From Piromyces finnis finn (Eukaryota > Fungi > Neocallimastigomycota): DNA of 64,000 bases. The stretch lies in assembly GCA_002104945.1 (NCBI GenBank), contig MCFH01000020.1, forward strand, positions 1 to 64,000, in the 5' to 3' direction. A model generated the notes under the pieces. The model did not search any database. It was not told where the DNA came from and saw only the letters and a list, made by a program, of their open reading frames with translations. This document shows, one piece after another, positions 1 to 64,000 of this stretch (positions are counted from its first letter, which is position 1; every line of letters starts with the position of its first letter). Both the position numbers and the translations under genes were made by a program.

Positions 1-761
1 CTATTTTATATTTATTATTAAATAATTAGTAATAAGATTTATATTTTTAGGAACCTTTAAATGATGGAAAGTTTTATACTTTCAAATTGGTTATCATTAC
101 AAAGGAATATTTTACTGAGAAAATTAAAATACTTGTTTTGAAATAAATTCTAATGCTAATGATAATTAGAATAATATTAATAATTTATATTAATTAATGT
201 TTTAAATCAAAGTAGTACAAATCTATGGTATTAAATCTTATTATTAATAATCTATCGTGAGATAAATGAAATTCTGCAATTGTGATGATTAATATAAGTT
301 TTAATTAATATTTTTAACTTTTTTTTCATTTAAAAGTAAATATGTATACAATACATATACTATATATTATTTAAATATATGTGAACTACATATTTAAATT
401 GTAATGTATTATATATATTATATATAGAATATGGTAATGCATATTATCTCATTTAATTTAAATACAAAAAAAATATAAAAATGTATGACTAATCTTCAAA
501 TTTCATTAATAAATAGTAGATTTAAAAAAAAAATTATTTTTTTTTTTTTAAACAAAAATTAAAAAAAAAATAAAAAAAAAAGTAAAATAGAAATAAAGAT
601 ATAGTATAGATATGGTATAATTACATATTTTATCCAAATCAAAAATTGGCTAAAAGAAATATACTTTAATATTATATTATAGAAGTAAATCAAAAAACTA
701 AAAATAAAGAAATAAAAATATTTTTTTCAAAAAATAATTAATAAGTATTATTTAAAATAAG

Positions 762-3068
762 ATGTTTGGAATAATATTAATTACTGCGTTAATAGCAGTT
801 TTTATATCAAATGCAATTGCTTTTGAAATGAAATTGAATACTTTATATTTAACAGCTCGTGTTGATGGAATGACAGCTATAGATACAGTAGGTGCAGATC
901 AAAATTCAGTTGTACCAATGATGATGGATAGTTATGGTTTGAATTACGATACAGTTTTATTACCAACTAGCTCTTTAACTTTAGAAAAAGATAATGTTGC
1001 TTTATATAATACTATTGTTGTCGAAGGAGCTACTCTTCAACAATTAAATCAGGTTAAAGCACAAATTACAGCGTATCAAACTAAATATAAGATTAGAGTT
1101 GTATATTTAAATTGTGAGCCAGATCCTTTACAAGGTTTTAAACAAAATGGTTTTAATCCTATTCAAACTATTGCAATGAGAAATGTAAAGTTAACAGAAG
1201 AAGCACTTCAATTAGCACACCAATATCAAATGAAAGGAGATGATGTTAATTTCAGAGTAGAAACATGTATTCTTCGTGATATTACGGATGTCAATACTTG
1301 TATTCGATATCATCATTATGAAGTTGCACTTGAAAATCCATCCGATCCAAATATCAAACCACTTTTAAGTTTCTTAGATTTCGAATACAACCAAGAAATT
1401 GGAGCGTATGGAGGAGCACTTATTAATAACAATGGATTAGAAGAAATGCATTTTTGGATTTCATTTGTTGATTCTCATATTGCGTTTTTCGTTAGTCACA
1501 TATGGATTCCATGGGCCAACTATGGTATGATTGATGGCTATAGAAGACTCTTTTTCGAAATTCAAATTGATGATTACTTCACCGATAATTGCTTTAATAA
1601 GGCAGATTGTGAAGGTAAGAGAGAACCAGCAGGAGTTCCACATTACCGAACATCTGTTGAAGATATGAAGAATATTGCACAATGGCATAAAGATGTATCA
1701 AGCCGTTTACCAAAAGGATCCAACATTAAAATTGAATTAGCAATTAATGGTATTCATATTTTAACCGAAACACAACATAAAATCCAAGGGGTATTCCAAA
1801 ATTGGACAGTTCCAGAAACTGGGTATGATTACGTAAAGCCATTGGGTTTCCAAGGAACTAGTAGATGGCCAGAAGACATTGATGATGACTGGGATGATTC
1901 TTTATTACAACAATTAGATCCATTATATGCCTTCTTTAAGAAACCCGAAAATCAAGACAATTTCTATTGGCTTACTCACACTTTCACTCACTTGAAACTT
2001 GATGCAGCCTCCTACCATGATTCAGATATGGAAATGAGAGCCAATATCAAGATGAGTAAAGAGCCATATCTTGGTATGTATGATAGAGAATGTTACTCTA
2101 AGCATAGTATTGTCACACCCGAAATCAGTGGTCTTCACAATGGAGATAATTTAAAAGCATTTTCAGAAAATGGAGTTTATTATGCGGTTGGAGATACTTC
2201 ACGTACAGATCTTTCACCAGGTAATTTCTATTTCCCATTTATTTCTAATCAGACAACATCTAATTTTGATGGATTTGTTGTATTCCCACGTCAACCACCA
2301 CAAGTGTATTGGGATTGCTCTAGAATTGAAGAAAATATGGAAACATATAGATTAAGATATCCAGACCGAACATCCGTTACATGGGAAAAGCATTTAGATG
2401 AAGAAGCGGAACTTCATATTAAAAACTTTTTAAAATTAAGACATGATCCATATATGTTCCATGAAGGTAATTTAAGAAACGCAGATTTCCAAGAAGTTAC
2501 AATTGGAAAAGCCACAGGTAAATTTGGAATGATGCAACAATGGGTTGAAAGAATGGTTGTTGAAGTTGGAAAGTATTTAGATTGGCCAATGATTTCAGTT
2601 AAGATGGATGATCTTGCAGCATCGTATATTGATAGAATCAGTAGAGCAAGTTGTCAACCACAATATACCATGGTTATTGATGATGATTCAGGTATTATTA
2701 AGGAAGTTAAAGTTGAATCCCAAGCAGAAGTTAAGCTTAATATTGTTGGAGATTATAAAGCACAATGTCGTGCTCCATTATTTGTCATGAGAGATGTTGA
2801 ATTTAATGAGAAGCATGATATTCAAAATGTTGAAAAGATAGGAGATGAACCACCAACAGCATGGATAATTCTTGATAAGGCAGGAGAAAGTAAATCATTC
2901 AAATTTTCTAAAGAAATCAAGTATAATGATGAAAAGTTTGTAGGTAAATCCAGTGGAACATTTTTCTCAGGTTTTAAACTTTACTTAATAATTTTCGTTG
3001 GAATTGTTATTCTTTTACTTGCCGCTTACTTTATCATTAGCAAAAAACGCGGAAATAAATCTAACTAA
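762..3068 (+). CDS. agd3: Agd3-like (CE18) polysaccharide deacetylase, copy 1; signal peptide, C-terminal TM helix, short basic tail
   Basis: Intronless 768-aa ORF. Motifs EIQIDD, WLTHTFTH, EISGLHNGD, VGDTS, PRQP, DPYMFHEGNLRN match my recollection of the Agd3 DD / HTFTH / FH catalytic and metal-binding motifs. Hydrophobic N-terminus; TM LYLIIFVGIVILLLAAYFII followed by SKKRGNKSN. Confidence 0.82.
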   Translation: MFGIILITALIAVFISNAIAFEMKLNTLYLTARVDGMTAIDTVGADQNSVVPMMMDSYGLNYDTVLLPTSSLTLEKDNVALYNTIVVEGATLQQLNQVKAQITAYQTKYKIRVVYLNCEPDPLQGFKQNGFNPIQTIAMRNVKLTEEALQLAHQYQMKGDDVNFRVETCILRDITDVNTCIRYHHYEVALENPSDPNIKPLLSFLDFEYNQEIGAYGGALINNNGLEEMHFWISFVDSHIAFFVSHIWIPWANYGMIDGYRRLFFEIQIDDYFTDNCFNKADCEGKREPAGVPHYRTSVEDMKNIAQWHKDVSSRLPKGSNIKIELAINGIHILTETQHKIQGVFQNWTVPETGYDYVKPLGFQGTSRWPEDIDDDWDDSLLQQLDPLYAFFKKPENQDNFYWLTHTFTHLKLDAASYHDSDMEMRANIKMSKEPYLGMYDRECYSKHSIVTPEISGLHNGDNLKAFSENGVYYAVGDTSRTDLSPGNFYFPFISNQTTSNFDGFVVFPRQPPQVYWDCSRIEENMETYRLRYPDRTSVTWEKHLDEEAELHIKNFLKLRHDPYMFHEGNLRNADFQEVTIGKATGKFGMMQQWVERMVVEVGKYLDWPMISVKMDDLAASYIDRISRASCQPQYTMVIDDDSGIIKEVKVESQAEVKLNIVGDYKAQCRAPLFVMRDVEFNEKHDIQNVEKIGDEPPTAWIILDKAGESKSFKFSKEIKYNDEKFVGKSSGTFFSGFKLYLIIFVGIVILLLAAYFIISKKRGNKSN

Positions 3069-5175
3069 ATCGATTAAAGATTAATTACTTTATTAAAACA
3101 AACCTATATACATATACTTATTAATAACAAATAAAATAATATTATAGTAAATAACCTTTAAAATAGTGGTTAAAAAAAAAAAAAAAAACCACCAAAATTA
3201 TAATTCATTAATGTAGTGAATTTTTTTTATTATGTAATTTATATAATGTTATGTAATTCATAATATAACAATATATAATTTATATAACTAAAAATTTTAT
3301 AGTTGTATTTATAATATTATATCATAAAATATTATAAAATATAGTAATATAAAATTTAATTATTTATTATATTATTTAAATTATATCAATATCACAATAA
3401 GTAATTTCGAACTTGTATAAAATAATAATACAAAATTAAATTATTTCAATATACTTATGAATTATTTATTCTATAAAAATAAAACATAAAACGAAAAATA
3501 AATAAAATAATCATTAAATAGTTTTAACAATAGCATCATAATAAATTCAAAAGTTTTGTAAAAGCTTTTTTTTTGTTCTCCCTCTTTTCTTTTTAAAAAA
3601 AAAAATGAAGGATAAAAATAAAACTATAAAAACTAAATAATGGTAGTTAAAGAATAATTATATCTTTTTTAACATAATTCACAATACATAATACACATAA
3701 TAACATAATACATAATACATAATACATTAGATACACAATACAACTAGTAATAATTATAAAGTAAATAAAGAGGTACCTTTTTTTTTTTTTATTAATATTT
3801 AGTATTAATCCCCATAAAATTTAAATAATATATATTTGAAACTTTTCAAAAAGTAAAATAAATAAAATGTTTAAAAAAATTTTTTTTGTGATTCATAGAA
3901 TTTCTATTATCATCTGGTTTAATAAAATTGTGGAAATAATTAATTTATAGTATTGAACACAAAATATAAATTAAAACATGGCTTATAAAACAAAATCAAT
4001 ATTGTATTATAATAGATTATAAAAATACACCTTAATAATAAATAAATGAATGTGGCTATTGATATATTTCTATTACATATTTTTTAAAAAAAGAAAAACA
4101 AAAACAAAAATCAAAATTTCATTTATTAATTAAAGTTATTAATTATTGGAAAATTTTTTTTTATATGTCAAATATATATTATTAATATATAAAAAAGTTA
4201 TTGAAAACTTCTTTCGATATATATTATTATATTTGATTATTTGTGAAACCTTGATTTCTAGAAAGTGAAATTGATTTTTTTAAACATATAAAGCTTTTCT
4301 AATATATAATTATTCTTTTTATAGATTTATGATGAATATAGTATTAATTATTTATTAATAGCATACTCTTTAAATAATCATTTCTAAAATAATATAGTAT
4401 TATTATTTTTTATTAATAAAACATATAATTATTCTTTTTTTATTTCAAGGATTGATTTTTTTAATATAATATAGTTGTTTTAAATAATTTTTTTTTATTG
4501 TCATACTTTAATTTCCCTCAATTTCAATATATTGTAATATATGAATATTTAATTAATGCCATATATTATAGGAATGTTAATTTATTTTAAAAATTCTAAA
4601 AATGGATATATAAATTTTTATATATTGAAATTTAAGAGTTATTAAATCATGAATCCAAAAAACCCTATAAAAACCTTGATTATTCTCCAACTTTTTTTCA
4701 TATTTTAAAAAATTAATAAACATAACTCTATATTGAAATAAATAATATTCAGAAGCAAAAATAAAACAATAAATCTTCAAAAAGATTTAAAATGTTTTTA
4801 ATAATAAAATAGAAAAGCCTTATTATAACTTTGTAAATTCAATTATTAATATAATTAATATTTAGAATTATATTGATATTTTTTAATTTATAAATATAAA
4901 ACTTTCACAAAATTAAAAAATAAAAATAAAAAGTAATAAAAATAAAAAGTAATATATATATATATATAAAGGATATAATAAAATAGAAATTAAAATAATA
5001 AATAATTAAATAAATAAATAGATAAAATAGATAAATAAATAAATAATAATATTAACAATAAAAAAACATAACACAAACTAATATAATTAAAATAAGAGTA
5101 AAAACATTACCTTTGAAATAGATATAAAAAAGTATTATTATTAAACAAAGAGCAAAACAAACAAATAAACAAAAA

Positions 5176-7773
5176 ATGAATAGAATATTATTTATTACTG
5201 CGTTAATAGCAGTTTTTATATCAAATGCAATTGCTTTTGAAATGAAATTGAATACTTTATATTTAACAGCTCGTGTTGATGGAATGACAGCTATAGATAC
5301 AGTAGGTGCAGATCAAAATTCAGTTGTACCAATGATGATGGATAGTTATGGTTTGAATTACGATACAGTTTTATTACCAACTAGCTCTTTAACTTTAGAA
5401 AAAGATAATGTTGCTTTATATAATACTATTGTTGTCGAAGGAGCTACTCTTCAACAATTAAATCAGGTTAAAGCACAAATTACAGCGTATCAAACTAAAT
5501 ATAAGATTAGAGTTGTATATTTAAATTGTGAGCCAGATCCTTTACAAGGTTTTAAACAAAATGGTTTTAATCCTATTCAAACTATTGCAATGAGAAATGT
5601 AAAGTTAACAGAAGAAGCACTTCAATTAGCACACCAATATCAAATGAAAGGAGATGATGTTAATTTCAAAGTAGAAACATGTATTCTTCGTGATATTACG
5701 GATGTCAATACTTGTATTCGATATCATCATTATGAAGTTGCACTTGAAAATCCATCCGATCCAAATATCAAACCACTTTTAAGTTTCTTAGATTTCGAAT
5801 ATAACCAAGAAATTGGAGCGTATGGAGGAGCACTTATTAATAACAATGGATTAGAAGAAATGCATTTTTGGATTTCATTTGTTGATTCTCATATTGCGTT
5901 TTTCGTTAGTCACATATGGATTCCATGGGCCAACTATGGTATGATTGATGGCTATAGAAGACTCTTTTTCGAAATTCAAATTGATGATTACTTCACCGAT
6001 AATTGCTTTAATAAGGCAGATTGTGAAGGTAAGAGAGAACCAGCAGGAGTTCCACATTACCGAACATCTGTTGAAGATATGAAGAATATTGCACAATGGC
6101 ATAAAGATGTATCAAGCCGTTTACCAAAAGGATCCAACATTAAAATTGAATTAGCAATTAATGGTATTCATATTTTAACCGAAACACAACATAAAATCCA
6201 AGGGGTATTCCAAAATTGGACAGTTCCAGAAACTGGGTATGATTACGTAAAGCCATTGGGTTTCCAAGGAACTAGTAGATGGCCAGAAGACATTGATGAT
6301 GACTGGGATGATTCTTTATTACAACAATTAGATCCATTATATGCCTTCTTTAAGAAACCCGAAAATCAAGACAATTTCTATTGGCTTACTCACACTTTCA
6401 CTCACTTGAAACTTGATGCAGCCTCCTACCATGATTCAGATATGGAAATGAGAGCCAATATCAAGATGAGTAAAGAGCCATATCTTGGTATGTATGATAG
6501 AGAATGTTACTCTAAGCATAGTATTGTCACACCCGAAATCAGTGGTCTTCACAATGGAGATAATTTAAAAGCATTTTCAGAAAATGGAGTTTATTATGCG
6601 GTTGGAGATACTTCACGTACAGATCTTTCACCAGGTAATTTCTATTTCCCATTTATTTCTAATCAGACAACATCTAATTTTGATGGATTTGTTGTATTCC
6701 CACGTCAACCACCACAAGTGTATTGGGATTGCTCTAGAATTGAAGAAAATATGGAAACATATAGATTAAGATATCCAGACCGAGCATCCGTTACATGGGA
6801 AAAACATTTAGATGAAGAAGCGGAACTTCATATTAAAAACTTTTTAAAATTAAGACATGATCCATATATGTTCCATGAAGGTAATTTAAGAAACGCAGAT
6901 TTCCAAGAAGTTACAATTGGAAAAGCCACAGGTAAATTTGGAATGATGCAACAATGGGTTGAAAGAATGGTTGTTGAAGTTGGAAAGTATTTAGATTGGC
7001 CAATGATTTCAGTTAAGATGGATGATCTTGCAGCATCGTATATTGATAGAATCAGTAGAGCAAGTTGTCAACCACAATATACCATGGTTATTGATGATGA
7101 TTCAGGTATTATTAAGGAAGTTAAAGTTGAATCCCAAGCAGAAGTTAAGCTTAATATTGTTGGAGATTATAAAGCACAATGTCGTGCTCCATTATTTGTC
7201 ATGAGAAATGTTGAATTTAATGAGAAGCATGATATTCAAAATGTTGAAAAGATAGGAGATGAACCACCAACAGCATGGATAATTCTTGATAAGGCAGGAG
7301 AAAGTAAATCATTCAAATTTTCTAAAGAAATCAAGTATAATGATGAAAAATTTGTAGGTAAATCCAGTGGAACATTTTTCTCAGGTTTTAAACTTTACTT
7401 AATAATTTTCGTTGGAATTGTTATTCTTTTACTTGCTGCTTACTTTGTTTATGGTAAAATCACAGGAAATAAATCAGAAAGCAATTCCATGTATCATAAT
7501 AATCAAAACAATTTACAATATCAAAGTAATCCACAATTCCAAAGTAATTTTCAGTACAATCAAGGCCATCAATACCAACAACCACAAGAACCTTTAAAGA
7601 GTTACAATAATAACATGGCTGAAATGTATAATAGAAATAATATGATGGGCAATCGAAGTGGACCAACAAGTCCAATAAGTCCAACAAATGGTTATACTTA
7701 TGGACAAAGAAGCGATTTTCAAGATTTCAGAAAACAAAGAGGTGTTAGGAATTACACACAACTTAGAGACTAA
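5176..7773 (+). CDS. agd3: Agd3-like deacetylase, copy 2; TM helix plus ~100-aa Q/N/Y-rich cytoplasmic tail
   Basis: 865-aa ORF; core nearly identical to copy 1 with the same catalytic motifs; unique tail after the TM. Confidence 0.82.
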   Translation: MNRILFITALIAVFISNAIAFEMKLNTLYLTARVDGMTAIDTVGADQNSVVPMMMDSYGLNYDTVLLPTSSLTLEKDNVALYNTIVVEGATLQQLNQVKAQITAYQTKYKIRVVYLNCEPDPLQGFKQNGFNPIQTIAMRNVKLTEEALQLAHQYQMKGDDVNFKVETCILRDITDVNTCIRYHHYEVALENPSDPNIKPLLSFLDFEYNQEIGAYGGALINNNGLEEMHFWISFVDSHIAFFVSHIWIPWANYGMIDGYRRLFFEIQIDDYFTDNCFNKADCEGKREPAGVPHYRTSVEDMKNIAQWHKDVSSRLPKGSNIKIELAINGIHILTETQHKIQGVFQNWTVPETGYDYVKPLGFQGTSRWPEDIDDDWDDSLLQQLDPLYAFFKKPENQDNFYWLTHTFTHLKLDAASYHDSDMEMRANIKMSKEPYLGMYDRECYSKHSIVTPEISGLHNGDNLKAFSENGVYYAVGDTSRTDLSPGNFYFPFISNQTTSNFDGFVVFPRQPPQVYWDCSRIEENMETYRLRYPDRASVTWEKHLDEEAELHIKNFLKLRHDPYMFHEGNLRNADFQEVTIGKATGKFGMMQQWVERMVVEVGKYLDWPMISVKMDDLAASYIDRISRASCQPQYTMVIDDDSGIIKEVKVESQAEVKLNIVGDYKAQCRAPLFVMRNVEFNEKHDIQNVEKIGDEPPTAWIILDKAGESKSFKFSKEIKYNDEKFVGKSSGTFFSGFKLYLIIFVGIVILLLAAYFVYGKITGNKSESNSMYHNNQNNLQYQSNPQFQSNFQYNQGHQYQQPQEPLKSYNNNMAEMYNRNNMMGNRSGPTSPISPTNGYTYGQRSDFQDFRKQRGVRNYTQLRD

Positions 7774-8457
7774 AGTTAGATTCATCATTGAATAAATTTT
7801 TTTATGAATTTAAACAAAAAATTATTTTGAAAGAATATTCAACAATATAAAATGAATAAATTTTTTATGAAAATATATTCAAATTATAAGATTTTGTAAT
7901 ATATACTATAACCTATCCATCAATAATTATTATATAGTTTTAAAAAACTTTTAATATAATTTTAATTATATATATATATATATATACATACAAACAAATT
8001 AAATCATAAATAAAAGGAAAAATTAATAAATTTATTTGATATTAAATAATCTATAATTATTATTATATATTAAAAAAAAAAAAAATCTTACAGTATAATA
8101 ATACTGTTTTATTTTTTTTATTTTATTTTATTATTATAATTTTTTTTTAAAAGAAAAAAAAAAAGTGATAATCAATATAAGATTAATAAATTAGAAATCA
8201 ATACTTTTAAACCATCAAAAAAATAAAAGAAAAAAAAAAGAGAAAATATATATATTTTTTTCTATTTTTAAAATTTTATTAAGGTATAAATAAATAATGA
8301 ATTAATTTATTTCAAATTTTTATCAATAGATAAAAATATAAATAATAGATATTAATTAAAATATATACATGAATTTATAATTAATTAAAAGGTAACAAAC
8401 ATAGCAAAAAGAAAAGTAAAAAAAAAAAAAAAAAAAGAAGAAAAAAACAACTTAGAA

Positions 8458-9442
8458 TTATATATTATTTCTAGATGGATTACGGTTAGTTCTTCTTCTT
8501 GTTAATGTACGAGAAACACCAGTAGCAACACGAGTTGTAATATTTGTTACTTGAGCTCTTTTAACGAAAGCAAGAATACCAACACCTGCAGCAACAAGAC
8601 CTCCAAATACCACTGGAATAGTGGTATTACCATTTTCTATATTTTCTACAGCTTCACTAACATTATTTATATTGGCTTCATTATTAGTGTTAGAGTTTCC
8701 ATTGGTATTAACGTTATTATATTGAACATTGGAAGAATCGATACCTCTATCGTTTGAAGTTACAATATTAGTATCATCGGTATTAGCGTTACTAGAAGGA
8801 TTAGAAATAGATGGAGCTACATTTTCAGTAAGAATATTTCCTTCTGTAGAAGGCTTTTCTTCAGTTATTTCAGATGTTATTGGTGATGAAGATAATGTAG
8901 TTGCTTCAGATGTAGTTGTTTCAGAAGCAGTAGAAATAATTGTAGTTGTTTTTTCTTTTATTTCTTCAGTAGAAGTTAATGGTGATTTTCTTTGAGTGGT
9001 GGTTGTAGTAGTAGAAGTGTGTTTATTTTCTTCATTTATTTTATTATCTTTATCCTCCTCATCAGGTAATAAGTTTGAAATTACATTACTATTTTCAGAA
9101 ATAGTGGTTTTATCGGCTTGAGCTTCATTGTGAGCTAAATAATTACTACTACTTTTAGAAGATGAGATTGATTCTATGGTTGGTTTTTCTAATGTAGTAG
9201 TTGATGTAGTTCTTGATGATGTTGTTGTTGGTCTTTTAGTAGAAGTAATTGGTTCTCTAGTTGGTTGCTTTGTAGTAGTAGTAGTAGTTGTTGTTGTTGT
9301 AGTTGTTTTAATAACAGAGGTTGTTGGAATTTTTGTGGATGTAATGATAGGTCTAATAAGTTGTTTGGTAGTAGTAGTAGTAGTAGTTATTGGTTTTCTA
9401 GTAGTAGTAGTAGTTGTTGTGATTGTAGTTGGTTTTCTAGTT

Positions 9443-9477
<35 letters not shown>

Positions 9478-10439
9478 TGTTGTTGTTGTTGTAGTAGTTG
9501 TTGTTGTTGATTTTTTTGTGGTGGTAGTAGTGGTAGTGGTAGTTGTTGTTGTTGATCTTTTTGTAGTAGTTATTTTATCAGTGGTACTGGTCTTTTTACT
9601 AGAATTTATTTTTTCAAGGTATTCCCATGGCCACTCTTTTATTAAATCAATATCATTCATAGCCATATATTTTGCAACTTCGTTGTAACTTTCGATAATT
9701 TCTGATTTACTAATACCAGTTTCTTTTGAAAGGTTACTTAAATCATCACTATCATATTTGTTATTTACATATATTTTTCCTTCATCAGATATAACACTCC
9801 ATACAATTTCAAGAACACCTGTTGATTTTTTTGCTAATTTTTCAAAAAGAGTTTGACTTAAATCAATTTGAGTTTCACCACATGAACCACATTGATCAAT
9901 GACCTTACCCTTTACTATATATGAATTAATTAATGTTGTTTGTTAGAAATTAGAATAAAACCATTGATATAATATTGACATAATGGTATAATATTAATAT
10001 TTAAAATCATATGGTTATTTAATTACCAATTTTATAAGAACCAACAGCTTTTTCATAGTTAAGAGGCATAATGATGGCATATTTATCACAGTATTTGTAA
10101 TTTCCATTTTCTTTACTTTCGAAATAATTTGGATGCTATATAACAATAGAATTAATATTGTTGATTTGTTTATATATAGATTTGATTTTTTTTTTTTTTA
10201 ATATTTTAAATAGTCAATAATTTTTTTTTTCTAAAAAAAGTATATTATATAATTAAAAATATGATATTTACCATAGCTATAAAAAGATTATTCTTTGGTA
10301 TACCTCTTTCACATTTTGGATTTTCTTGTGTTTCACATTCATCTGGGCAACCATAAAATGTAGAACTGTAAGAATAATAGGTTGCATATGCACTATTGAA
10401 TAATAGGGCAATAAATAATATTAATGTATTTAATAACAT
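8458..10439 (-). CDS. Membrane-anchored RlpA-like double-psi beta-barrel (loosenin/expansin-like) protein with Thr/Ser-rich stalk; 3 exons (10439-10272, 10135-10027, 9914-8458)
   Basis: Splicing at GT-AG sites gives signal peptide + STFYGCPDEC...FIAMHPNYF...YCDKYAII...VKGKVIDQCGSCGETQIDLSQTLFEKLA...GVLEIVW, a typical DPBB signature (V-x-D-x-C-x2-C-x4-IDLS-x3-F-x2-LA). Then a poly-Thr stalk, TM IPVVFGGLVAAGVGILAFV and an Arg-rich tail. Confidence 0.75.
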
Positions 10440-11324
10440 TTTTAATTTTATTTTATTATTAATTATAGTTTTATTTTATTCTTTTTTGATATTATATATC
10501 TATTTATTTAACAATTTAATTATTTATATTTCCTTTTTTCTTCTATATTCTATTATTTTTATTATTTTATGTATTCTATTATTTATTATTGAGTTAAAAA
10601 TATTATAAAAAAAAAAGAAAATTTTTAGTTCTTTCATTTTGCTTTTATTTAAAATTTTGAATTACACAAGAACAAAAAAGAAATTACTATACATCATTAA
10701 TAAATTTTATTTATATTTAAATTTAATTTATTTAATTAGATATAATTTAAATCATTACTTTTGGTATTATTAAAGTTAATCAATATTTACAAATATTTTA
10801 AATATTAACAATTTTATTCTCTATTGTAATATAAAAAAAAAAGTTAAAAGTGTTATTAATATTTTTAAATAAGAATATATTGTGTAATAATATATATTAG
10901 TATAATCACTTTTTCTTTAATGCCACTCTTTTCTGAACCAAAATAATTAAAATTATTGAAATTATATTAATTATCGTTTCAACCCATCATATTTATTACA
11001 TTTTGTAATTAAACTTTTTAGTTTTATTTTAGATTTTTATAATGAAAACCAATAATGTTTTAACTTTTTATAAATTCAAAAATTTTTAGAGAATTAACAA
11101 TTTATTTTATTTTTTTATATCTATAATATATAGTAATATAAATAAACAGGTTTTAAAGTAATTTCTTTAATTTCTTTAATTTATTTTATTGCTATTTATA
11201 GTGTTTTTAATTATATAAATATTATTTATTAAAAATATTTATAACGATTAATATAAAGATTTGTTATTTGATAAGTAATAAAAAAAAAAGAAATATCTTT
11301 ATTCTAATAATGATAATGTGACCG

Positions 11325-11360
<36 letters not shown>

Positions 11361-12732
11361 GAGCCAACTAATTGAATACTATTGAATTAATAATAATAAT
11401 AAACATAATAATAATAAGCATAATAATCAGTACATTTTTATTCAATAATCTTTAATTTTTTTTATAAGAATTAACTTTTAATAGTTACAAAATATATATA
11501 GCCATCATAAAAATAAAAAAAAAAAAGTCATTTATAAAATTAAGAGATGAAATAAAACTTCATACAACATATATATGAATGAAATGAAAATATTGTTATA
11601 TTATATTGGTATAACAAACAATATATATACTTTATTCATTTTTTATTAAAAAGAAATATATTAATGAAATGAACTATTATTATTATTATTATTATTATTT
11701 TTGGTTAATAAAAAGTAGAATAATATCAGAAACTATTATAGTATTGAATATTACATAATAATAATAGCTAAAACTATATATATATTGAAAATTAATATAA
11801 ATTATTTGTGCAACCTTTATTTTTAAAATATAAATATTTTACAATCTTATAAAATTTGAATTTCTAAACTTTTTGTAAAAAAAAATTATCATATTTATTA
11901 TTAAATATTATTATGTAAAGTAGGTGATGTAAAAGTTTCATTTTATTATTATTTAGTTATTCTTCCTTATTATTTATTATCTAAATAAATATTTGAATAT
12001 TAAGTTTATAATAAAGAATAAATAAACAGTAAAAATGCTTTTTTTTTTTTTCAGAATTTTTTGACAGATTAGAAATAATTTTTAATATGGCTTGATAAAA
12101 CATTTCTTAATTATTAAACATAAAAAATAATTAACAATTACTTTTTTTTAAGGCTTTATGCTAAAATATTATTTAATTAATTCATATGATTTTAATTTAA
12201 ATATCCACAATTAAAAATAAGGGTTAATAATAAGGAAATTGTACAACTATAAATTAAAATGATAAATATAAAAAAAAAAAAATATTTATATTTAATATAA
12301 AAGTTTATTAATTATTTTTTTTTATATTGAAGTGTCAATTTTAGTTTTTTCATTTATATTGTTTTTTGAACAATATAAATAATATTAAAAAAAAAAAAAA
12401 GGAGAAAATCTATATTAATAAAGCCAAAACAAAAAAAAAAAAAATATTTCCTTTCATAAGATTTGCTTAGTAGATTTAATAATTGAAAAAAAGAAAAAGT
12501 TTTTTTTTTTCACATTTCAATTACATTCATTTCATAATTTTTATATATATATAATTAAATATATATATATATATATATAGACAATAGATTTGAAAAAAAA
12601 TTTCTTTAAAAGCAAATTTCATTTTTTTTTTTTTTAAATTAAAAATATAATATATAAAAGATATTTTTTTCTTCATTTTTGTTAAAAAAAAAAAACAAAC
12701 AAAAAAAAAGCAAATAATATATATAAAGCAAA

Positions 12733-15240
12733 ATGTTCAAAATATCTTTGGTAATAACATTATTATCAATTTTTATATCAAATGCAATTGCATTTGAAAT
12801 GAAATTGAATACTTTATATTTAACAGCTCGTGTTGATGGAATGACAGCTATAGATACAGTAGGTGCAGATCAAAATTCAGTTGTACCAATGATGATGGAT
12901 AGTTATGGTTTGAATTACGATACAGTTTTATTACCAACTAGCTCTTTAACTTTAGAAAAGGATAATGTTGCTTTATATAATACTATTGTTGTCGAAGGAG
13001 CTACTCTTCAACAATTAAATCAGGTTAAAGCACAAATTACAGCTTATCAAACTAAATATAAGATTAGAGTTGTATATTTAAATTGTGAGCCAGATCCTTT
13101 ACAAGGTTTTAAACAAAATGGTTTTAATCCTATTCAAACTATTGCAATGAGAAATGTAAAGTTAACAGAAGAAGCACTTCAATTAGCACACCAATATCAA
13201 ATGAAAGGAGATGATGTTAATTTCAAAGTAGAAACATGTATTCTTCGTGATATTACGGATGTCAATACTTGTATTCGATATCATCATTATGAAGTTGCAC
13301 TTGAAAATCCATCCGATCCAAATATCAAACCACTTTTAAGTTTCTTAGATTTCGAATATAACCAAGAAATTGGAGCGTATGGAGGAGCACTTATTAATAA
13401 CAATGGATTAGAAGAAATGCATTTTTGGATTTCATTTGTTGATTCTCATATTGCGTTTTTCGTTAGTCACATATGGATTCCATGGGCCAACTATGGTATG
13501 ATTGATGGCTATAGAAGACTCTTTTTCGAAATTCAAATTGATGATTACTTCACCGATAATTGCTTTAATAAGGCAGATTGTGAAGGTAAGAGAGAACCAG
13601 CAGGAGTTCCACATTACCGAACATCTGTTGAAGATATGAAGAATATTGCACAATGGCATAAAGATGTATCAAGCCGTTTACCAAAAGGATCCAACATTAA
13701 AATTGAATTAGCAATTAATGGTATTCATATTTTAACCGAAACACAACATAAAATCCAAGGGGTATTCCAAAATTGGACAGTTCCAGAAACTGGGTATGAT
13801 TACGTAAAGCCATTGGGTTTCCAAGGAACTAGTAGATGGCCAGAAGACATTGATGATGACTGGGATGATTCTTTATTACAACAATTAGATCCATTATATG
13901 CCTTCTTTAAGAAACCCGAAAATCAAGACAATTTCTATTGGCTTACTCACACTTTCACTCACTTGAAACTTGATGCAGCCTCCTACCATGATTCAGATAT
14001 GGAAATGAGAGCCAATATCAAGATGAGTAAAGAGCCATATCTTGGTATGTATGATAGAGAATGTTACTCTAAGCATAGTATTGTCACACCCGAAATCAGT
14101 GGTCTTCACAATGGAGATAATTTAAAAGCATTTTCAGAAAATGGAGTTTATTATGCGGTTGGAGATACTTCACGTACAGATCTTTCACCAGGTAATTTCT
14201 ATTTCCCATTTATTTCTAATCAGACAACATCTAATTTTGATGGATTTGTTGTATTCCCACGTCAACCACCACAAGTGTATTGGGATTGCTCTAGAATTGA
14301 AGAAAATATGGAAACATATAGATTAAGATATCCAGACCGAACATCCGTTACATGGGAAAAGCATTTAGATGAAGAAGCGGAACTTCATATTAAAAACTTT
14401 TTAAAATTAAGACATGATCCATATATGTTCCATGAAGGTAATTTAAGAAACGCAGATTTCCAAGAAGTTACAATTGGAAAAGCCACAGGTAAATTTGGAA
14501 TGATGCAACAATGGGTTGAAAGAATGGTTGTTGAAGTTGGAAAGTATTTAGATTGGCCAATGATTTCAGTTAAGATGGATGATCTTGCAGCATCGTATAT
14601 TGATAGAATCAGTAGAGCAAGTTGTCAACCACAATATACCATGGTTATTGATGATGATTCAGGTATTATTAAGGAAGTTAAAGTTGAATCCCAAGCAGAA
14701 GTTAAGCTTAATATTGTTGGAGATTATAAAGCACAATGTCGTGCTCCATTATTTGTCATGAGAAATGTTGAATTTAATGAGAAGCATGATATTCAAAATG
14801 TTGAAAAGATAGGAGATGAACCACCAACAGCATGGATAATTCTTGATAAGGCAGGAGAAAGTAAATCATTCAAATTTTCTAAAGAAATCAAGTATAATGA
14901 TGAAAAATTTGTAGGTAAATCCAGTGGAACATTTTTCTCAGGTTTTAAACTTTACTTAATAATTTTCGTTGGAATTGTTATTCTTTTACTTGCTGCTTAC
15001 TTTGTTTATGGTAAAATCACAGGAAATAAATCAGAAAGCAATTCCATGTATCATAATAATCAAAATAATTCTCAATATTACCAATCTAATATACCACAAC
15101 AATTCTCAAATGGCTATACCCAAACATTAAGAATTAATAATGATGTAAGAGCCACAGAAATTGGATTAAGACCAAATAATAATTATCAAGATAACCAAAA
15201 ACAAAAAGATTATAAAAATTATAAACAACTTATTAGTTAA
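12733..15240 (+). CDS. agd3: Agd3-like deacetylase, copy 3; TM helix plus ~70-aa Q/N-rich cytoplasmic tail
   Basis: 835-aa ORF; core nearly identical to copies 1 and 2; different signal peptide; tail diverges from copy 2 after MYHNNQN. Confidence 0.82.
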   Translation: MFKISLVITLLSIFISNAIAFEMKLNTLYLTARVDGMTAIDTVGADQNSVVPMMMDSYGLNYDTVLLPTSSLTLEKDNVALYNTIVVEGATLQQLNQVKAQITAYQTKYKIRVVYLNCEPDPLQGFKQNGFNPIQTIAMRNVKLTEEALQLAHQYQMKGDDVNFKVETCILRDITDVNTCIRYHHYEVALENPSDPNIKPLLSFLDFEYNQEIGAYGGALINNNGLEEMHFWISFVDSHIAFFVSHIWIPWANYGMIDGYRRLFFEIQIDDYFTDNCFNKADCEGKREPAGVPHYRTSVEDMKNIAQWHKDVSSRLPKGSNIKIELAINGIHILTETQHKIQGVFQNWTVPETGYDYVKPLGFQGTSRWPEDIDDDWDDSLLQQLDPLYAFFKKPENQDNFYWLTHTFTHLKLDAASYHDSDMEMRANIKMSKEPYLGMYDRECYSKHSIVTPEISGLHNGDNLKAFSENGVYYAVGDTSRTDLSPGNFYFPFISNQTTSNFDGFVVFPRQPPQVYWDCSRIEENMETYRLRYPDRTSVTWEKHLDEEAELHIKNFLKLRHDPYMFHEGNLRNADFQEVTIGKATGKFGMMQQWVERMVVEVGKYLDWPMISVKMDDLAASYIDRISRASCQPQYTMVIDDDSGIIKEVKVESQAEVKLNIVGDYKAQCRAPLFVMRNVEFNEKHDIQNVEKIGDEPPTAWIILDKAGESKSFKFSKEIKYNDEKFVGKSSGTFFSGFKLYLIIFVGIVILLLAAYFVYGKITGNKSESNSMYHNNQNNSQYYQSNIPQQFSNGYTQTLRINNDVRATEIGLRPNNNYQDNQKQKDYKNYKQLIS

Positions 15241-15556
15241 AGTAATGATTATATATATATATATATAAAAAGAGGAGGAGAGGGAGTATATAAAATCAAA
15301 TATTAAATTTTTTATTTAAATATTTAATAATTTAAAAACACTCATTTAAACCTTAGAAATTTTTTTGGATACAACTTAATTTATATTATACCGTTTATTT
15401 AAATTATAAGAGTGTTTTCATAACATTTATTTAAATTAGAAAAGTATGATTAGATGTTAAAATAATTATGAATTAGCAAATAAAAAAGAATAATTAATAA
15501 TATTTTATAAATAATTATATTTTAACAAAAATAAGAAAAAATAAACAAATGATGTC

Positions 15557-15650
15557 AGTTAATACTTGACATTTTTAATAGAAGAAATGAAATAATAAAT
15601 TTGAGTTAATACTTAACATTTTTAATAGAAAGAATGAAATAATAAACTTG
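15557..15650. repeat. Imperfect 47-bp tandem duplication
   Basis: agttaatacttgacatttttaatagaagaaatgaaataataaatttg followed directly by agttaatacttaacatttttaatagaaagaatgaaataataaacttg. Confidence 0.7.
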
Positions 15651-17046
15651 AAGTATAAAGAAATGAAATACCAAAAACTTTAATAAAATTATTTTTTAAT
15701 AATATAAAGAAAATTGGTAAATAATTAAAATTTTACCAAGGAAGTTTTGTATACATATAATTTTCCATTAATATTTCCTTATTAATTAATAATTTATCAA
15801 AGCTATCAAAATAATTGTATATATTTATTTAGCCATCCATTTTTTATTAAATTTCAAGTATTTTGTATTAATTTATTTATATATCTATTATTTAACAAAC
15901 GGAACACACCACCAATAATCTTCCTAGTTTTATTAAAATAGGACCAATAAAATAAAAGCAAATAAATACAAGTTATTAACTATTTAATATATATTTAAAT
16001 TATAATATATTAAATTACAGAAGAAAAGATGAATCTTTATATAAATTAAAATGAAAACTCTATATATAAAATAATTATATTATCATTAATAAGAATACAT
16101 ATAAAGCTGCAAAAATATCAATACAATATATTTATATTATGTATATTTTATATTATGTGAATAATTTAAAAGTAAAAAAGATCTTTTCATTGTAAAAAAT
16201 AAGTATAGACTAAATAGATTTTATTATCAAAATTTTATATTTTATCTATTTTTTTAATTAAAAATCAATTAAATAACAAGATATAAAAATGTAATATATA
16301 TATATATATATATATTAAAAACTACAAAAAAAAATCTATTTAATTAAAAAATATGAAATTCTGTAGTACATCATATTAACTAATTAATATTTAAAAATGA
16401 ATTTATATATATTTTTATATATATAAATATCAAATATAGATGAGAGAATATAGGTACTCGTGCAACTAATTAAAAAAATTTATTTTTAAATAATTAAAAT
16501 CTATATAATATAGTATAGATATAATATATGGTAAATATAATAATTAAGTAAAATTTTTTATTAAATTTGTAATTTATACTATTAATGTATTAATTCTATT
16601 ATATAATATTTCTTACTACATCATTTGTAATTAATACATAAATACATTATAATATACAGTAATATGTACAATAATATATGATATGATAACAATTTATAAT
16701 TAAATTTTATTAAATTTAATTTAAATACAATTAATATGATTATAAAGAAAAATTTAGATAATTAAACTATATTTTAATAAATTCAATTAATTATGCATTA
16801 TACCACCACTACTTTACCTTCCTTATTAAAGTATTTAGAAAAAAAAAAAAAAAAGAAATTATTCTAGAGAAAATTTAAAAAATCCAATAAAATTAATCAA
16901 TTTAATGACTATTACTAAAATATAAATAAAAATAAATATTTTTGTTTTGTCTAATAAACACATATTTTATTTTAATACCCTTTTTTAATTAATATACAAA
17001 AAAAGAAAGTATTTACATACTGAAAGAATAAATAATATATATTAAA

Positions 17047-19182
17047 ATGATTAAAAAAATAATAAATGTTGCTACTCTATTTGTAGCACTGATTTCAAGT
17101 GTTTTTGCATTTGAAATGAATATGAATACTTTATATTTAACTGAAAATAGACTTAATTCAATGGTAAGTTCAATGCTCGATAGTTATGGTATGAACTATG
17201 ATATTGTTCAATTACCAGCCAAATCTTTAGTTTTAGAAAAAGACAATGTAGCTTTATATAATTCTATTGTTATTGAAAATGCCAAACAAGAAACTTTATC
17301 TGGAATTAAAGCTCAAATTGAAGAATATTCAAAAAAATACAAAATTAGAATTGCTTACCTTAACAGTGAACCAGATCAAAGTGTTGCGGCAAACAGTCAA
17401 CAATCCATTTTCATGAGAAATGTAGTTTTAACCGATCAAGGTTATGAATTAGCCAGTAAATACCAAATGAATGGTAAAGATGTTCAATTCACTGTTGGAA
17501 CTTGTATTCTTGATACTAACTTTCAATGTATTCAATATACTCACTACGAAGTTGATCCAATTATTAAGGATTCTATAAAACCTCTCTTAAAATATACTGA
17601 TATAGAAGCTTATGCTGGTGCTCTTGTTAATAGTAATGGTATAGAATCAATTCATTTCTGGATACCATTTATCGATTCTCATATTGCCTATTTTGCAAGT
17701 CATCTTTGGATTTCATATATTAATTATGGTTTGATTGATGGTTATAGAAGACTATTCTTTGAAATTCAAGTTGATGATTATTTCACAGATAATTGTTTCA
17801 ACAGTTCTGATTGTTCAGCCACTCCAGATGCACCACACTATAGAACTTCTGTTGAAGATATGGAAAATATTGCCAAATGGCAAAAGGATATTTCCTCACG
17901 TATGCCAAAAGGTTCAGATTTTAAAGTTGAATTAGCTATTAATGGTATTCACATTTTAACAAAAGCTCAACATAAACAATATGAAATTAGAAACTGGACA
18001 GATTACCTTTTCCCATATGAATACAAGAAGCCATTAAATGAACATGGTAGTAGCAGATGGCCAGAAAAATTTGATGATGATTGGGATGATAAAATTTTAC
18101 AAGATGATAAACTTTATAAACATTTTAAGAATCACGACAATCAAGATAATTTCTTCTGGTTAACTCATACATTCAGTCACCAAAAACTTGATTATGCATC
18201 CTATCGTGATACTGATTTAGAATCAAAAGAAAATATTAAAATGAGTAAAGAACCATATCTTGGCATGTATGATAGAGATTGTTACTCTAAACATAGTATT
18301 GTTACACCAGAAATCAGTGGACTTCATAATGGTGATGCATTAAAAGCTTTAACTGATAATGAAGTTTATTATGCTGTAGGTGATACTTCTCGTGTTGACG
18401 TTTCTCCAGAAAACTTTTATCTTCCATTTATTACTAATATGACTACTTCCAACTTTGATGGTTTTGTTGTAATTCCACGTCAACCACCACAAGTTTACTG
18501 GGATTGTTCAACAATCGAAGAAAATATGGAAGTTTATAAAATGAGATACCCAGACAGAACTAATGTTACATGGGAACAACACTTGAACGAAGAAGCAGAT
18601 CTTCATGCCAAAAACTTTTTAAAATTAAGACATGACCCATATATGTTCCATGAAGGTAATTTAAGAAATAGCGATTTCAAAGAAGTTAGTATTGGTTCTG
18701 GTAAGGGTAAGTATGGTATGTTACAACAATGGGTTGAAAGAGTTACCGAAGAAATTCAAAAGTATATGAATTGGCCATTAGTTTCAATTAAAATGGATAA
18801 CCTTGCTCAAACCTATTTAACAAGAATAAGTAAAGAACAATGTAAGCCAAAATACACAATGGTAGTTGATGATTCCTCCTTTAAAATATCTGAAATTAAG
18901 GTAAAGGCTACTACTGGTGAATGTAAAGTTCCATTATTAGCTATTAAAAATACCGAATTTGATAAGTCTACAGTAGATTCTATTGAAAAACTTGGTATGG
19001 ACCCACAAACGGCTTGGATTAATGTCAATGACAAATCTGTAAAATCTGTTAAATTTACAAGCAGTGTTCAATGGAATGATGATTCCTACACTGCCAAAAG
19101 TGGTAGTATTATCGCATATTCTATCTCTAGCTTAAAAATTTTATTATTAGTTGGTATTGCCACTTTATTCATCATGCATTAA
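17047..19182 (+). CDS. agd3: Divergent Agd3-like deacetylase, copy 4; probable GPI-anchor signal
   Basis: 711-aa intronless ORF with EIQVDD, WLTHTFSH, EISGLHNGD, DPYMFHEGNLRN. Ends KSGS + spacer + hydrophobic LKILLLVGIATLFIMH with no cytoplasmic tail. Confidence 0.8.
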   Translation: MIKKIINVATLFVALISSVFAFEMNMNTLYLTENRLNSMVSSMLDSYGMNYDIVQLPAKSLVLEKDNVALYNSIVIENAKQETLSGIKAQIEEYSKKYKIRIAYLNSEPDQSVAANSQQSIFMRNVVLTDQGYELASKYQMNGKDVQFTVGTCILDTNFQCIQYTHYEVDPIIKDSIKPLLKYTDIEAYAGALVNSNGIESIHFWIPFIDSHIAYFASHLWISYINYGLIDGYRRLFFEIQVDDYFTDNCFNSSDCSATPDAPHYRTSVEDMENIAKWQKDISSRMPKGSDFKVELAINGIHILTKAQHKQYEIRNWTDYLFPYEYKKPLNEHGSSRWPEKFDDDWDDKILQDDKLYKHFKNHDNQDNFFWLTHTFSHQKLDYASYRDTDLESKENIKMSKEPYLGMYDRDCYSKHSIVTPEISGLHNGDALKALTDNEVYYAVGDTSRVDVSPENFYLPFITNMTTSNFDGFVVIPRQPPQVYWDCSTIEENMEVYKMRYPDRTNVTWEQHLNEEADLHAKNFLKLRHDPYMFHEGNLRNSDFKEVSIGSGKGKYGMLQQWVERVTEEIQKYMNWPLVSIKMDNLAQTYLTRISKEQCKPKYTMVVDDSSFKISEIKVKATTGECKVPLLAIKNTEFDKSTVDSIEKLGMDPQTAWINVNDKSVKSVKFTSSVQWNDDSYTAKSGSIIAYSISSLKILLLVGIATLFIMH

Positions 19183-20039
19183 TTATTATTATTACTTTTT
19201 TTTTTTAATATATTAGACTTAACTCCATTTTTTTTTTTTTTTTTTAAAAAAAAAAGGCATAACAATATATATAAAAGAAGAATAAGAAAAAAAAATAGAG
19301 TTAAATAGATATTATATAGAAATATTTTTTTTTAATATTTATATATTTTTATTTTTAATGAATAAAAAAAAAAAAAAGAAATTTAAAGTAATAGTACATA
19401 TATTGTTTTTCTTTTCTTTTTTTTTTTTTCCCTATTATTTATCCAATATAACTTATTTTAATGATTAAATGACTATTTATTTTCCATTATTATAAAAAGA
19501 TTAATATATTATTATTATTATGAATAAATATTTAACCCAAAGAAATTGATTATTTTATTAATAAATTAATAATAATAAAAAGCATAAAAGCAAAAAAAAA
19601 AAAAAAAAAGTAAGCAAATTAATAATAAATTTAACTCTTTTTTGTGTTAATTATATGTCATACAGGTGTTTATAAAACTAATAAATATTAAATCATGGTA
19701 AATTAAAAAAAAAAAAAAAAAAAAACATTTTTTATTAAACTATCGCCATAAAAGTTGTTTTCTATATGGATTAAAAAAAGTTGTCAATATTAAACGATAA
19801 TGAAAAAAAAAAAAAAAAAACTTTAAAACATTTTCTTCCGGTACCATAATAATGACATGACAACAATAAAAAAGCTAGTTTATCTAATAACCTATTTAAT
19901 TTATCTGATTTATTAATATTAAACTTTTATAGTTTTTTTTTTTTTTCCCTTATCTAACTATTTATATAAATGGCATTTTATTATTGTTATATCTTTTATT
20001 CTATAATAGATTTTAAGAAAAATTAAAATAGTTTTTTTA

Positions 20040-20070
<31 letters not shown>

Positions 20071-21441
20071 TTTTCTTTTTTTCAATTAATAAATATGATA
20101 AATTGGTATTGGTTTCTTTTCTTTTCTTTTTTTTTATTGATGAATAAAATACTTTTATCCTTTTTTAATAATATTATGTATTAATATTATCACTTTCTTT
20201 TCAACTTTTTAGAATCCTTAAAGAAAAAAAAAAAACTCCTTTTTACACCTCTATCCTATAAATCTATAAATGAGGATCAATAAAATTTTCCCAAATATTT
20301 TTATTATACTTTAAAGTTTATTATTATTTTTAATATTTATTAAAGTAGTATAATTGATTGCTAAAATAAAAGATTATAGAGTTTTTTTTGTATAGGTTAA
20401 ATCTTTATAAACTTTTATTAATTTTAATCTTTTTTTTTTTTTTTTTTTATAAAAGGATAGAAATATAGAATAAATTTTTTATGATGTATTACTTTTATAA
20501 TACTTTTACCAATACTATTATATATATTATATATAGCTGTTGTTTAAGTTTATAAATTCATTCGTTATTATTGATAATAATACCATCATCGTCAAAGAAT
20601 ATTATTTATATCAAATCAATAAGAAAAAAGCTAATATGATAATTCTAAGAGTTTTTATGGTAGTTTAATTTTTTTCATTTTTCACTTTTTCATGTGTAAA
20701 GATTTTCCTTCTCACCAAATCATATTTATAATATTTTTTTTTTTTTTCTTGGATTGAACAAATAGAAACTCATTTAATATTTTAAGTAAAAATGATCGTC
20801 AATTTTAAATATTATAATATTAATTATATGCTTAATATTTCTTTTTGAAAGTTTTATTATTTAACTCTTGATATAATATTTAAAATAGCTGTTAAAGGAT
20901 TATTTTAGTATATATATTTATTATATAAATAACTTTTTTTTTTACAATAAAATATTATTACTTGATCATTTAAACGATAAAACTTTAAAAAAAATATATA
21001 TTTTTAGTGAAAATATTAGTAAAAGTAAAATAAATCAATATTTAAAAAGATTTTGCATTCAATAAAAACTTCATATTAAAAATATATTTTATTAGTATTT
21101 AAAGTTTGTTATTCAGATGAACCGTATATTAATATTTAATCTATATAAATTAAATTTCATTAATTGAAAACTTTTTAAAATTGAAAAAAAAAGAAATATT
21201 TAATATGATTTATTTATTATTAATGTATTATTAATATATCTAAAAACCATATAAAATAAAAATTTCTGTAAAAAAAATATTTTTATATAAAATGATTTAA
21301 AAATACTTTTTTATTTTTCTAAAATTAAAAACATAAAACAATAAAAAAAAGAATACATTAATAAAATTGAATCAATTATATATAAAAAGAATAACCTTTT
21401 TATTAAAAATATTAAATATTTCAAAAGTATATTAATTAAAG

Positions 21442-21714
21442 ATGCAATTCAAAAATATCAATATCATTCTTTCTTTCATTTACTTTGCTTCAACTGTTAT
21501 ATCTGCTCCAATAAGTGAAAATGATGTTAATGGTAAAAATCCATTCATTGAAGCTTCTCCAATTCCAGTCAAGGCTGATAAGAACCTTTTTGAAGGTCTT
21601 TTAAAGGCCGAAGGTATTAACAAGAGAGACAGTGAAAAGAACCCATTCATTGAAGCTTCTCCAATTCCAGTCAAGGCTGATAAGAACCTTTTTGAAGGTC
21701 TTATCAATCATTAG
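21442..21714 (+). CDS. Small secreted repeat-peptide precursor (KEP-like: signal peptide, two identical peptides, KR site)
   Basis: 90-aa ORF, GC-richer than flanks. Signal peptide MQFKNINIILSFIYFASTVISA; KNPFIEASPIPVKADKNLFEGL twice; dibasic KR in the spacer. DNA 21541-21600 equals 21643-21702 exactly. Confidence 0.65.
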   Translation: MQFKNINIILSFIYFASTVISAPISENDVNGKNPFIEASPIPVKADKNLFEGLLKAEGINKRDSEKNPFIEASPIPVKADKNLFEGLINH

Positions 21715-22586
21715 GCAAATGAAGGGGAAAAAAATTATGCTCCTCATTTTAAAACATTTAAATATGTATATAATATAATATATTTAAAAATAATTTATTT
21801 AACAAAACACTAAAATAGAATAAGAAGAAATAGAGATATAGAAAAGTATTGTACATTACATTGAAAAAAAAAGAAAAAAAAAATTGAAATAACAAATAAA
21901 ATAAAAAAAAGTTAAAAAATTGTATTTATTAATTAAAAAAAAATTAATTTTAAATCTTTGCCAGAGAGGAATAATAATTATTTAATGATTTTGTTCCATT
22001 TTATGTGACAAACTATGTTTAGGCATTATTTAATTTATATATTCCAATTTTTCATTTAGTTTGATCTTTTAAGAAATTTGGCTGTTTTATTTTTAAATGG
22101 TTTCCTTTAACCTTTACTATGTCAAAAAGTAGAAATCTTGATGATATAATAAAATATAATGAAGGTATTTAATAACCTATTTATTACGAGGGAAATAAAA
22201 TTTGTAAAAAAAAAAAATAGAGTTACCAGATGATACCTAATAAGAATTTAATTAATATTTATACATAAATTTATATAATGGAAACCTTTTTTTAAATGTT
22301 TACAGATTATAATGTATTAAAAAAAATGCTTAAAATGCTCTCTCTTTGAAATTAAGATTTGATAATTATAGTAAATATATATTATATATTAAAAATTATA
22401 TAAATTCAATATTAATCAAAAATATTTAATAATTTGCTAGTGTTCAAATTCATAGTTATAAATGAAGAGAATATTTTTTTTATTTTTATTAATATTAATA
22501 GGATTTACTTTTTTATTAACATTGTAAAAAAATATGTAAATATTATTTGTAATATTATTTTTTTTATTGTATTATTAAAATGATAT

Positions 22587-22904
<318 letters not shown>

Positions 22905-24019
22905 CTATTAACTACAAATTAAAAAATAAATCATTAAATCATTATTATTGATGATATGGCCTATGACCTTATTTTATCTTTATTATTTCTAGAGTTACTT
23001 ATTCCTTCTTTTCATCTCTATGGCAATAAATAAATAGTATGAGTTCTAAAGTTTCTAAATTTTAACAAATGAAAATGAATAGAAATTATATTAAGACTCA
23101 TAACTAAGATATAATTATTGTTTTGAATTAATATTTAAATAAGGATAAAGGGAAAATCACATTAATTATTAAATTATATATAACTATTATAAAGTATTAT
23201 TGAAAAAATTATTAATTATATAATATGTTTTTTTTTTTTTTTTTACTATAATTCTATAATTAATAAAAATGGTTTAAGAGGTATTCAATATAAAATAAAG
23301 ATATAGTAAACTTCACTTATTTTATAATTAAATATCTCTTAAACTATTTTTAAATTTATTTTGAAATAAAGATATATATATAAAAAAATGATGATGCATT
23401 GTCCATCCACTATGAATAATTAAATTATTATTGACTATTTTTGATGATATTGAATTTTACATTTATATTTATTTATTGATAAAAATAGAATAGGAGTATA
23501 TATATAGCCATAGTTTTTATTTTTGTATCAATTTTAATGGTGAAATAATGAAAAAATTTAATAATATTGAAAATAAATAAAAAAGTTTCAACATTTTTAA
23601 ATATTTAATATGAACCTTGGTGATTATGAACCCTTGATTAATTAATTATATATATATACATAAAGTCAAAAAAGTTTTGAAGGTGTATCATAAAGAATAA
23701 ATATTTAATAAAATAAAAAAAAAAAAAAAACAGTAACATAATAATATTAAAAAAAAAAATTAAAGTTAAAATAATAATTTTTAAAAATTTGTAATACTTG
23801 TCATACCTATGAAATACTAAAATGTAGATACAACATCCTATTATTAACACAATTATAAAATTAGGGATGAAAAAGATAAAAAACTGTGATCAAAAAGATT
23901 CAATAATCTTTTTAAAAAAAACCTGTTTATAATTTTTTTTTAATAAAAGTAATTTATTTATAAAGTATGGAGGAATTATTCCAAGTTTTATAGAACATGA
24001 CGAAACTTGATGATTAAAT

Positions 24020-24051
24020 TATATTAATATTAATATTAATATTACTATTAC

Positions 24052-24093
<42 letters not shown>

Positions 24094-24136
24094 GTTTATT
24101 ATTATTATTAATAAGTATTATTATTATTATTATTAC
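24020..24136. repeat. Compound ATATTA/(ATT)n microsatellite
   Basis: Directly visible low-complexity run. Confidence 0.85.
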
Positions 24137-24951
24137 CACATCTTTTTTTTTTTATTAATGAATAGAAACTATAAAATCCATATTAATTAAAATTTTATAT
24201 ATAAAAAACAATAATAAAATCGAGATTAAACTTTTATATATTTAAGATTTCATTAAATCAAAAGATTTTAAATTATTTAATTAATACTGAAATATCATCG
24301 AATTTTAAAAGTACTAAATATATTTAAAAAAAAAAAAAATAGATGAATTATGTCAATAATATTTTATTAAGAAAAAGAGTTTTTAATTTTATAATCTTAT
24401 GAATTTAATTATATAAAACAAATCTTTTGATTTTTTAAAGATAAAAATTCTTTAATAATAAAAATCAATTTTATTTATTAAAGACAAAATTTTTAAAAAA
24501 TATTATAAAAATCTTTATGATATTGTTTATTTATTTATTGTATTTGTAATTAATGTATTATTTGAAAAAGCCATATTATTAATAACATATCCAAATTCAT
24601 TTCTGTCTTTGAATACGTCATTTGAATGTTGTAAAATGAATAATAATTGTTTCTGTACACTTTAATAAAAATTTTGATTAATTTTGTTAAATCATCAATA
24701 TAAGGCATCCAATCAGTGGCAGTGACTGAATTAGCTTTAATACTAATAAAATTGGAATTAATATTGACATTAGCTGAATTTAGACTAAGGATTAATATTA
24801 TAAATATTGAAAAGAAGTCTTTATTAAATATTTTAATATTAAAACTTAATAATAGAGTATGAAAAATATTTTATTTTTTTATTTAAAAATTTTTTATATT
24901 AAAATGATTTATGATCTTTTATAATAAAAATAAATAATTAAAATATAAATA

Positions 24952-25627
24952 ATGTACAATTTTAGTTATTTAGTTACATATTTATATATTATTTCAATTA
25001 TTCAATTTGTTAATTCTTATAAAGAAGGTGATATACTAACAAAAAAAGAAGTATTAAATATTACAAATGAATATTATATTAGTTTTTATTGTAAAAATGA
25101 TATTTGTGTTTTAGTACATAATGAATACTTTGACAGAGTTATTGAAATTCCAAATGAAAATGGAACTATGATAAAATATATAACTTACACATGTTCTTAT
25201 GATAATATTATATCTGGTAAATGTAGTGATAAAACATGTGATGACTATGGAAATTATACTTATAATACGTGCAAAAATGATTCAGAATGTTTATCGAATA
25301 AATGTTTTAATAATTTTTGCATGTTTAATGAAGAAAATCCAATAGATCATTGTGATGATGTATATATAAAACCTTTTTATATTTAATGATAGAAGTTCAT
25401 ATATGTACTGTGGTAAGCCAAAAGGTGATTATTGTATAAAAAATGATGATTGTTCTTCTAAAAACTGTATGGATAATATATGTCAAAAACAAAGTAATGG
25501 TCCTTCTGCTAGTGAAGAGTCAATGGTTGCTATGGTGAAATCCTTTTTTTATTCTTTTATATTTATAATATTTATTATAATTATAATAATTTTATTTTGT
25601 TGTTATAAGAATAAATATAAAAAATAA
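24952..25627 (+). pseudogene. Cys-rich secreted/membrane protein gene (Dickkopf-like C-x2-N/D-x-D/E-C-x-S-x2-C motifs) split by a +1 frameshift near 25375-25385
   Basis: ORF 24952-25386: signal peptide, CKNDSECLSNKCFNNFC. ORF 25403-25627: CIKNDDCSSKNCMDNIC, TM helix, basic tail. The second frame is open across the junction (FNDRSSYMYCGK). No GT-AG intron I could find restores the frame. Could be a sequencing indel. Confidence 0.6.
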
Positions 25628-25827
25628 TTTTTATCATTTATATATATATATATAATAAATCTTAAAATTATTGTTTTGAAATTTCAATAATTTATCACTT
25701 TTTAGTTGTATTAAATTTATCTAATAAATATATTTTGATTATTTAAATATAAATATAAAATGATAAATAATATTTTTAAAATTTTAATAAAAAAATAGTA
25801 TTATTTAAAAATTTTGATTAATAAATA

Positions 25828-28101
25828 ATGAATATTATTCAATTAATCCGTAATTTATTACAAAGTGAAAAATGTTTATCTAATAAACATAAAATAATAA
25901 TTAATAATGAATATTTTTCATTTTTTGAAGGAATAAGTATTATTAATTGTAATAATCTTACTAAAGATAAATATACTATTGAATATATTGAATATAGTAA
26001 TGGTATTAAATATAACAATAATAATATAAATGACAATCTGAATAATTTTTTACTTATTAATACTTTTGAAAAAATATGCAATGAAAAAATATTTAAATAT
26101 AATTTTGATTTGAAAGATATAACAAAAACAAATTATTATATATCTATAAATATACCTTCATATACACTTAAAGATATTTATAATAAAATAATAAAGTTAA
26201 AATTACCAAATACTTGTCAATATGTAACTGCTTTTATCAAAAGAATAAATTACTATCATTACTTTAATAAAAGGTATACTGAAATGTATCAATATAATCA
26301 AGTGTTAATTGCAGAAGATAAAAATAAGAATATTAAAGATTCAGATAATTTCATAATTATTAAATGTTGTCATGATAGTATAAGAATCACTGGAAATAAA
26401 ATAACATTTTATGAAAGAGATACCTATGATAATATTATTTGTAAATTATTACCGTGTTTAAATTATTCAAGAGACCAAATACTAATTAGATTTAAACCAA
26501 GTATTGTTTCTTTTACTTATCCAATAGCTATAAATTTCCAACTGTTTGATTTGTTGTTATATGATAATGCTTTATATCCTTATATATATACTAATGAAAA
26601 TGAAGATATAATAAAAATAAAGAAAAATTGGTATATACAATAAATATCTTTAATCAATCATTAAATATGAAACTATATAACAAATATAAACATTTTACAG
26701 AAATTATCCAATTTCAAGAATTAGAATGGTATATGTATATGATTGTTAAAATAATATTAAATTATCTTTATTTATTATATATTGATTTTCATATAAGTTA
26801 TAATCAAAAAAATAAAATATTAAATATTCCATTAAAAATAAATTATAATCGATTATTTGGAAAATATTATACTAGATATTTTAATAATAAGGATAAAGTA
26901 TTACCAGTAATTGCTGATAAAGAAGAATGTATTAAGAATAATATACCATATGTACAGTGGAATAATAATTATTATAGATCACCAGAAAATTCAGGATATA
27001 AAATTATTCTTTCAACAAATAAAAATTCTACTGATAATAACTTTGTATTTCATGATAAAAAGTTATTATTTGATTCAGAATCAGAATCAAATCTTGTTCT
27101 TAAATGTGTTAAAGTGATAAGAAAGTACAAAAAAAAAGAAAAAGAAAAATATGTTTACTTTAATATAGCATATAAACTAGACAAACATTGTAAAGGAAAA
27201 TTTCCTTCCAATTTATTTATATCTTATGGCTATGAATTACAAGGTTTATATAGACAATATTTTGATATTCCAGAAATAAATAATAAATTTATAATATGTT
27301 CTAAATGTAATAAATACATTAATATTCCTAGTCAACATGAATTAATAAATTGGATAAAAGAAAAGTTTAAGAATAAACAATTAAAACTAATAAATGAAAA
27401 TTACAATTACAATGATATTAATATACTATCTTTTTCAGTAGATAATAATATGAATATATATCCATATTGTGTTTTTGATTATGTCTACAATTGTAATTCT
27501 TCTTTTCCCTTTTTAATAATAATGTTAAATACATGTAAATTATTTACACTTACTAATTATAGATATGAATATGTAGTAAGTTCAGATAAGAGTTTGTTCA
27601 ATATTAATAATGATTTTGTACAAGCTATATTTTCTATGTTTAAAAAAAATTCAATTTCAATCATAGATAATGCTAAATTAAATAAATACATTAAACAATA
27701 TGTTTCATGTTTCAGATAATAAAACAGTTTTAATAACAGAAAAGGAATTTCCAGATGAAAAGGTATATTTATGGAGATCGATTTATTCAGAAATAATACC
27801 AACAATACCAATAATAAAAGATAATGATGAATTATACAATACACTACCATCATTTTCTTTTTTATGTAAGAATATTAAAAATATAACTGCATATCACTAT
27901 AGTATTATGAATGAAAACAATAAAAAAAGTTATTATCTATGGTGTGATGTATGGGATAATGAAGATTATTATCCATGTAAAGCATCCATAGAAATATTAA
28001 AATCAACTATCATTAATAAACCTTATTTATTATTAAAAATAAATTTAGATGGATCTATCTATTCATCTTTCAAAAATAATTCTATTTATATGATTTTTTA
28101 G
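25828..28101 (+). pseudogene. Intronless ~750-aa ORF in three frameshifted pieces, resembling the Nucleocytoviricota early transcription factor large subunit (VETF-L / poxvirus A7-like)
   Basis: Overlapping ORFs 25828-26643, 26628-27719, 27700-28101 join into one frame by two single repairs. The order of motif-like segments (FDLLLYDNALYPYIYTNE..KK; LFGKYYTR..LPVIADKEE; NYYRSP..; YKLDKHCKGKFPSNL..YRQ; INILSF; YEYVV; KQYVSDNKT) follows my recollection of giant-virus VETF-L proteins. Not verified by search. Confidence 0.5.
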
Positions 28102-28813
28102 TTAGTAAGATACTATCACATAAAATTATTTTTTTAAATTTTATATTTATTTATTTGTTTTGTTATTATTTAAATAATTATTTTTAAAATTGGAATTCAA
28201 TATTGTAATTTCGTTATTATAAAGAATTAACAAATTTATATTAAAAGCATGATTCATTATAATATGTATAATATACATTACTAGTAATATTCTATATATG
28301 TATATGTTAATTTTTAAAAGCATGCATTTAAAAAAAAAAGTAATAAAAAACACAATATACTAAACAATAAATACACAAAAAAAAAAAAAAACTATATTAT
28401 ATTTTTATAATAAATAATTTCTTTATTATATATATAAATATTTTTTTTTTTTTAGAATTATATATAGTAGTTATTTGCGATAAATTATGATAATATATGA
28501 TATGTGATTATATAGTTTAATAAATTAAAATTTCTTTATGTATATATGTTTTAAAACTTTAGATAGAATTTTTTTTTTTTAAATTGAATCTCTATTTTTT
28601 TCTCATTATACCTATTGTACATCTATTCTAATCTCTATTTTTTTTTCCTTCTTTGCATTTCTTTTTAATAATATAATTGGGTATTCATTTTTATATTATA
28701 GATTATTAAATTGAGTCTTTTTTGCGATATAGTTCAAAATAAAAAAAGTACAAAGGAAAGAAAAATCCCCAAAAAAAATAATATTTATTTTTCTTTATTT
28801 TACATTTATTTGT

Positions 28814-29504
28814 TTATTCATCATCATCTTCATCATCACTACTTGACCAATACCAACGATTGGAATTTTCATTAACTTCTTCTTCTGAAAACACTTGATT
28901 AATTGTGAAAACATTTGATGTATTTTCATATTCCATATTATCTTTTTCACTTAATGGTGATAAAAGTTGTGTTGGTTTAGTTTGAAAAGCATTTTCATTA
29001 TCATGAAAAGTTTGAATATAATAACGTGGTCTCTGTGATACAGGTGATTTTGATTCTTTTGGTGGTGAAGAATATACTGATGGCATATCTGTCTTCATTA
29101 TTGATATCATTAACATATTAGAATATTCATTATTAGTATTATATGAGCTCTCAGAACCACTTAAATTTTGTGATTTTGTTGATGGAGGAATATTTATAAA
29201 TGGCGATGATGATCTTCTATTAACAACTGTAGTACTTTTTACATTACAGAAAGGATGTGAGTGTTTACGATTTTTAAATTCGAGGGTATAATTATTATCA
29301 TTTACAATAGAACTTTTCTTTTTTAAATCGTTTAAACGACATTCTTTACAGCAGTATAAATACTATTAAAAAATTATATTAATTATTAGTATATGGTAAA
29401 AAAAAAAAGAAATTCATTTATTTAAATAATGATAAATTTATAGTTAGGATATTTACTTCACTGCATTTTCCACAATTAATACACCAGTTTAAGAAAAAGT
29501 CCAT
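28814..29504 (-). CDS. Ecl1/2/3-family (extender of chronological lifespan) zinc-finger protein; 2 exons (29504-29457, 29362-28814)
   Basis: Spliced N-terminus MDFFLNWCINCGKCSEYLYCCKECRLNDL fits C-x2-C...LYC-x3-C-R-x2-D; S/P-rich disordered remainder; exon lengths are in frame. Confidence 0.72.
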
Positions 29505-31511
29505 TTTATATTATATAGGATAGGATAGTATTATAGTTTTATATTGTTGATGGTAAATATTTTTTAAAGGTATGTTGTTAACTTTAATATTTATCTTCAG
29601 GTTAATTCGTTTCAATTTTATATTTGTATTACGATATACTTTTTTACAATATACTCATACTAAATACAAAATTTTATACAGTTACTTTAAATTCTAAAAT
29701 ATGATACAACGGCGGTTGAAATAAAGATATAAAATATATATATATATTTTTTTTTACTTTGAATTATTTATATGTAAAACTTTAACATTGAATATTACAA
29801 TTATAAAATAATTGAACATTGAAAATATAAAAGAATAAAATTTTATTTTTTTTCTTTAAGAGTTTATAAAATTATCTTTTTAAAAGAATAGAAAGGTAAA
29901 ACCTTTTCCTTTTATATTCAATAAATTTTCCACAATTTTTATTTATTTTTTTTTATTTCATCAATTTAATTAAAAAATTTAAAGTTTTACAATAAGAATT
30001 AAAACTTATTGGTATTAATGATATCATAATATATTTACAATGAATTGTTTCCTATATTAATTAATTTATATTTATTAACTAATAAAAGAATGATATTAAA
30101 CAAATAATTATTACATTATTGGGTTTTATAAATAAGTGGAAAAAAGCGAGCAGGAAAAAAAATAAAATGTAACTGTAATATATATAAAATTCAATAGTTT
30201 CAATAGAATTTTATTTATTAGGAATATAATCTTGTTTGTATTATTATTCCTGTAATAATCTATTTATTAATCTATTTTAATTAGTATTAATATATTTTAA
30301 ATTGACTTTTATTAATAGTAAATAAATATATTATGCTAACTTTATTATATTATTCTTTATCAACCTCTTTTTTTTTTTTTAAAAATCTATATATTATGGT
30401 TTATTCTATATAAAATATATTATTATATAAAATAGTATATATTACTATATATTATTAAATATACATAAAATAAATTCTATTGAATTTTATTACTAAAAAA
30501 AGTTGGTGATAATTAATTAATATGGGTTATTTGTAAACTTTTCTTATATATTAAAAATTAAAAAAAATATAATTAGTTAATTTATATTATTTATTTTAAT
30601 AAAAATTATATTACATTTGAAATATATTAATTTAATATATTTTATCATAATCTAATTCATTAATATATTTTGTTAAAGTAATACAAATATATTAGGTTTA
30701 TTTATTAGATTATATTAATAATTTATTCTAACATAATATATATAATATATGGATAAAATATATTTTAATATATTAGGAAATAGAATCATTCTATTTTATT
30801 ATTGAATTAACTTTTTCTATCAAATGATAATGAAATTATAAATAGTAAATATATGATAAATTCAAAACTTTGATTTACTATCAAATTAGGCTATTTATCT
30901 ATTTCTATTGTAAATAAACTATATTCAATTTATATTTTAACCATTTAAAATTTATAAGGAAAAAATAAGAATTTCTTAGTTATCTTCAAATAATAATTTT
31001 TTCCTATGAAAGAAAGACCCCTATTCAATGGAAAAAATTTCCACCAAAGAGGAATTAAAAGGATATTTTAAAAGATAAAGTACCCTGAATTAAATTAAAA
31101 TTACTAAAAATAAAAATTGGTATTTATAATTATTTATAATTAGATTTAATAATGAAAATAGGGTTTTAATTAATATTTTCCAGAAATAATAATGGTTTTA
31201 ATATAATTAAATAGAAAAATATGCAATGCATGCATGATGAAGGTAGTGATTGAACTATTTATAATTTACAAATAATCCCAACGTTCAAATTTCTATCAAC
31301 TGCTGAATTATGATAACATCATATATTAATTTATGATTATTTTTCATATTTTTATGTTATATGTTTATAAATTTTATATATATTAGTAATACATATTATA
31401 TATTTAATGAGTATATTTATAATATATATTATAAAAATTAAATAGCTACCTTTTTTAAAAAAAATTAAATTTATAAATTTTTTTTTAAAAAAAAAGTTTT
31501 TTTTTTATTTT

Positions 31512-31640
31512 CACTTAAAGTTATGATATTCTTTAGCATGCTTCTAACACTATTCTCTTTCATACTAATGTTTAACACTTAAAGTTATAATGATTTTCTT
31601 TGGAATACTATTCTCTTTCATAATAATATTTAACACTTAA
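31512..31640. repeat. Degenerate ~57-60-bp tandem repeat (about 2 copies)
   Basis: cacttaaagttat...ctattctctttcata.taat.tttaacacttaa recurs. Confidence 0.55.
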
Positions 31641-32069
31641 TATTTAATAGTAAAAAATGAAAAAAAAAATGCTATTTTTGTTACTCCGAGTGCATTAGAA
31701 TTAAAATTCATTTTTGAGACATTTTCATTATTTATGATAATTTAAATTTTTGTAATTAAACTTTAATAATTATACTTTTAATTTGATGTAATTAATAATT
31801 AATTTATTTTTTCACATGTTATATTAAATTCATAAAAAATGATACTTATATAGGAATTTGTGGCACCTATTACTCCATACTAAGTTTAATTAATATCAAA
31901 AATTTATTTTGAATAAAGTGATAACAAAAATATTATTAATTATATTATTAATAATTAATAATATTTTGATTTATTAATAATATTATTATACTATTGTTTT
32001 TTTAATAATATAAAAAAAAAGTAAATTAATAATTAGTAGTAGGAAAGAAACCATTATATTATTCTGACA

Positions 32070-32172
32070 TTAAACATTAAATGAGAATAAAAATAAGTAA
32101 TAAAACAATTAACAATGTTAAAAATAAAATAAACTGATTTATTACTTATTTTTATTCTCATTTAATGTTTAA
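32070..32172. repeat. Perfect 35-bp inverted repeat with 33-nt spacer
   Basis: 32070-32104 ttaaacattaaatgagaataaaaataagtaataaa is the exact reverse complement of 32138-32172. Confidence 0.9.
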
Positions 32173-35100
32173 CATTGTTAATGAAAGTTATAGTTCATAT
32201 AATTGCAAATCATCCACCATCATTTAATATTTTGAAAAAATGTTATTTTTTGGTTTATATTTTATTTATTCTTAAATAATTAATATATTTTCATTACTAT
32301 GCCCAATTTATATATTATATACATTAATATTAGAAGCTAAAATAATTTTGTCGTAATTTTTTGACAAAACTTATAAATTACGACGAAATTAAAAGTAGGA
32401 GTGAGGAAGAGTTATCAGTAGAGTAGAATATACAAATATTACCTATAATTTATTCAAGAAATATTTCGAAATAAAGAAAAATGAATTAAAGTGTTTTGCA
32501 ATTTGCTAATTGTACTTTTATTTACTTTTTTAAATATTCTTTTTATTTTATTTTATATTTCTCTATTACTTATTCAATAAAATATATCATTTTAACCTTT
32601 AAAAATTTATATATAAGGTTAGTATGGTTAAAAATTTTATAAAAAAAATGTATAATAAAATCTAAAATTTATACTTTATTTTAATTATATATTTCATTAT
32701 AATCTAATATATTAATCATTATTACTAATTAAATTTTTGAATTTTAACTATTAGATATACTTTTTATATATTATATTATATAATATTATATAATATTATT
32801 AATTTAAAACTTTTTCAACTTTTTTTTTTTTAAATTTTGGATAAGAACAAATTTGATATGAGAAAATAAGGTTAAATATTTATTTAAATATCAACAACAA
32901 CAAAAAGAGAAAAATAAAACTTTTTATGAGAGTTAGAAATGAATTATAAACAAAAGAAAGTCATAGTTTAATAAATAATAAAGCTTATTAAATTATAAAA
33001 AAAAGAATATTTTAGGTCATTCTTTTTACTTTTGTATTTTGAAACATTTTTGGTGGTGATAGTTCTAGATTCTTGTTGTTGTAACATTTGGTTTAATTAA
33101 TTATTTTATTTTAATTTAAGTAATTAATTTTAATTTATTAAATACATTTTAAATACATTTTAAATACGTTTTACAATATTGTACATTTTATTAATAAAAA
33201 AGAAAGGATAAAACTTACATAAAATAATGCGGCGGCCATTGTAATGAACATTTCATGCATTCATATTGTATATAAATGGATGGATTATTGTTAGTACATA
33301 TAATTAATAACAATATGAAAAATTAAGAAAGATAAAAAGGTTTAAATTATAATTTTTTTTAATTAATCCTATCGGTTAGAATTAATCAAAAAAAAAAAAA
33401 AAATGGATGTTTCATGAAAAAAAAAAACTTTTTTTTCTTATCAAGAAGAATCTGGTTCTAGCCAAAAATTCATTCTTAGCCATGTTACATATAATTTACT
33501 ATTTAAAATTATTAATATATATATTTTAAAATGTTACTTTAATATTTATAAGCCATTATAATCAAATTTGACTAAAAAAGAAGAGAATTTCATTTTATAT
33601 TAAAATTTTTACAAAAAAAAAAAAAAAACTATTTTTTTTAAAGTCTATTTTTAAAAATGAATAGTAAAAGCTATAGTTTTTCACAGTCAATTGTATATGT
33701 GCATATTTAGTTATTTTTACTATAAATACTTTTATTCTATGGTATAAAAATGTAAATTATAAAGATTATTTGAATTTTTCACTCTAAAAAACGCTATAAT
33801 TCATCTTTCCTTTTTTAATTGTTCTAGAACTTGGTTCTTTTTTTTTTATTAAAAAAATTTGGTATTGGAAGGTCCATTTCAAAGAACAAAAAGAAGCATC
33901 GATTTAATATATTAAAAAAAAAAATAGAATTTTATTTAAAATGGTTTAAAAAACAATTGAAAAAAGTTTTAATAAATATTATATATTTATTTGAATGTAT
34001 TATAATATATATAATTTTTATTATGAAAATAGATTTCTTTTCATTTCACCAATAATCTTTTAGTTAATGGATGACAAACGATGAATTTAAATTTTAAAGT
34101 TCATAAATAAATTTAGTATGTTTTTTTTTTCTTTCTTTATTAATGTAATAAATAATAATGAAATGGCAGTAATTTTAATAATTAAAATAGTTCATCTATT
34201 TATCATATAGTTAATAGTTATATAATGATTACTAGAGTTTATTTTTTTCTATTATTGATGAAGAACACAGTTGTAAAAAAATAAAGTCATTATCATTGCC
34301 TTGTTCAAATTAAAAGAACGAATGATTTGAAGAATATCATTTAATTTAATTTAAATACCATTAGTTGATATATACAAAATTAATAATATAATTAATAATA
34401 AAATCATAAGAACATTTAATATTGAAATAATAAGTTAGATTACAATTTAAATTATTTTTTTTTATGTTAATATGTTAATATTATCATACATCTATTCTAT
34501 TGATTTATTATATCACCCAAATGATATATAAATATTTTTTATTAAGAAAAAAAAAAAAAAAAGGCCTGTTTTTCATTCCTAATTTTAATTAATTTATGAA
34601 TGCTTTATATATAGCTTTACGACTTAATTTCATTTTATGAAAAATAAATAATACTTTGAGATTAATAGGACAAAATAAATTATTTTATAGTACTATATTT
34701 CACTGAAAAATTATATGAATTATTTATTTGAATATATACAAGTAAATCTTTAATATTTCACCTTTTTTCTTATTTTTTATTTTATAAAAAATAATGGGAA
34801 AAAAAATTACTTTTTTTTTTTTTAATCCTATCACTCGCTTTAATATCTTTTATTAATTAAACATTTCTTTTATATATTTGCCATTAAAAAAAGTTTTCGC
34901 CTTTTTTTTTTTTTTTTATTTATCTATCTCTATGATATACTATTAATAAAATCTAGTATATACGTATATATACTTTTCTTTTATTATCAATATATAGGAA
35001 TAAGCATTAAACGGATGGATGTACCTTGTGACTTTTTTTTTTTTTATACGGACTATTTATTTATTTTGATAGGTGACATTTTATAAATAATTTAAATTAG

Positions 35101-35549
35101 TATAATTAAAATTTTTAAAAATTAAAAGGTTACACTTGATCATTAAACATTTTTTTGTATAAATTATTAGAGTCGTAGGGAGAAATTAAAATCGATTCAT
35201 CATTTTTTTTTTTTAACCTCTATACTAAAATTCTTTTCTATTTTTAGGTGGTTTCCTTTTATTCAACTATTATAATGATCTATGAAAAATAGAGGTATAT
35301 CTAGGGTTAAAAACAACAATAACTACAAGCTTTTTTTTTTTTTTTTTTTTAGTTTTTTAATTTTTTTTTATTATTTAATAAATATTTACAAAGTTTTTTT
35401 TTTTTAACGGGAATTGTTTTTTTTTAAAATTGTTTTTTTTTTCTTATCTTTTTCGGATTTCAATATTAAATTGAAATATATATATATTATAATAAATATT
35501 GATGGCTTTATTAAATATAAAATTAAAATGACTATATTTGTGCTAATTT

Positions 35550-35595
<46 letters not shown>

Positions 35596-35726
35596 AATAA
35601 AACTTTGATATTGAGAAAAAAAAAAAAAAGAAATTTCAAAAAGGTAAAGATTATATATGAATATTATATTTATATTGTTGTATTATCGGCAGTTATTTTT
35701 TCTTTATTTTATGCTTGTGTGTATTT

Positions 35727-37470
35727 TTATCTGTATCTTCTTGGACTTCTGCTTCTATATCTATCTCTGGAAGATCTTCTGTCATATCTTCGGTAATCAT
35801 GATAATCTCTACTACTATGACTTCTATCACGATCTCTATCTCTATCTCTACTACTACGACTTCTTTCACGGTCTCTATCACGACTTCTATCTCTATCATG
35901 ACTACCGTGTCTATAATCATAATCTCTTCTATAATCTCTATTCTTATTTAATTTTTCGATTAAAGCCTTGACATAAAAAATATTAATTTCATTTAGATGA
36001 TATTTATAAAAGTATATTGTTGATGGTGTTGGTGTTATTAATTTATGGAAAGAAAAAATTAATATAAAATTTGATAAGAATATTATTTTATATATTGTAT
36101 TATAAATACTTAATATAATTTATATTTTTATTTATTTAATCCTTATAAAACTATTTACCTTATTTTGTTCTAGTGCTTCTCTAATTCTCTTATATCCTGA
36201 ATGCTGTTTACCTTGCAAGTGAGCATCAAGTCGCTGAGAACAATCATTAACAACTAATATAGCACCACAAACTTCACATACTTCCATTAATTTTTTATTT
36301 TTTGAATCACCTTTATCTCCCTACATATATTTATATATTTAAAAAACAAAGATCATATATGTATTTTATTAATAATTACAAGGTATAACAATGTTTCTAT
36401 TAAAATTTTTGATATATTACTAATTTTTTAAATAATTTGAATTTCCTTTATTAAAAAATAATACTATTTTTATTGTACCTTTAAGGTTGCTAATTCTGTA
36501 TTTTTTTCTTCTAACATCTTTAATTGCTTAACAGCCTCTTTGACATTGCCTGATTTTCCTGCTTTCTCTACTTCTTTTACTATTGTTTCAATTTTATCTT
36601 CTAACAATATAATTTTTTCTTCTCTTTCGTCTTTACTTTGTGTCTTTTTTTAACCAAAAATTTTATATGGATTTAGATATGGTAAAAAAAAAATAATATA
36701 TTTTTTTATATAATACTTACAGATTCTTCAACTTTCATTTCAACTCTTTCTTTTCCTTTTTTTATTTTTCTATCCAAATCATTAACCAACATTTGTAAGT
36801 ATTCATAAAAATCTCTTTCCCATCCATAACGATCATTTTCTGAATTTTTTAAATATCTATTAAATTATTTATAAAATAAATGTATTCCACATTTTTAATA
36901 TTTTAAAAATTAGAAATAAAATTATCAAGAAAGAATATATTAAAAATATTATTTTCATTTTAAAATGTATTATAAAATTGGTATAGGAAAGTTACTCTTC
37001 TCTTAAATGTTCATCATGAATTTTGTCACATGGACCTTTGTAAAATTGAATTTCATTTTTAATATAAATTACAAATTTAATTACTTTTATTATACTTTTA
37101 AATTTTTTGTATTTTTATTTATAAATACCTAAATCTGATTTAGTATTAACAAATAATTCACTAGGACAGAAACCCCCAGCTAAATAGTGTCTACATACCT
37201 AGAAGGAAAAAAAAAAATTAGAATAATTTTTTAAGAAATTTATATTTTTTCTTTGTGTTAATATCTAATTTAATAAATTTATTGATTTTCAAATAATTAT
37301 TTCATATTATATCTTTATACTTTTATAGAATAAAAAAAAAAAAAATTAAAATAATATTATTTTTCTCCTCTATTAATAATCTTATTTACTTCATCATCTG
37401 TAAAACTTCGCTGACTTGAGGGCATATAAGGATTCATTAATCCTTTTAAAATTTGTCTTTGAAAATCCAT
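35727..37470 (-). CDS. LUC7: U1 snRNP-associated splicing factor LUC7; 7 exons, RS/RD-rich C-terminus
   Basis: Spliced translation MDFQRQILKGLM...SFTDDEVCRHYLAGGFCPSELFVNTKSDLGPCDKIHDEHLREEY... and second zinc finger MEVCEVCGAILVVNDCSQRLDAHLQGKQHSGY. Last exon 35966-35727 encodes RDRSRSPRRYR*. Confidence 0.93.
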
Positions 37471-38163
37471 TTTTTAAAAGCTTCTATAATTATGGTATGA
37501 TAATATATTTATTTTTTTTTTGTTTAATTGGTGTTTCTGTCTATATTATCTAAGGAATATTGCGAAGGATATAAAATTAAATATAAATTAATAAATGCTT
37601 GAAATTTAAAAATGTATAAAGTGGAAAAAAATTTTTTTTTTTATTGTATTTTATTTTTTTTTTTAAAAAAATATTTAATTTGGATGATCATCCAATTAAA
37701 ACTTAATTAAAAAAGTAAATGTAAATTTTCAAAATAAAAAATAAAAAAAAAAGAAGAGATATATAAAATTCATAAAACGACTAGTTTTTAATATAGTACA
37801 CTAATTATTCAACGATATGCTTTGTTTTAATTCATTTACAAATGATTTTTATTTATTTATTATTATTTTTTTTAGTTTAGATACAATATATAAGAAAATA
37901 TTTTTTTATATGAAATTACTAGCATATTCAATTCTTTTACTTTTAATAAAATATAAACTTTTGTTATTTTTTTTTATATGCTTCACAAAGTTCTTTCAAT
38001 AATACAAATAACAAATGTAACTAAACACTAATTACTGTTTTTGTTTTTATGATAGTGATTTAAAAAAATAAAAATGACTACATATTATAAATGGATAAAT
38101 AGATATTAACAAAAATAATAGATTATAGAACAAATTTATGTTTTAAATTATATATATATTTTT

Positions 38164-39250
38164 TTATACAACTTCCATTCCACAGCAATTCATACATATA
38201 CCGTATAAACCAATTTCGGGTTGAAAAGAAAAAACTAAATTGCTATTACAGTTGTTTCTGAATTATAAATTTTAATGGAAAGATTAGTTAAAACATATCA
38301 TAAATATTAAGTCATAAAAAAAAAATAAAGTAATTTTATTATATTTCAATTATTTTATTTTTGGCTAATAGTTGTATGAAATGGTATATAAAATATTAAT
38401 AAAATAAGTATTTATTTACCTATGAATAGCTTGTAATTCATTAATTCGTGTTTTGAGAGATTCCAAATTGTACTGTTAAATAAATTATATTTAAATTTCA
38501 AATTAGTTATTTTTTAAGATATTATAATTACATAAATACATAATTACCTTATTAAACATTTCCAAAGAACATTTATTACACTTAATAATTCCCATTTGAC
38601 AATCCTCAAACAAAATTCCACTTTCACACACTGGACATAAAGCTTCATTTTGAAAAGATTCAATGGCATTTTCTAACATTTGATTTTCATAGCTTAATAA
38701 TTCCATATATTCTCTGTCAACCAAATCACTTTCTTTATTCATCATCATTATAATCATTATAATATAATTTATATTATTTATAAATATATATATTTATAAT
38801 ATCATTATTTAATAAATATTTATATATACCATTCTTCATATCCATTTCGATTTCTTCTATTTCTTCTTCTGTTAAACAACCATAATATTCATAGGTTAAT
38901 TTAAATTTGTCCCATTCTTCTTTTAAAATCTTCTTAAAATCCAATGACTTTTTTTTTTTTTTTATTTTATAATATATTATTATTATAAAATAATAACAAA
39001 ATAATAACAATATTTTTATATTATAATTTATTGTATTTAACATAATAATTACTTCATCCGTCATTTCTTCATCATATACATCCATTGCTGAAGTATTTTT
39101 ATTTCTCATTTCCCATATTTTCTTTTCTCTATCTTTTCGTATTCTAGAGAGGCATTGTTGTTGGAATTTTTTATGTATATCATCTTTACGTAGTGCAGAT
39201 TTTATGGGTTTTCTGCTTTTTCTTTCCGAATTTCTTGTCATTCTATGCAT
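38164..39250 (-). CDS. RPA-interacting protein (RIP/RPAIN)-like; multi-exon
   Basis: N-terminal KKFQQQCLSRIRKDREKKIWEMR, acidic middle, C-terminal Cys pairs CPVCESG...CNKC...C...CMNC. GT-AG introns; stop at 38164-38166. Confidence 0.72.
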
Positions 39251-39642
39251 TTTTCTTTAAAGATATATTTAGTTTTATTATTGAAATTAATTCATTATAT
39301 TTATTTGAAATTCTATACTATTATTATTGCTATTATTATAATTCAATGAAAAATAAATATATAAAGTTTTTTTTTTTTTAAAAAAAAAGAAAGAAAAAAA
39401 GCAATGGAATTGAATACACACAATTATTTTTTTACTTTTTTAAAATATATATATAATGAAAGATATTTTTATTATAAATTTAAATTATTAATATTTAATT
39501 TATTTCGAAACACAATAGTAAAAATTAATTATTATTATAAAATGGATATATTTAAAAAAAAATTTTTTTATTCGATTGTATGCTTAATTATTTATATTTA
39601 ATTTACAAATTAGTATATAATTATTATATTCATATAGATTTA

Positions 39643-42622
<2,980 letters not shown>

Positions 42623-44350
42623 AATAACCTATTTGATTATAATTTAAATTGATATCATTATTTTATTAAAAAAATTTTTAGTTAATAGAAAAATTTGTAA
42701 TGAAATTAAAATTATCAAAATTTTATAATTCAAAAAAGATTTATTCTTCAATAAAAATATTAAGATAAAAAAGTATAGATATATAATCCTCTTTGATATG
42801 TATTTATTTATTTGTTTGCTTTTTATATGATATAATTATATAGCATGTATTCATGCATACTAGGTATTGATATAATAATTATAACTAAAGTTAATAATAA
42901 AGTATTTTATTATAATTTAAACTTTATAACTTCACAAACTTAAAACATTAATTTGATATGGAATAATATAATTGTGAAAATAAATTTAATTAATAAATAA
43001 TTTTATTAATAAGGTTAACAAAGAGAAAAAGTTACATTGTAAATATTACAGTTATATAATAAGATGTAAGGTTATGTGAACATATAAAATAAAATAAATA
43101 AAAAATAACTATCTCTAAAACACGAAGATATTACGTTTACAACACTTTTAACACATGTTTATGTTTTTATAATGATATAAGTTTCTTTTATCTTGTAGTA
43201 ATTTAATATTAGTTTATTTATAATTTATTATATTAGGTGAAAAATATTTTATTACTATTAACTTCTCTCTTATTAATAATTTCACTTATAATATTTTCTT
43301 ATTAATTATTAAAGCTCTTCTCTTTCTAATTATTAATTATTTTTACATGAATATTTTTATATTATAAAATTCCTATAATATAATTGAATATCAATTATAT
43401 AATGTAATGTATTCATAATATATGAATAATAATTAAATAGATATAATATATTTTACATTTTATATGAAATATTACTATATAAGGAAAAGTAATGTAATAC
43501 AAATAAGTATTACAATAAAATTAATACTAATATATAATATTAATATATGAGAATATAATGAAATATGTACGTAAATTCTATAATTAATATATACATAATG
43601 TATTATAATATATATCAGTTATTATATTATTATTATGAAATATTATATATAGATTTTTAAATATGAAATTGAATATTTTAAATAATAAAAATTATTTTAA
43701 ATATGGCTAATATGTAGCTAGACATATTAATTTCATATCAATAAGTTAGTCACGTGTATCATGAATATATGATATGGAAAATAAAATTATGTGTCCATAA
43801 ATGTTCCCAATAGCAATATATATATAAATATATATAAATATATGAAATTCGAATAGAAAATAATATTTAAATATAGAAAAATATTTTAACAAATAAAAGT
43901 ATAAATAAAAAAAAATATTTTGAAATTCTTATAATTCAAACCTTTAAATATTTTAATAACTAAAAATTAAAATGTATATTTATTCAAAGAATTAATTATT
44001 TCATATGAAATCATTAAGGCAAACAATAAACTTCAAATTATAATTTTTAAAAACTAAAAATTAAAATTATATAATTTTTTAATTTTTTATTATTTAATAA
44101 GATAAAAGTTGTTATTAAATATTTAAATTATTTAAATATGCCATTACACACAAAAATAGAATATAAATATTCTACAATACCAACTATTATTATTATTATT
44201 TTTCCATTATAAAGGCTTAATAATATATTATTAAAATCATTTAATGCAATAATTTTTAATGATTTTTATGATATTTATAATAAATTTAATTGTATTTTAT
44301 ATTTATTTCTATTTAATATTATTTTAATATATTATTTACATTATTATATT

Positions 44351-47050
44351 TTAATTATTTACACAAGTGTTACTATTATAAGTATTGAAATTATTGAAAT
44401 CTTGATTCATAGTTGAAATGTAATTTGTTTCTATATTTTCTTCATAATTACTATTTATATTAATGGATTTAACATATCTAGATTTAGATTTCCATTCAGA
44501 ATCATCATTTTCAATAAATCCTTTATTGATTTTATTAATAAGTTCAACTCTGATATTTTTCTTTTTAATAAAAGCTAAAATTAATCTAAATCCGTATATA
44601 AGCATGTAATTAGAAATTGAAATAATTAAATATACACATCCACTAATGGAATAATATAAAATATAATTTTTAATTTTTATATAATTAAAACATATAATGA
44701 GAATATGACCAATGATATCAATATATACAACAGATATGAAAAATCTTAAATCATAATATGTTGATTCTATATTCCATTCAATGAAAATGAAGAGTAATAT
44801 GAGAAGAATTATAAATGCAATATAAGACCATTTTAATGTAACGAATACTTTATTTAATGTAGTTTTTGCTTTACATATTTCATAGTTTTTTCCATTATCA
44901 GCATAAACTTCTTCAACAGAGTATGGTTCAATAAGAAGTAACCCATTCCAAGCAATATCTACCAAAATAAATAATAAAAGGAAGAGATATTTACTTTTTT
45001 TTATCAATTTAGATATTATATTTTCAGTAGGGTATTTAACTATTAATTTATATAAAATTGGAATTAGAATGAGGGTAAAACCTAATGAATGAAAAAGTGA
45101 ATTCAAATAACAATTTGTATTTGTAATATTTCCAAAATTAGTGAATGGAATGCATAAAATTAATATGGTTCCAATAACAGATAATATCCAAAAGTCTGTT
45201 GAAAGAAAAGTGAAAAATGGATCGAAATTTTCTTTAAATAATGCTATTAATGAAAAAAACATTAATATAGCTATAGTTGATATGACAATAATGCTAATCA
45301 AGCCGATATAAGAATCCGAAGTATTTATACTAATTTGATATATTTTTGTTAAATCAATAATTTTTTGAGATATTTCTTGTGCTGTTTTATTACCATATAG
45401 AAATTCATATATATAATTTCTATAATTAGCTGAATAACTCTCTTCTCTTTTTAAAAGATATGTGGTATCATTTATTGGTTGCATATTTTTGAATAATTTA
45501 CAATCAGCATCTTTACATGTATCCTCATCATCATACAATGCTTTAATAGCAGTAATTAATTGTCGTTTTCTAAAGTATTCAGTTTGTATATCTTTTGATC
45601 CGATATATTTTAATGCAATAATTGCTGCATCTATTCTTTCCACATCAATTCTTTTATAAATACCTATATTAAATCCTGTTTCTACTGTAGTTGAAACACC
45701 TTCTATTAACCCTGGTATATTTGAAATACTGTATGGTATGTTACTAATATATGGATCATTTAAAATCCAGTATTTTATAAATATTGATTTTCCATTAAAA
45801 AGCTTTTGCAATGAATACATTTCTTCAGAACGAAATTCAGAATCTATAAATTATATTATTATTATTTTAAAAATTATATAACAATTATATACAATATACA
45901 ATTATTAATAAAAAATATTTTTTTTTATCATTCATAAACCAATATATATTTTAAATTTCTCACCAGATGAAATTTCACTTTTAATCCTTTTCATCATTTC
46001 TAATGCATCAATAAATGATTTACTTCCAACCTCCGGATAACCTTCTTGAACGGAATCTCTACAAGAAAAAATAAATTCATAAATTGACTGGGAACCTTGT
46101 TGGCAATCTATTTTTTTTTTAATGATTAGAAATAATAAATATTAATTTAGATTTTTATAATTTTAAAATATTATTTAAAAAAACTTTTATAAAAAAAAAA
46201 AAAAAAAAAAAAAATAATTTTTTAACCATTAAATAATCCATTATATGCTGTTAATTCAGTATTATTTTTCTTTCTTTCTTCGTTTATAATAAATTTACTT
46301 GTATCTATCATTTCATTCCATGTTTTTGGAACTCTTTTATTATACTTATTTAACAGTTCTGTATTTGAATAAAAAACTGTATAAAGCAAACTAATGGGCT
46401 AATTATCATTATATCATTATAAATATGTATTTATCATTTATTTGTATATAAATAAATGATATTGATAAAAAAATTATTTAGATCTAAGATCTAATTGATA
46501 TTATTTACTATTATATTATATATTATAATGTATATAATTACAATTCCAATTAATTTATTATCATATCTACATAATTCAGATATTGTTTTTTGGTCATACA
46601 TATCAATATAATCCTTTGGTAAATAATTACTTAAATCTAATAAATATGGACTATATTTCTGGAGATATGTATTTTCATAAAAATATATATCATATTTATT
46701 ATCGTACTTTTTTAAAAGTACTTCTATCATTTCCCCGTAATCATTAACTGAAGATGAGGTACCCCCAGAAGTTACAACATTTATCTCAATTGTAATATCT
46801 AATTTGTTTTCTATAGAATATTTATTAAATTTATTTATAATTGTTGAATAATATTCTGTGTTTTTATCAAAGAAAAATGCAAGGGCATTTAAGACTAATG
46901 CATTTCCTACATCTTAATATATTTATATTATTAGTTTTATTATAATATAATATACTATTCTTATATAATAACAACATAATAGCTATATTTTAATTTACTT
47001 TGATTTAAAATAGTTATAATAATAAAAAAGAAAATTATTAATCTATTCAT
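44351..47050 (-). CDS. Solute-binding-domain/7TM receptor, gene 2; multi-exon
   Basis: Signal exon MNRLIIFFFIIITILNQ (ATG at 47050); same exon organisation and motifs as gene 1 (KYDIYFYENTY, TPKTWNEM-type, FIEWNIESTYYDLR). Confidence 0.82.
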
Positions 47051-48094
47051 AAAAAAAAAATTTTTTATTTAACCAATTATTCAATTATTGAATAAAAAAA
47101 TATAATTTTTTTTTTTTTTTGATAAATATATAAAAAATATTTGGATTTTTTTTTTTTTTTTTTAATAAAACCTAATTCAAATTCAAAAATAATATTATAT
47201 TTTTTCTTTTTAAAAATAAAATGAAATTATATTTTTAATAAAACTTAAAATTATATAATAATCTTAATAATTTTATATAATAAAGTTTAATATGAAATAT
47301 ATTAATATCAAAGAGTCAAAGAAAACTTTAATGCTATAATCTTTTTTTTTTTTTTTTAGATAGGAAATAAGAAAAATAAATTTTTGTATTATTTTTTTAT
47401 GTATTAATTTGTAATTTGTAATAACAGCATATTTCTAAACTATTAACTATTATACAAAAAGTTATATCACTTAATCGTATTTTCTAATAATATACCTTAT
47501 TTGATTATTTAAACAAAATTATTGTATAAATTTAAGGATTTATTGTTATATAATAATTTTATAAATTATATTTAATAAATTGAAAGAATTTCTTTTTAGG
47601 TGAAGTTTTATTCTAATATCTTCAAATAATCTACATCTATTTTAATTTAACCATTTTTGAAGAATATTAATAAAAATATTATATGGAAAAAAAATATAAA
47701 ATTAAAATATTAAATGTATTAAAATAAATAAAGAAAAAAGACCAGAAAATAAAGAATGGTTTACATGATAAATGTATTATATTATAGAAAATATTCTATA
47801 TATAATATATTTATTTAAAAAAACATTCATTTATAATTAAAATCAATTAAATTAAATGTTTATCCTTAATAATATTTATTTCATATTTATCAATATTTTC
47901 ACTTCAAATATAAAGAACTTTTCATTTATGTTTAGCTCTAACCAAATAATCTTATTAATTACTTTTTATTGTAATCAACAATAAATACCTTTATTTTAGT
48001 AATTTTATATATTTTAGTTTACATATTAATAATTCAAAAATAACAACAATAATGATATAAAAATAAATGAAAATGATATATAATATAAATCATT

Positions 48095-50812
48095 TTATAC
48101 ATTAAGTTTTGAAATATTTCCGATTTCATTAGTCTTTGTAAAACTTAATTCATCAATATCGTCAGAACTTTCATTAGTATCCAATACATAATGATAATTA
48201 ATTACTCTATTAACAAATGTTGATATTGAAAAAGATACTTTATTATTATTATTATCTATATGAATACTATCTATTTTGTCATTGTTACTTTTGTCTTCTG
48301 ATATAACATTTGCTGTTGTAATATAATTTAAACTATCTTTATTAGTCGATAAAGTCTCTGAATCATTATTAATAAAATTCTGATTAATTTTAGTAATAAA
48401 CTGTGACTTTACATTTTTTTTATTTATAAAGGCTAACATTAACTTAAACCCATATAAAAATAAATAGTTTGAAGTTGAGATAGCAATTAAAAGAATTTCT
48501 TGTAAAATAAAATGTAACTTATAGTTTTTAATCTCGATTGTATTTACAAGTATAAGAATTGTCATTAAAAGAAAAGTAGAATATATAGCATTAATAACAA
48601 ATCTTATTTCGTAAAATGTCTTTTTAATGTTCCATTCAACAAAAATTAAAAATAAGGAAATGATTAATACTATAATTTTTATAACAATTCCCAGTGAAAG
48701 TAATATTGCTCCAAGATTATTATCTATCATACATTTCCTGAAATTCCGTATTTCCTTTTCGCTATAAGTGATTATTACTTTAGTATTATAATATGGTTTT
48801 ATATATGAAATCGATGATATAATTATATCAATGATAACAAAAAATAAAATAAAAATATATTTATTTTTTTTTATCAGTTTTGATATTTTGTTTTTCTCTG
48901 GAAAATTGCATATAAATTTATATAATAATGGGCTTATTGTTAATGAATACCCCATAGAAAGCAATAAAATTTGGATTTGACATTTTGTAATTGTTATCTG
49001 TCCTATATCAGTTACTGGAACACATAGTGTTATTACAATTCCCATAATTACCAAAATCCATAAATCCGAAGGCAAAAATTTGAAAAAAGGTGAAAAATTT
49101 TCCCTAAATAAAAAAACTACTGAAAATAACATTATAAATGAAATTATAGAAATAATAATAATACTAATTAATCCAATATAAGATTCAGATGTATCTAATG
49201 TTATATAATATATTCTAGATATATCATCAAGATGATTTATTGTATCTTCAAGTGAAACATTTTCATATAAATACTTTTTAGAAATTGAATAAAACTTTTC
49301 ATCATAATCTGGAAACAAATTCATATCAATTTTTTTATTTTTAATTAATTGAATGCTTTTAAGCATTTCACAATCTTTTACTTTGCATACTTCATCATCG
49401 TCCAATAAATAATTCATTGCAGTGACAGAATCTCCATCCATAAATAACTTTTTTTGAATATCTTTAGAAACTGAATATTTTATTAGTTCAACAGCTGCAT
49501 TAATTTTTTCTTTATCTTTTATATTGATGTTGATACCCATATTAAATCCACTATATGATGAAGTAGACACGCCTTTAAAATATCCGGGAAGTATTGATAT
49601 GTCATAATTGCTCATTACTCTGCTATTATATGGTTCTGCTAAAATCCAAAATTTTAAGAATATTGATGTACCAAGTAGTAATTCCGTAATTGTATAATCA
49701 TCATTTGATTTAAACTCTTCATCTAATATAATTGTATTTTTATTATATTTATTTGTTAATTTATTTATTTATTTATTTTTTTATTTTATTAATCGATACC
49801 TGAAGATATATCTTTCATAAGTTTTTTAATCATTTCATAAGATCTTTTCATTGAATTACTTTTGATATCAGGAAATGGTGAATTTTTCGTATCCCTACAT
49901 GAATATATAAATTCATAAAATGATTTTGCATTCCAATTATCTATTTAATTTTTCAAATATTATATTATTTTTATAAACAATCATTTATAAATAATTAATA
50001 TATAAATATATATTGAATACATATTATAATTATACCATTGAATAAACCATTATATGCTCTTAATTGAGTATTATTTATTTTTTTTTCTTCTTCCAGAATG
50101 AAATTGCTTGTTTCAATTAATTCGTGCCATGTTTTAGGAGGTTTTTTATTATATTTTTTCAAAAGTTCTCTATGTGAATATAAAACTGAATAACTTACAG
50201 AAATCGGCTATTATTTTATTAAAATAAAAAAAAATAAAATTTAAATACAACATTATTCTTAAATAATATTTTATGTTGTATGTTTATATAACATATATTA
50301 ATAATTTAACTCATGATATTACAAGTCCTATTAATTTGTTGCTTTGCATACATTGTTCTCTAATAATGTCTGAATCAAACATTTTTATATAATCATCCGG
50401 AATAAAATCATATAAATTATACAAGTATTGAGAATAATCTATCTTATTAGAATTTTCATAAAAATAAACAGTATATCTATCATCTTTTTTGTTAAAAAGC
50501 GATCCTAAAAATGATTCATAATCATCAGATTTTCCCGTTGTATTTAAATTAGTTAAAAATAGTAGATCAACTTTAATATCTATATTATTTTCCTCTGTGT
50601 ATTTATTAAAATTCCTTATAAGTGATGAATAAAACTGGCTATCTTCACTTACTGCAAATGCTATAGCTGCTATTGTAATCGCATTAGTAATATCTAAAAT
50701 GTATAACTAATTAATAATTACTAATACAGAATAAATATCAAAATAATTTTATTACATAATTACATTTTTCTATATATAATAATACTATTAACAAAATCTT
50801 AGCTATGATCAT
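48095..50812 (-). CDS. Solute-binding-domain/7TM receptor, gene 3 (more divergent); multi-exon
   Basis: Signal exon MIIAKILLIVLLYIEK (ATG at 50812); SBP-like exons; 7TM exon with FFKFLPSDLW and FVEWNIKKTFYEIR. Confidence 0.8.
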
Positions 50813-50910
50813 ATTCTTTTGTTTTTATAAATGGATTCAATAATTCATATAAATATCTAATTGTTTTGATACCATAAATTTTTTTTTTCTAATTTCTTAT
50901 TTCTATTGAA

Positions 50911-50945
<35 letters not shown>

Positions 50946-51220
50946 TTATATATACTTTCAATTTTTTATATTTTTTTTTTAACGGCATCAAATATTTTAA
51001 ACTTTATTATTAATTTAATTAAAATTATAATACATGTAATAAAAAAATTAAAAATAAAAATAAAAATAAAAAAAATATGTTTAAATAAACACAAATGAAT
51101 AAAAATTGGGTATAATGTATTCTAGTAATTTTAATTAAAGTAAGAAAGCCACTATCATACTAAAGTATAATAATTGTATTTGACTTCCAATGGGACACCG
51201 AGCCAAAGATCAAAATTTTG

Positions 51221-54200
51221 TCATGGAACAAAATTATGATCTCCATTGGTTGCGCTGGCCCTCCTGGCCTGTCTTACTGTTTCTTCAGCATTGACGCTCT
51301 TGGATGTTGCTTCAAACCTTTTGAACATTGACCATTGCTGGCCAATAGCAAAAGGCATGATTTTGGTTAGAAGTTCCGCGGTTACCGTCAAGAATGGTGT
51401 TCCTTCGTTAGTACCAGATTGAATCTGACGCTTACAAAGTTCTTTCCATTCCCTTGAATTGTAATTAATATTGTTAAAACTTCTTCCCCCAAGAAGGAAT
51501 TTAAATATTTTACTGCACACACTAGAATAATCATACACATTAATATTCACCGGATTATTAGAACTATTACTATCATTAACTAAATTACTATCTAAATTAG
51601 AATTATTATCTTCACTATTGCTATCATTATTAATATTATTATTTCTATTACTACTATTGTTATTATTACTATTGTTACTATTACTACTATTGTTATTATT
51701 ACTATTGTTATTATTACTATTGTTACTATTACTATTAATGTTATTGCTATCTCTGCTGACATTATCAATTTCATTATTATTGATAGGACTATTGGAATTA
51801 CGTTGATTGAAAAAATTTAATAGATGGACTATAGAATCATAATGTTTAATACGGATATCTCTAAATGTTGGACAATCTAATAACCAATGTTTAATTCTTT
51901 GAACACCACACTTGCAACATGGACAGTAGTTAGGACAAACTGGATCAACAAATTTAGCAACTTTGGCAACTCTAGCATCCAACTTGTATCCGCTTCTTGC
52001 TTTCAATAGCCAGTAGAAGCCATAGGCAAACTCTGGGTACTCATAATATAATTTGATAAAATCTTTAGTTTCAATAAATTTATTATCATCATAATATTGC
52101 GCTTTGATTGAATTCCTTTTGAGATCTTTCCAATAAAAGTTTTTAACTGCTTTAACATCTCCATGTTTCTTTAGTTTTTTATCAAGTGTCCTACTTGATT
52201 TGCACCACGTGTATTTTCTAAATTTAGGAATGTAATTGACAAGGTGTGAGATAATACAATTTGAGTTTTTCCATTTGTTAAAACATCTAACCTGAGCTAA
52301 TGCACATTTGGCTGACAATGGAGGAATATTCAAATCTTTTGAGATAGAGTATAAAGATATAAACGATACAGCTTTATGAACTCCGGCAACCCATCGTATT
52401 CCTTTGTTAACATGCTTCTGAGCAATCCTAGACCTAGCTTTGTTGGATCCAAGTAATGGTGCAAAGTATGAAACTCTGCTGATTACTTGTGAGTTAAGTA
52501 CTAGCTTTTTGAAGGGAATAGGAATATTAGGATTTCTTAAGAATTTACTGACTGAAAAAAGTCCTTTCAAAACCTTGTTATTAAGAGTTTTAATAACTGG
52601 TTTAAGGGACAGATTCTTATCAAATGGAACACCAAGATAAGTATAACAATCAGTAGTTGGAATGGGTTGTCCTGCTAAGTAAAATGTTGGATCTCTCTTG
52701 TTCTGATTTTCTATTGATTCAGGACGAATCACCATCGTTGAACATTTCTGGATACCAAATTCCATTTCATTATACAATGCCCATTCATTAACTCTTCTAA
52801 GCATCTTTTTTAAGCATCCTCTTGTTGGAGCACAAATAACTATATCATCTGCAAAAAGTCCACCACAGCATCGAGTATCACCTAAACTGACTCCTAGATC
52901 TTCGCACTCTTTAAATATATCATTAATAAAGAGATTAAAGAGAATAGGAGAAAGAGGGCAACCTTGACGGACTCCTTTCTTCACATCAAAAGATTTCGAG
53001 AATTGTCCATCTAATTTGACATTAGCCTTAGATGTTAAATATAAATTTTTGATGAATTGTAAACTCTTACCTCGGATTCCTAAACAATCTAATTTATGGA
53101 GAATATTACTGATTGGGACTGAATCGTATGCTTTCCTGAGATCTAAAAAGGCCAAATATGTCTCTTTATTATCTAATTGACGTCTACGGCATATTTCTTG
53201 GATTGAAATGAAATGATTGATACTTTCTTCCTTTTTTCGAAAACCAAATTGTTCAGGTCTAATGAAATTATTCTTTAGACCATATTCTGAGATTTTAGTT
53301 GTGACAATTTTGGAAATCAACTTAATGCCATTATTGATAAGTGATATACCTCGATAGTTATCACAATCTGTCAAATCTCCCTTCTTAGGAATAGAAACAA
53401 TACTGGATTCATTCCAAGAGCTGGGGAAATCTCCATCCCAAATACGGTTGAATAATTTAAGAATAAAATTTAAACCATAAGCATCATTATCTGAAGTGGT
53501 ATTACCGGAAGAATTATTATCTGTAGCATTATTAGAATCATTACTTGATGGAATTAATGCTTTGTAAAATTCAATTGGAATACCATCCGGACCTGATGCT
53601 TTATAATTTGGAGTAGAGAGGATAGCTGACTTGACTTCATCAATACTAATATCTTGGTTGATATCCCATTCATCAAGCATAGGGAGTGAAAAACGTTTAT
53701 TCGTTGGTTCTTCATACCAATGCTCCAAATCAAGACTTACACCACTTGGATCTGATGCAAGATTTTCGAAATGATCATGCCACACTTCTAGTTGTTCTTC
53801 TGTAGCAACAACTAATTCTCCATTTTTATTTTTAATTGGTTGAGCAATAAAGAAAGAATCTTTTCCAATTTTTGCAGTCTTCTTGATCCATTTCCAGGCC
53901 TTCTTAGGATTATGACTCTTCATATACTCACATCCTGTTTTAATCCAATGAAGATATTCTTGCTTCCTAAATTCATTACATCTTTTGTGGATGTAATCAA
54001 TGAGCTTACGGTAGATTTTAATTCTTTTAATAAATTCATCTATATCATAAATTCTTTCTTTTTTAAATCTCTTATACAACTTCATTTTGATTTTTTGAAG
54101 ATTAAAAATTTGTTGTGAAATATGAAATGAAGACTTTATAACATTATTTGCTGAGGTAATACTGAGCTCGTCTGCAATTGAAAAAGCAGTTGAAGTAAAC

Positions 54201-55753
54201 TCTTTGGAAAGTTCATCTGTAGAAACATTAGGATCGTTGAATTTTGCTGAAAGTATTTGGAATTTATTATGACTGAGAATAGATTCCTTTTCCTCAATAC
54301 ATTTTAATCTATTCCATTTCAGAATTTTCTTAGGAACATTAAAATCATTAGAAAAATCTTCCATAGGAATAATTTTACCATTAATAAGAAGTGGCTTATG
54401 GTCTGATACAGGATAAAAATTATTTATAAATGATGCTGAGTGAATAAGATCTTTCATCTTCGAATTGATAAGAGCATGGTCAATGTCGGAAGATTGATCA
54501 CCTCGAGTCCAAGAGATAGTAGACCCTCTAAGCGGAAGAATTTCCCAATCTCCTAATCCATTAGTTGATAACCAGTTGGATAATTTTACTTTAGACATAT
54601 TAAAATCACCAACAAGAATCGATGGATGGGATGAATGAGTTTGTAACCACAAGCGAACTTCTAACTTTGCATGATCAACATAGATGTTGTGATGACTATG
54701 AGGCATATAAACATTTCCAATCGAGCATTTGAATCTATTCCAGAGACTAAAAGTATAAATAGAAATAATATATTTTCCAGAGAAGTTTTCAAGTGAGGCT
54801 TGACACGAATTGTGAAAACCTAAATATAAACCTCTCATTCCCGGAACTGATTCGTCAGCTTTCTTGAAAAAGTGTCTATAGTTTCGCAAAGTAACACGAC
54901 AAGGATAATCTGTATTCGATCCAGAACCATTACCAGTTTCTTGGAAACATAAAAATAATGGTTTGAAAATAGCTGTGAAATAGCTAATGCTATCTCTCTT
55001 TTCGTGATTCCACCCATTGGTGTTCCAACTAAGACAAAAAGAAAAGTTATCAGGCTTGTTGGATGAGGAAGAATCGTTGCTATTATTATTATTATTAAAG
55101 TCATCATTATTAATGGATGATGCATCAGAGGAATAAGTAGAACTATTACTAGATGGCTGTGAAACTGAAGAACTATCAACTATTGAACTGTTATCAGAGT
55201 TGATAGAACTATTAGAATTAATTGTTGAATGTTGAGATTGAAATTGTGTTTGCTGTAGATCTGGAATATTTTCATGATGGAAAACTTGTTGAAGATCTTG
55301 TTGAAGATCTTGTTGAAGATCGGATTGTTGATGAGATTGTTGAACTGATTGTTGAAATGATTGTTGAATAGAATGTTGATGTTTATTAGAAACTAAAATT
55401 TTACGTTTGAGAGTGGAAAAAGTGTATTTGTGATTCCTTCTACTACGAGCTGAAAAGGAAATTGAGGTAACTGAAAGTTTCTTCTTTAACATGTGTAAGA
55501 TTTTAATACAATCTTTTGATGAACCATGAACCTTGACTAAGAAAAAGTGATCATTGAAAGTCTGAAAATATTTAACACTAATAACTGAATTAAATTTATC
55601 TTCTAGAATAACCTCGAGTTTTTCCCATAGCATATTTACTGACCATGATCGAATACCACGGATAAAGAAGGAGCGAATATCATCTAAGGGGATACCATAA
55701 GACCGGGTACCACGTCTGATATAATTCTTATCTTTAATATAAAGGACTGACAT
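51221..55753 (-). CDS. LINE polyprotein: N-terminal domain + low-complexity linker + AP endonuclease + reverse transcriptase + C-terminal CCHC zinc knuckle
   Basis: APE motifs SWNTNG, FQET, GDFN, SDIDH, SDHKP. RT motifs KASGPDGIP, YRGISL, QFGFR, FLDLRKAYDSV, GVRQGCPLSPILFNLFI, LFADD, YTYLG. CPCC...HWLLDC near the C-terminus. Confidence 0.96.
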   Translation of the reverse strand: MSVLYIKDKNYIRRGTRSYGIPLDDIRSFFIRGIRSWSVNMLWEKLEVILEDKFNSVISVKYFQTFNDHFFLVKVHGSSKDCIKILHMLKKKLSVTSISFSARSRRNHKYTFSTLKRKILVSNKHQHSIQQSFQQSVQQSHQQSDLQQDLQQDLQQVFHHENIPDLQQTQFQSQHSTINSNSSINSDNSSIVDSSSVSQPSSNSSTYSSDASSINNDDFNNNNNSNDSSSSNKPDNFSFCLSWNTNGWNHEKRDSISYFTAIFKPLFLCFQETGNGSGSNTDYPCRVTLRNYRHFFKKADESVPGMRGLYLGFHNSCQASLENFSGKYIISIYTFSLWNRFKCSIGNVYMPHSHHNIYVDHAKLEVRLWLQTHSSHPSILVGDFNMSKVKLSNWLSTNGLGDWEILPLRGSTISWTRGDQSSDIDHALINSKMKDLIHSASFINNFYPVSDHKPLLINGKIIPMEDFSNDFNVPKKILKWNRLKCIEEKESILSHNKFQILSAKFNDPNVSTDELSKEFTSTAFSIADELSITSANNVIKSSFHISQQIFNLQKIKMKLYKRFKKERIYDIDEFIKRIKIYRKLIDYIHKRCNEFRKQEYLHWIKTGCEYMKSHNPKKAWKWIKKTAKIGKDSFFIAQPIKNKNGELVVATEEQLEVWHDHFENLASDPSGVSLDLEHWYEEPTNKRFSLPMLDEWDINQDISIDEVKSAILSTPNYKASGPDGIPIEFYKALIPSSNDSNNATDNNSSGNTTSDNDAYGLNFILKLFNRIWDGDFPSSWNESSIVSIPKKGDLTDCDNYRGISLINNGIKLISKIVTTKISEYGLKNNFIRPEQFGFRKKEESINHFISIQEICRRRQLDNKETYLAFLDLRKAYDSVPISNILHKLDCLGIRGKSLQFIKNLYLTSKANVKLDGQFSKSFDVKKGVRQGCPLSPILFNLFINDIFKECEDLGVSLGDTRCCGGLFADDIVICAPTRGCLKKMLRRVNEWALYNEMEFGIQKCSTMVIRPESIENQNKRDPTFYLAGQPIPTTDCYTYLGVPFDKNLSLKPVIKTLNNKVLKGLFSVSKFLRNPNIPIPFKKLVLNSQVISRVSYFAPLLGSNKARSRIAQKHVNKGIRWVAGVHKAVSFISLYSISKDLNIPPLSAKCALAQVRCFNKWKNSNCIISHLVNYIPKFRKYTWCKSSRTLDKKLKKHGDVKAVKNFYWKDLKRNSIKAQYYDDNKFIETKDFIKLYYEYPEFAYGFYWLLKARSGYKLDARVAKVAKFVDPVCPNYCPCCKCGVQRIKHWLLDCPTFRDIRIKHYDSIVHLLNFFNQRNSNSPINNNEIDNVSRDSNNINSNSNNSNNNNSNNNNSSNSNNSNNNNSSNRNNNINNDSNSEDNNSNLDSNLVNDSNSSNNPVNINVYDYSSVCSKIFKFLLGGRSFNNINYNSREWKELCKRQIQSGTNEGTPFLTVTAELLTKIMPFAIGQQWSMFKRFEATSKSVNAEETVRQARRASATNGDHNFVP

Positions 55754-56496
55754 GATAATAAATTCTAATTAAAAATATTGAATATAAAATAAATACTAAT
55801 AAAAATTACAAATATAACGTATATGGAAAAAAATCTGTCTCTCTCTCTCTCTTCTTAAAAGTACTGGATAGTACAAAAATTGTTACGATGCTTTGTTTAA
55901 AGTTTCTTTTTTTGAATTCTAGTTGTAAATTTTCTTTAAAAATTCTAGTTTTGGTTTGTTGTTAGTAAATTCGATTCGCTTTTTGACACTAAAATTGTTT
56001 GACTTTACTTTTCATTAAATATTTAAATTGGTAAAAAATTTGAATCAAGAATGTCGACACCAGAAAGCTTGTGAATAGTATTTTTACATGATGTAGAGTG
56101 AATCAGTCTCTTACAAGAAACAATACAACAATAGCTACATGAATATAAAAATACAATGCAAATGCTAAAGTTGACTACATTGGATTCTTACAAGAGAAGA
56201 GTAGTACTACATGAATACATGAATAAAAGAAAAAAATACAGCAACAAAATGTATTACTCTTCTAATTAAATACTATACAAACTTACCTGAGTATCAAACA
56301 TTCAACTTATTCATCAAATACTTAAATTCGATGAATAAAATGTTTTTTAATCGCTCAGTACCATGAGCTTAGTCCTAATAATTTTCCCTTAAAGACTAAC
56401 CAAGCATCCATTGCGCAATACTTGGATTTAATTCTTTCTACTCTCTCAGTACCATGAGCATGAGTAGACCCCCTTGAGAAACTACATTTATTAAAT

Positions 56497-56544
56497 AAAT
56501 GAAGGCACGTTCCCAAGAGGGAAATGAAGGCACGTTCCCAAGAG
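56497..56544. repeat. 23-bp direct repeat x2 at the putative LINE 5' boundary
   Basis: aaatgaaggcacgttcccaagag at 56497-56519 and 56522-56544. Confidence 0.9.
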
Positions 56545-57639
56545 ATATTTTTTATATAAGATAATTAAAATTTCAATTTTTTTTTTTTTAATAGGAAATA
56601 TAATTAAATTTATTATTTCAATCAAATATATGAAATTATAATTTTAAAAGTTTAAGTTATAATCCAATTTATTAATAATATTTATTATAATATTATAAAA
56701 AATCACCTATATTATAAAATGTTTAACACAAAAAAGTAAATAAGACATCAAGAATTTTTTAATAAAATATTTTTATTTTATTAGCAATTTATTTGCAATA
56801 ATATACTTTTTTAATACATACAAAAATTATTTTTATTTTTACTATTATTTTGTTTTTAATTTAATATTTTATAATTTATTTTATTTTATATCACCCTCTA
56901 ATAAAATGATATTAATTATTTTTTTTTATTAATTTCTTTTTCGTTTGTTTTATTTTTATTTTAATTTTTTTTGTTTTTGTTCTGTTTTTTGCTTTTGTTT
57001 TTTTGCTTTTTGTTTTGTTTTGTTTTTAATTTGTTTTGATTATATCATCATCAATTATTAACATTGTTTTAATATACTCTTTTGAGTTTTTTTTTTTTTT
57101 TTTTTTTTCTTTCTTTCTTTTATATTGTGCTATTTTTCTTTAATTTATAAGAAATAATAATTTATATTTCCCTTTTGGATTTTTATATTGTATTGAATTT
57201 TTAGTTCTATTTGACTAAAAAAAATATTTAAATTCATTTTTATATAAATAATACTAATATGTATTTATATTATAATATTTACTAATATATTTCCTTTTCT
57301 TAATACTACGTATTATTATAGAGTTTAAAAAAATAACTTAATTTTGGATGTATATATTATTCTTTAAAAAAAATAAAGTATATACATCTTTTATGTATTG
57401 AAAGGATTTATTTAAAAAAAGAATTAAATATTTATTAATAAATAAATATTATTAATACCAAATTAAATTTCTTTTTTCATCCTTTCTTTTTCAATTATTC
57501 TTGTTAATATTTTAATGTGTTTATATATAATTATCAAAATTTAAAATATGATAATTATTTATAATTAAATTATATAATGAATAAAATAAATATACCAAAA
57601 ATTATAAATAAATTATATTCATATTTCTTTTCCAATAAC

Positions 57640-60129
57640 TTAATCTTCAGAAGCTTTAATTTCGGCTGGAATGTTATTATAGTCATCAATAATATGACCA
57701 GCAGCAATTTGCTTTTCTCTTCCATCAACATTTAATTGTTTAAGTTGTTCAATTAAAATATGATCATGGTTTTCTGGCTTAGAAATATCTTTTTCATTAA
57801 CAGCATCTTCCCAAGTATCTTCAACTTGTTCATCTTCGAAAGATTCTTTAATTCTTGGAGAACCTGGAGCACTTGGTGGACGAGGAATCTTTCTAGTTCT
57901 GCGACCACGAATTGTTTCTTCGCCTTCACTGTAAAGAGCTGCATCATGTTGTTCAACTTCTTCTTTAACGTTTTCATCATCCATTTCTTCGAATAAAGCA
58001 GCTTCTGGCCACTTTCTACGAACAGCAACCCATCTAGCCTTTTGGTATTCAATACCCATACGTTTCCAATCAAGTAAATCACTAAGACGTTCAGTACGAT
58101 TACGTTGATTAATACGTTGACGACGAGACTTTTGTGAAAATTCAAACATAAAGTCAGTTAATTGTTGAACAGATTCTTCGATACCTCTCATACGTCTATC
58201 AACAATATAAATACCATAATCATTTGGATGAGTAATCATTTCTTCCATGAAACAACCGAAACCAGATAAATTAGTAGTAATGGATGGAACACCCATAACA
58301 GTACATTCAGCTGGAGTGTAACCCCATGGTTCGTAGTAACTTGAGAAAACACCCAAGTGACAACCACGAACGAATTCTTCATAATCCATACCAAGTAATG
58401 GATTGTTTTGATTGAGGAATTCTGGGTGGAAGATAATCTTAACACGATCACTTGGTGAATTAAATAATTGAACGCGACGAATGTGGTTTAAGATTGGATC
58501 ATGACTATCATCTGCCATATTATGAGTAGTAATTGGTGGTAAATTAGCTCTCTTTAATGCATAAATTCTTCTCTTTAAGACGATTTGTTCTTCATCTGAA
58601 AGAATGTGAGCCAAATCTGGAGTTTGACCTCTAGCAGCAGAGTTCAAGATACGCTTACCAATAAGTTCTTGCATTTCAACAACTGTTTGTCTTAATTGTT
58701 TCATAACAGCTTGACCCTTTAAAGCATCAACTGCAAAATTATGAGTAGCAGCTGGCATAATAATGAAAGCAACAACTGTAACTGGAGAATTATAGTGCTT
58801 TAAACGACCATTAAGACGTGCTAATGCTTCAATATACATATCAACACCCTTATTACGGTATTCATAACGACCAGAAGTAAAGAAATATAAAGTATTATCT
58901 AAATCAAAATCAAAATGACCGTAGAAATGACCACGAACAAATTCGTTAATCTTTTCCTTATTACGAGCATGCATGTTTTGGAATTCGTGAATAGCACTGA
59001 ATTTAACAACATTTAAACCATTTGGTAATACACCATCTGGCTTACGTTTTAATAACCACTCACTTTCATAAGCAGTAATATGAGAAACAGTAGTGAATAC
59101 ATCAGCACAATGAGCAGCACCACGTTCAATACAATAACGATGATATATTTGACGTTTACCAGCTTCAGCATCAACATCAAAGTATTTTAAATTATTGTAA
59201 AAGTCAACATCACCAGCACATAAATAACGACCTAATAAAGTAGCATGTGTTGTGAAAATTGTAGCAATTGGTAAATTACGCTTACGAATTAAAATTAAAG
59301 CAACACCAGCTAACCATTCATGGAAATGAGCAATAATCAATGGGTGATCAGCAGTATGATAGTTAGAATAGATAGATGGATGTTGAGACATTGGGTGAAT
59401 TAATTGGTAATTATTCTTTAAGTCATTAGCAGTTGGAGATATTTGTAAATCAGATGGAACTTTTTCTTTCTTAGTATTTAAACGATGAGAAAATTCACCT
59501 AAAAACCATGCAACTAAGTAACCAAATACAATAGCTTCATTAGTTTCAAAATCATCTGGTGGTGATGGAACACCTGAAATACACCATAAATCTGTTTTCC
59601 ATTCATTCATACGGTTGTGAGCGGATGAAATATCGAAAAGTAAAACAGCTGGAGCACCTTCAACAAGCCATCGACCATAAAGGAAATGAATACCACTGTT
59701 TCTCATTGATTCTAAAGTTTCCTTTAATGGTTGAGAAGTTGGTTCAATCTCTTCAACTTCCATTGGAGCTGTTTTCCATGATAATGGACCAATTAAACAA
59801 TAGTGGTCACCATATTCACCAACAGTAACTGGGGTCTTAGTTTTTATAACAGTATAAATACCACCAACTATTAAAATGTCATTAATAATATTTAATTATT
59901 GTTTTTGTTTTTTTTTATTATTTGTAATAATATTTTTATTTTATTGTTGTTATTTTTATATATAAAATAGTAAAATAAAAATAGAAAAACAAGAAAATTT
60001 AATACTATATCATTTTATCGTTTTTATTTATATGTGTCTTTTTAAATTTTTACCCTTATTAGCAACTTCCCAAGCAATTTCAAAAAGAAGTGGCTTACTC
60101 ATATCAACTGTTTCATTAGTGGTAGCCAT
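57640..60129 (-). CDS. GSY: Glycogen synthase (GT3); 2 exons (60129-60054, 59867-57640)
   Basis: [72 protein letters not shown]; C-terminal RPPSAPGSP phosphorylation cluster. Confidence 0.97.
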
Positions 60130-63100
60130 TTTAACAGTTTATATGAATGTTTTTAAAATATTAATATAAATAATTTTTTGTTATTTTTTTTTAATTTTAT
60201 AAATTATTTAATACTCTTTTAAATATAATAAATAAAGGATTAATTATAAATATATATTATATTAATTTTAGGATTAATTATTATTTACAAATTTTTCCTT
60301 AATAAAAAAGAAAAGAAAAATTAAATTTCCTTCTTCTTTATCTTTCAAATTAATATATCTATATAAAAAATTAAATAATTTTTTAAATGTAAAGTCTTTA
60401 AAAAAAAAAAAAAAAAAAAAAAAGAAAATTTTAATATCTTTTATACTGTGAATCTTTTTTTTCTAAATGAAAAGTTTTACCTATTTTAAAACTAAATTAA
60501 TTAGTAATTTAGTATTATATTTTGATTTTTAATTCTATTTATTAATATTTTTTTTTAATAAAATTATTATAAACCTTTTTTTTTTATAATTTAAAATATT
60601 TTTAATTAACTTTATTTTTTTAATCCTAATTAAAAAATGGTAAATATTAATTAATTAAAAATTTCTAGATAATATATTAATAAATTTTAAATTAAATAAA
60701 ATTAATTGATAAATGTATTTTTTTCATAATAGGAATTATTAAAATATTAAAAATGGTATATATAAATATAATATATATCCAATTATAATACTCGTTGTAG
60801 GATTTAAAAGAATAGTTATTAATATATTATGGAAATATATTTCGTATATATATAAATATTAATGATTATAAATAATCCTTGTATTGTTATTTACAAATAT
60901 TTAAATAAAGAATAATGATAAATTATAAAACATATATGCTGATTTATTCATTATTATAACTAGCATTGATAACTATTAATTAAGCCATACATAAAATAAT
61001 GAATTATGGCTAAATTTAAGACTGACAATTTAAAAGCATCAATAATCAAATGTTTAACTTTTAATATAAAGAATCATCATATTCTATAATAATATTGAAT
61101 ATTTTATTTATTTATTTAAATAAATATACATAATATTAATATTTCTATAATTATTTTCAACATAACTATTTAAGAATTATTAAAAATTGCACTATTATTA
61201 CTATTTTACTATTAAATCTAATTATTCTTTTATTTATTATTTTAATTATTAATCTTTTTTTATTTTATTTTTTAGATTTAAAAGAAACGTTAAATTATGT
61301 AATTAGATAATATTTATTATAATATTATTTGAATTAAATCACATCTCAAAATATTTGGTTAGTTCATTACATTAGATTATTTAATTGTTTATTTTACTTC
61401 GAATTTTCAGAATTTAAAAGCTAAAATAAACAATTTTATAATAACGAAATCAAATTTTAATCTGTTAATTATTATAAAATAATTACAATTAGTATAAATT
61501 TAAATTAAACAGTTAATTAATTAAAGGATTAATTAAATAGCAAAATAATTTTCTATATAGTTTATAATAAAACATATTTTATTTAATAGCTCATTCCTAT
61601 AATAAATATTCATTTATAATCATCAAAAATATAATTTAAAAGTATATAAATAATTATTGATATGTTGAATGACACTTTATATTTTTAATTTTAAATCAGT
61701 CATTCTTAAAATAATACTTTAGAGTACTCATTTTTATTTACTTTAATATTTCAAAGTATTTTACATTATAAATTCCATAAATTATTGTTTTTTATTTGAA
61801 ATGTCATTATATTAATATAATATATATATATTTTTGATTGACTTTATAAGTTTCTTTAGGTTAAAGTTTTAATTGAAAATTCTATTAATTATATAATCTT
61901 AATTAATTTCTCTATCATATATTAATAAATATTATAATTCTTTAATATAATATTAAATAATATTATTTAATTATTTAATTATTTTAAATAAAATAAGGTT
62001 TCATTTCGATTTTCAATGTTAGAATACTATTACAATTCCAACTAAAAAGTATTAGTTAAAAAAAAAAAAATTCGATTAATTTTAAAATTATAATTGTATA
62101 CTAAAAAGGAAATAATTATTTTAAATTTTCGAAGGTGAATGAAATTTTTAATTTTCCAAATTGATATTTAATACATAAATAAAATCAATATTTTTTAAAT
62201 GAATTTTTTGATTGTAGTACAATTATTTTTAATTAAAAAAAAAAAAATACAGAATTTTTTAAGTTTACAAAAAAAATATTTTAATTGTAGAATAATTTAA
62301 TTTCATATGTTTGATATAATATGGAATATAAATAGAGTTTTTTCATTAAAAGATAAAAATAAAAATTTATAAAAATATTTTAAATATTACTTTTTTTTTT
62401 CAATATATATTGATTTTTTAATAATACTAATATATATTTTTTTAATATCACTAAAAAAACTACAATATATATATATATATATATTTTTCCAATTAAAATT
62501 GTTTTTTAAAAAAAAAATTAAAAGAATAAATAATTCATTTTTTTAGAATGTTTTTTTTTTTTAAACAGAAATAAGAAAGAATTAACTTTATTATATTTTA
62601 ATAATCATAATAGAATATATTTTTCAGTAACTTTTATCTATTTATAATATTAAATAAACATGTATTGTAGTATTTGTAATATATTATATTACATTACATT
62701 TTAATTTAATATAGAAAGTTGACTTTTTATATAACTTAATACATTACTATATCCTTTTATGGATTAATTAAATTCTTAACATATTATATCTATTTTATTC
62801 AGTAAATAAATGTTGCTTTTTTAAAAAGTTAATAAAAAGTTAATATTATTATTATATATAATTTTCAAATTAAACTATATTTTTTTACAAATATATTTTT
62901 TTTATTTTCAATAATATTTTATTAATGTATATAATATTTTTAGTAATTAGTTTTATGTAAAAGAATTTAACTTTAATTATATGTATTTTTATAATAAACT
63001 TTATTTAAAACATTTCTTTTGTATTATGTTATTATGTTATAATAAAATTATTAAAACAGGGGAATATTAGATCGATCCTTCATACCTAATATTCCCTAGT

Positions 63101-63855
63101 TGGTTTATTCAAATGAGGCTTATCAAAAAACTAATTAACCAATTATAATACTAATATTATATGGATCATACATTCATAATACTTTTTAAATTTTAGAAAT
63201 AATTTATATTATTATTATTAACTCTATAATTTTAAAGTTTTTATGTTAATTCTCATACTATTTTTATATTTTAATAATTTGATTATGTTTCATTTTCATA
63301 AACAATATATACATATAATTTTATTTTTTATATTAAGCTATAATATATATTAATAAGTTATAAAATTCTATTAAAATTGCAATTCTATATTCTATATTAA
63401 AATAATACTTATTAATGATTCATCCTTTAATCATTAAATTTATTAAAAAAAACTTTACCATCCATAGTTTCATGTTATTTTTATAAAAGAAATTATTAAA
63501 TTATTGAATAAAATATAATAATATTAGAAAGATACATTAGATACTAATCAAATTATACTTTAAAAATCATGAGTTTTTTTTATTAAGAATTTTCATAATT
63601 CATTTTAATTAAACTTTTTAATAGTTAATACTTTTTCACAATTATTTTGTATATACATTGAATAATTTTCATTTTATATGAAAAATTATTTATATTAATT
63701 TAGAAAAATTTTTTTTATAAAATAATTAAAACTATAAACAATTATTTAAGTTTCATATTTAAAATAACATTAAAAAATTCTAATACACTATAATTAATTA
63801 GTTATATAAATAGTATATTATTGTATTTATTCCTATATAGTCACTAATATTACTA

Positions 63856-64000
63856 TTAGGAAGATGTATTATTGTCGGTTTCTGATTTATATTCTTCTGG
63901 GGAACATCCCACCTTATCATTGATAGTAATAAATAGATCCCATGTTTTTGTACATGATATGCCGAAATAACCATAATATTTAAATATTAAAACTGATTTG
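63856..64000 (-). CDS. 3' end of a gene truncated by the window edge (possibly a membrane protein)
   Basis: Open frame 63999-63856: KSVLIFKYYGYFGISCTKTWDLFITINDKVGCSPEEYKSETDNNTSS*; GC-richer than flanks. Confidence 0.45.
   Translation of the reverse strand, partial: KSVLIFKYYGYFGISCTKTWDLFITINDKVGCSPEEYKSETDNNTSS

Follow-up and report, generated by a model that had tools for sequence, protein, structure and literature searches.

Four intronless plus-strand genes at the very start of Piromyces finnis scaffold 20, O1 to O4, encode true CE18/Agd3 enzymes with the Agd3 fold and intact catalytic residues. We put at roughly 60% the probability that they are anchored de-N-acetylases, held on the outer face of the membrane or in the wall and acting on a GalNAc-rich polymer that the fungus makes itself. 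The window, that is, the whole stretch of 64,000 nucleotides analysed, had previously been read from its sequence alone as carrying four intronless ORFs with intact motifs in a probable anaerobic gut fungus. All four ORFs are indeed present, and the organism is the anaerobic gut fungus P. finnis (GCA_002104945.1). For three of the four genes the public gene models are fragmentary and hide the architecture. The features are as follows:

762-3068, plus strand: O1, CE18/Agd3-type deacetylase, 768 aa; predicted signal peptide aa 1-20, CBM87 about aa 52-251, CE18 domain aa 293-634, beta-rich C-terminal domain about aa 633-720, TM helix about aa 740-762 (2979-3047) followed by an 8-residue basic tail
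769-3061, plus strand: homogenised tract, 99% DNA identity to 5183-7475 and 12760-15032
5176-7773, plus strand: O2, 865 aa, ectodomain as in O1; TM aa 740-760 (7393-7455), then a Q/N-rich, predicted cytoplasmic tail of 107 residues ending in RNYTQLRD (YxxL at 7753-7764)
8458-10439, minus strand: multi-exon gene inside the array, with signal peptide, Cys-rich start, Thr-rich stalk, TM helix and basic tail
12733-15240, plus strand: O3, 835 aa, ectodomain as in O1; TM at 14950-15012, then a tail of 77 residues ending in DYKNYKQLIS (YxxL at 15220-15231)
16950-17046, plus strand: probable 5' leader of the O4 transcript, from run contigs
17047-19182, plus strand: O4, divergent paralogue, 711 aa; predicted signal peptide aa 1-21, CE18 aa 240-602, GPI-like C-terminal signal aa 685-711 (19099-19179)

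Membership in the Agd3 family, for which the sequence-only reading had proposed HMM and structure searches, was borne out by sequence, motifs and fold. Pfam Agd3_CE matches all four ORFs (E about 1e-88 to 1e-89), with PF25115 at 297-301 bits in each (cut-off 27.6). CBM87_Agd3 scored 37-40 bits in O1-O3 but reached only 24.7 bits in O4, under the Pfam cut-off of 27.6, and the Agd3_C match was weak (17-23 bits). A phmmer comparison with the Agd3 structure 6NWZ gave E 4e-60 over residues 54-640. Seven residues are essential in Agd3 (D377, D378, H510, H514, R613, M666 and H668; PMC7229062), and we found by alignment that every one is kept in all four ORFs: as D270/D271, H406/H410 (HTFTH), R510 and M565/H567 in O1-O3, and as D243/D244, H374/H378 (HTFSH), R478 and M533/H535 in O4. 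The catalytic motifs CM1-CM4 are represented by the base Asp, the Asp-His-His metal triad, the CM3 Arg and the CM4 Met-x-His. The AF2 model (pLDDT 88.6, pTM 0.87) has 6NWZ as its best Foldseek match (E 2.6e-52, TMq 0.75, TMt 0.85, 738 aligned columns); the next matches are human NDST1, at a TM of only about 0.43, and PelA. The model also places a beta-rich domain at residues 633-720, which completes a three-domain architecture of CBM87, CE domain and beta-rich C-terminal domain. Aspergillus fumigatus Agd3 shares this ectodomain, the four catalytic motifs and the fold, but has only about 25% of its residues in common with the P. finnis proteins and is secreted, whereas O1-O4 are C-terminally anchored.

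The anchors, like the signal peptides, were already part of the sequence-only reading, and hydropathy upholds both. Each ORF starts with a hydrophobic signal sequence ending in A-x-A and followed by FEM, and each has a single C-terminal hydrophobic segment. Three kinds of anchor can be distinguished: a TM segment with an 8-residue tail, a TM segment with a 77-107-residue tail that has a terminal YxxL, and a GPI-like end. In O1-O3, the TM segment has a Kyte-Doolittle value of 2.9-3.0 over 19 residues and is followed by basic residues (KKRG in O1, YGKITGNK in O2 and O3); in the AlphaFold model of O1, residues 735-764 are helical. Judged by this model, the cleavable signal peptide, the TM segment near the C-terminus and the basic residues after it, O1-O3 are held by a type I single-pass TM helix. 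O4 ends differently, with S685-G-S, a spacer of about 10 residues and 13 hydrophobic residues reaching to within one residue of the end. The same pattern occurs in the orthologues P0009, P0011, P0015 and P0036, and the O4 anchor is probably GPI. The long tails end in [DE]Y[KN]NYxxL or a close YxxL-ending variant in O3 and in P0004, P0006, P0007, P0012, P0014 and P0018; O2 has the looser RNYTQL, with YxxL retained. This conserved YxxL looks like an endocytic sorting signal, and residence or trafficking probably depends on which of the three anchor types a protein has. Anchoring is a property of one anaerobic-fungus CE18 clade, with anchors in about 37 of its 44 rows (about 85%) and a C-terminal anchor in none of the 48 other CE18 relatives examined.

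The four genes are apparently transcribed. Across three studies, contigs of four runs that we presume to be RNA covered the coding parts and a leader of about 100 nt and left the intergenic DNA uncovered, a distribution that looks like transcription. At O4, contigs of all four runs begin at 16950, and none covers 16436-16828 upstream. The contigs are colinear with the genome over O4 and the 3' part of O3, which fits the absence of introns.

Could these intronless genes have been imported from bacteria, as the sequence-only reading suggested they might? We rejected this origin because the genes nest among chytrid homologues. In the tree, eukaryotic CE18 proteins form a clade separate from the sampled bacteria (node value 100), both anaerobic-fungal CE18 clades group with Gonapodya among the chytrids (96), and the best bacterial identity is 24-29% versus 30-33% to Nowakowskiella. 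An 11-sequence profile search gave no proteins beyond the 56 already found; chytrids, one ascomycete and an alga came into view only with a third search, seeded with a Nowakowskiella protein. Bacterial genomes were scanned with two narrow peptide patterns that yielded only seven Bdellovibrionota loci, so bacterial sampling in the trees is thin; the bacterial relatives adjoin PelF-like GT4 genes. The secreted CE18 clade of anaerobic fungi and the CE18 proteins of chytrids (Gonapodya, Nowakowskiella, Cladochytrium, Phlyctochytrium) share family, domain order and the single eukaryotic clade with O1-O4, but are only 27-38% identical to them and none is anchored C-terminally. Many of the secreted anaerobic-fungal proteins carry a dockerin (PF02013) or CBM1 (PF00734), modules confined to the secreted clade and absent from the anchored one. 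The secreted clade has Q instead of the M666 equivalent in 7 of 7 rows aligned, and the two P. finnis members inspected are both spliced. O4 is divergent within the array, with about 61% aa identity to its paralogues (67% over the first 640 residues; 71.6% at the nucleotide level).

In A. fumigatus, agd3 lies in a five-gene GAG cluster, whereas O1-O4 form a paralogue array without partner genes. The sequence-only reading had noted the lack of other GAG genes in the window, and we likewise found no Gtb3, Ega3, Sph3 or Uge3 among window ORFs of at least 120 aa. Neither the window nor five other CE18 neighbourhoods (up to 10 kb from CE18 genes on scaffolds 1 and 7 of P. finnis and in A. robustus, Piromyces sp. 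E2 and Neocallimastix) contained a synthase, GH114, GH135 or epimerase gene, so that at none of these six loci does agd3 lie beside gtb3, ega3, sph3 and uge3.

The CE18 family itself is already known in anaerobic fungi and is not new, which does not support the remark in the sequence-only reading that it knew of no such system described from these fungi. Agd3 homologues in anaerobic herbivore symbionts were reported by Bamford et al. (2020; PMC7229062, section 13, Supplementary Data 1), and the P. finnis locus-tag prefix BCR36DRAFT occurs 15 times in that Supplementary Data 1. MycoCosm counts for P. finnis, reproduced in a 2025 review, are 16 for CE18 and 19 for CBM87. The abundance of GH114 had led Gruninger et al. 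(2018) to speculate on a possible GAG-like polymer; this family, with alpha-1,4-galactosaminide as its known substrate, is expanded in anaerobic-fungal genomes and among their most abundant expressed CAZy families (PMC6054980). We found no functional study in the literature on Agd3, GAG, exopolysaccharide or adhesion in anaerobic fungi and no report of a GalNAc/GalN polymer in them; a P. finnis membrane-proteome paper does not mention deacetylases or GPI. Nor did we find an earlier description of the anchors as a clade trait, of the synteny with Piromyces sp. E2 or of the homogenisation of O1-O3.

How might the anchored enzymes work? Sequence and model suggest that O1-O4 would be active, metal-dependent polysaccharide de-N-acetylases of the Agd3 type. 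The signal peptide would route them into the secretory pathway, and the C-terminal anchor would keep the catalytic ectodomain at the outer surface of the plasma membrane or wall. Their substrate would be an alpha-1,4-linked, GalNAc-rich polymer of the GAG or Pel kind made by the fungus itself, and de-N-acetylation would occur near the point where this polymer leaves the membrane. By analogy with PelA and PgaB in bacteria and with membrane-bound NDST in animals, the deacetylated polymer would become cationic and adhesive, and we infer that it may serve as a cationic hexosamine exopolysaccharide in rhizoid adhesion. Bacterial PelA (CE21), PgaB/IcaB (CE4) and Bacillus cereus PelA-DA (CE26) are envelope de-N-acetylases that render Pel or PNAG cationic (PMC7229062, PMC13254593), and the role proposed for O1-O4 would resemble theirs in that the polymer is modified beside its synthase. 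They differ in belonging to other CE families and in being encoded in operons with the synthase.

With only about 25% identity to Agd3, the enzymes may differ in specificity. The same fold might act on another HexNAc component of the wall, converting chitin to chitosan or modifying a glycan of a wall glycoprotein, in wall remodelling like that by GPI-anchored CE4 enzymes; we regard this as unlikely, yet as the most serious competitor. Fungal GPI-anchored CE4 chitin deacetylases are surface-anchored HexNAc deacetylases, as proposed for O1-O4, and enzymes that remodel the wall typically have a membrane or GPI anchor. The CE4 enzymes differ, however, in family, fold extension and substrate. The low identity to Agd3, the weak CBM87 score and the long stem of the anchored clade (0.87-1.1 changes per site from other CE18 groups) also speak for a changed substrate. 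Against it, Agd3 acts specifically on alpha-1,4-GalNAc and shows no activity towards chitin or chitosan oligomers, the CE18-specific motifs are all retained, including the CM3 arginine and the CM4 MFH, and the genomes have also expanded GH114.

The polymer could instead be foreign, with a bacterial matrix of the Pel or PNAG type or glycans of host or feed being attacked for competition, detachment or nutrition. The rumen is rich in bacterial biofilms, and the dockerin and CBM1 modules of the sister CE18 proteins resemble those of degradative enzymes. The anchored clade lacks these modules, however, an enzyme in the fungus's own membrane has poor access to foreign polymers, and deacetylation alone yields little nutrient, so we give this alternative a low probability. 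Still less probable is action inside the secretory or endosomal system, in which a glycan would be modified before export, as by Golgi NDST, and YxxL would serve for retrieval. The rank of the human NDST1 deacetylase domains as second-best structural matches and the conservation of YxxL at the tail end are in its favour. The N-deacetylase domain of NDST1 is likewise membrane-tethered, has a related fold and modifies an alpha-1,4-linked HexNAc polymer during synthesis, but the match is distant and the enzyme, a type II protein of the Golgi, carries a fused sulfotransferase. Moreover, O1, with its short tail, and O4, with its GPI-like end, have no YxxL signal, and Agd3 itself acts extracellularly (PMC4817252).

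The array has a structure of its own. The 99% identity among the O1-O3 ectodomains involves coding sequence only: it breaks off within the codons for the signal peptide on one side and, on the other, at the TM codons or past them, and the flanks are unalignable, with O2 and O3 matching over 5143-7521 and 12701-15078. Gene conversion would hold the ectodomains near-identical while signal peptides and tails stay distinct. That this near-identity reflects misassembly or very recent duplication and lacks lasting significance, as the 99% core and the scaffold-start location might suggest, is highly improbable, and misassembly was rejected, since contigs of runs X2-X4 pass from the shared core into the O2 tail (loose ends at 15078) and a run X1 contig spans the O3 tail and 3' UTR (15036-15526), the core differs at 4-18 sites while signal-peptide and tail codons differ sharply, short-tail and long-tail forms each recur in other species, and Piromyces sp. 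E2 has a syntenic array in the matching order CE18-CE18-(minus-strand gene)-CE18, in which the 8458-10439 gene has its orthologue at the equivalent position and the CE18 copies are about 87% alike mutually and only about 68-70% like O1-O3.

With the anchored enzymes acting on a self-made polymer as the preferred reading, a larger scheme can be drawn, which as a whole we hold only tentatively and think rather doubtful. In a dispersed eukaryotic analogue of the Pel system of bacteria and the GAG system of Aspergillus, a PelG-PelF-like synthase would extrude the GalNAc-rich polymer, the tethered, fungus-specific CE18 clade would deacetylate it at the surface, and the three anchors would send one gene-converted ectodomain to different compartments, for example the tips of growing rhizoids versus the wall. 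The result would be a cationic coat adhesive to plant fibre or partner microbes.

Of the CAZy families in anaerobic gut fungi that are not directed at plant cell walls, CE18 and GH114 count among the larger. With an anchored, apparently transcribed and catalytically intact clade in conserved arrays, what was a catalogue entry becomes an idea open to testing, the modification of a hexosamine polymer on the fungus's own surface. If true, this would be relevant to the adherence of rhizoids to fibre and to methanogens, and the rule that deacetylation yields cationic exopolysaccharides would reach beyond bacteria and ascomycetes to early-diverging fungi.

The sequence-only reading had proposed four anchored, intronless Agd3-type deacetylase genes at the start of the window, and the four ORFs were recovered with the same coordinates, all on the + strand. 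The array, which also includes a multi-exon gene, reads:

762-3068, + strand, O1, CE18/Agd3-type deacetylase, 768 aa
5176-7773, + strand, O2, CE18/Agd3-type deacetylase, 865 aa
8458-10439, - strand, multi-exon gene with signal peptide, Cys-rich start, Thr-rich stalk, TM helix and basic tail
12733-15240, + strand, O3, CE18/Agd3-type deacetylase, 835 aa
17047-19182, + strand, O4, CE18/Agd3-type deacetylase, 711 aa

The window, with a G+C content of 13-33%, coincides with the start of scaffold MCFH01000020.1 (820,574 bp) of the Piromyces finnis assembly GCA_002104945.1, where O4 has identical coordinates. Public models of O1-O3 (762-15240) are fragmentary: that of O1 is 746 aa long, consistent with M23 as its start, which would remove the signal peptide; that of O2 comprises the last 340 aa only; and that of O3 is broken into pieces of 641 and 64 aa. 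The public model of O4 is complete.

All four ORFs matched Agd3_CE (PF25115) in a Pfam search, at 297-301 bits. CBM87_Agd3 scored 37-40 bits for O1-O3 and 24.7 bits, slightly below the cut-off, for O4, and the match to Agd3_C was weak in each of the four. When O1 was searched against PDB sequences with phmmer, a single chain was found, that of Aspergillus fumigatus Agd3 (6NWZ; E 4e-60, residues 54-640). An AlphaFold2 model of O1, built with 54 homologues (mean pLDDT 88.6, pTM 0.87), also returned 6NWZ as its top Foldseek match in the PDB (E 2.6e-52, TMt 0.85), followed by the human NDST1 deacetylase (TM about 0.43) and then PelA, so that the best structural match is Agd3 itself and not a different CE family. 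Agd3 activity requires D377, D378, H510, H514, R613, M666 and H668 (Bamford et al. 2020, PMC7229062); by alignment, the equivalent residues are D270, D271, H406, H410, R510, M565 and H567 in O1-O3, and D243, D244, H374, H378, R478, M533 and H535 in O4.

CE18 membership in anaerobic fungi is already catalogued. Agd3 homologues were reported in anaerobic herbivore symbionts and Gonapodya (Bamford et al. 2020, PMC7229062), in a paper whose supplement contains the P. finnis locus-tag prefix BCR36DRAFT 15 times, and a 2025 review gives MycoCosm counts for P. finnis of 16 CE18 and 19 CBM87 modules. The earlier interpretation is partly supported: its family assignment stands, and its statement that nothing of the kind had been described for the group is unsupported. 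Our literature search found no paper on the anchoring, arrays, substrate or function of anaerobic-fungal CE18 proteins.

Are the four proteins attached to the surface? Each begins with a hydrophobic signal sequence that ends in A-x-A and is followed by FEM, and each carries one C-terminal hydrophobic segment. The O1 anchor consists of a TM helix, with residues 735-764 forming a helix in the AlphaFold model, and a basic tail of 8 residues; O2 and O3 share this helix and extend it with Q/N-rich tails, 107 residues long in O2 and 77 in O3. O4 ends with S-G-S, a 10-residue spacer, a 13-residue hydrophobic stretch and one further residue, a GPI-like pattern, arranged as GPI signals usually are. Among homologues in other anaerobic fungi, each of the three kinds of anchor is found again. 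Long tails vary, but nearly all of them terminate in [DE]Y[KN]NYxxL or something close to it; the YxxL that this includes may act as an endocytic sorting signal.

We gathered 104 CE18 relatives. O1-O4 fall in a clade restricted to anaerobic fungi (support 100, long stem), in which about 37 of 44 rows carry a C-terminal anchor. None was found in 48 further relatives, namely secreted anaerobic-fungal, Nowakowskiella, Cladochytrium, Gonapodya and Phlyctochytrium proteins, one from an ascomycete, one from a green alga and two from metagenomes. A second anaerobic-fungal clade (support 99) is secreted, often with a dockerin or CBM1, and both of its inspected P. finnis genes are spliced. Members of this secreted clade (P0048-P0055) have Q at the position of the essential Agd3 M666, reading QFH instead of MFH in 7 of 7 aligned rows. 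Within the anchored clade, N replaces H406 and Y replaces H567 in P0018, a long-tailed metagenomic protein. This paralogue, probably catalytically dead, retains both the anchor and the YxxL tail despite these substitutions.

A bacterial origin of the intronless genes had also been raised. With five Bdellovibrionota proteins as root, eukaryotic CE18 formed a clade with support of 100, and both anaerobic-fungal clades grouped with Gonapodya (support 96), nested in chytrids. This quick LG+G4 tree, which includes a single ascomycete and few bacteria and whose root is assumed, is consistent with vertical descent and an old duplication and lends no support to recent import from bacteria.

How did the array arise? 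The DNA of O1, O2 and O3 is 99% identical across 769-3061, 5183-7475 and 12760-15032, and the O2/O3 match extends over 5143-7521 and 12701-15078; the flanks of O1-O3 do not align. For O4, DNA identity is 71.6%. Across the 2.2-kb core, 4 sites separate O2 from O3 and 18 separate O1 from either of them; there are at most 17 differences in the first 60 nt of O1-O3, and 70 between the tails of O2 and O3. The identical order (CE18, CE18, minus-strand gene, CE18) is found in Piromyces sp. E2, likewise at a contig start, and the C-terminus of the minus-strand gene there matches window 8458-9666. The E2 copies B and C are 87% alike and only 68-70% alike to O1-O3, which themselves form one clade (support 99), sister to a mixed short-tail and long-tail set from other species. 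By these identities, the synteny and the tree, the array predates the species, and its ectodomains are homogenised inside each genome, with the ends remaining distinct. In the minus-strand gene, exon 1 (10439 to about 10260) encodes the signal peptide and Cys-rich start (STFYGCPDECETQ), followed by a Thr-rich, mucin-like stalk, the TM helix and the basic tail; the Thr-rich exon, the sole part scanned, had no Pfam match. Its orthologue lies at L011:13740-15671, the equivalent place in the Piromyces sp. E2 array.

Contigs from four sequencing runs (three studies) bear on expression. Between 61 and 69% of the sampled words of 12500-19500 were present in the runs, approximately the coding share. 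Run contigs span 13400-15078 and then pass into the O2 tail; one contig of one run covers the O3 tail and 3' UTR (15036-15526). O4 contigs begin at 16950 in all four runs and continue without gaps through O4, ending at 19176 (two runs), 19041 and 18666. Three runs had no coverage of 15079-16949, and the fourth had just the contig of the O3 tail there, plus one short piece of low depth near 16300; beyond 19200, none of the four gave coverage. This transcript-like coverage, colinear with the genome, confirms genes without introns. Because it is only a guess that the runs are RNA, expression of the array genes is likely, not proven.

The rest of the window holds ORFs without family assignment and the following features:

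25828-28101, + strand, three adjoining ORFs (271, 363 and 133 aa), no Pfam match
39643-49615, - strand, three tandem 7tm_3 (class C GPCR family) ORFs (443, 489 and 506 aa), the first below the Pfam cut-off
51221-55753, - strand, retroelement ORF (1,510 aa) with a reverse-transcriptase domain, higher G+C (about 30-33%)
57640-59763, - strand, glycogen synthase ORF, housekeeping (PF05693, E 7e-299)

As the sequence-only reading had it, a profile search of ORFs of 120 aa or more found no partner genes of the galactosaminogalactan (GAG) pathway in the window. Nor was a GT4 synthase, GH114, GH135 or epimerase gene found within 10 kb of the inspected CE18 genes on P. finnis scaffolds 1 and 7, or of those in A. 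robustus, Piromyces sp. E2 and Neocallimastix. In contrast, the flanking genes of CE18 in a Pseudobacteriovorax antillogorgiicola MAG (L008:1144-14948) include a Polysacc_synt_2 gene and two DUF3492-GT4 genes that are PelF-like; the cluster further contains a CBM87-only protein and a GHL15 gene. A contig of Nowakowskiella sp. JEL0407 (JADGJK010000084.1) has three or more CE18 genes within 22 kb, adjoining a Sel1 gene and a Polysacc_synt_2/NAD-epimerase gene, and carries two additional CE18 genes.

What is the substrate? At 25% identity to Agd3, sequence is insufficient to read it. The strongest alternative to a GalNAc-rich polymer is another HexNAc of the wall; against it, Agd3 strictly prefers alpha-1,4-GalNAc over chitin, and GH114 is co-expanded. 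GH114 was one of the most abundant expressed families in a study that put forward a GAG-like polymer as a possibility (Gruninger et al. 2018, PMC6054980). Action on foreign polymers is less likely, and an intracellular role of the enzymes is the least likely of the three. Agd3 preference and GH114 co-expansion favour a GalNAc polymer, and O1-O4 are most likely surface-tethered de-N-acetylases acting on a GalNAc-rich polymer that the fungus makes itself. The tether would position the enzymes at the point where the polymer exits, a placement likened to that of bacterial PelA and PgaB and of animal NDST. Beyond the catalogued family membership, what is undescribed is the anchored clade, with its three conserved kinds of anchor, and the array, both homogenised and syntenic.

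Follow-up and report, generated by a model that had tools for sequence, protein, structure and literature searches.

A signature of concerted evolution confined to the coding blocks of tandem, predicted Agd3-like (CE18) deacetylase genes in the anaerobic gut fungus Piromyces finnis

Organization of the gene array

The window analyzed in this work is a 64,000-nt stretch of DNA, positions 1 to 64,000 of a contig of 820,574 bp (C113) in the Piromyces finnis genome assembly. This assembly comprises 56.46 Mb in 232 contigs, and was obtained from PacBio fragments of >10 kb using Falcon, FinisherSC and Quiver (review table, PMC5622200). Near the start of the window, four uninterrupted ORFs, referred to below as c1 to c4, form a tandem series of intronless genes on the forward strand (Table 1). 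The first of them begins only 761 nt from the end of the contig. The GC content across the window ranges from 13 to 33%, with 33% in the coding core described below and 13-15% in the spacers. The series is interrupted between c2 and c3 by a gene on the opposite strand that has no Pfam match and is unrelated to the deacetylase copies.

At least 20 Agd3-like loci were found in the genome, and a search of the whole assembly revealed no further near-identical copy of the array genes. The protein search gave a single near-identical P. finnis entry, a truncated 641-aa model that is the window's own and was the sole match with at least 77% identity; the other names among the database relatives were Piromyces sp. 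E2 and Anaeromyces robustus.

Table 1. Features of the P. finnis array and their counterparts in Piromyces sp. E2. Coordinates of the P. finnis features are positions in the window; E2 features are given by their order in the array on scaffold KZ151095.1.
Feature	Position	Strand	Basis or remark
Copy 1 (c1), predicted Agd3-like CE18 deacetylase, 768 aa	762-3068	+	ORF, Pfam
Copy 2 (c2), predicted Agd3-like CE18 deacetylase, 865 aa	5176-7773	+	ORF, Pfam, PDB 6nwz match
Copy 3 (c3), predicted Agd3-like CE18 deacetylase, 835 aa	12733-15240	+	ORF, Pfam
Copy 4 (c4), diverged paralog, 711 aa, without cytoplasmic tail	17047-19182	+	Nucleotide identity; c4+D clade 100/100
Interleaved gene for a Thr-rich mucin-like membrane protein between c2 and c3; synteny marker	8458-9666	-	ORF
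Intergenic spacer c1-c2, 13.5% GC, unalignable to other spacers	3069-5175	.	Flank comparison
Homogenized core (putative conversion tract), 2,234 nt, 10 variable sites	c1 799-3032 = c2 5213-7446 = c3 12770-15003	+	In-register comparison
5' extension, c1 and c2 only; c3 differs at 10 of 19 positions	780-798 = c2 5194-5212	+	Comparison; fragment test, P <= 0.0005
3' extension, c2 and c3 only; end of TM helix and first ~20 tail residues	7447-7508 = c3 15004-15065	+	Comparison; fragment test, P <= 0.0005
E2_A, short tail (…FFIIRKVGGKSK), frameshift	First in array		Mirrors c1
E2_B (P0007), long tail	Second in array		Mirrors c2
E2 minus-strand gene with DLIKEWPWEYL motif	Third in array	-	Mirrors the gene at 8458-9666
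E2_C (P0008), runs into gap	Fourth in array		Mirrors c3
E2_D, 710 aa	Fifth in array		Ortholog of c4

Predicted function and architecture of the encoded proteins

All four proteins match the Pfam families Agd3_CE (c. 1e-88, in the range of 1e-88 to 1e-89; 1e-88 in c1) and CBM87_Agd3 (4e-9 to 8e-10; 8e-10 in c1), in both cases above the cut-off. The match to Agd3_C is weak, with 17 bits in c1-c3 (cut-off, 27.5) and 22.8 bits in c4; the array genes have the CBM87, CE18 and Agd3_C architecture with this weakly matched third component. The c2 protein aligns over ~590 residues (3e-60) with the sequence of the Aspergillus fumigatus Agd3 crystal structure, PDB 6nwz. The catalytic residues of Agd3, D377/D378, H510, H514, R613 and M666/H668, make up the catalytic base, the metal triad and further motifs (PMC7229062). 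Their counterparts are present in c1-c3, where the motifs QIDD (268-271), HTFTH (406-410), FPRQ (508) and YMFH (564-567) align with 6nwz; the PR of FPRQ probably contains the equivalent of R613. By these domains and motifs, the array genes are unambiguously predicted to encode Agd3-like (CE18) polysaccharide deacetylases. We found no relevant literature on Agd3 in Neocallimastigomycota.

Inspection of the proteins suggests an N-terminal signal peptide, a C-terminal hydrophobic (TM) helix, and cytoplasmic tails that differ among the copies. The tail of c1 is short (…IISKKRGNKSN), and the same type is found in E2_A, P0002, P0003 and P0006. The tails of c2 (ending in …RNYTQLRD) and c3 (ending in …KDYKNYKQLIS) are both long and N/Q-rich but unlike each other: they are homologous yet strongly diverged, with indels, beside a core in which c2 and c3 differ at 5 positions. 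A conserved NY.QL (YxxL-like) motif closes the long tails. Both the short- and the long-tail forms also occur in JGI sequences that apparently come from other anaerobic fungi.

With regard to the genomic context, uge3, sph3, gtb3 and ega3, the other genes of the galactosaminogalactan (GAG) cluster, are absent from the 64-kb window; GH114 (Ega3-like) genes are numerous in other parts of the genome. When the genome was searched with Pfam Spherulin4 (Sph3), no signal came from the control genomes.

The homogenized core and its boundaries

The copies were compared in register, at offsets of +4414 for c2 and +11971 for c3. The near-identity of c1-c3 over ~2.2 kb that was claimed in the original prediction holds, but its count of 7-8 differences was too low: there are exactly 10 variable sites in 2,234 nt. 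These sites are private to c1 (1255, 1388, 2793, 2936 and 3023), to c2 (2370 and 2390, equal to 6784 and 6804 in the window) or to c3 (821, 989 and 1073), and 7 of the 10 are third codon positions. The resulting core identity is 99.6-99.8%, with 7 differences between c1 and c2, 8 between c1 and c3, and 5 between c2 and c3.

The ends of the identical stretch depend on the pair of copies. On the 5' side, c1 equals c2 from 780/5194, and c3 joins after 798; on the 3' side, c1 leaves at 3033, and c2 equals c3 up to 7508/15065. Identity is lost abruptly at these points, as 37 of 62 positions differ between c1 and c2 after 3033, and 73 of 100 between c2 and c3 after 7508. No alignable flanks were found between the copies, a stringent search yielding only simple A/T matches of 15-35 nt. 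In permissive blastn comparisons of the flanks (+1/-1, word size 7), "alignments" of ~60% identity appeared at every offset; these were noise from the AT composition and were discarded. The original prediction had described unrelated upstream and downstream DNA around an identity that runs from the signal peptide to the end of the TM helix or the start of the tail; the former agrees with our flank alignments, and the edges of the latter were reproduced base for base. All the coordinates that it named, both the variable sites 1255, 1388, 2793, 2936 and 6784 and the tract ends 780/5194, 3032 and 7508/15065, are correct.

Conservation of the array in Piromyces sp. E2

The closest relatives of c1-c4 lie together on scaffold KZ151095.1 of Piromyces sp. 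E2 (PIROE2DRAFT_14877 and 14879), in an array that mirrors that of P. finnis (Table 1). Features common to the two arrays include (i) the order and orientation of the genes, (ii) the types of tail by position, (iii) the interleaved gene, and (iv) homogenization within the species. The last of these differs in degree, being partial in E2, with 89-92% identity and alternating blocks of 98-100%, and uniform in P. finnis, at 99.7%. The E2 scaffold was assembled with Velvet from short and Sanger reads; it contains N gaps and has a frameshift in E2_A.

The interleaved genes, which occupy the same position in the two arrays, have in common a motif with 18 of 22 identities. In c2 and E2_B, 17 of the first 18 nt are identical, and the tails have the motifs PQEP.KSY, MY.RN and QD..K...NY.QL in common; the terminal QDNQKQKDYKNYKQL block of the tail is kept in c3. 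The cross-species comparisons of 240 nt of upstream DNA gave little signal, even for the orthologs c4 and E2_D, and are no basis for orthology of the promoters; only c2-B stands above shuffled sequences, and weakly so (z = 3). The orthology of the gene ends rests on short stretches; at the 5' end, the evidence is convincing for c2-B only. Since the tail of E2_C falls into a gap, c3 is assigned to E2_C by position only.

That both species have this gene order, these tail types at corresponding positions and the interleaved gene indicates that the array predates the split of P. finnis and E2. The shared synteny and the c4/E2_D pair likewise place the duplications before the speciation, on a scaffold that is gapped in E2 and with c3 and E2_C tails that are not comparable. 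The upstream DNA of the orthologs c4 and E2_D is unalignable; therefore, the flanks are at least as diverged as DNA that has been separated since the speciation.

Grouping of the cores by species

The coding cores tell of a different relationship. Their nucleotide identity is 99.7% within c1-c3 of P. finnis, 89-92% among E2_A, E2_B and E2_C, and 72-75% between the species. The core DNA tree accordingly gives 100/100 support to the trio of each species and 100/100 to the clade of c4 and E2_D. These two genes are 78.7% identical to each other, and each is ~69% identical to the others; in the best blocks, c4 is 76-78% identical to c1-c3. The AU test rejects the groupings of c1 with E2_A (p = 3.5e-49) and of c2 with E2_B (p = 6.4e-44), so that the paralogs are closer to each other than to their orthologs (AU p < 1e-43), the pattern expected for concerted evolution. 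A tree of 13 proteins, five of them further relatives, shows short-tailed and long-tailed forms intermingled.

Synonymous divergence is 0.72-0.89 between orthologs as opposed to ~0.01 in the core. The last homogenization is very recent, corresponding to ~1% of the between-species synonymous divergence. Purifying selection was considered as a cause of the identity and is ruled out: synonymous sites are identical as well, in genes whose orthologs differ at dS of 0.72-0.89. Two kinds of control genes in the window are not homogenized. One is copy 4; the other is a set of three 7tm_3 receptor genes in tandem (39643-49615), with identities of 62-84%.

A tandem pair of genes in Anaeromyces robustus is 83% identical overall and 93-97% identical in a central block, which is no more than suggestive.

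Mosaic structure of the tracts

A Sawyer-type permutation of polymorphic sites revealed identical fragments that are longer than expected by chance and have differing end points. The probabilities were P <= 0.0005 for the c1-c2 fragment at the 5' end, for the c2-c3 fragment at the 3' end and for the pair A-C in E2, and the remaining E2 pairs gave P = 0.014. The two ends of the tract conflict about the relatedness of the copies, as noticed in the original prediction, and by this GENECONV-type test the conflict is statistically real.

The distribution of variants inside the core points in the same direction. The 10 variants fall into four runs (P = 0.019) and lie nearer to the tract edges than expected (P = 0.008), and the invariant central stretch of the core measures 982 nt (P = 0.03), a pattern to be expected if fewer tracts include the edges. 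Polarization of the 10 variants with the E2 genes and c4 was attempted and proved unreliable at dS of ~0.85, and no donor was assigned. The E2 array shows alternating blocks of 98-100% identity between different pairs of copies; given its Velvet short-read/Sanger scaffold, assembly chimeras could contribute in part to this block mosaic.

Interpretation and alternative explanations

Concerted evolution has the signature seen here, an old array with cores that are young in either species. We consider it probable (roughly 0.85) that the array is old and that ectopic gene conversion keeps overwriting the alignable coding block of c1-c3. The original prediction had favored repeated gene conversion among older paralogs over a recent tandem duplication, and this choice is supported by the synteny with E2, the species-wise cores, the AU test and the fragment mosaicism, which were observed directly, as were the identity pattern and its boundaries.

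According to this reading, a tandem array of predicted type-I membrane-anchored Agd3-like (CE18) polysaccharide de-N-acetylases existed before the divergence of P. finnis and E2. In P. finnis, non-reciprocal homologous recombination would then repeatedly transfer the coding block from one paralog to the adjacent ones, presumably by a pathway of ectopic (interlocus) gene conversion such as synthesis-dependent strand annealing. At least three events would be needed, and a plausible order is as follows: the first event or events homogenized c1-c3 over ~799-3032, after which one further event joined c1 and c2 at the 5' end (from 780) and another joined the 3' ends of c2 and c3 (up to 7508/15065). 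The tracts would end where alignable homology ends, that is, in the fast-evolving signal peptide on one side and, on the other, where the TM helix ends or within the low-complexity tail. A conversion intermediate has to pair at each end with its partner sequence, so that AT-rich spacers, promoters and tails would be inaccessible to conversion and would keep their ancient divergence. Selection would be unnecessary to explain the tract boundaries.

Clustering of the cores by species is likewise predicted by independent, recent, lineage-specific duplications (birth and death) of one ancestral gene in each species, and the divergence of the flanks could in principle reflect fast turnover of spacers with 13-15% GC. 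However, the duplicated unit would then be the CDS core alone, three times, placed precisely between existing signal-peptide and tail sequences. Both species have the genes in one order, with matching tail types at matching positions and the same unrelated gene separating copies 2 and 3, and c2 and E2_B have their 5' end and tail motifs in common; moreover, c2 and c3 have homologous tails that are strongly diverged, with indels, beside a core with 5 differences. We therefore regard independent duplication as very improbable. The same low standing is given to an artefact of assembly or polishing, in which the true copies would be fewer or more divergent and the near-identity would have been made by mis-assignment of reads in the Quiver consensus. 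The identity over 2.2 kb is extreme, and Quiver polishing may have contributed to it; moreover, copy 1 lies at the very start of the contig, and an independent P. finnis sequence for any of these genes was absent from the protein search results. Yet the library fragments of >10 kb (PMC5622200) exceed the 2.3-kb repeat plus spacers and reach the unique flanks, and the 10 spatially clustered private differences with sharp, copy-specific boundaries are unlike the outcome of homogenizing mis-polishing. Furthermore, the assembly of the sister species, obtained by a different technology, shows 89-92% similarity within the species, and the P. finnis assembly contains no additional near-identical copy.

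A further explanation accepts conversion and assigns the boundaries and a few residues to selection, which would maintain one enzyme under three promoters and with three sorting tails (subfunctionalization). The tail types are conserved across the species, the long tails carry the YxxL-like ending, and of three nonsynonymous variants in the core, two (1255, R/K165; 2793, D/N678) have in c1 the base of E2_A and in c2 and c3 the other base, that of E2_B. This two-site coincidence is weak, with a rough binomial P of 0.03-0.1 and both changes being G/A transitions, and conversion limited by homology gives the same boundaries without selection; we consider a selected partition unlikely. The original prediction, which stated that the enzyme is kept constant while regulation and tails stay distinct, described the outcome correctly, but a selective purpose is unproven, since conversion limited by homology predicts this pattern by itself. 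Quite unlikely, too, is the more elaborate proposal of a maintained design, in which one homogenized ectodomain would be combined with position-specific promoters and sorting tails, either short or long with a YxxL-like motif, and with R/K165 and D/N678 shielded from conversion across the species; together with the large expansions of GH114 and Agd3-like genes, it would point to a trafficking-regulated GalN/GalNAc exopolysaccharide system in anaerobic gut fungi.

Implications

Ectopic gene conversion of the coding block, the reading preferred here, means that, in anaerobic fungi, duplications in expanded families of carbohydrate-active enzymes can look much too young in paralog trees: an array older than the species mimics a duplication ~1% as old. 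Gene counting and orthology calls in such genomes are affected as well. The locus offers a clean and well-bounded case of concerted evolution from a fungal lineage that is extremely AT-rich and has been little studied. As judged from their sequences, the membrane-anchored Agd3-like enzymes with alternative cytoplasmic tails are a candidate system for the modification of surface polysaccharides.

Comparison with known systems

The founding member of CE18 and CBM87, Agd3 of A. fumigatus (6NWZ; PMC7229062), has the same three-domain architecture of CBM87, CE18 and C-terminal domain as the Piromyces copies, in which its catalytic motifs are present as QIDD, HTFTH, PR and YMFH. In contrast to Agd3, the Piromyces genes are intronless, and their proteins are predicted to carry a C-terminal TM anchor and a cytoplasmic tail. 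They are also found among at least 20 Agd3-like loci of the genome and in a tandem array rather than in a five-gene GAG cluster. The activity typical of CE18, metal-dependent de-N-acetylation of a GalNAc-containing polymer, and the substrate are predicted only for the Piromyces enzymes.

For Neocallimastigomycota and Piromyces, a literature search on concerted evolution or gene conversion returned nothing relevant. Concerted evolution of coding blocks by interlocus conversion is known from the primate gamma-globin genes, the Drosophila hsp70 genes and the bacterial tuf genes. Several characteristic features of these classical cases recur in Piromyces: (i) the paralogs are near-identical within a species and clearly diverged between species, (ii) identity is lost abruptly at the limits of alignable homology, and (iii) the tract ends differ between pairs of copies, with more differences towards the edges. 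The Piromyces case differs from them in its host, the anaerobic gut fungi (Neocallimastigomycota), in its gene family, CE18, and in the extremely AT-rich genome, which makes the contrast between a core of 33% GC and spacers of 13-15% GC unusually stark. The mechanism is that of the textbook, a clear and ordinary gene conversion; what is new is its occurrence in this family in anaerobic fungi.

Nucleotide variation among the three Agd3-like genes

Within the homogenised coding tract of the three near-identical Agd3-like genes (c1, c2, and c3), two nonsynonymous variants, R/K165 and D/N678, are distributed by position in the array. The corresponding sites, 1255 and 2793, carry G in c1 and in E2_A, its positional ortholog in Piromyces sp. 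E2, whereas c2, c3, and E2_B, the positional ortholog of c2, carry A. The two residues are possibly specific to individual paralogs and spared by conversion; alternatively, the pattern is a coincidence, with a rough P of 0.03-0.1. Both sites belong to the five variants private to c1 (1255, 1388, 2793, 2936, and 3023), all of which are transitions and all of which are G or C, versus A or T in c2/c3. This pattern fits AT-biased mutation on the c2/c3 lineage with subsequent spread by conversion.

Features located in the window and at homologous loci
Feature	Location	Strand	Remarks
R/K165 and D/N678 variants	1255 and 2793 (c1); 5669/7207 (c2); 13226/14764 (c3)		Nonsynonymous, core
NY.QL tail motif	7747-7764 (c2); 15217-15231 (c3); L013 ~11850-11870 (Piromyces sp. 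E2 array)		Approximate coordinates
Three tandem class-C GPCR-like genes	39643-49615	minus	Pfam 7tm_3
1,510-aa ORF	51221-55753	minus	Reverse-transcriptase domain, RVT_1 3e-35
Glycogen synthase gene	57640-59763		Adjoins RVT_1 ORF
Tandem Agd3-like pair	L015 10001-12106 and 18162-20321		Anaeromyces robustus MCFG01000368.1

The Anaeromyces robustus tandem pair is 83% identical overall, with a central block of 93-97% identity and diverged ends, and may represent partial conversion in another genus. The 7tm_3 genes, with just 62-84% identity across the repeat blocks found, are a local tandem family without homogenisation. The 1,510-aa ORF is probably a retroelement.

Gene models and cytoplasmic tails

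The public annotation appears to cut the c1-c3 genes short or to leave some of them out, since the sole near-identical P. finnis entry in the protein search, P0001, is a 641-aa model (12733-14655) with a copy-3-like start and an end at …TMVIDD. The reading frame of E2_A changes ~105 codons into the gene (L013 ~420-480, KZ151095.1), which marks either a gene that has recently become a pseudogene or a sequencing error carried in the Velvet assembly. A conserved NY.QL (YxxL-type) motif, which may serve as a tyrosine-based sorting signal, closes the long cytoplasmic tails of c2, c3, E2_B, and two related proteins, P0004 and P0005.

Agd3-like and GH114 genes in the P. finnis genome

Another Agd3-like copy, broken by several in-frame stops, was observed on contig C127 (G000:C127:13825-15677, locus L006). 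Its best piece is 74% identical to c2 at the amino acid level, and it is probably a pseudogene of the c1-c3 subfamily. The genome contains at least 20 Agd3-like loci. A six-frame comparison with GH114 (Ega3-like endo-galactosaminidase) gives at least 25 matches, at G000:C178:783000-815500 and on other contigs; about nine of these matches form one tandem array. Together, the GH114 matches and Agd3-like loci suggest that P. finnis possesses a large toolkit for GalN/GalNAc polymers.
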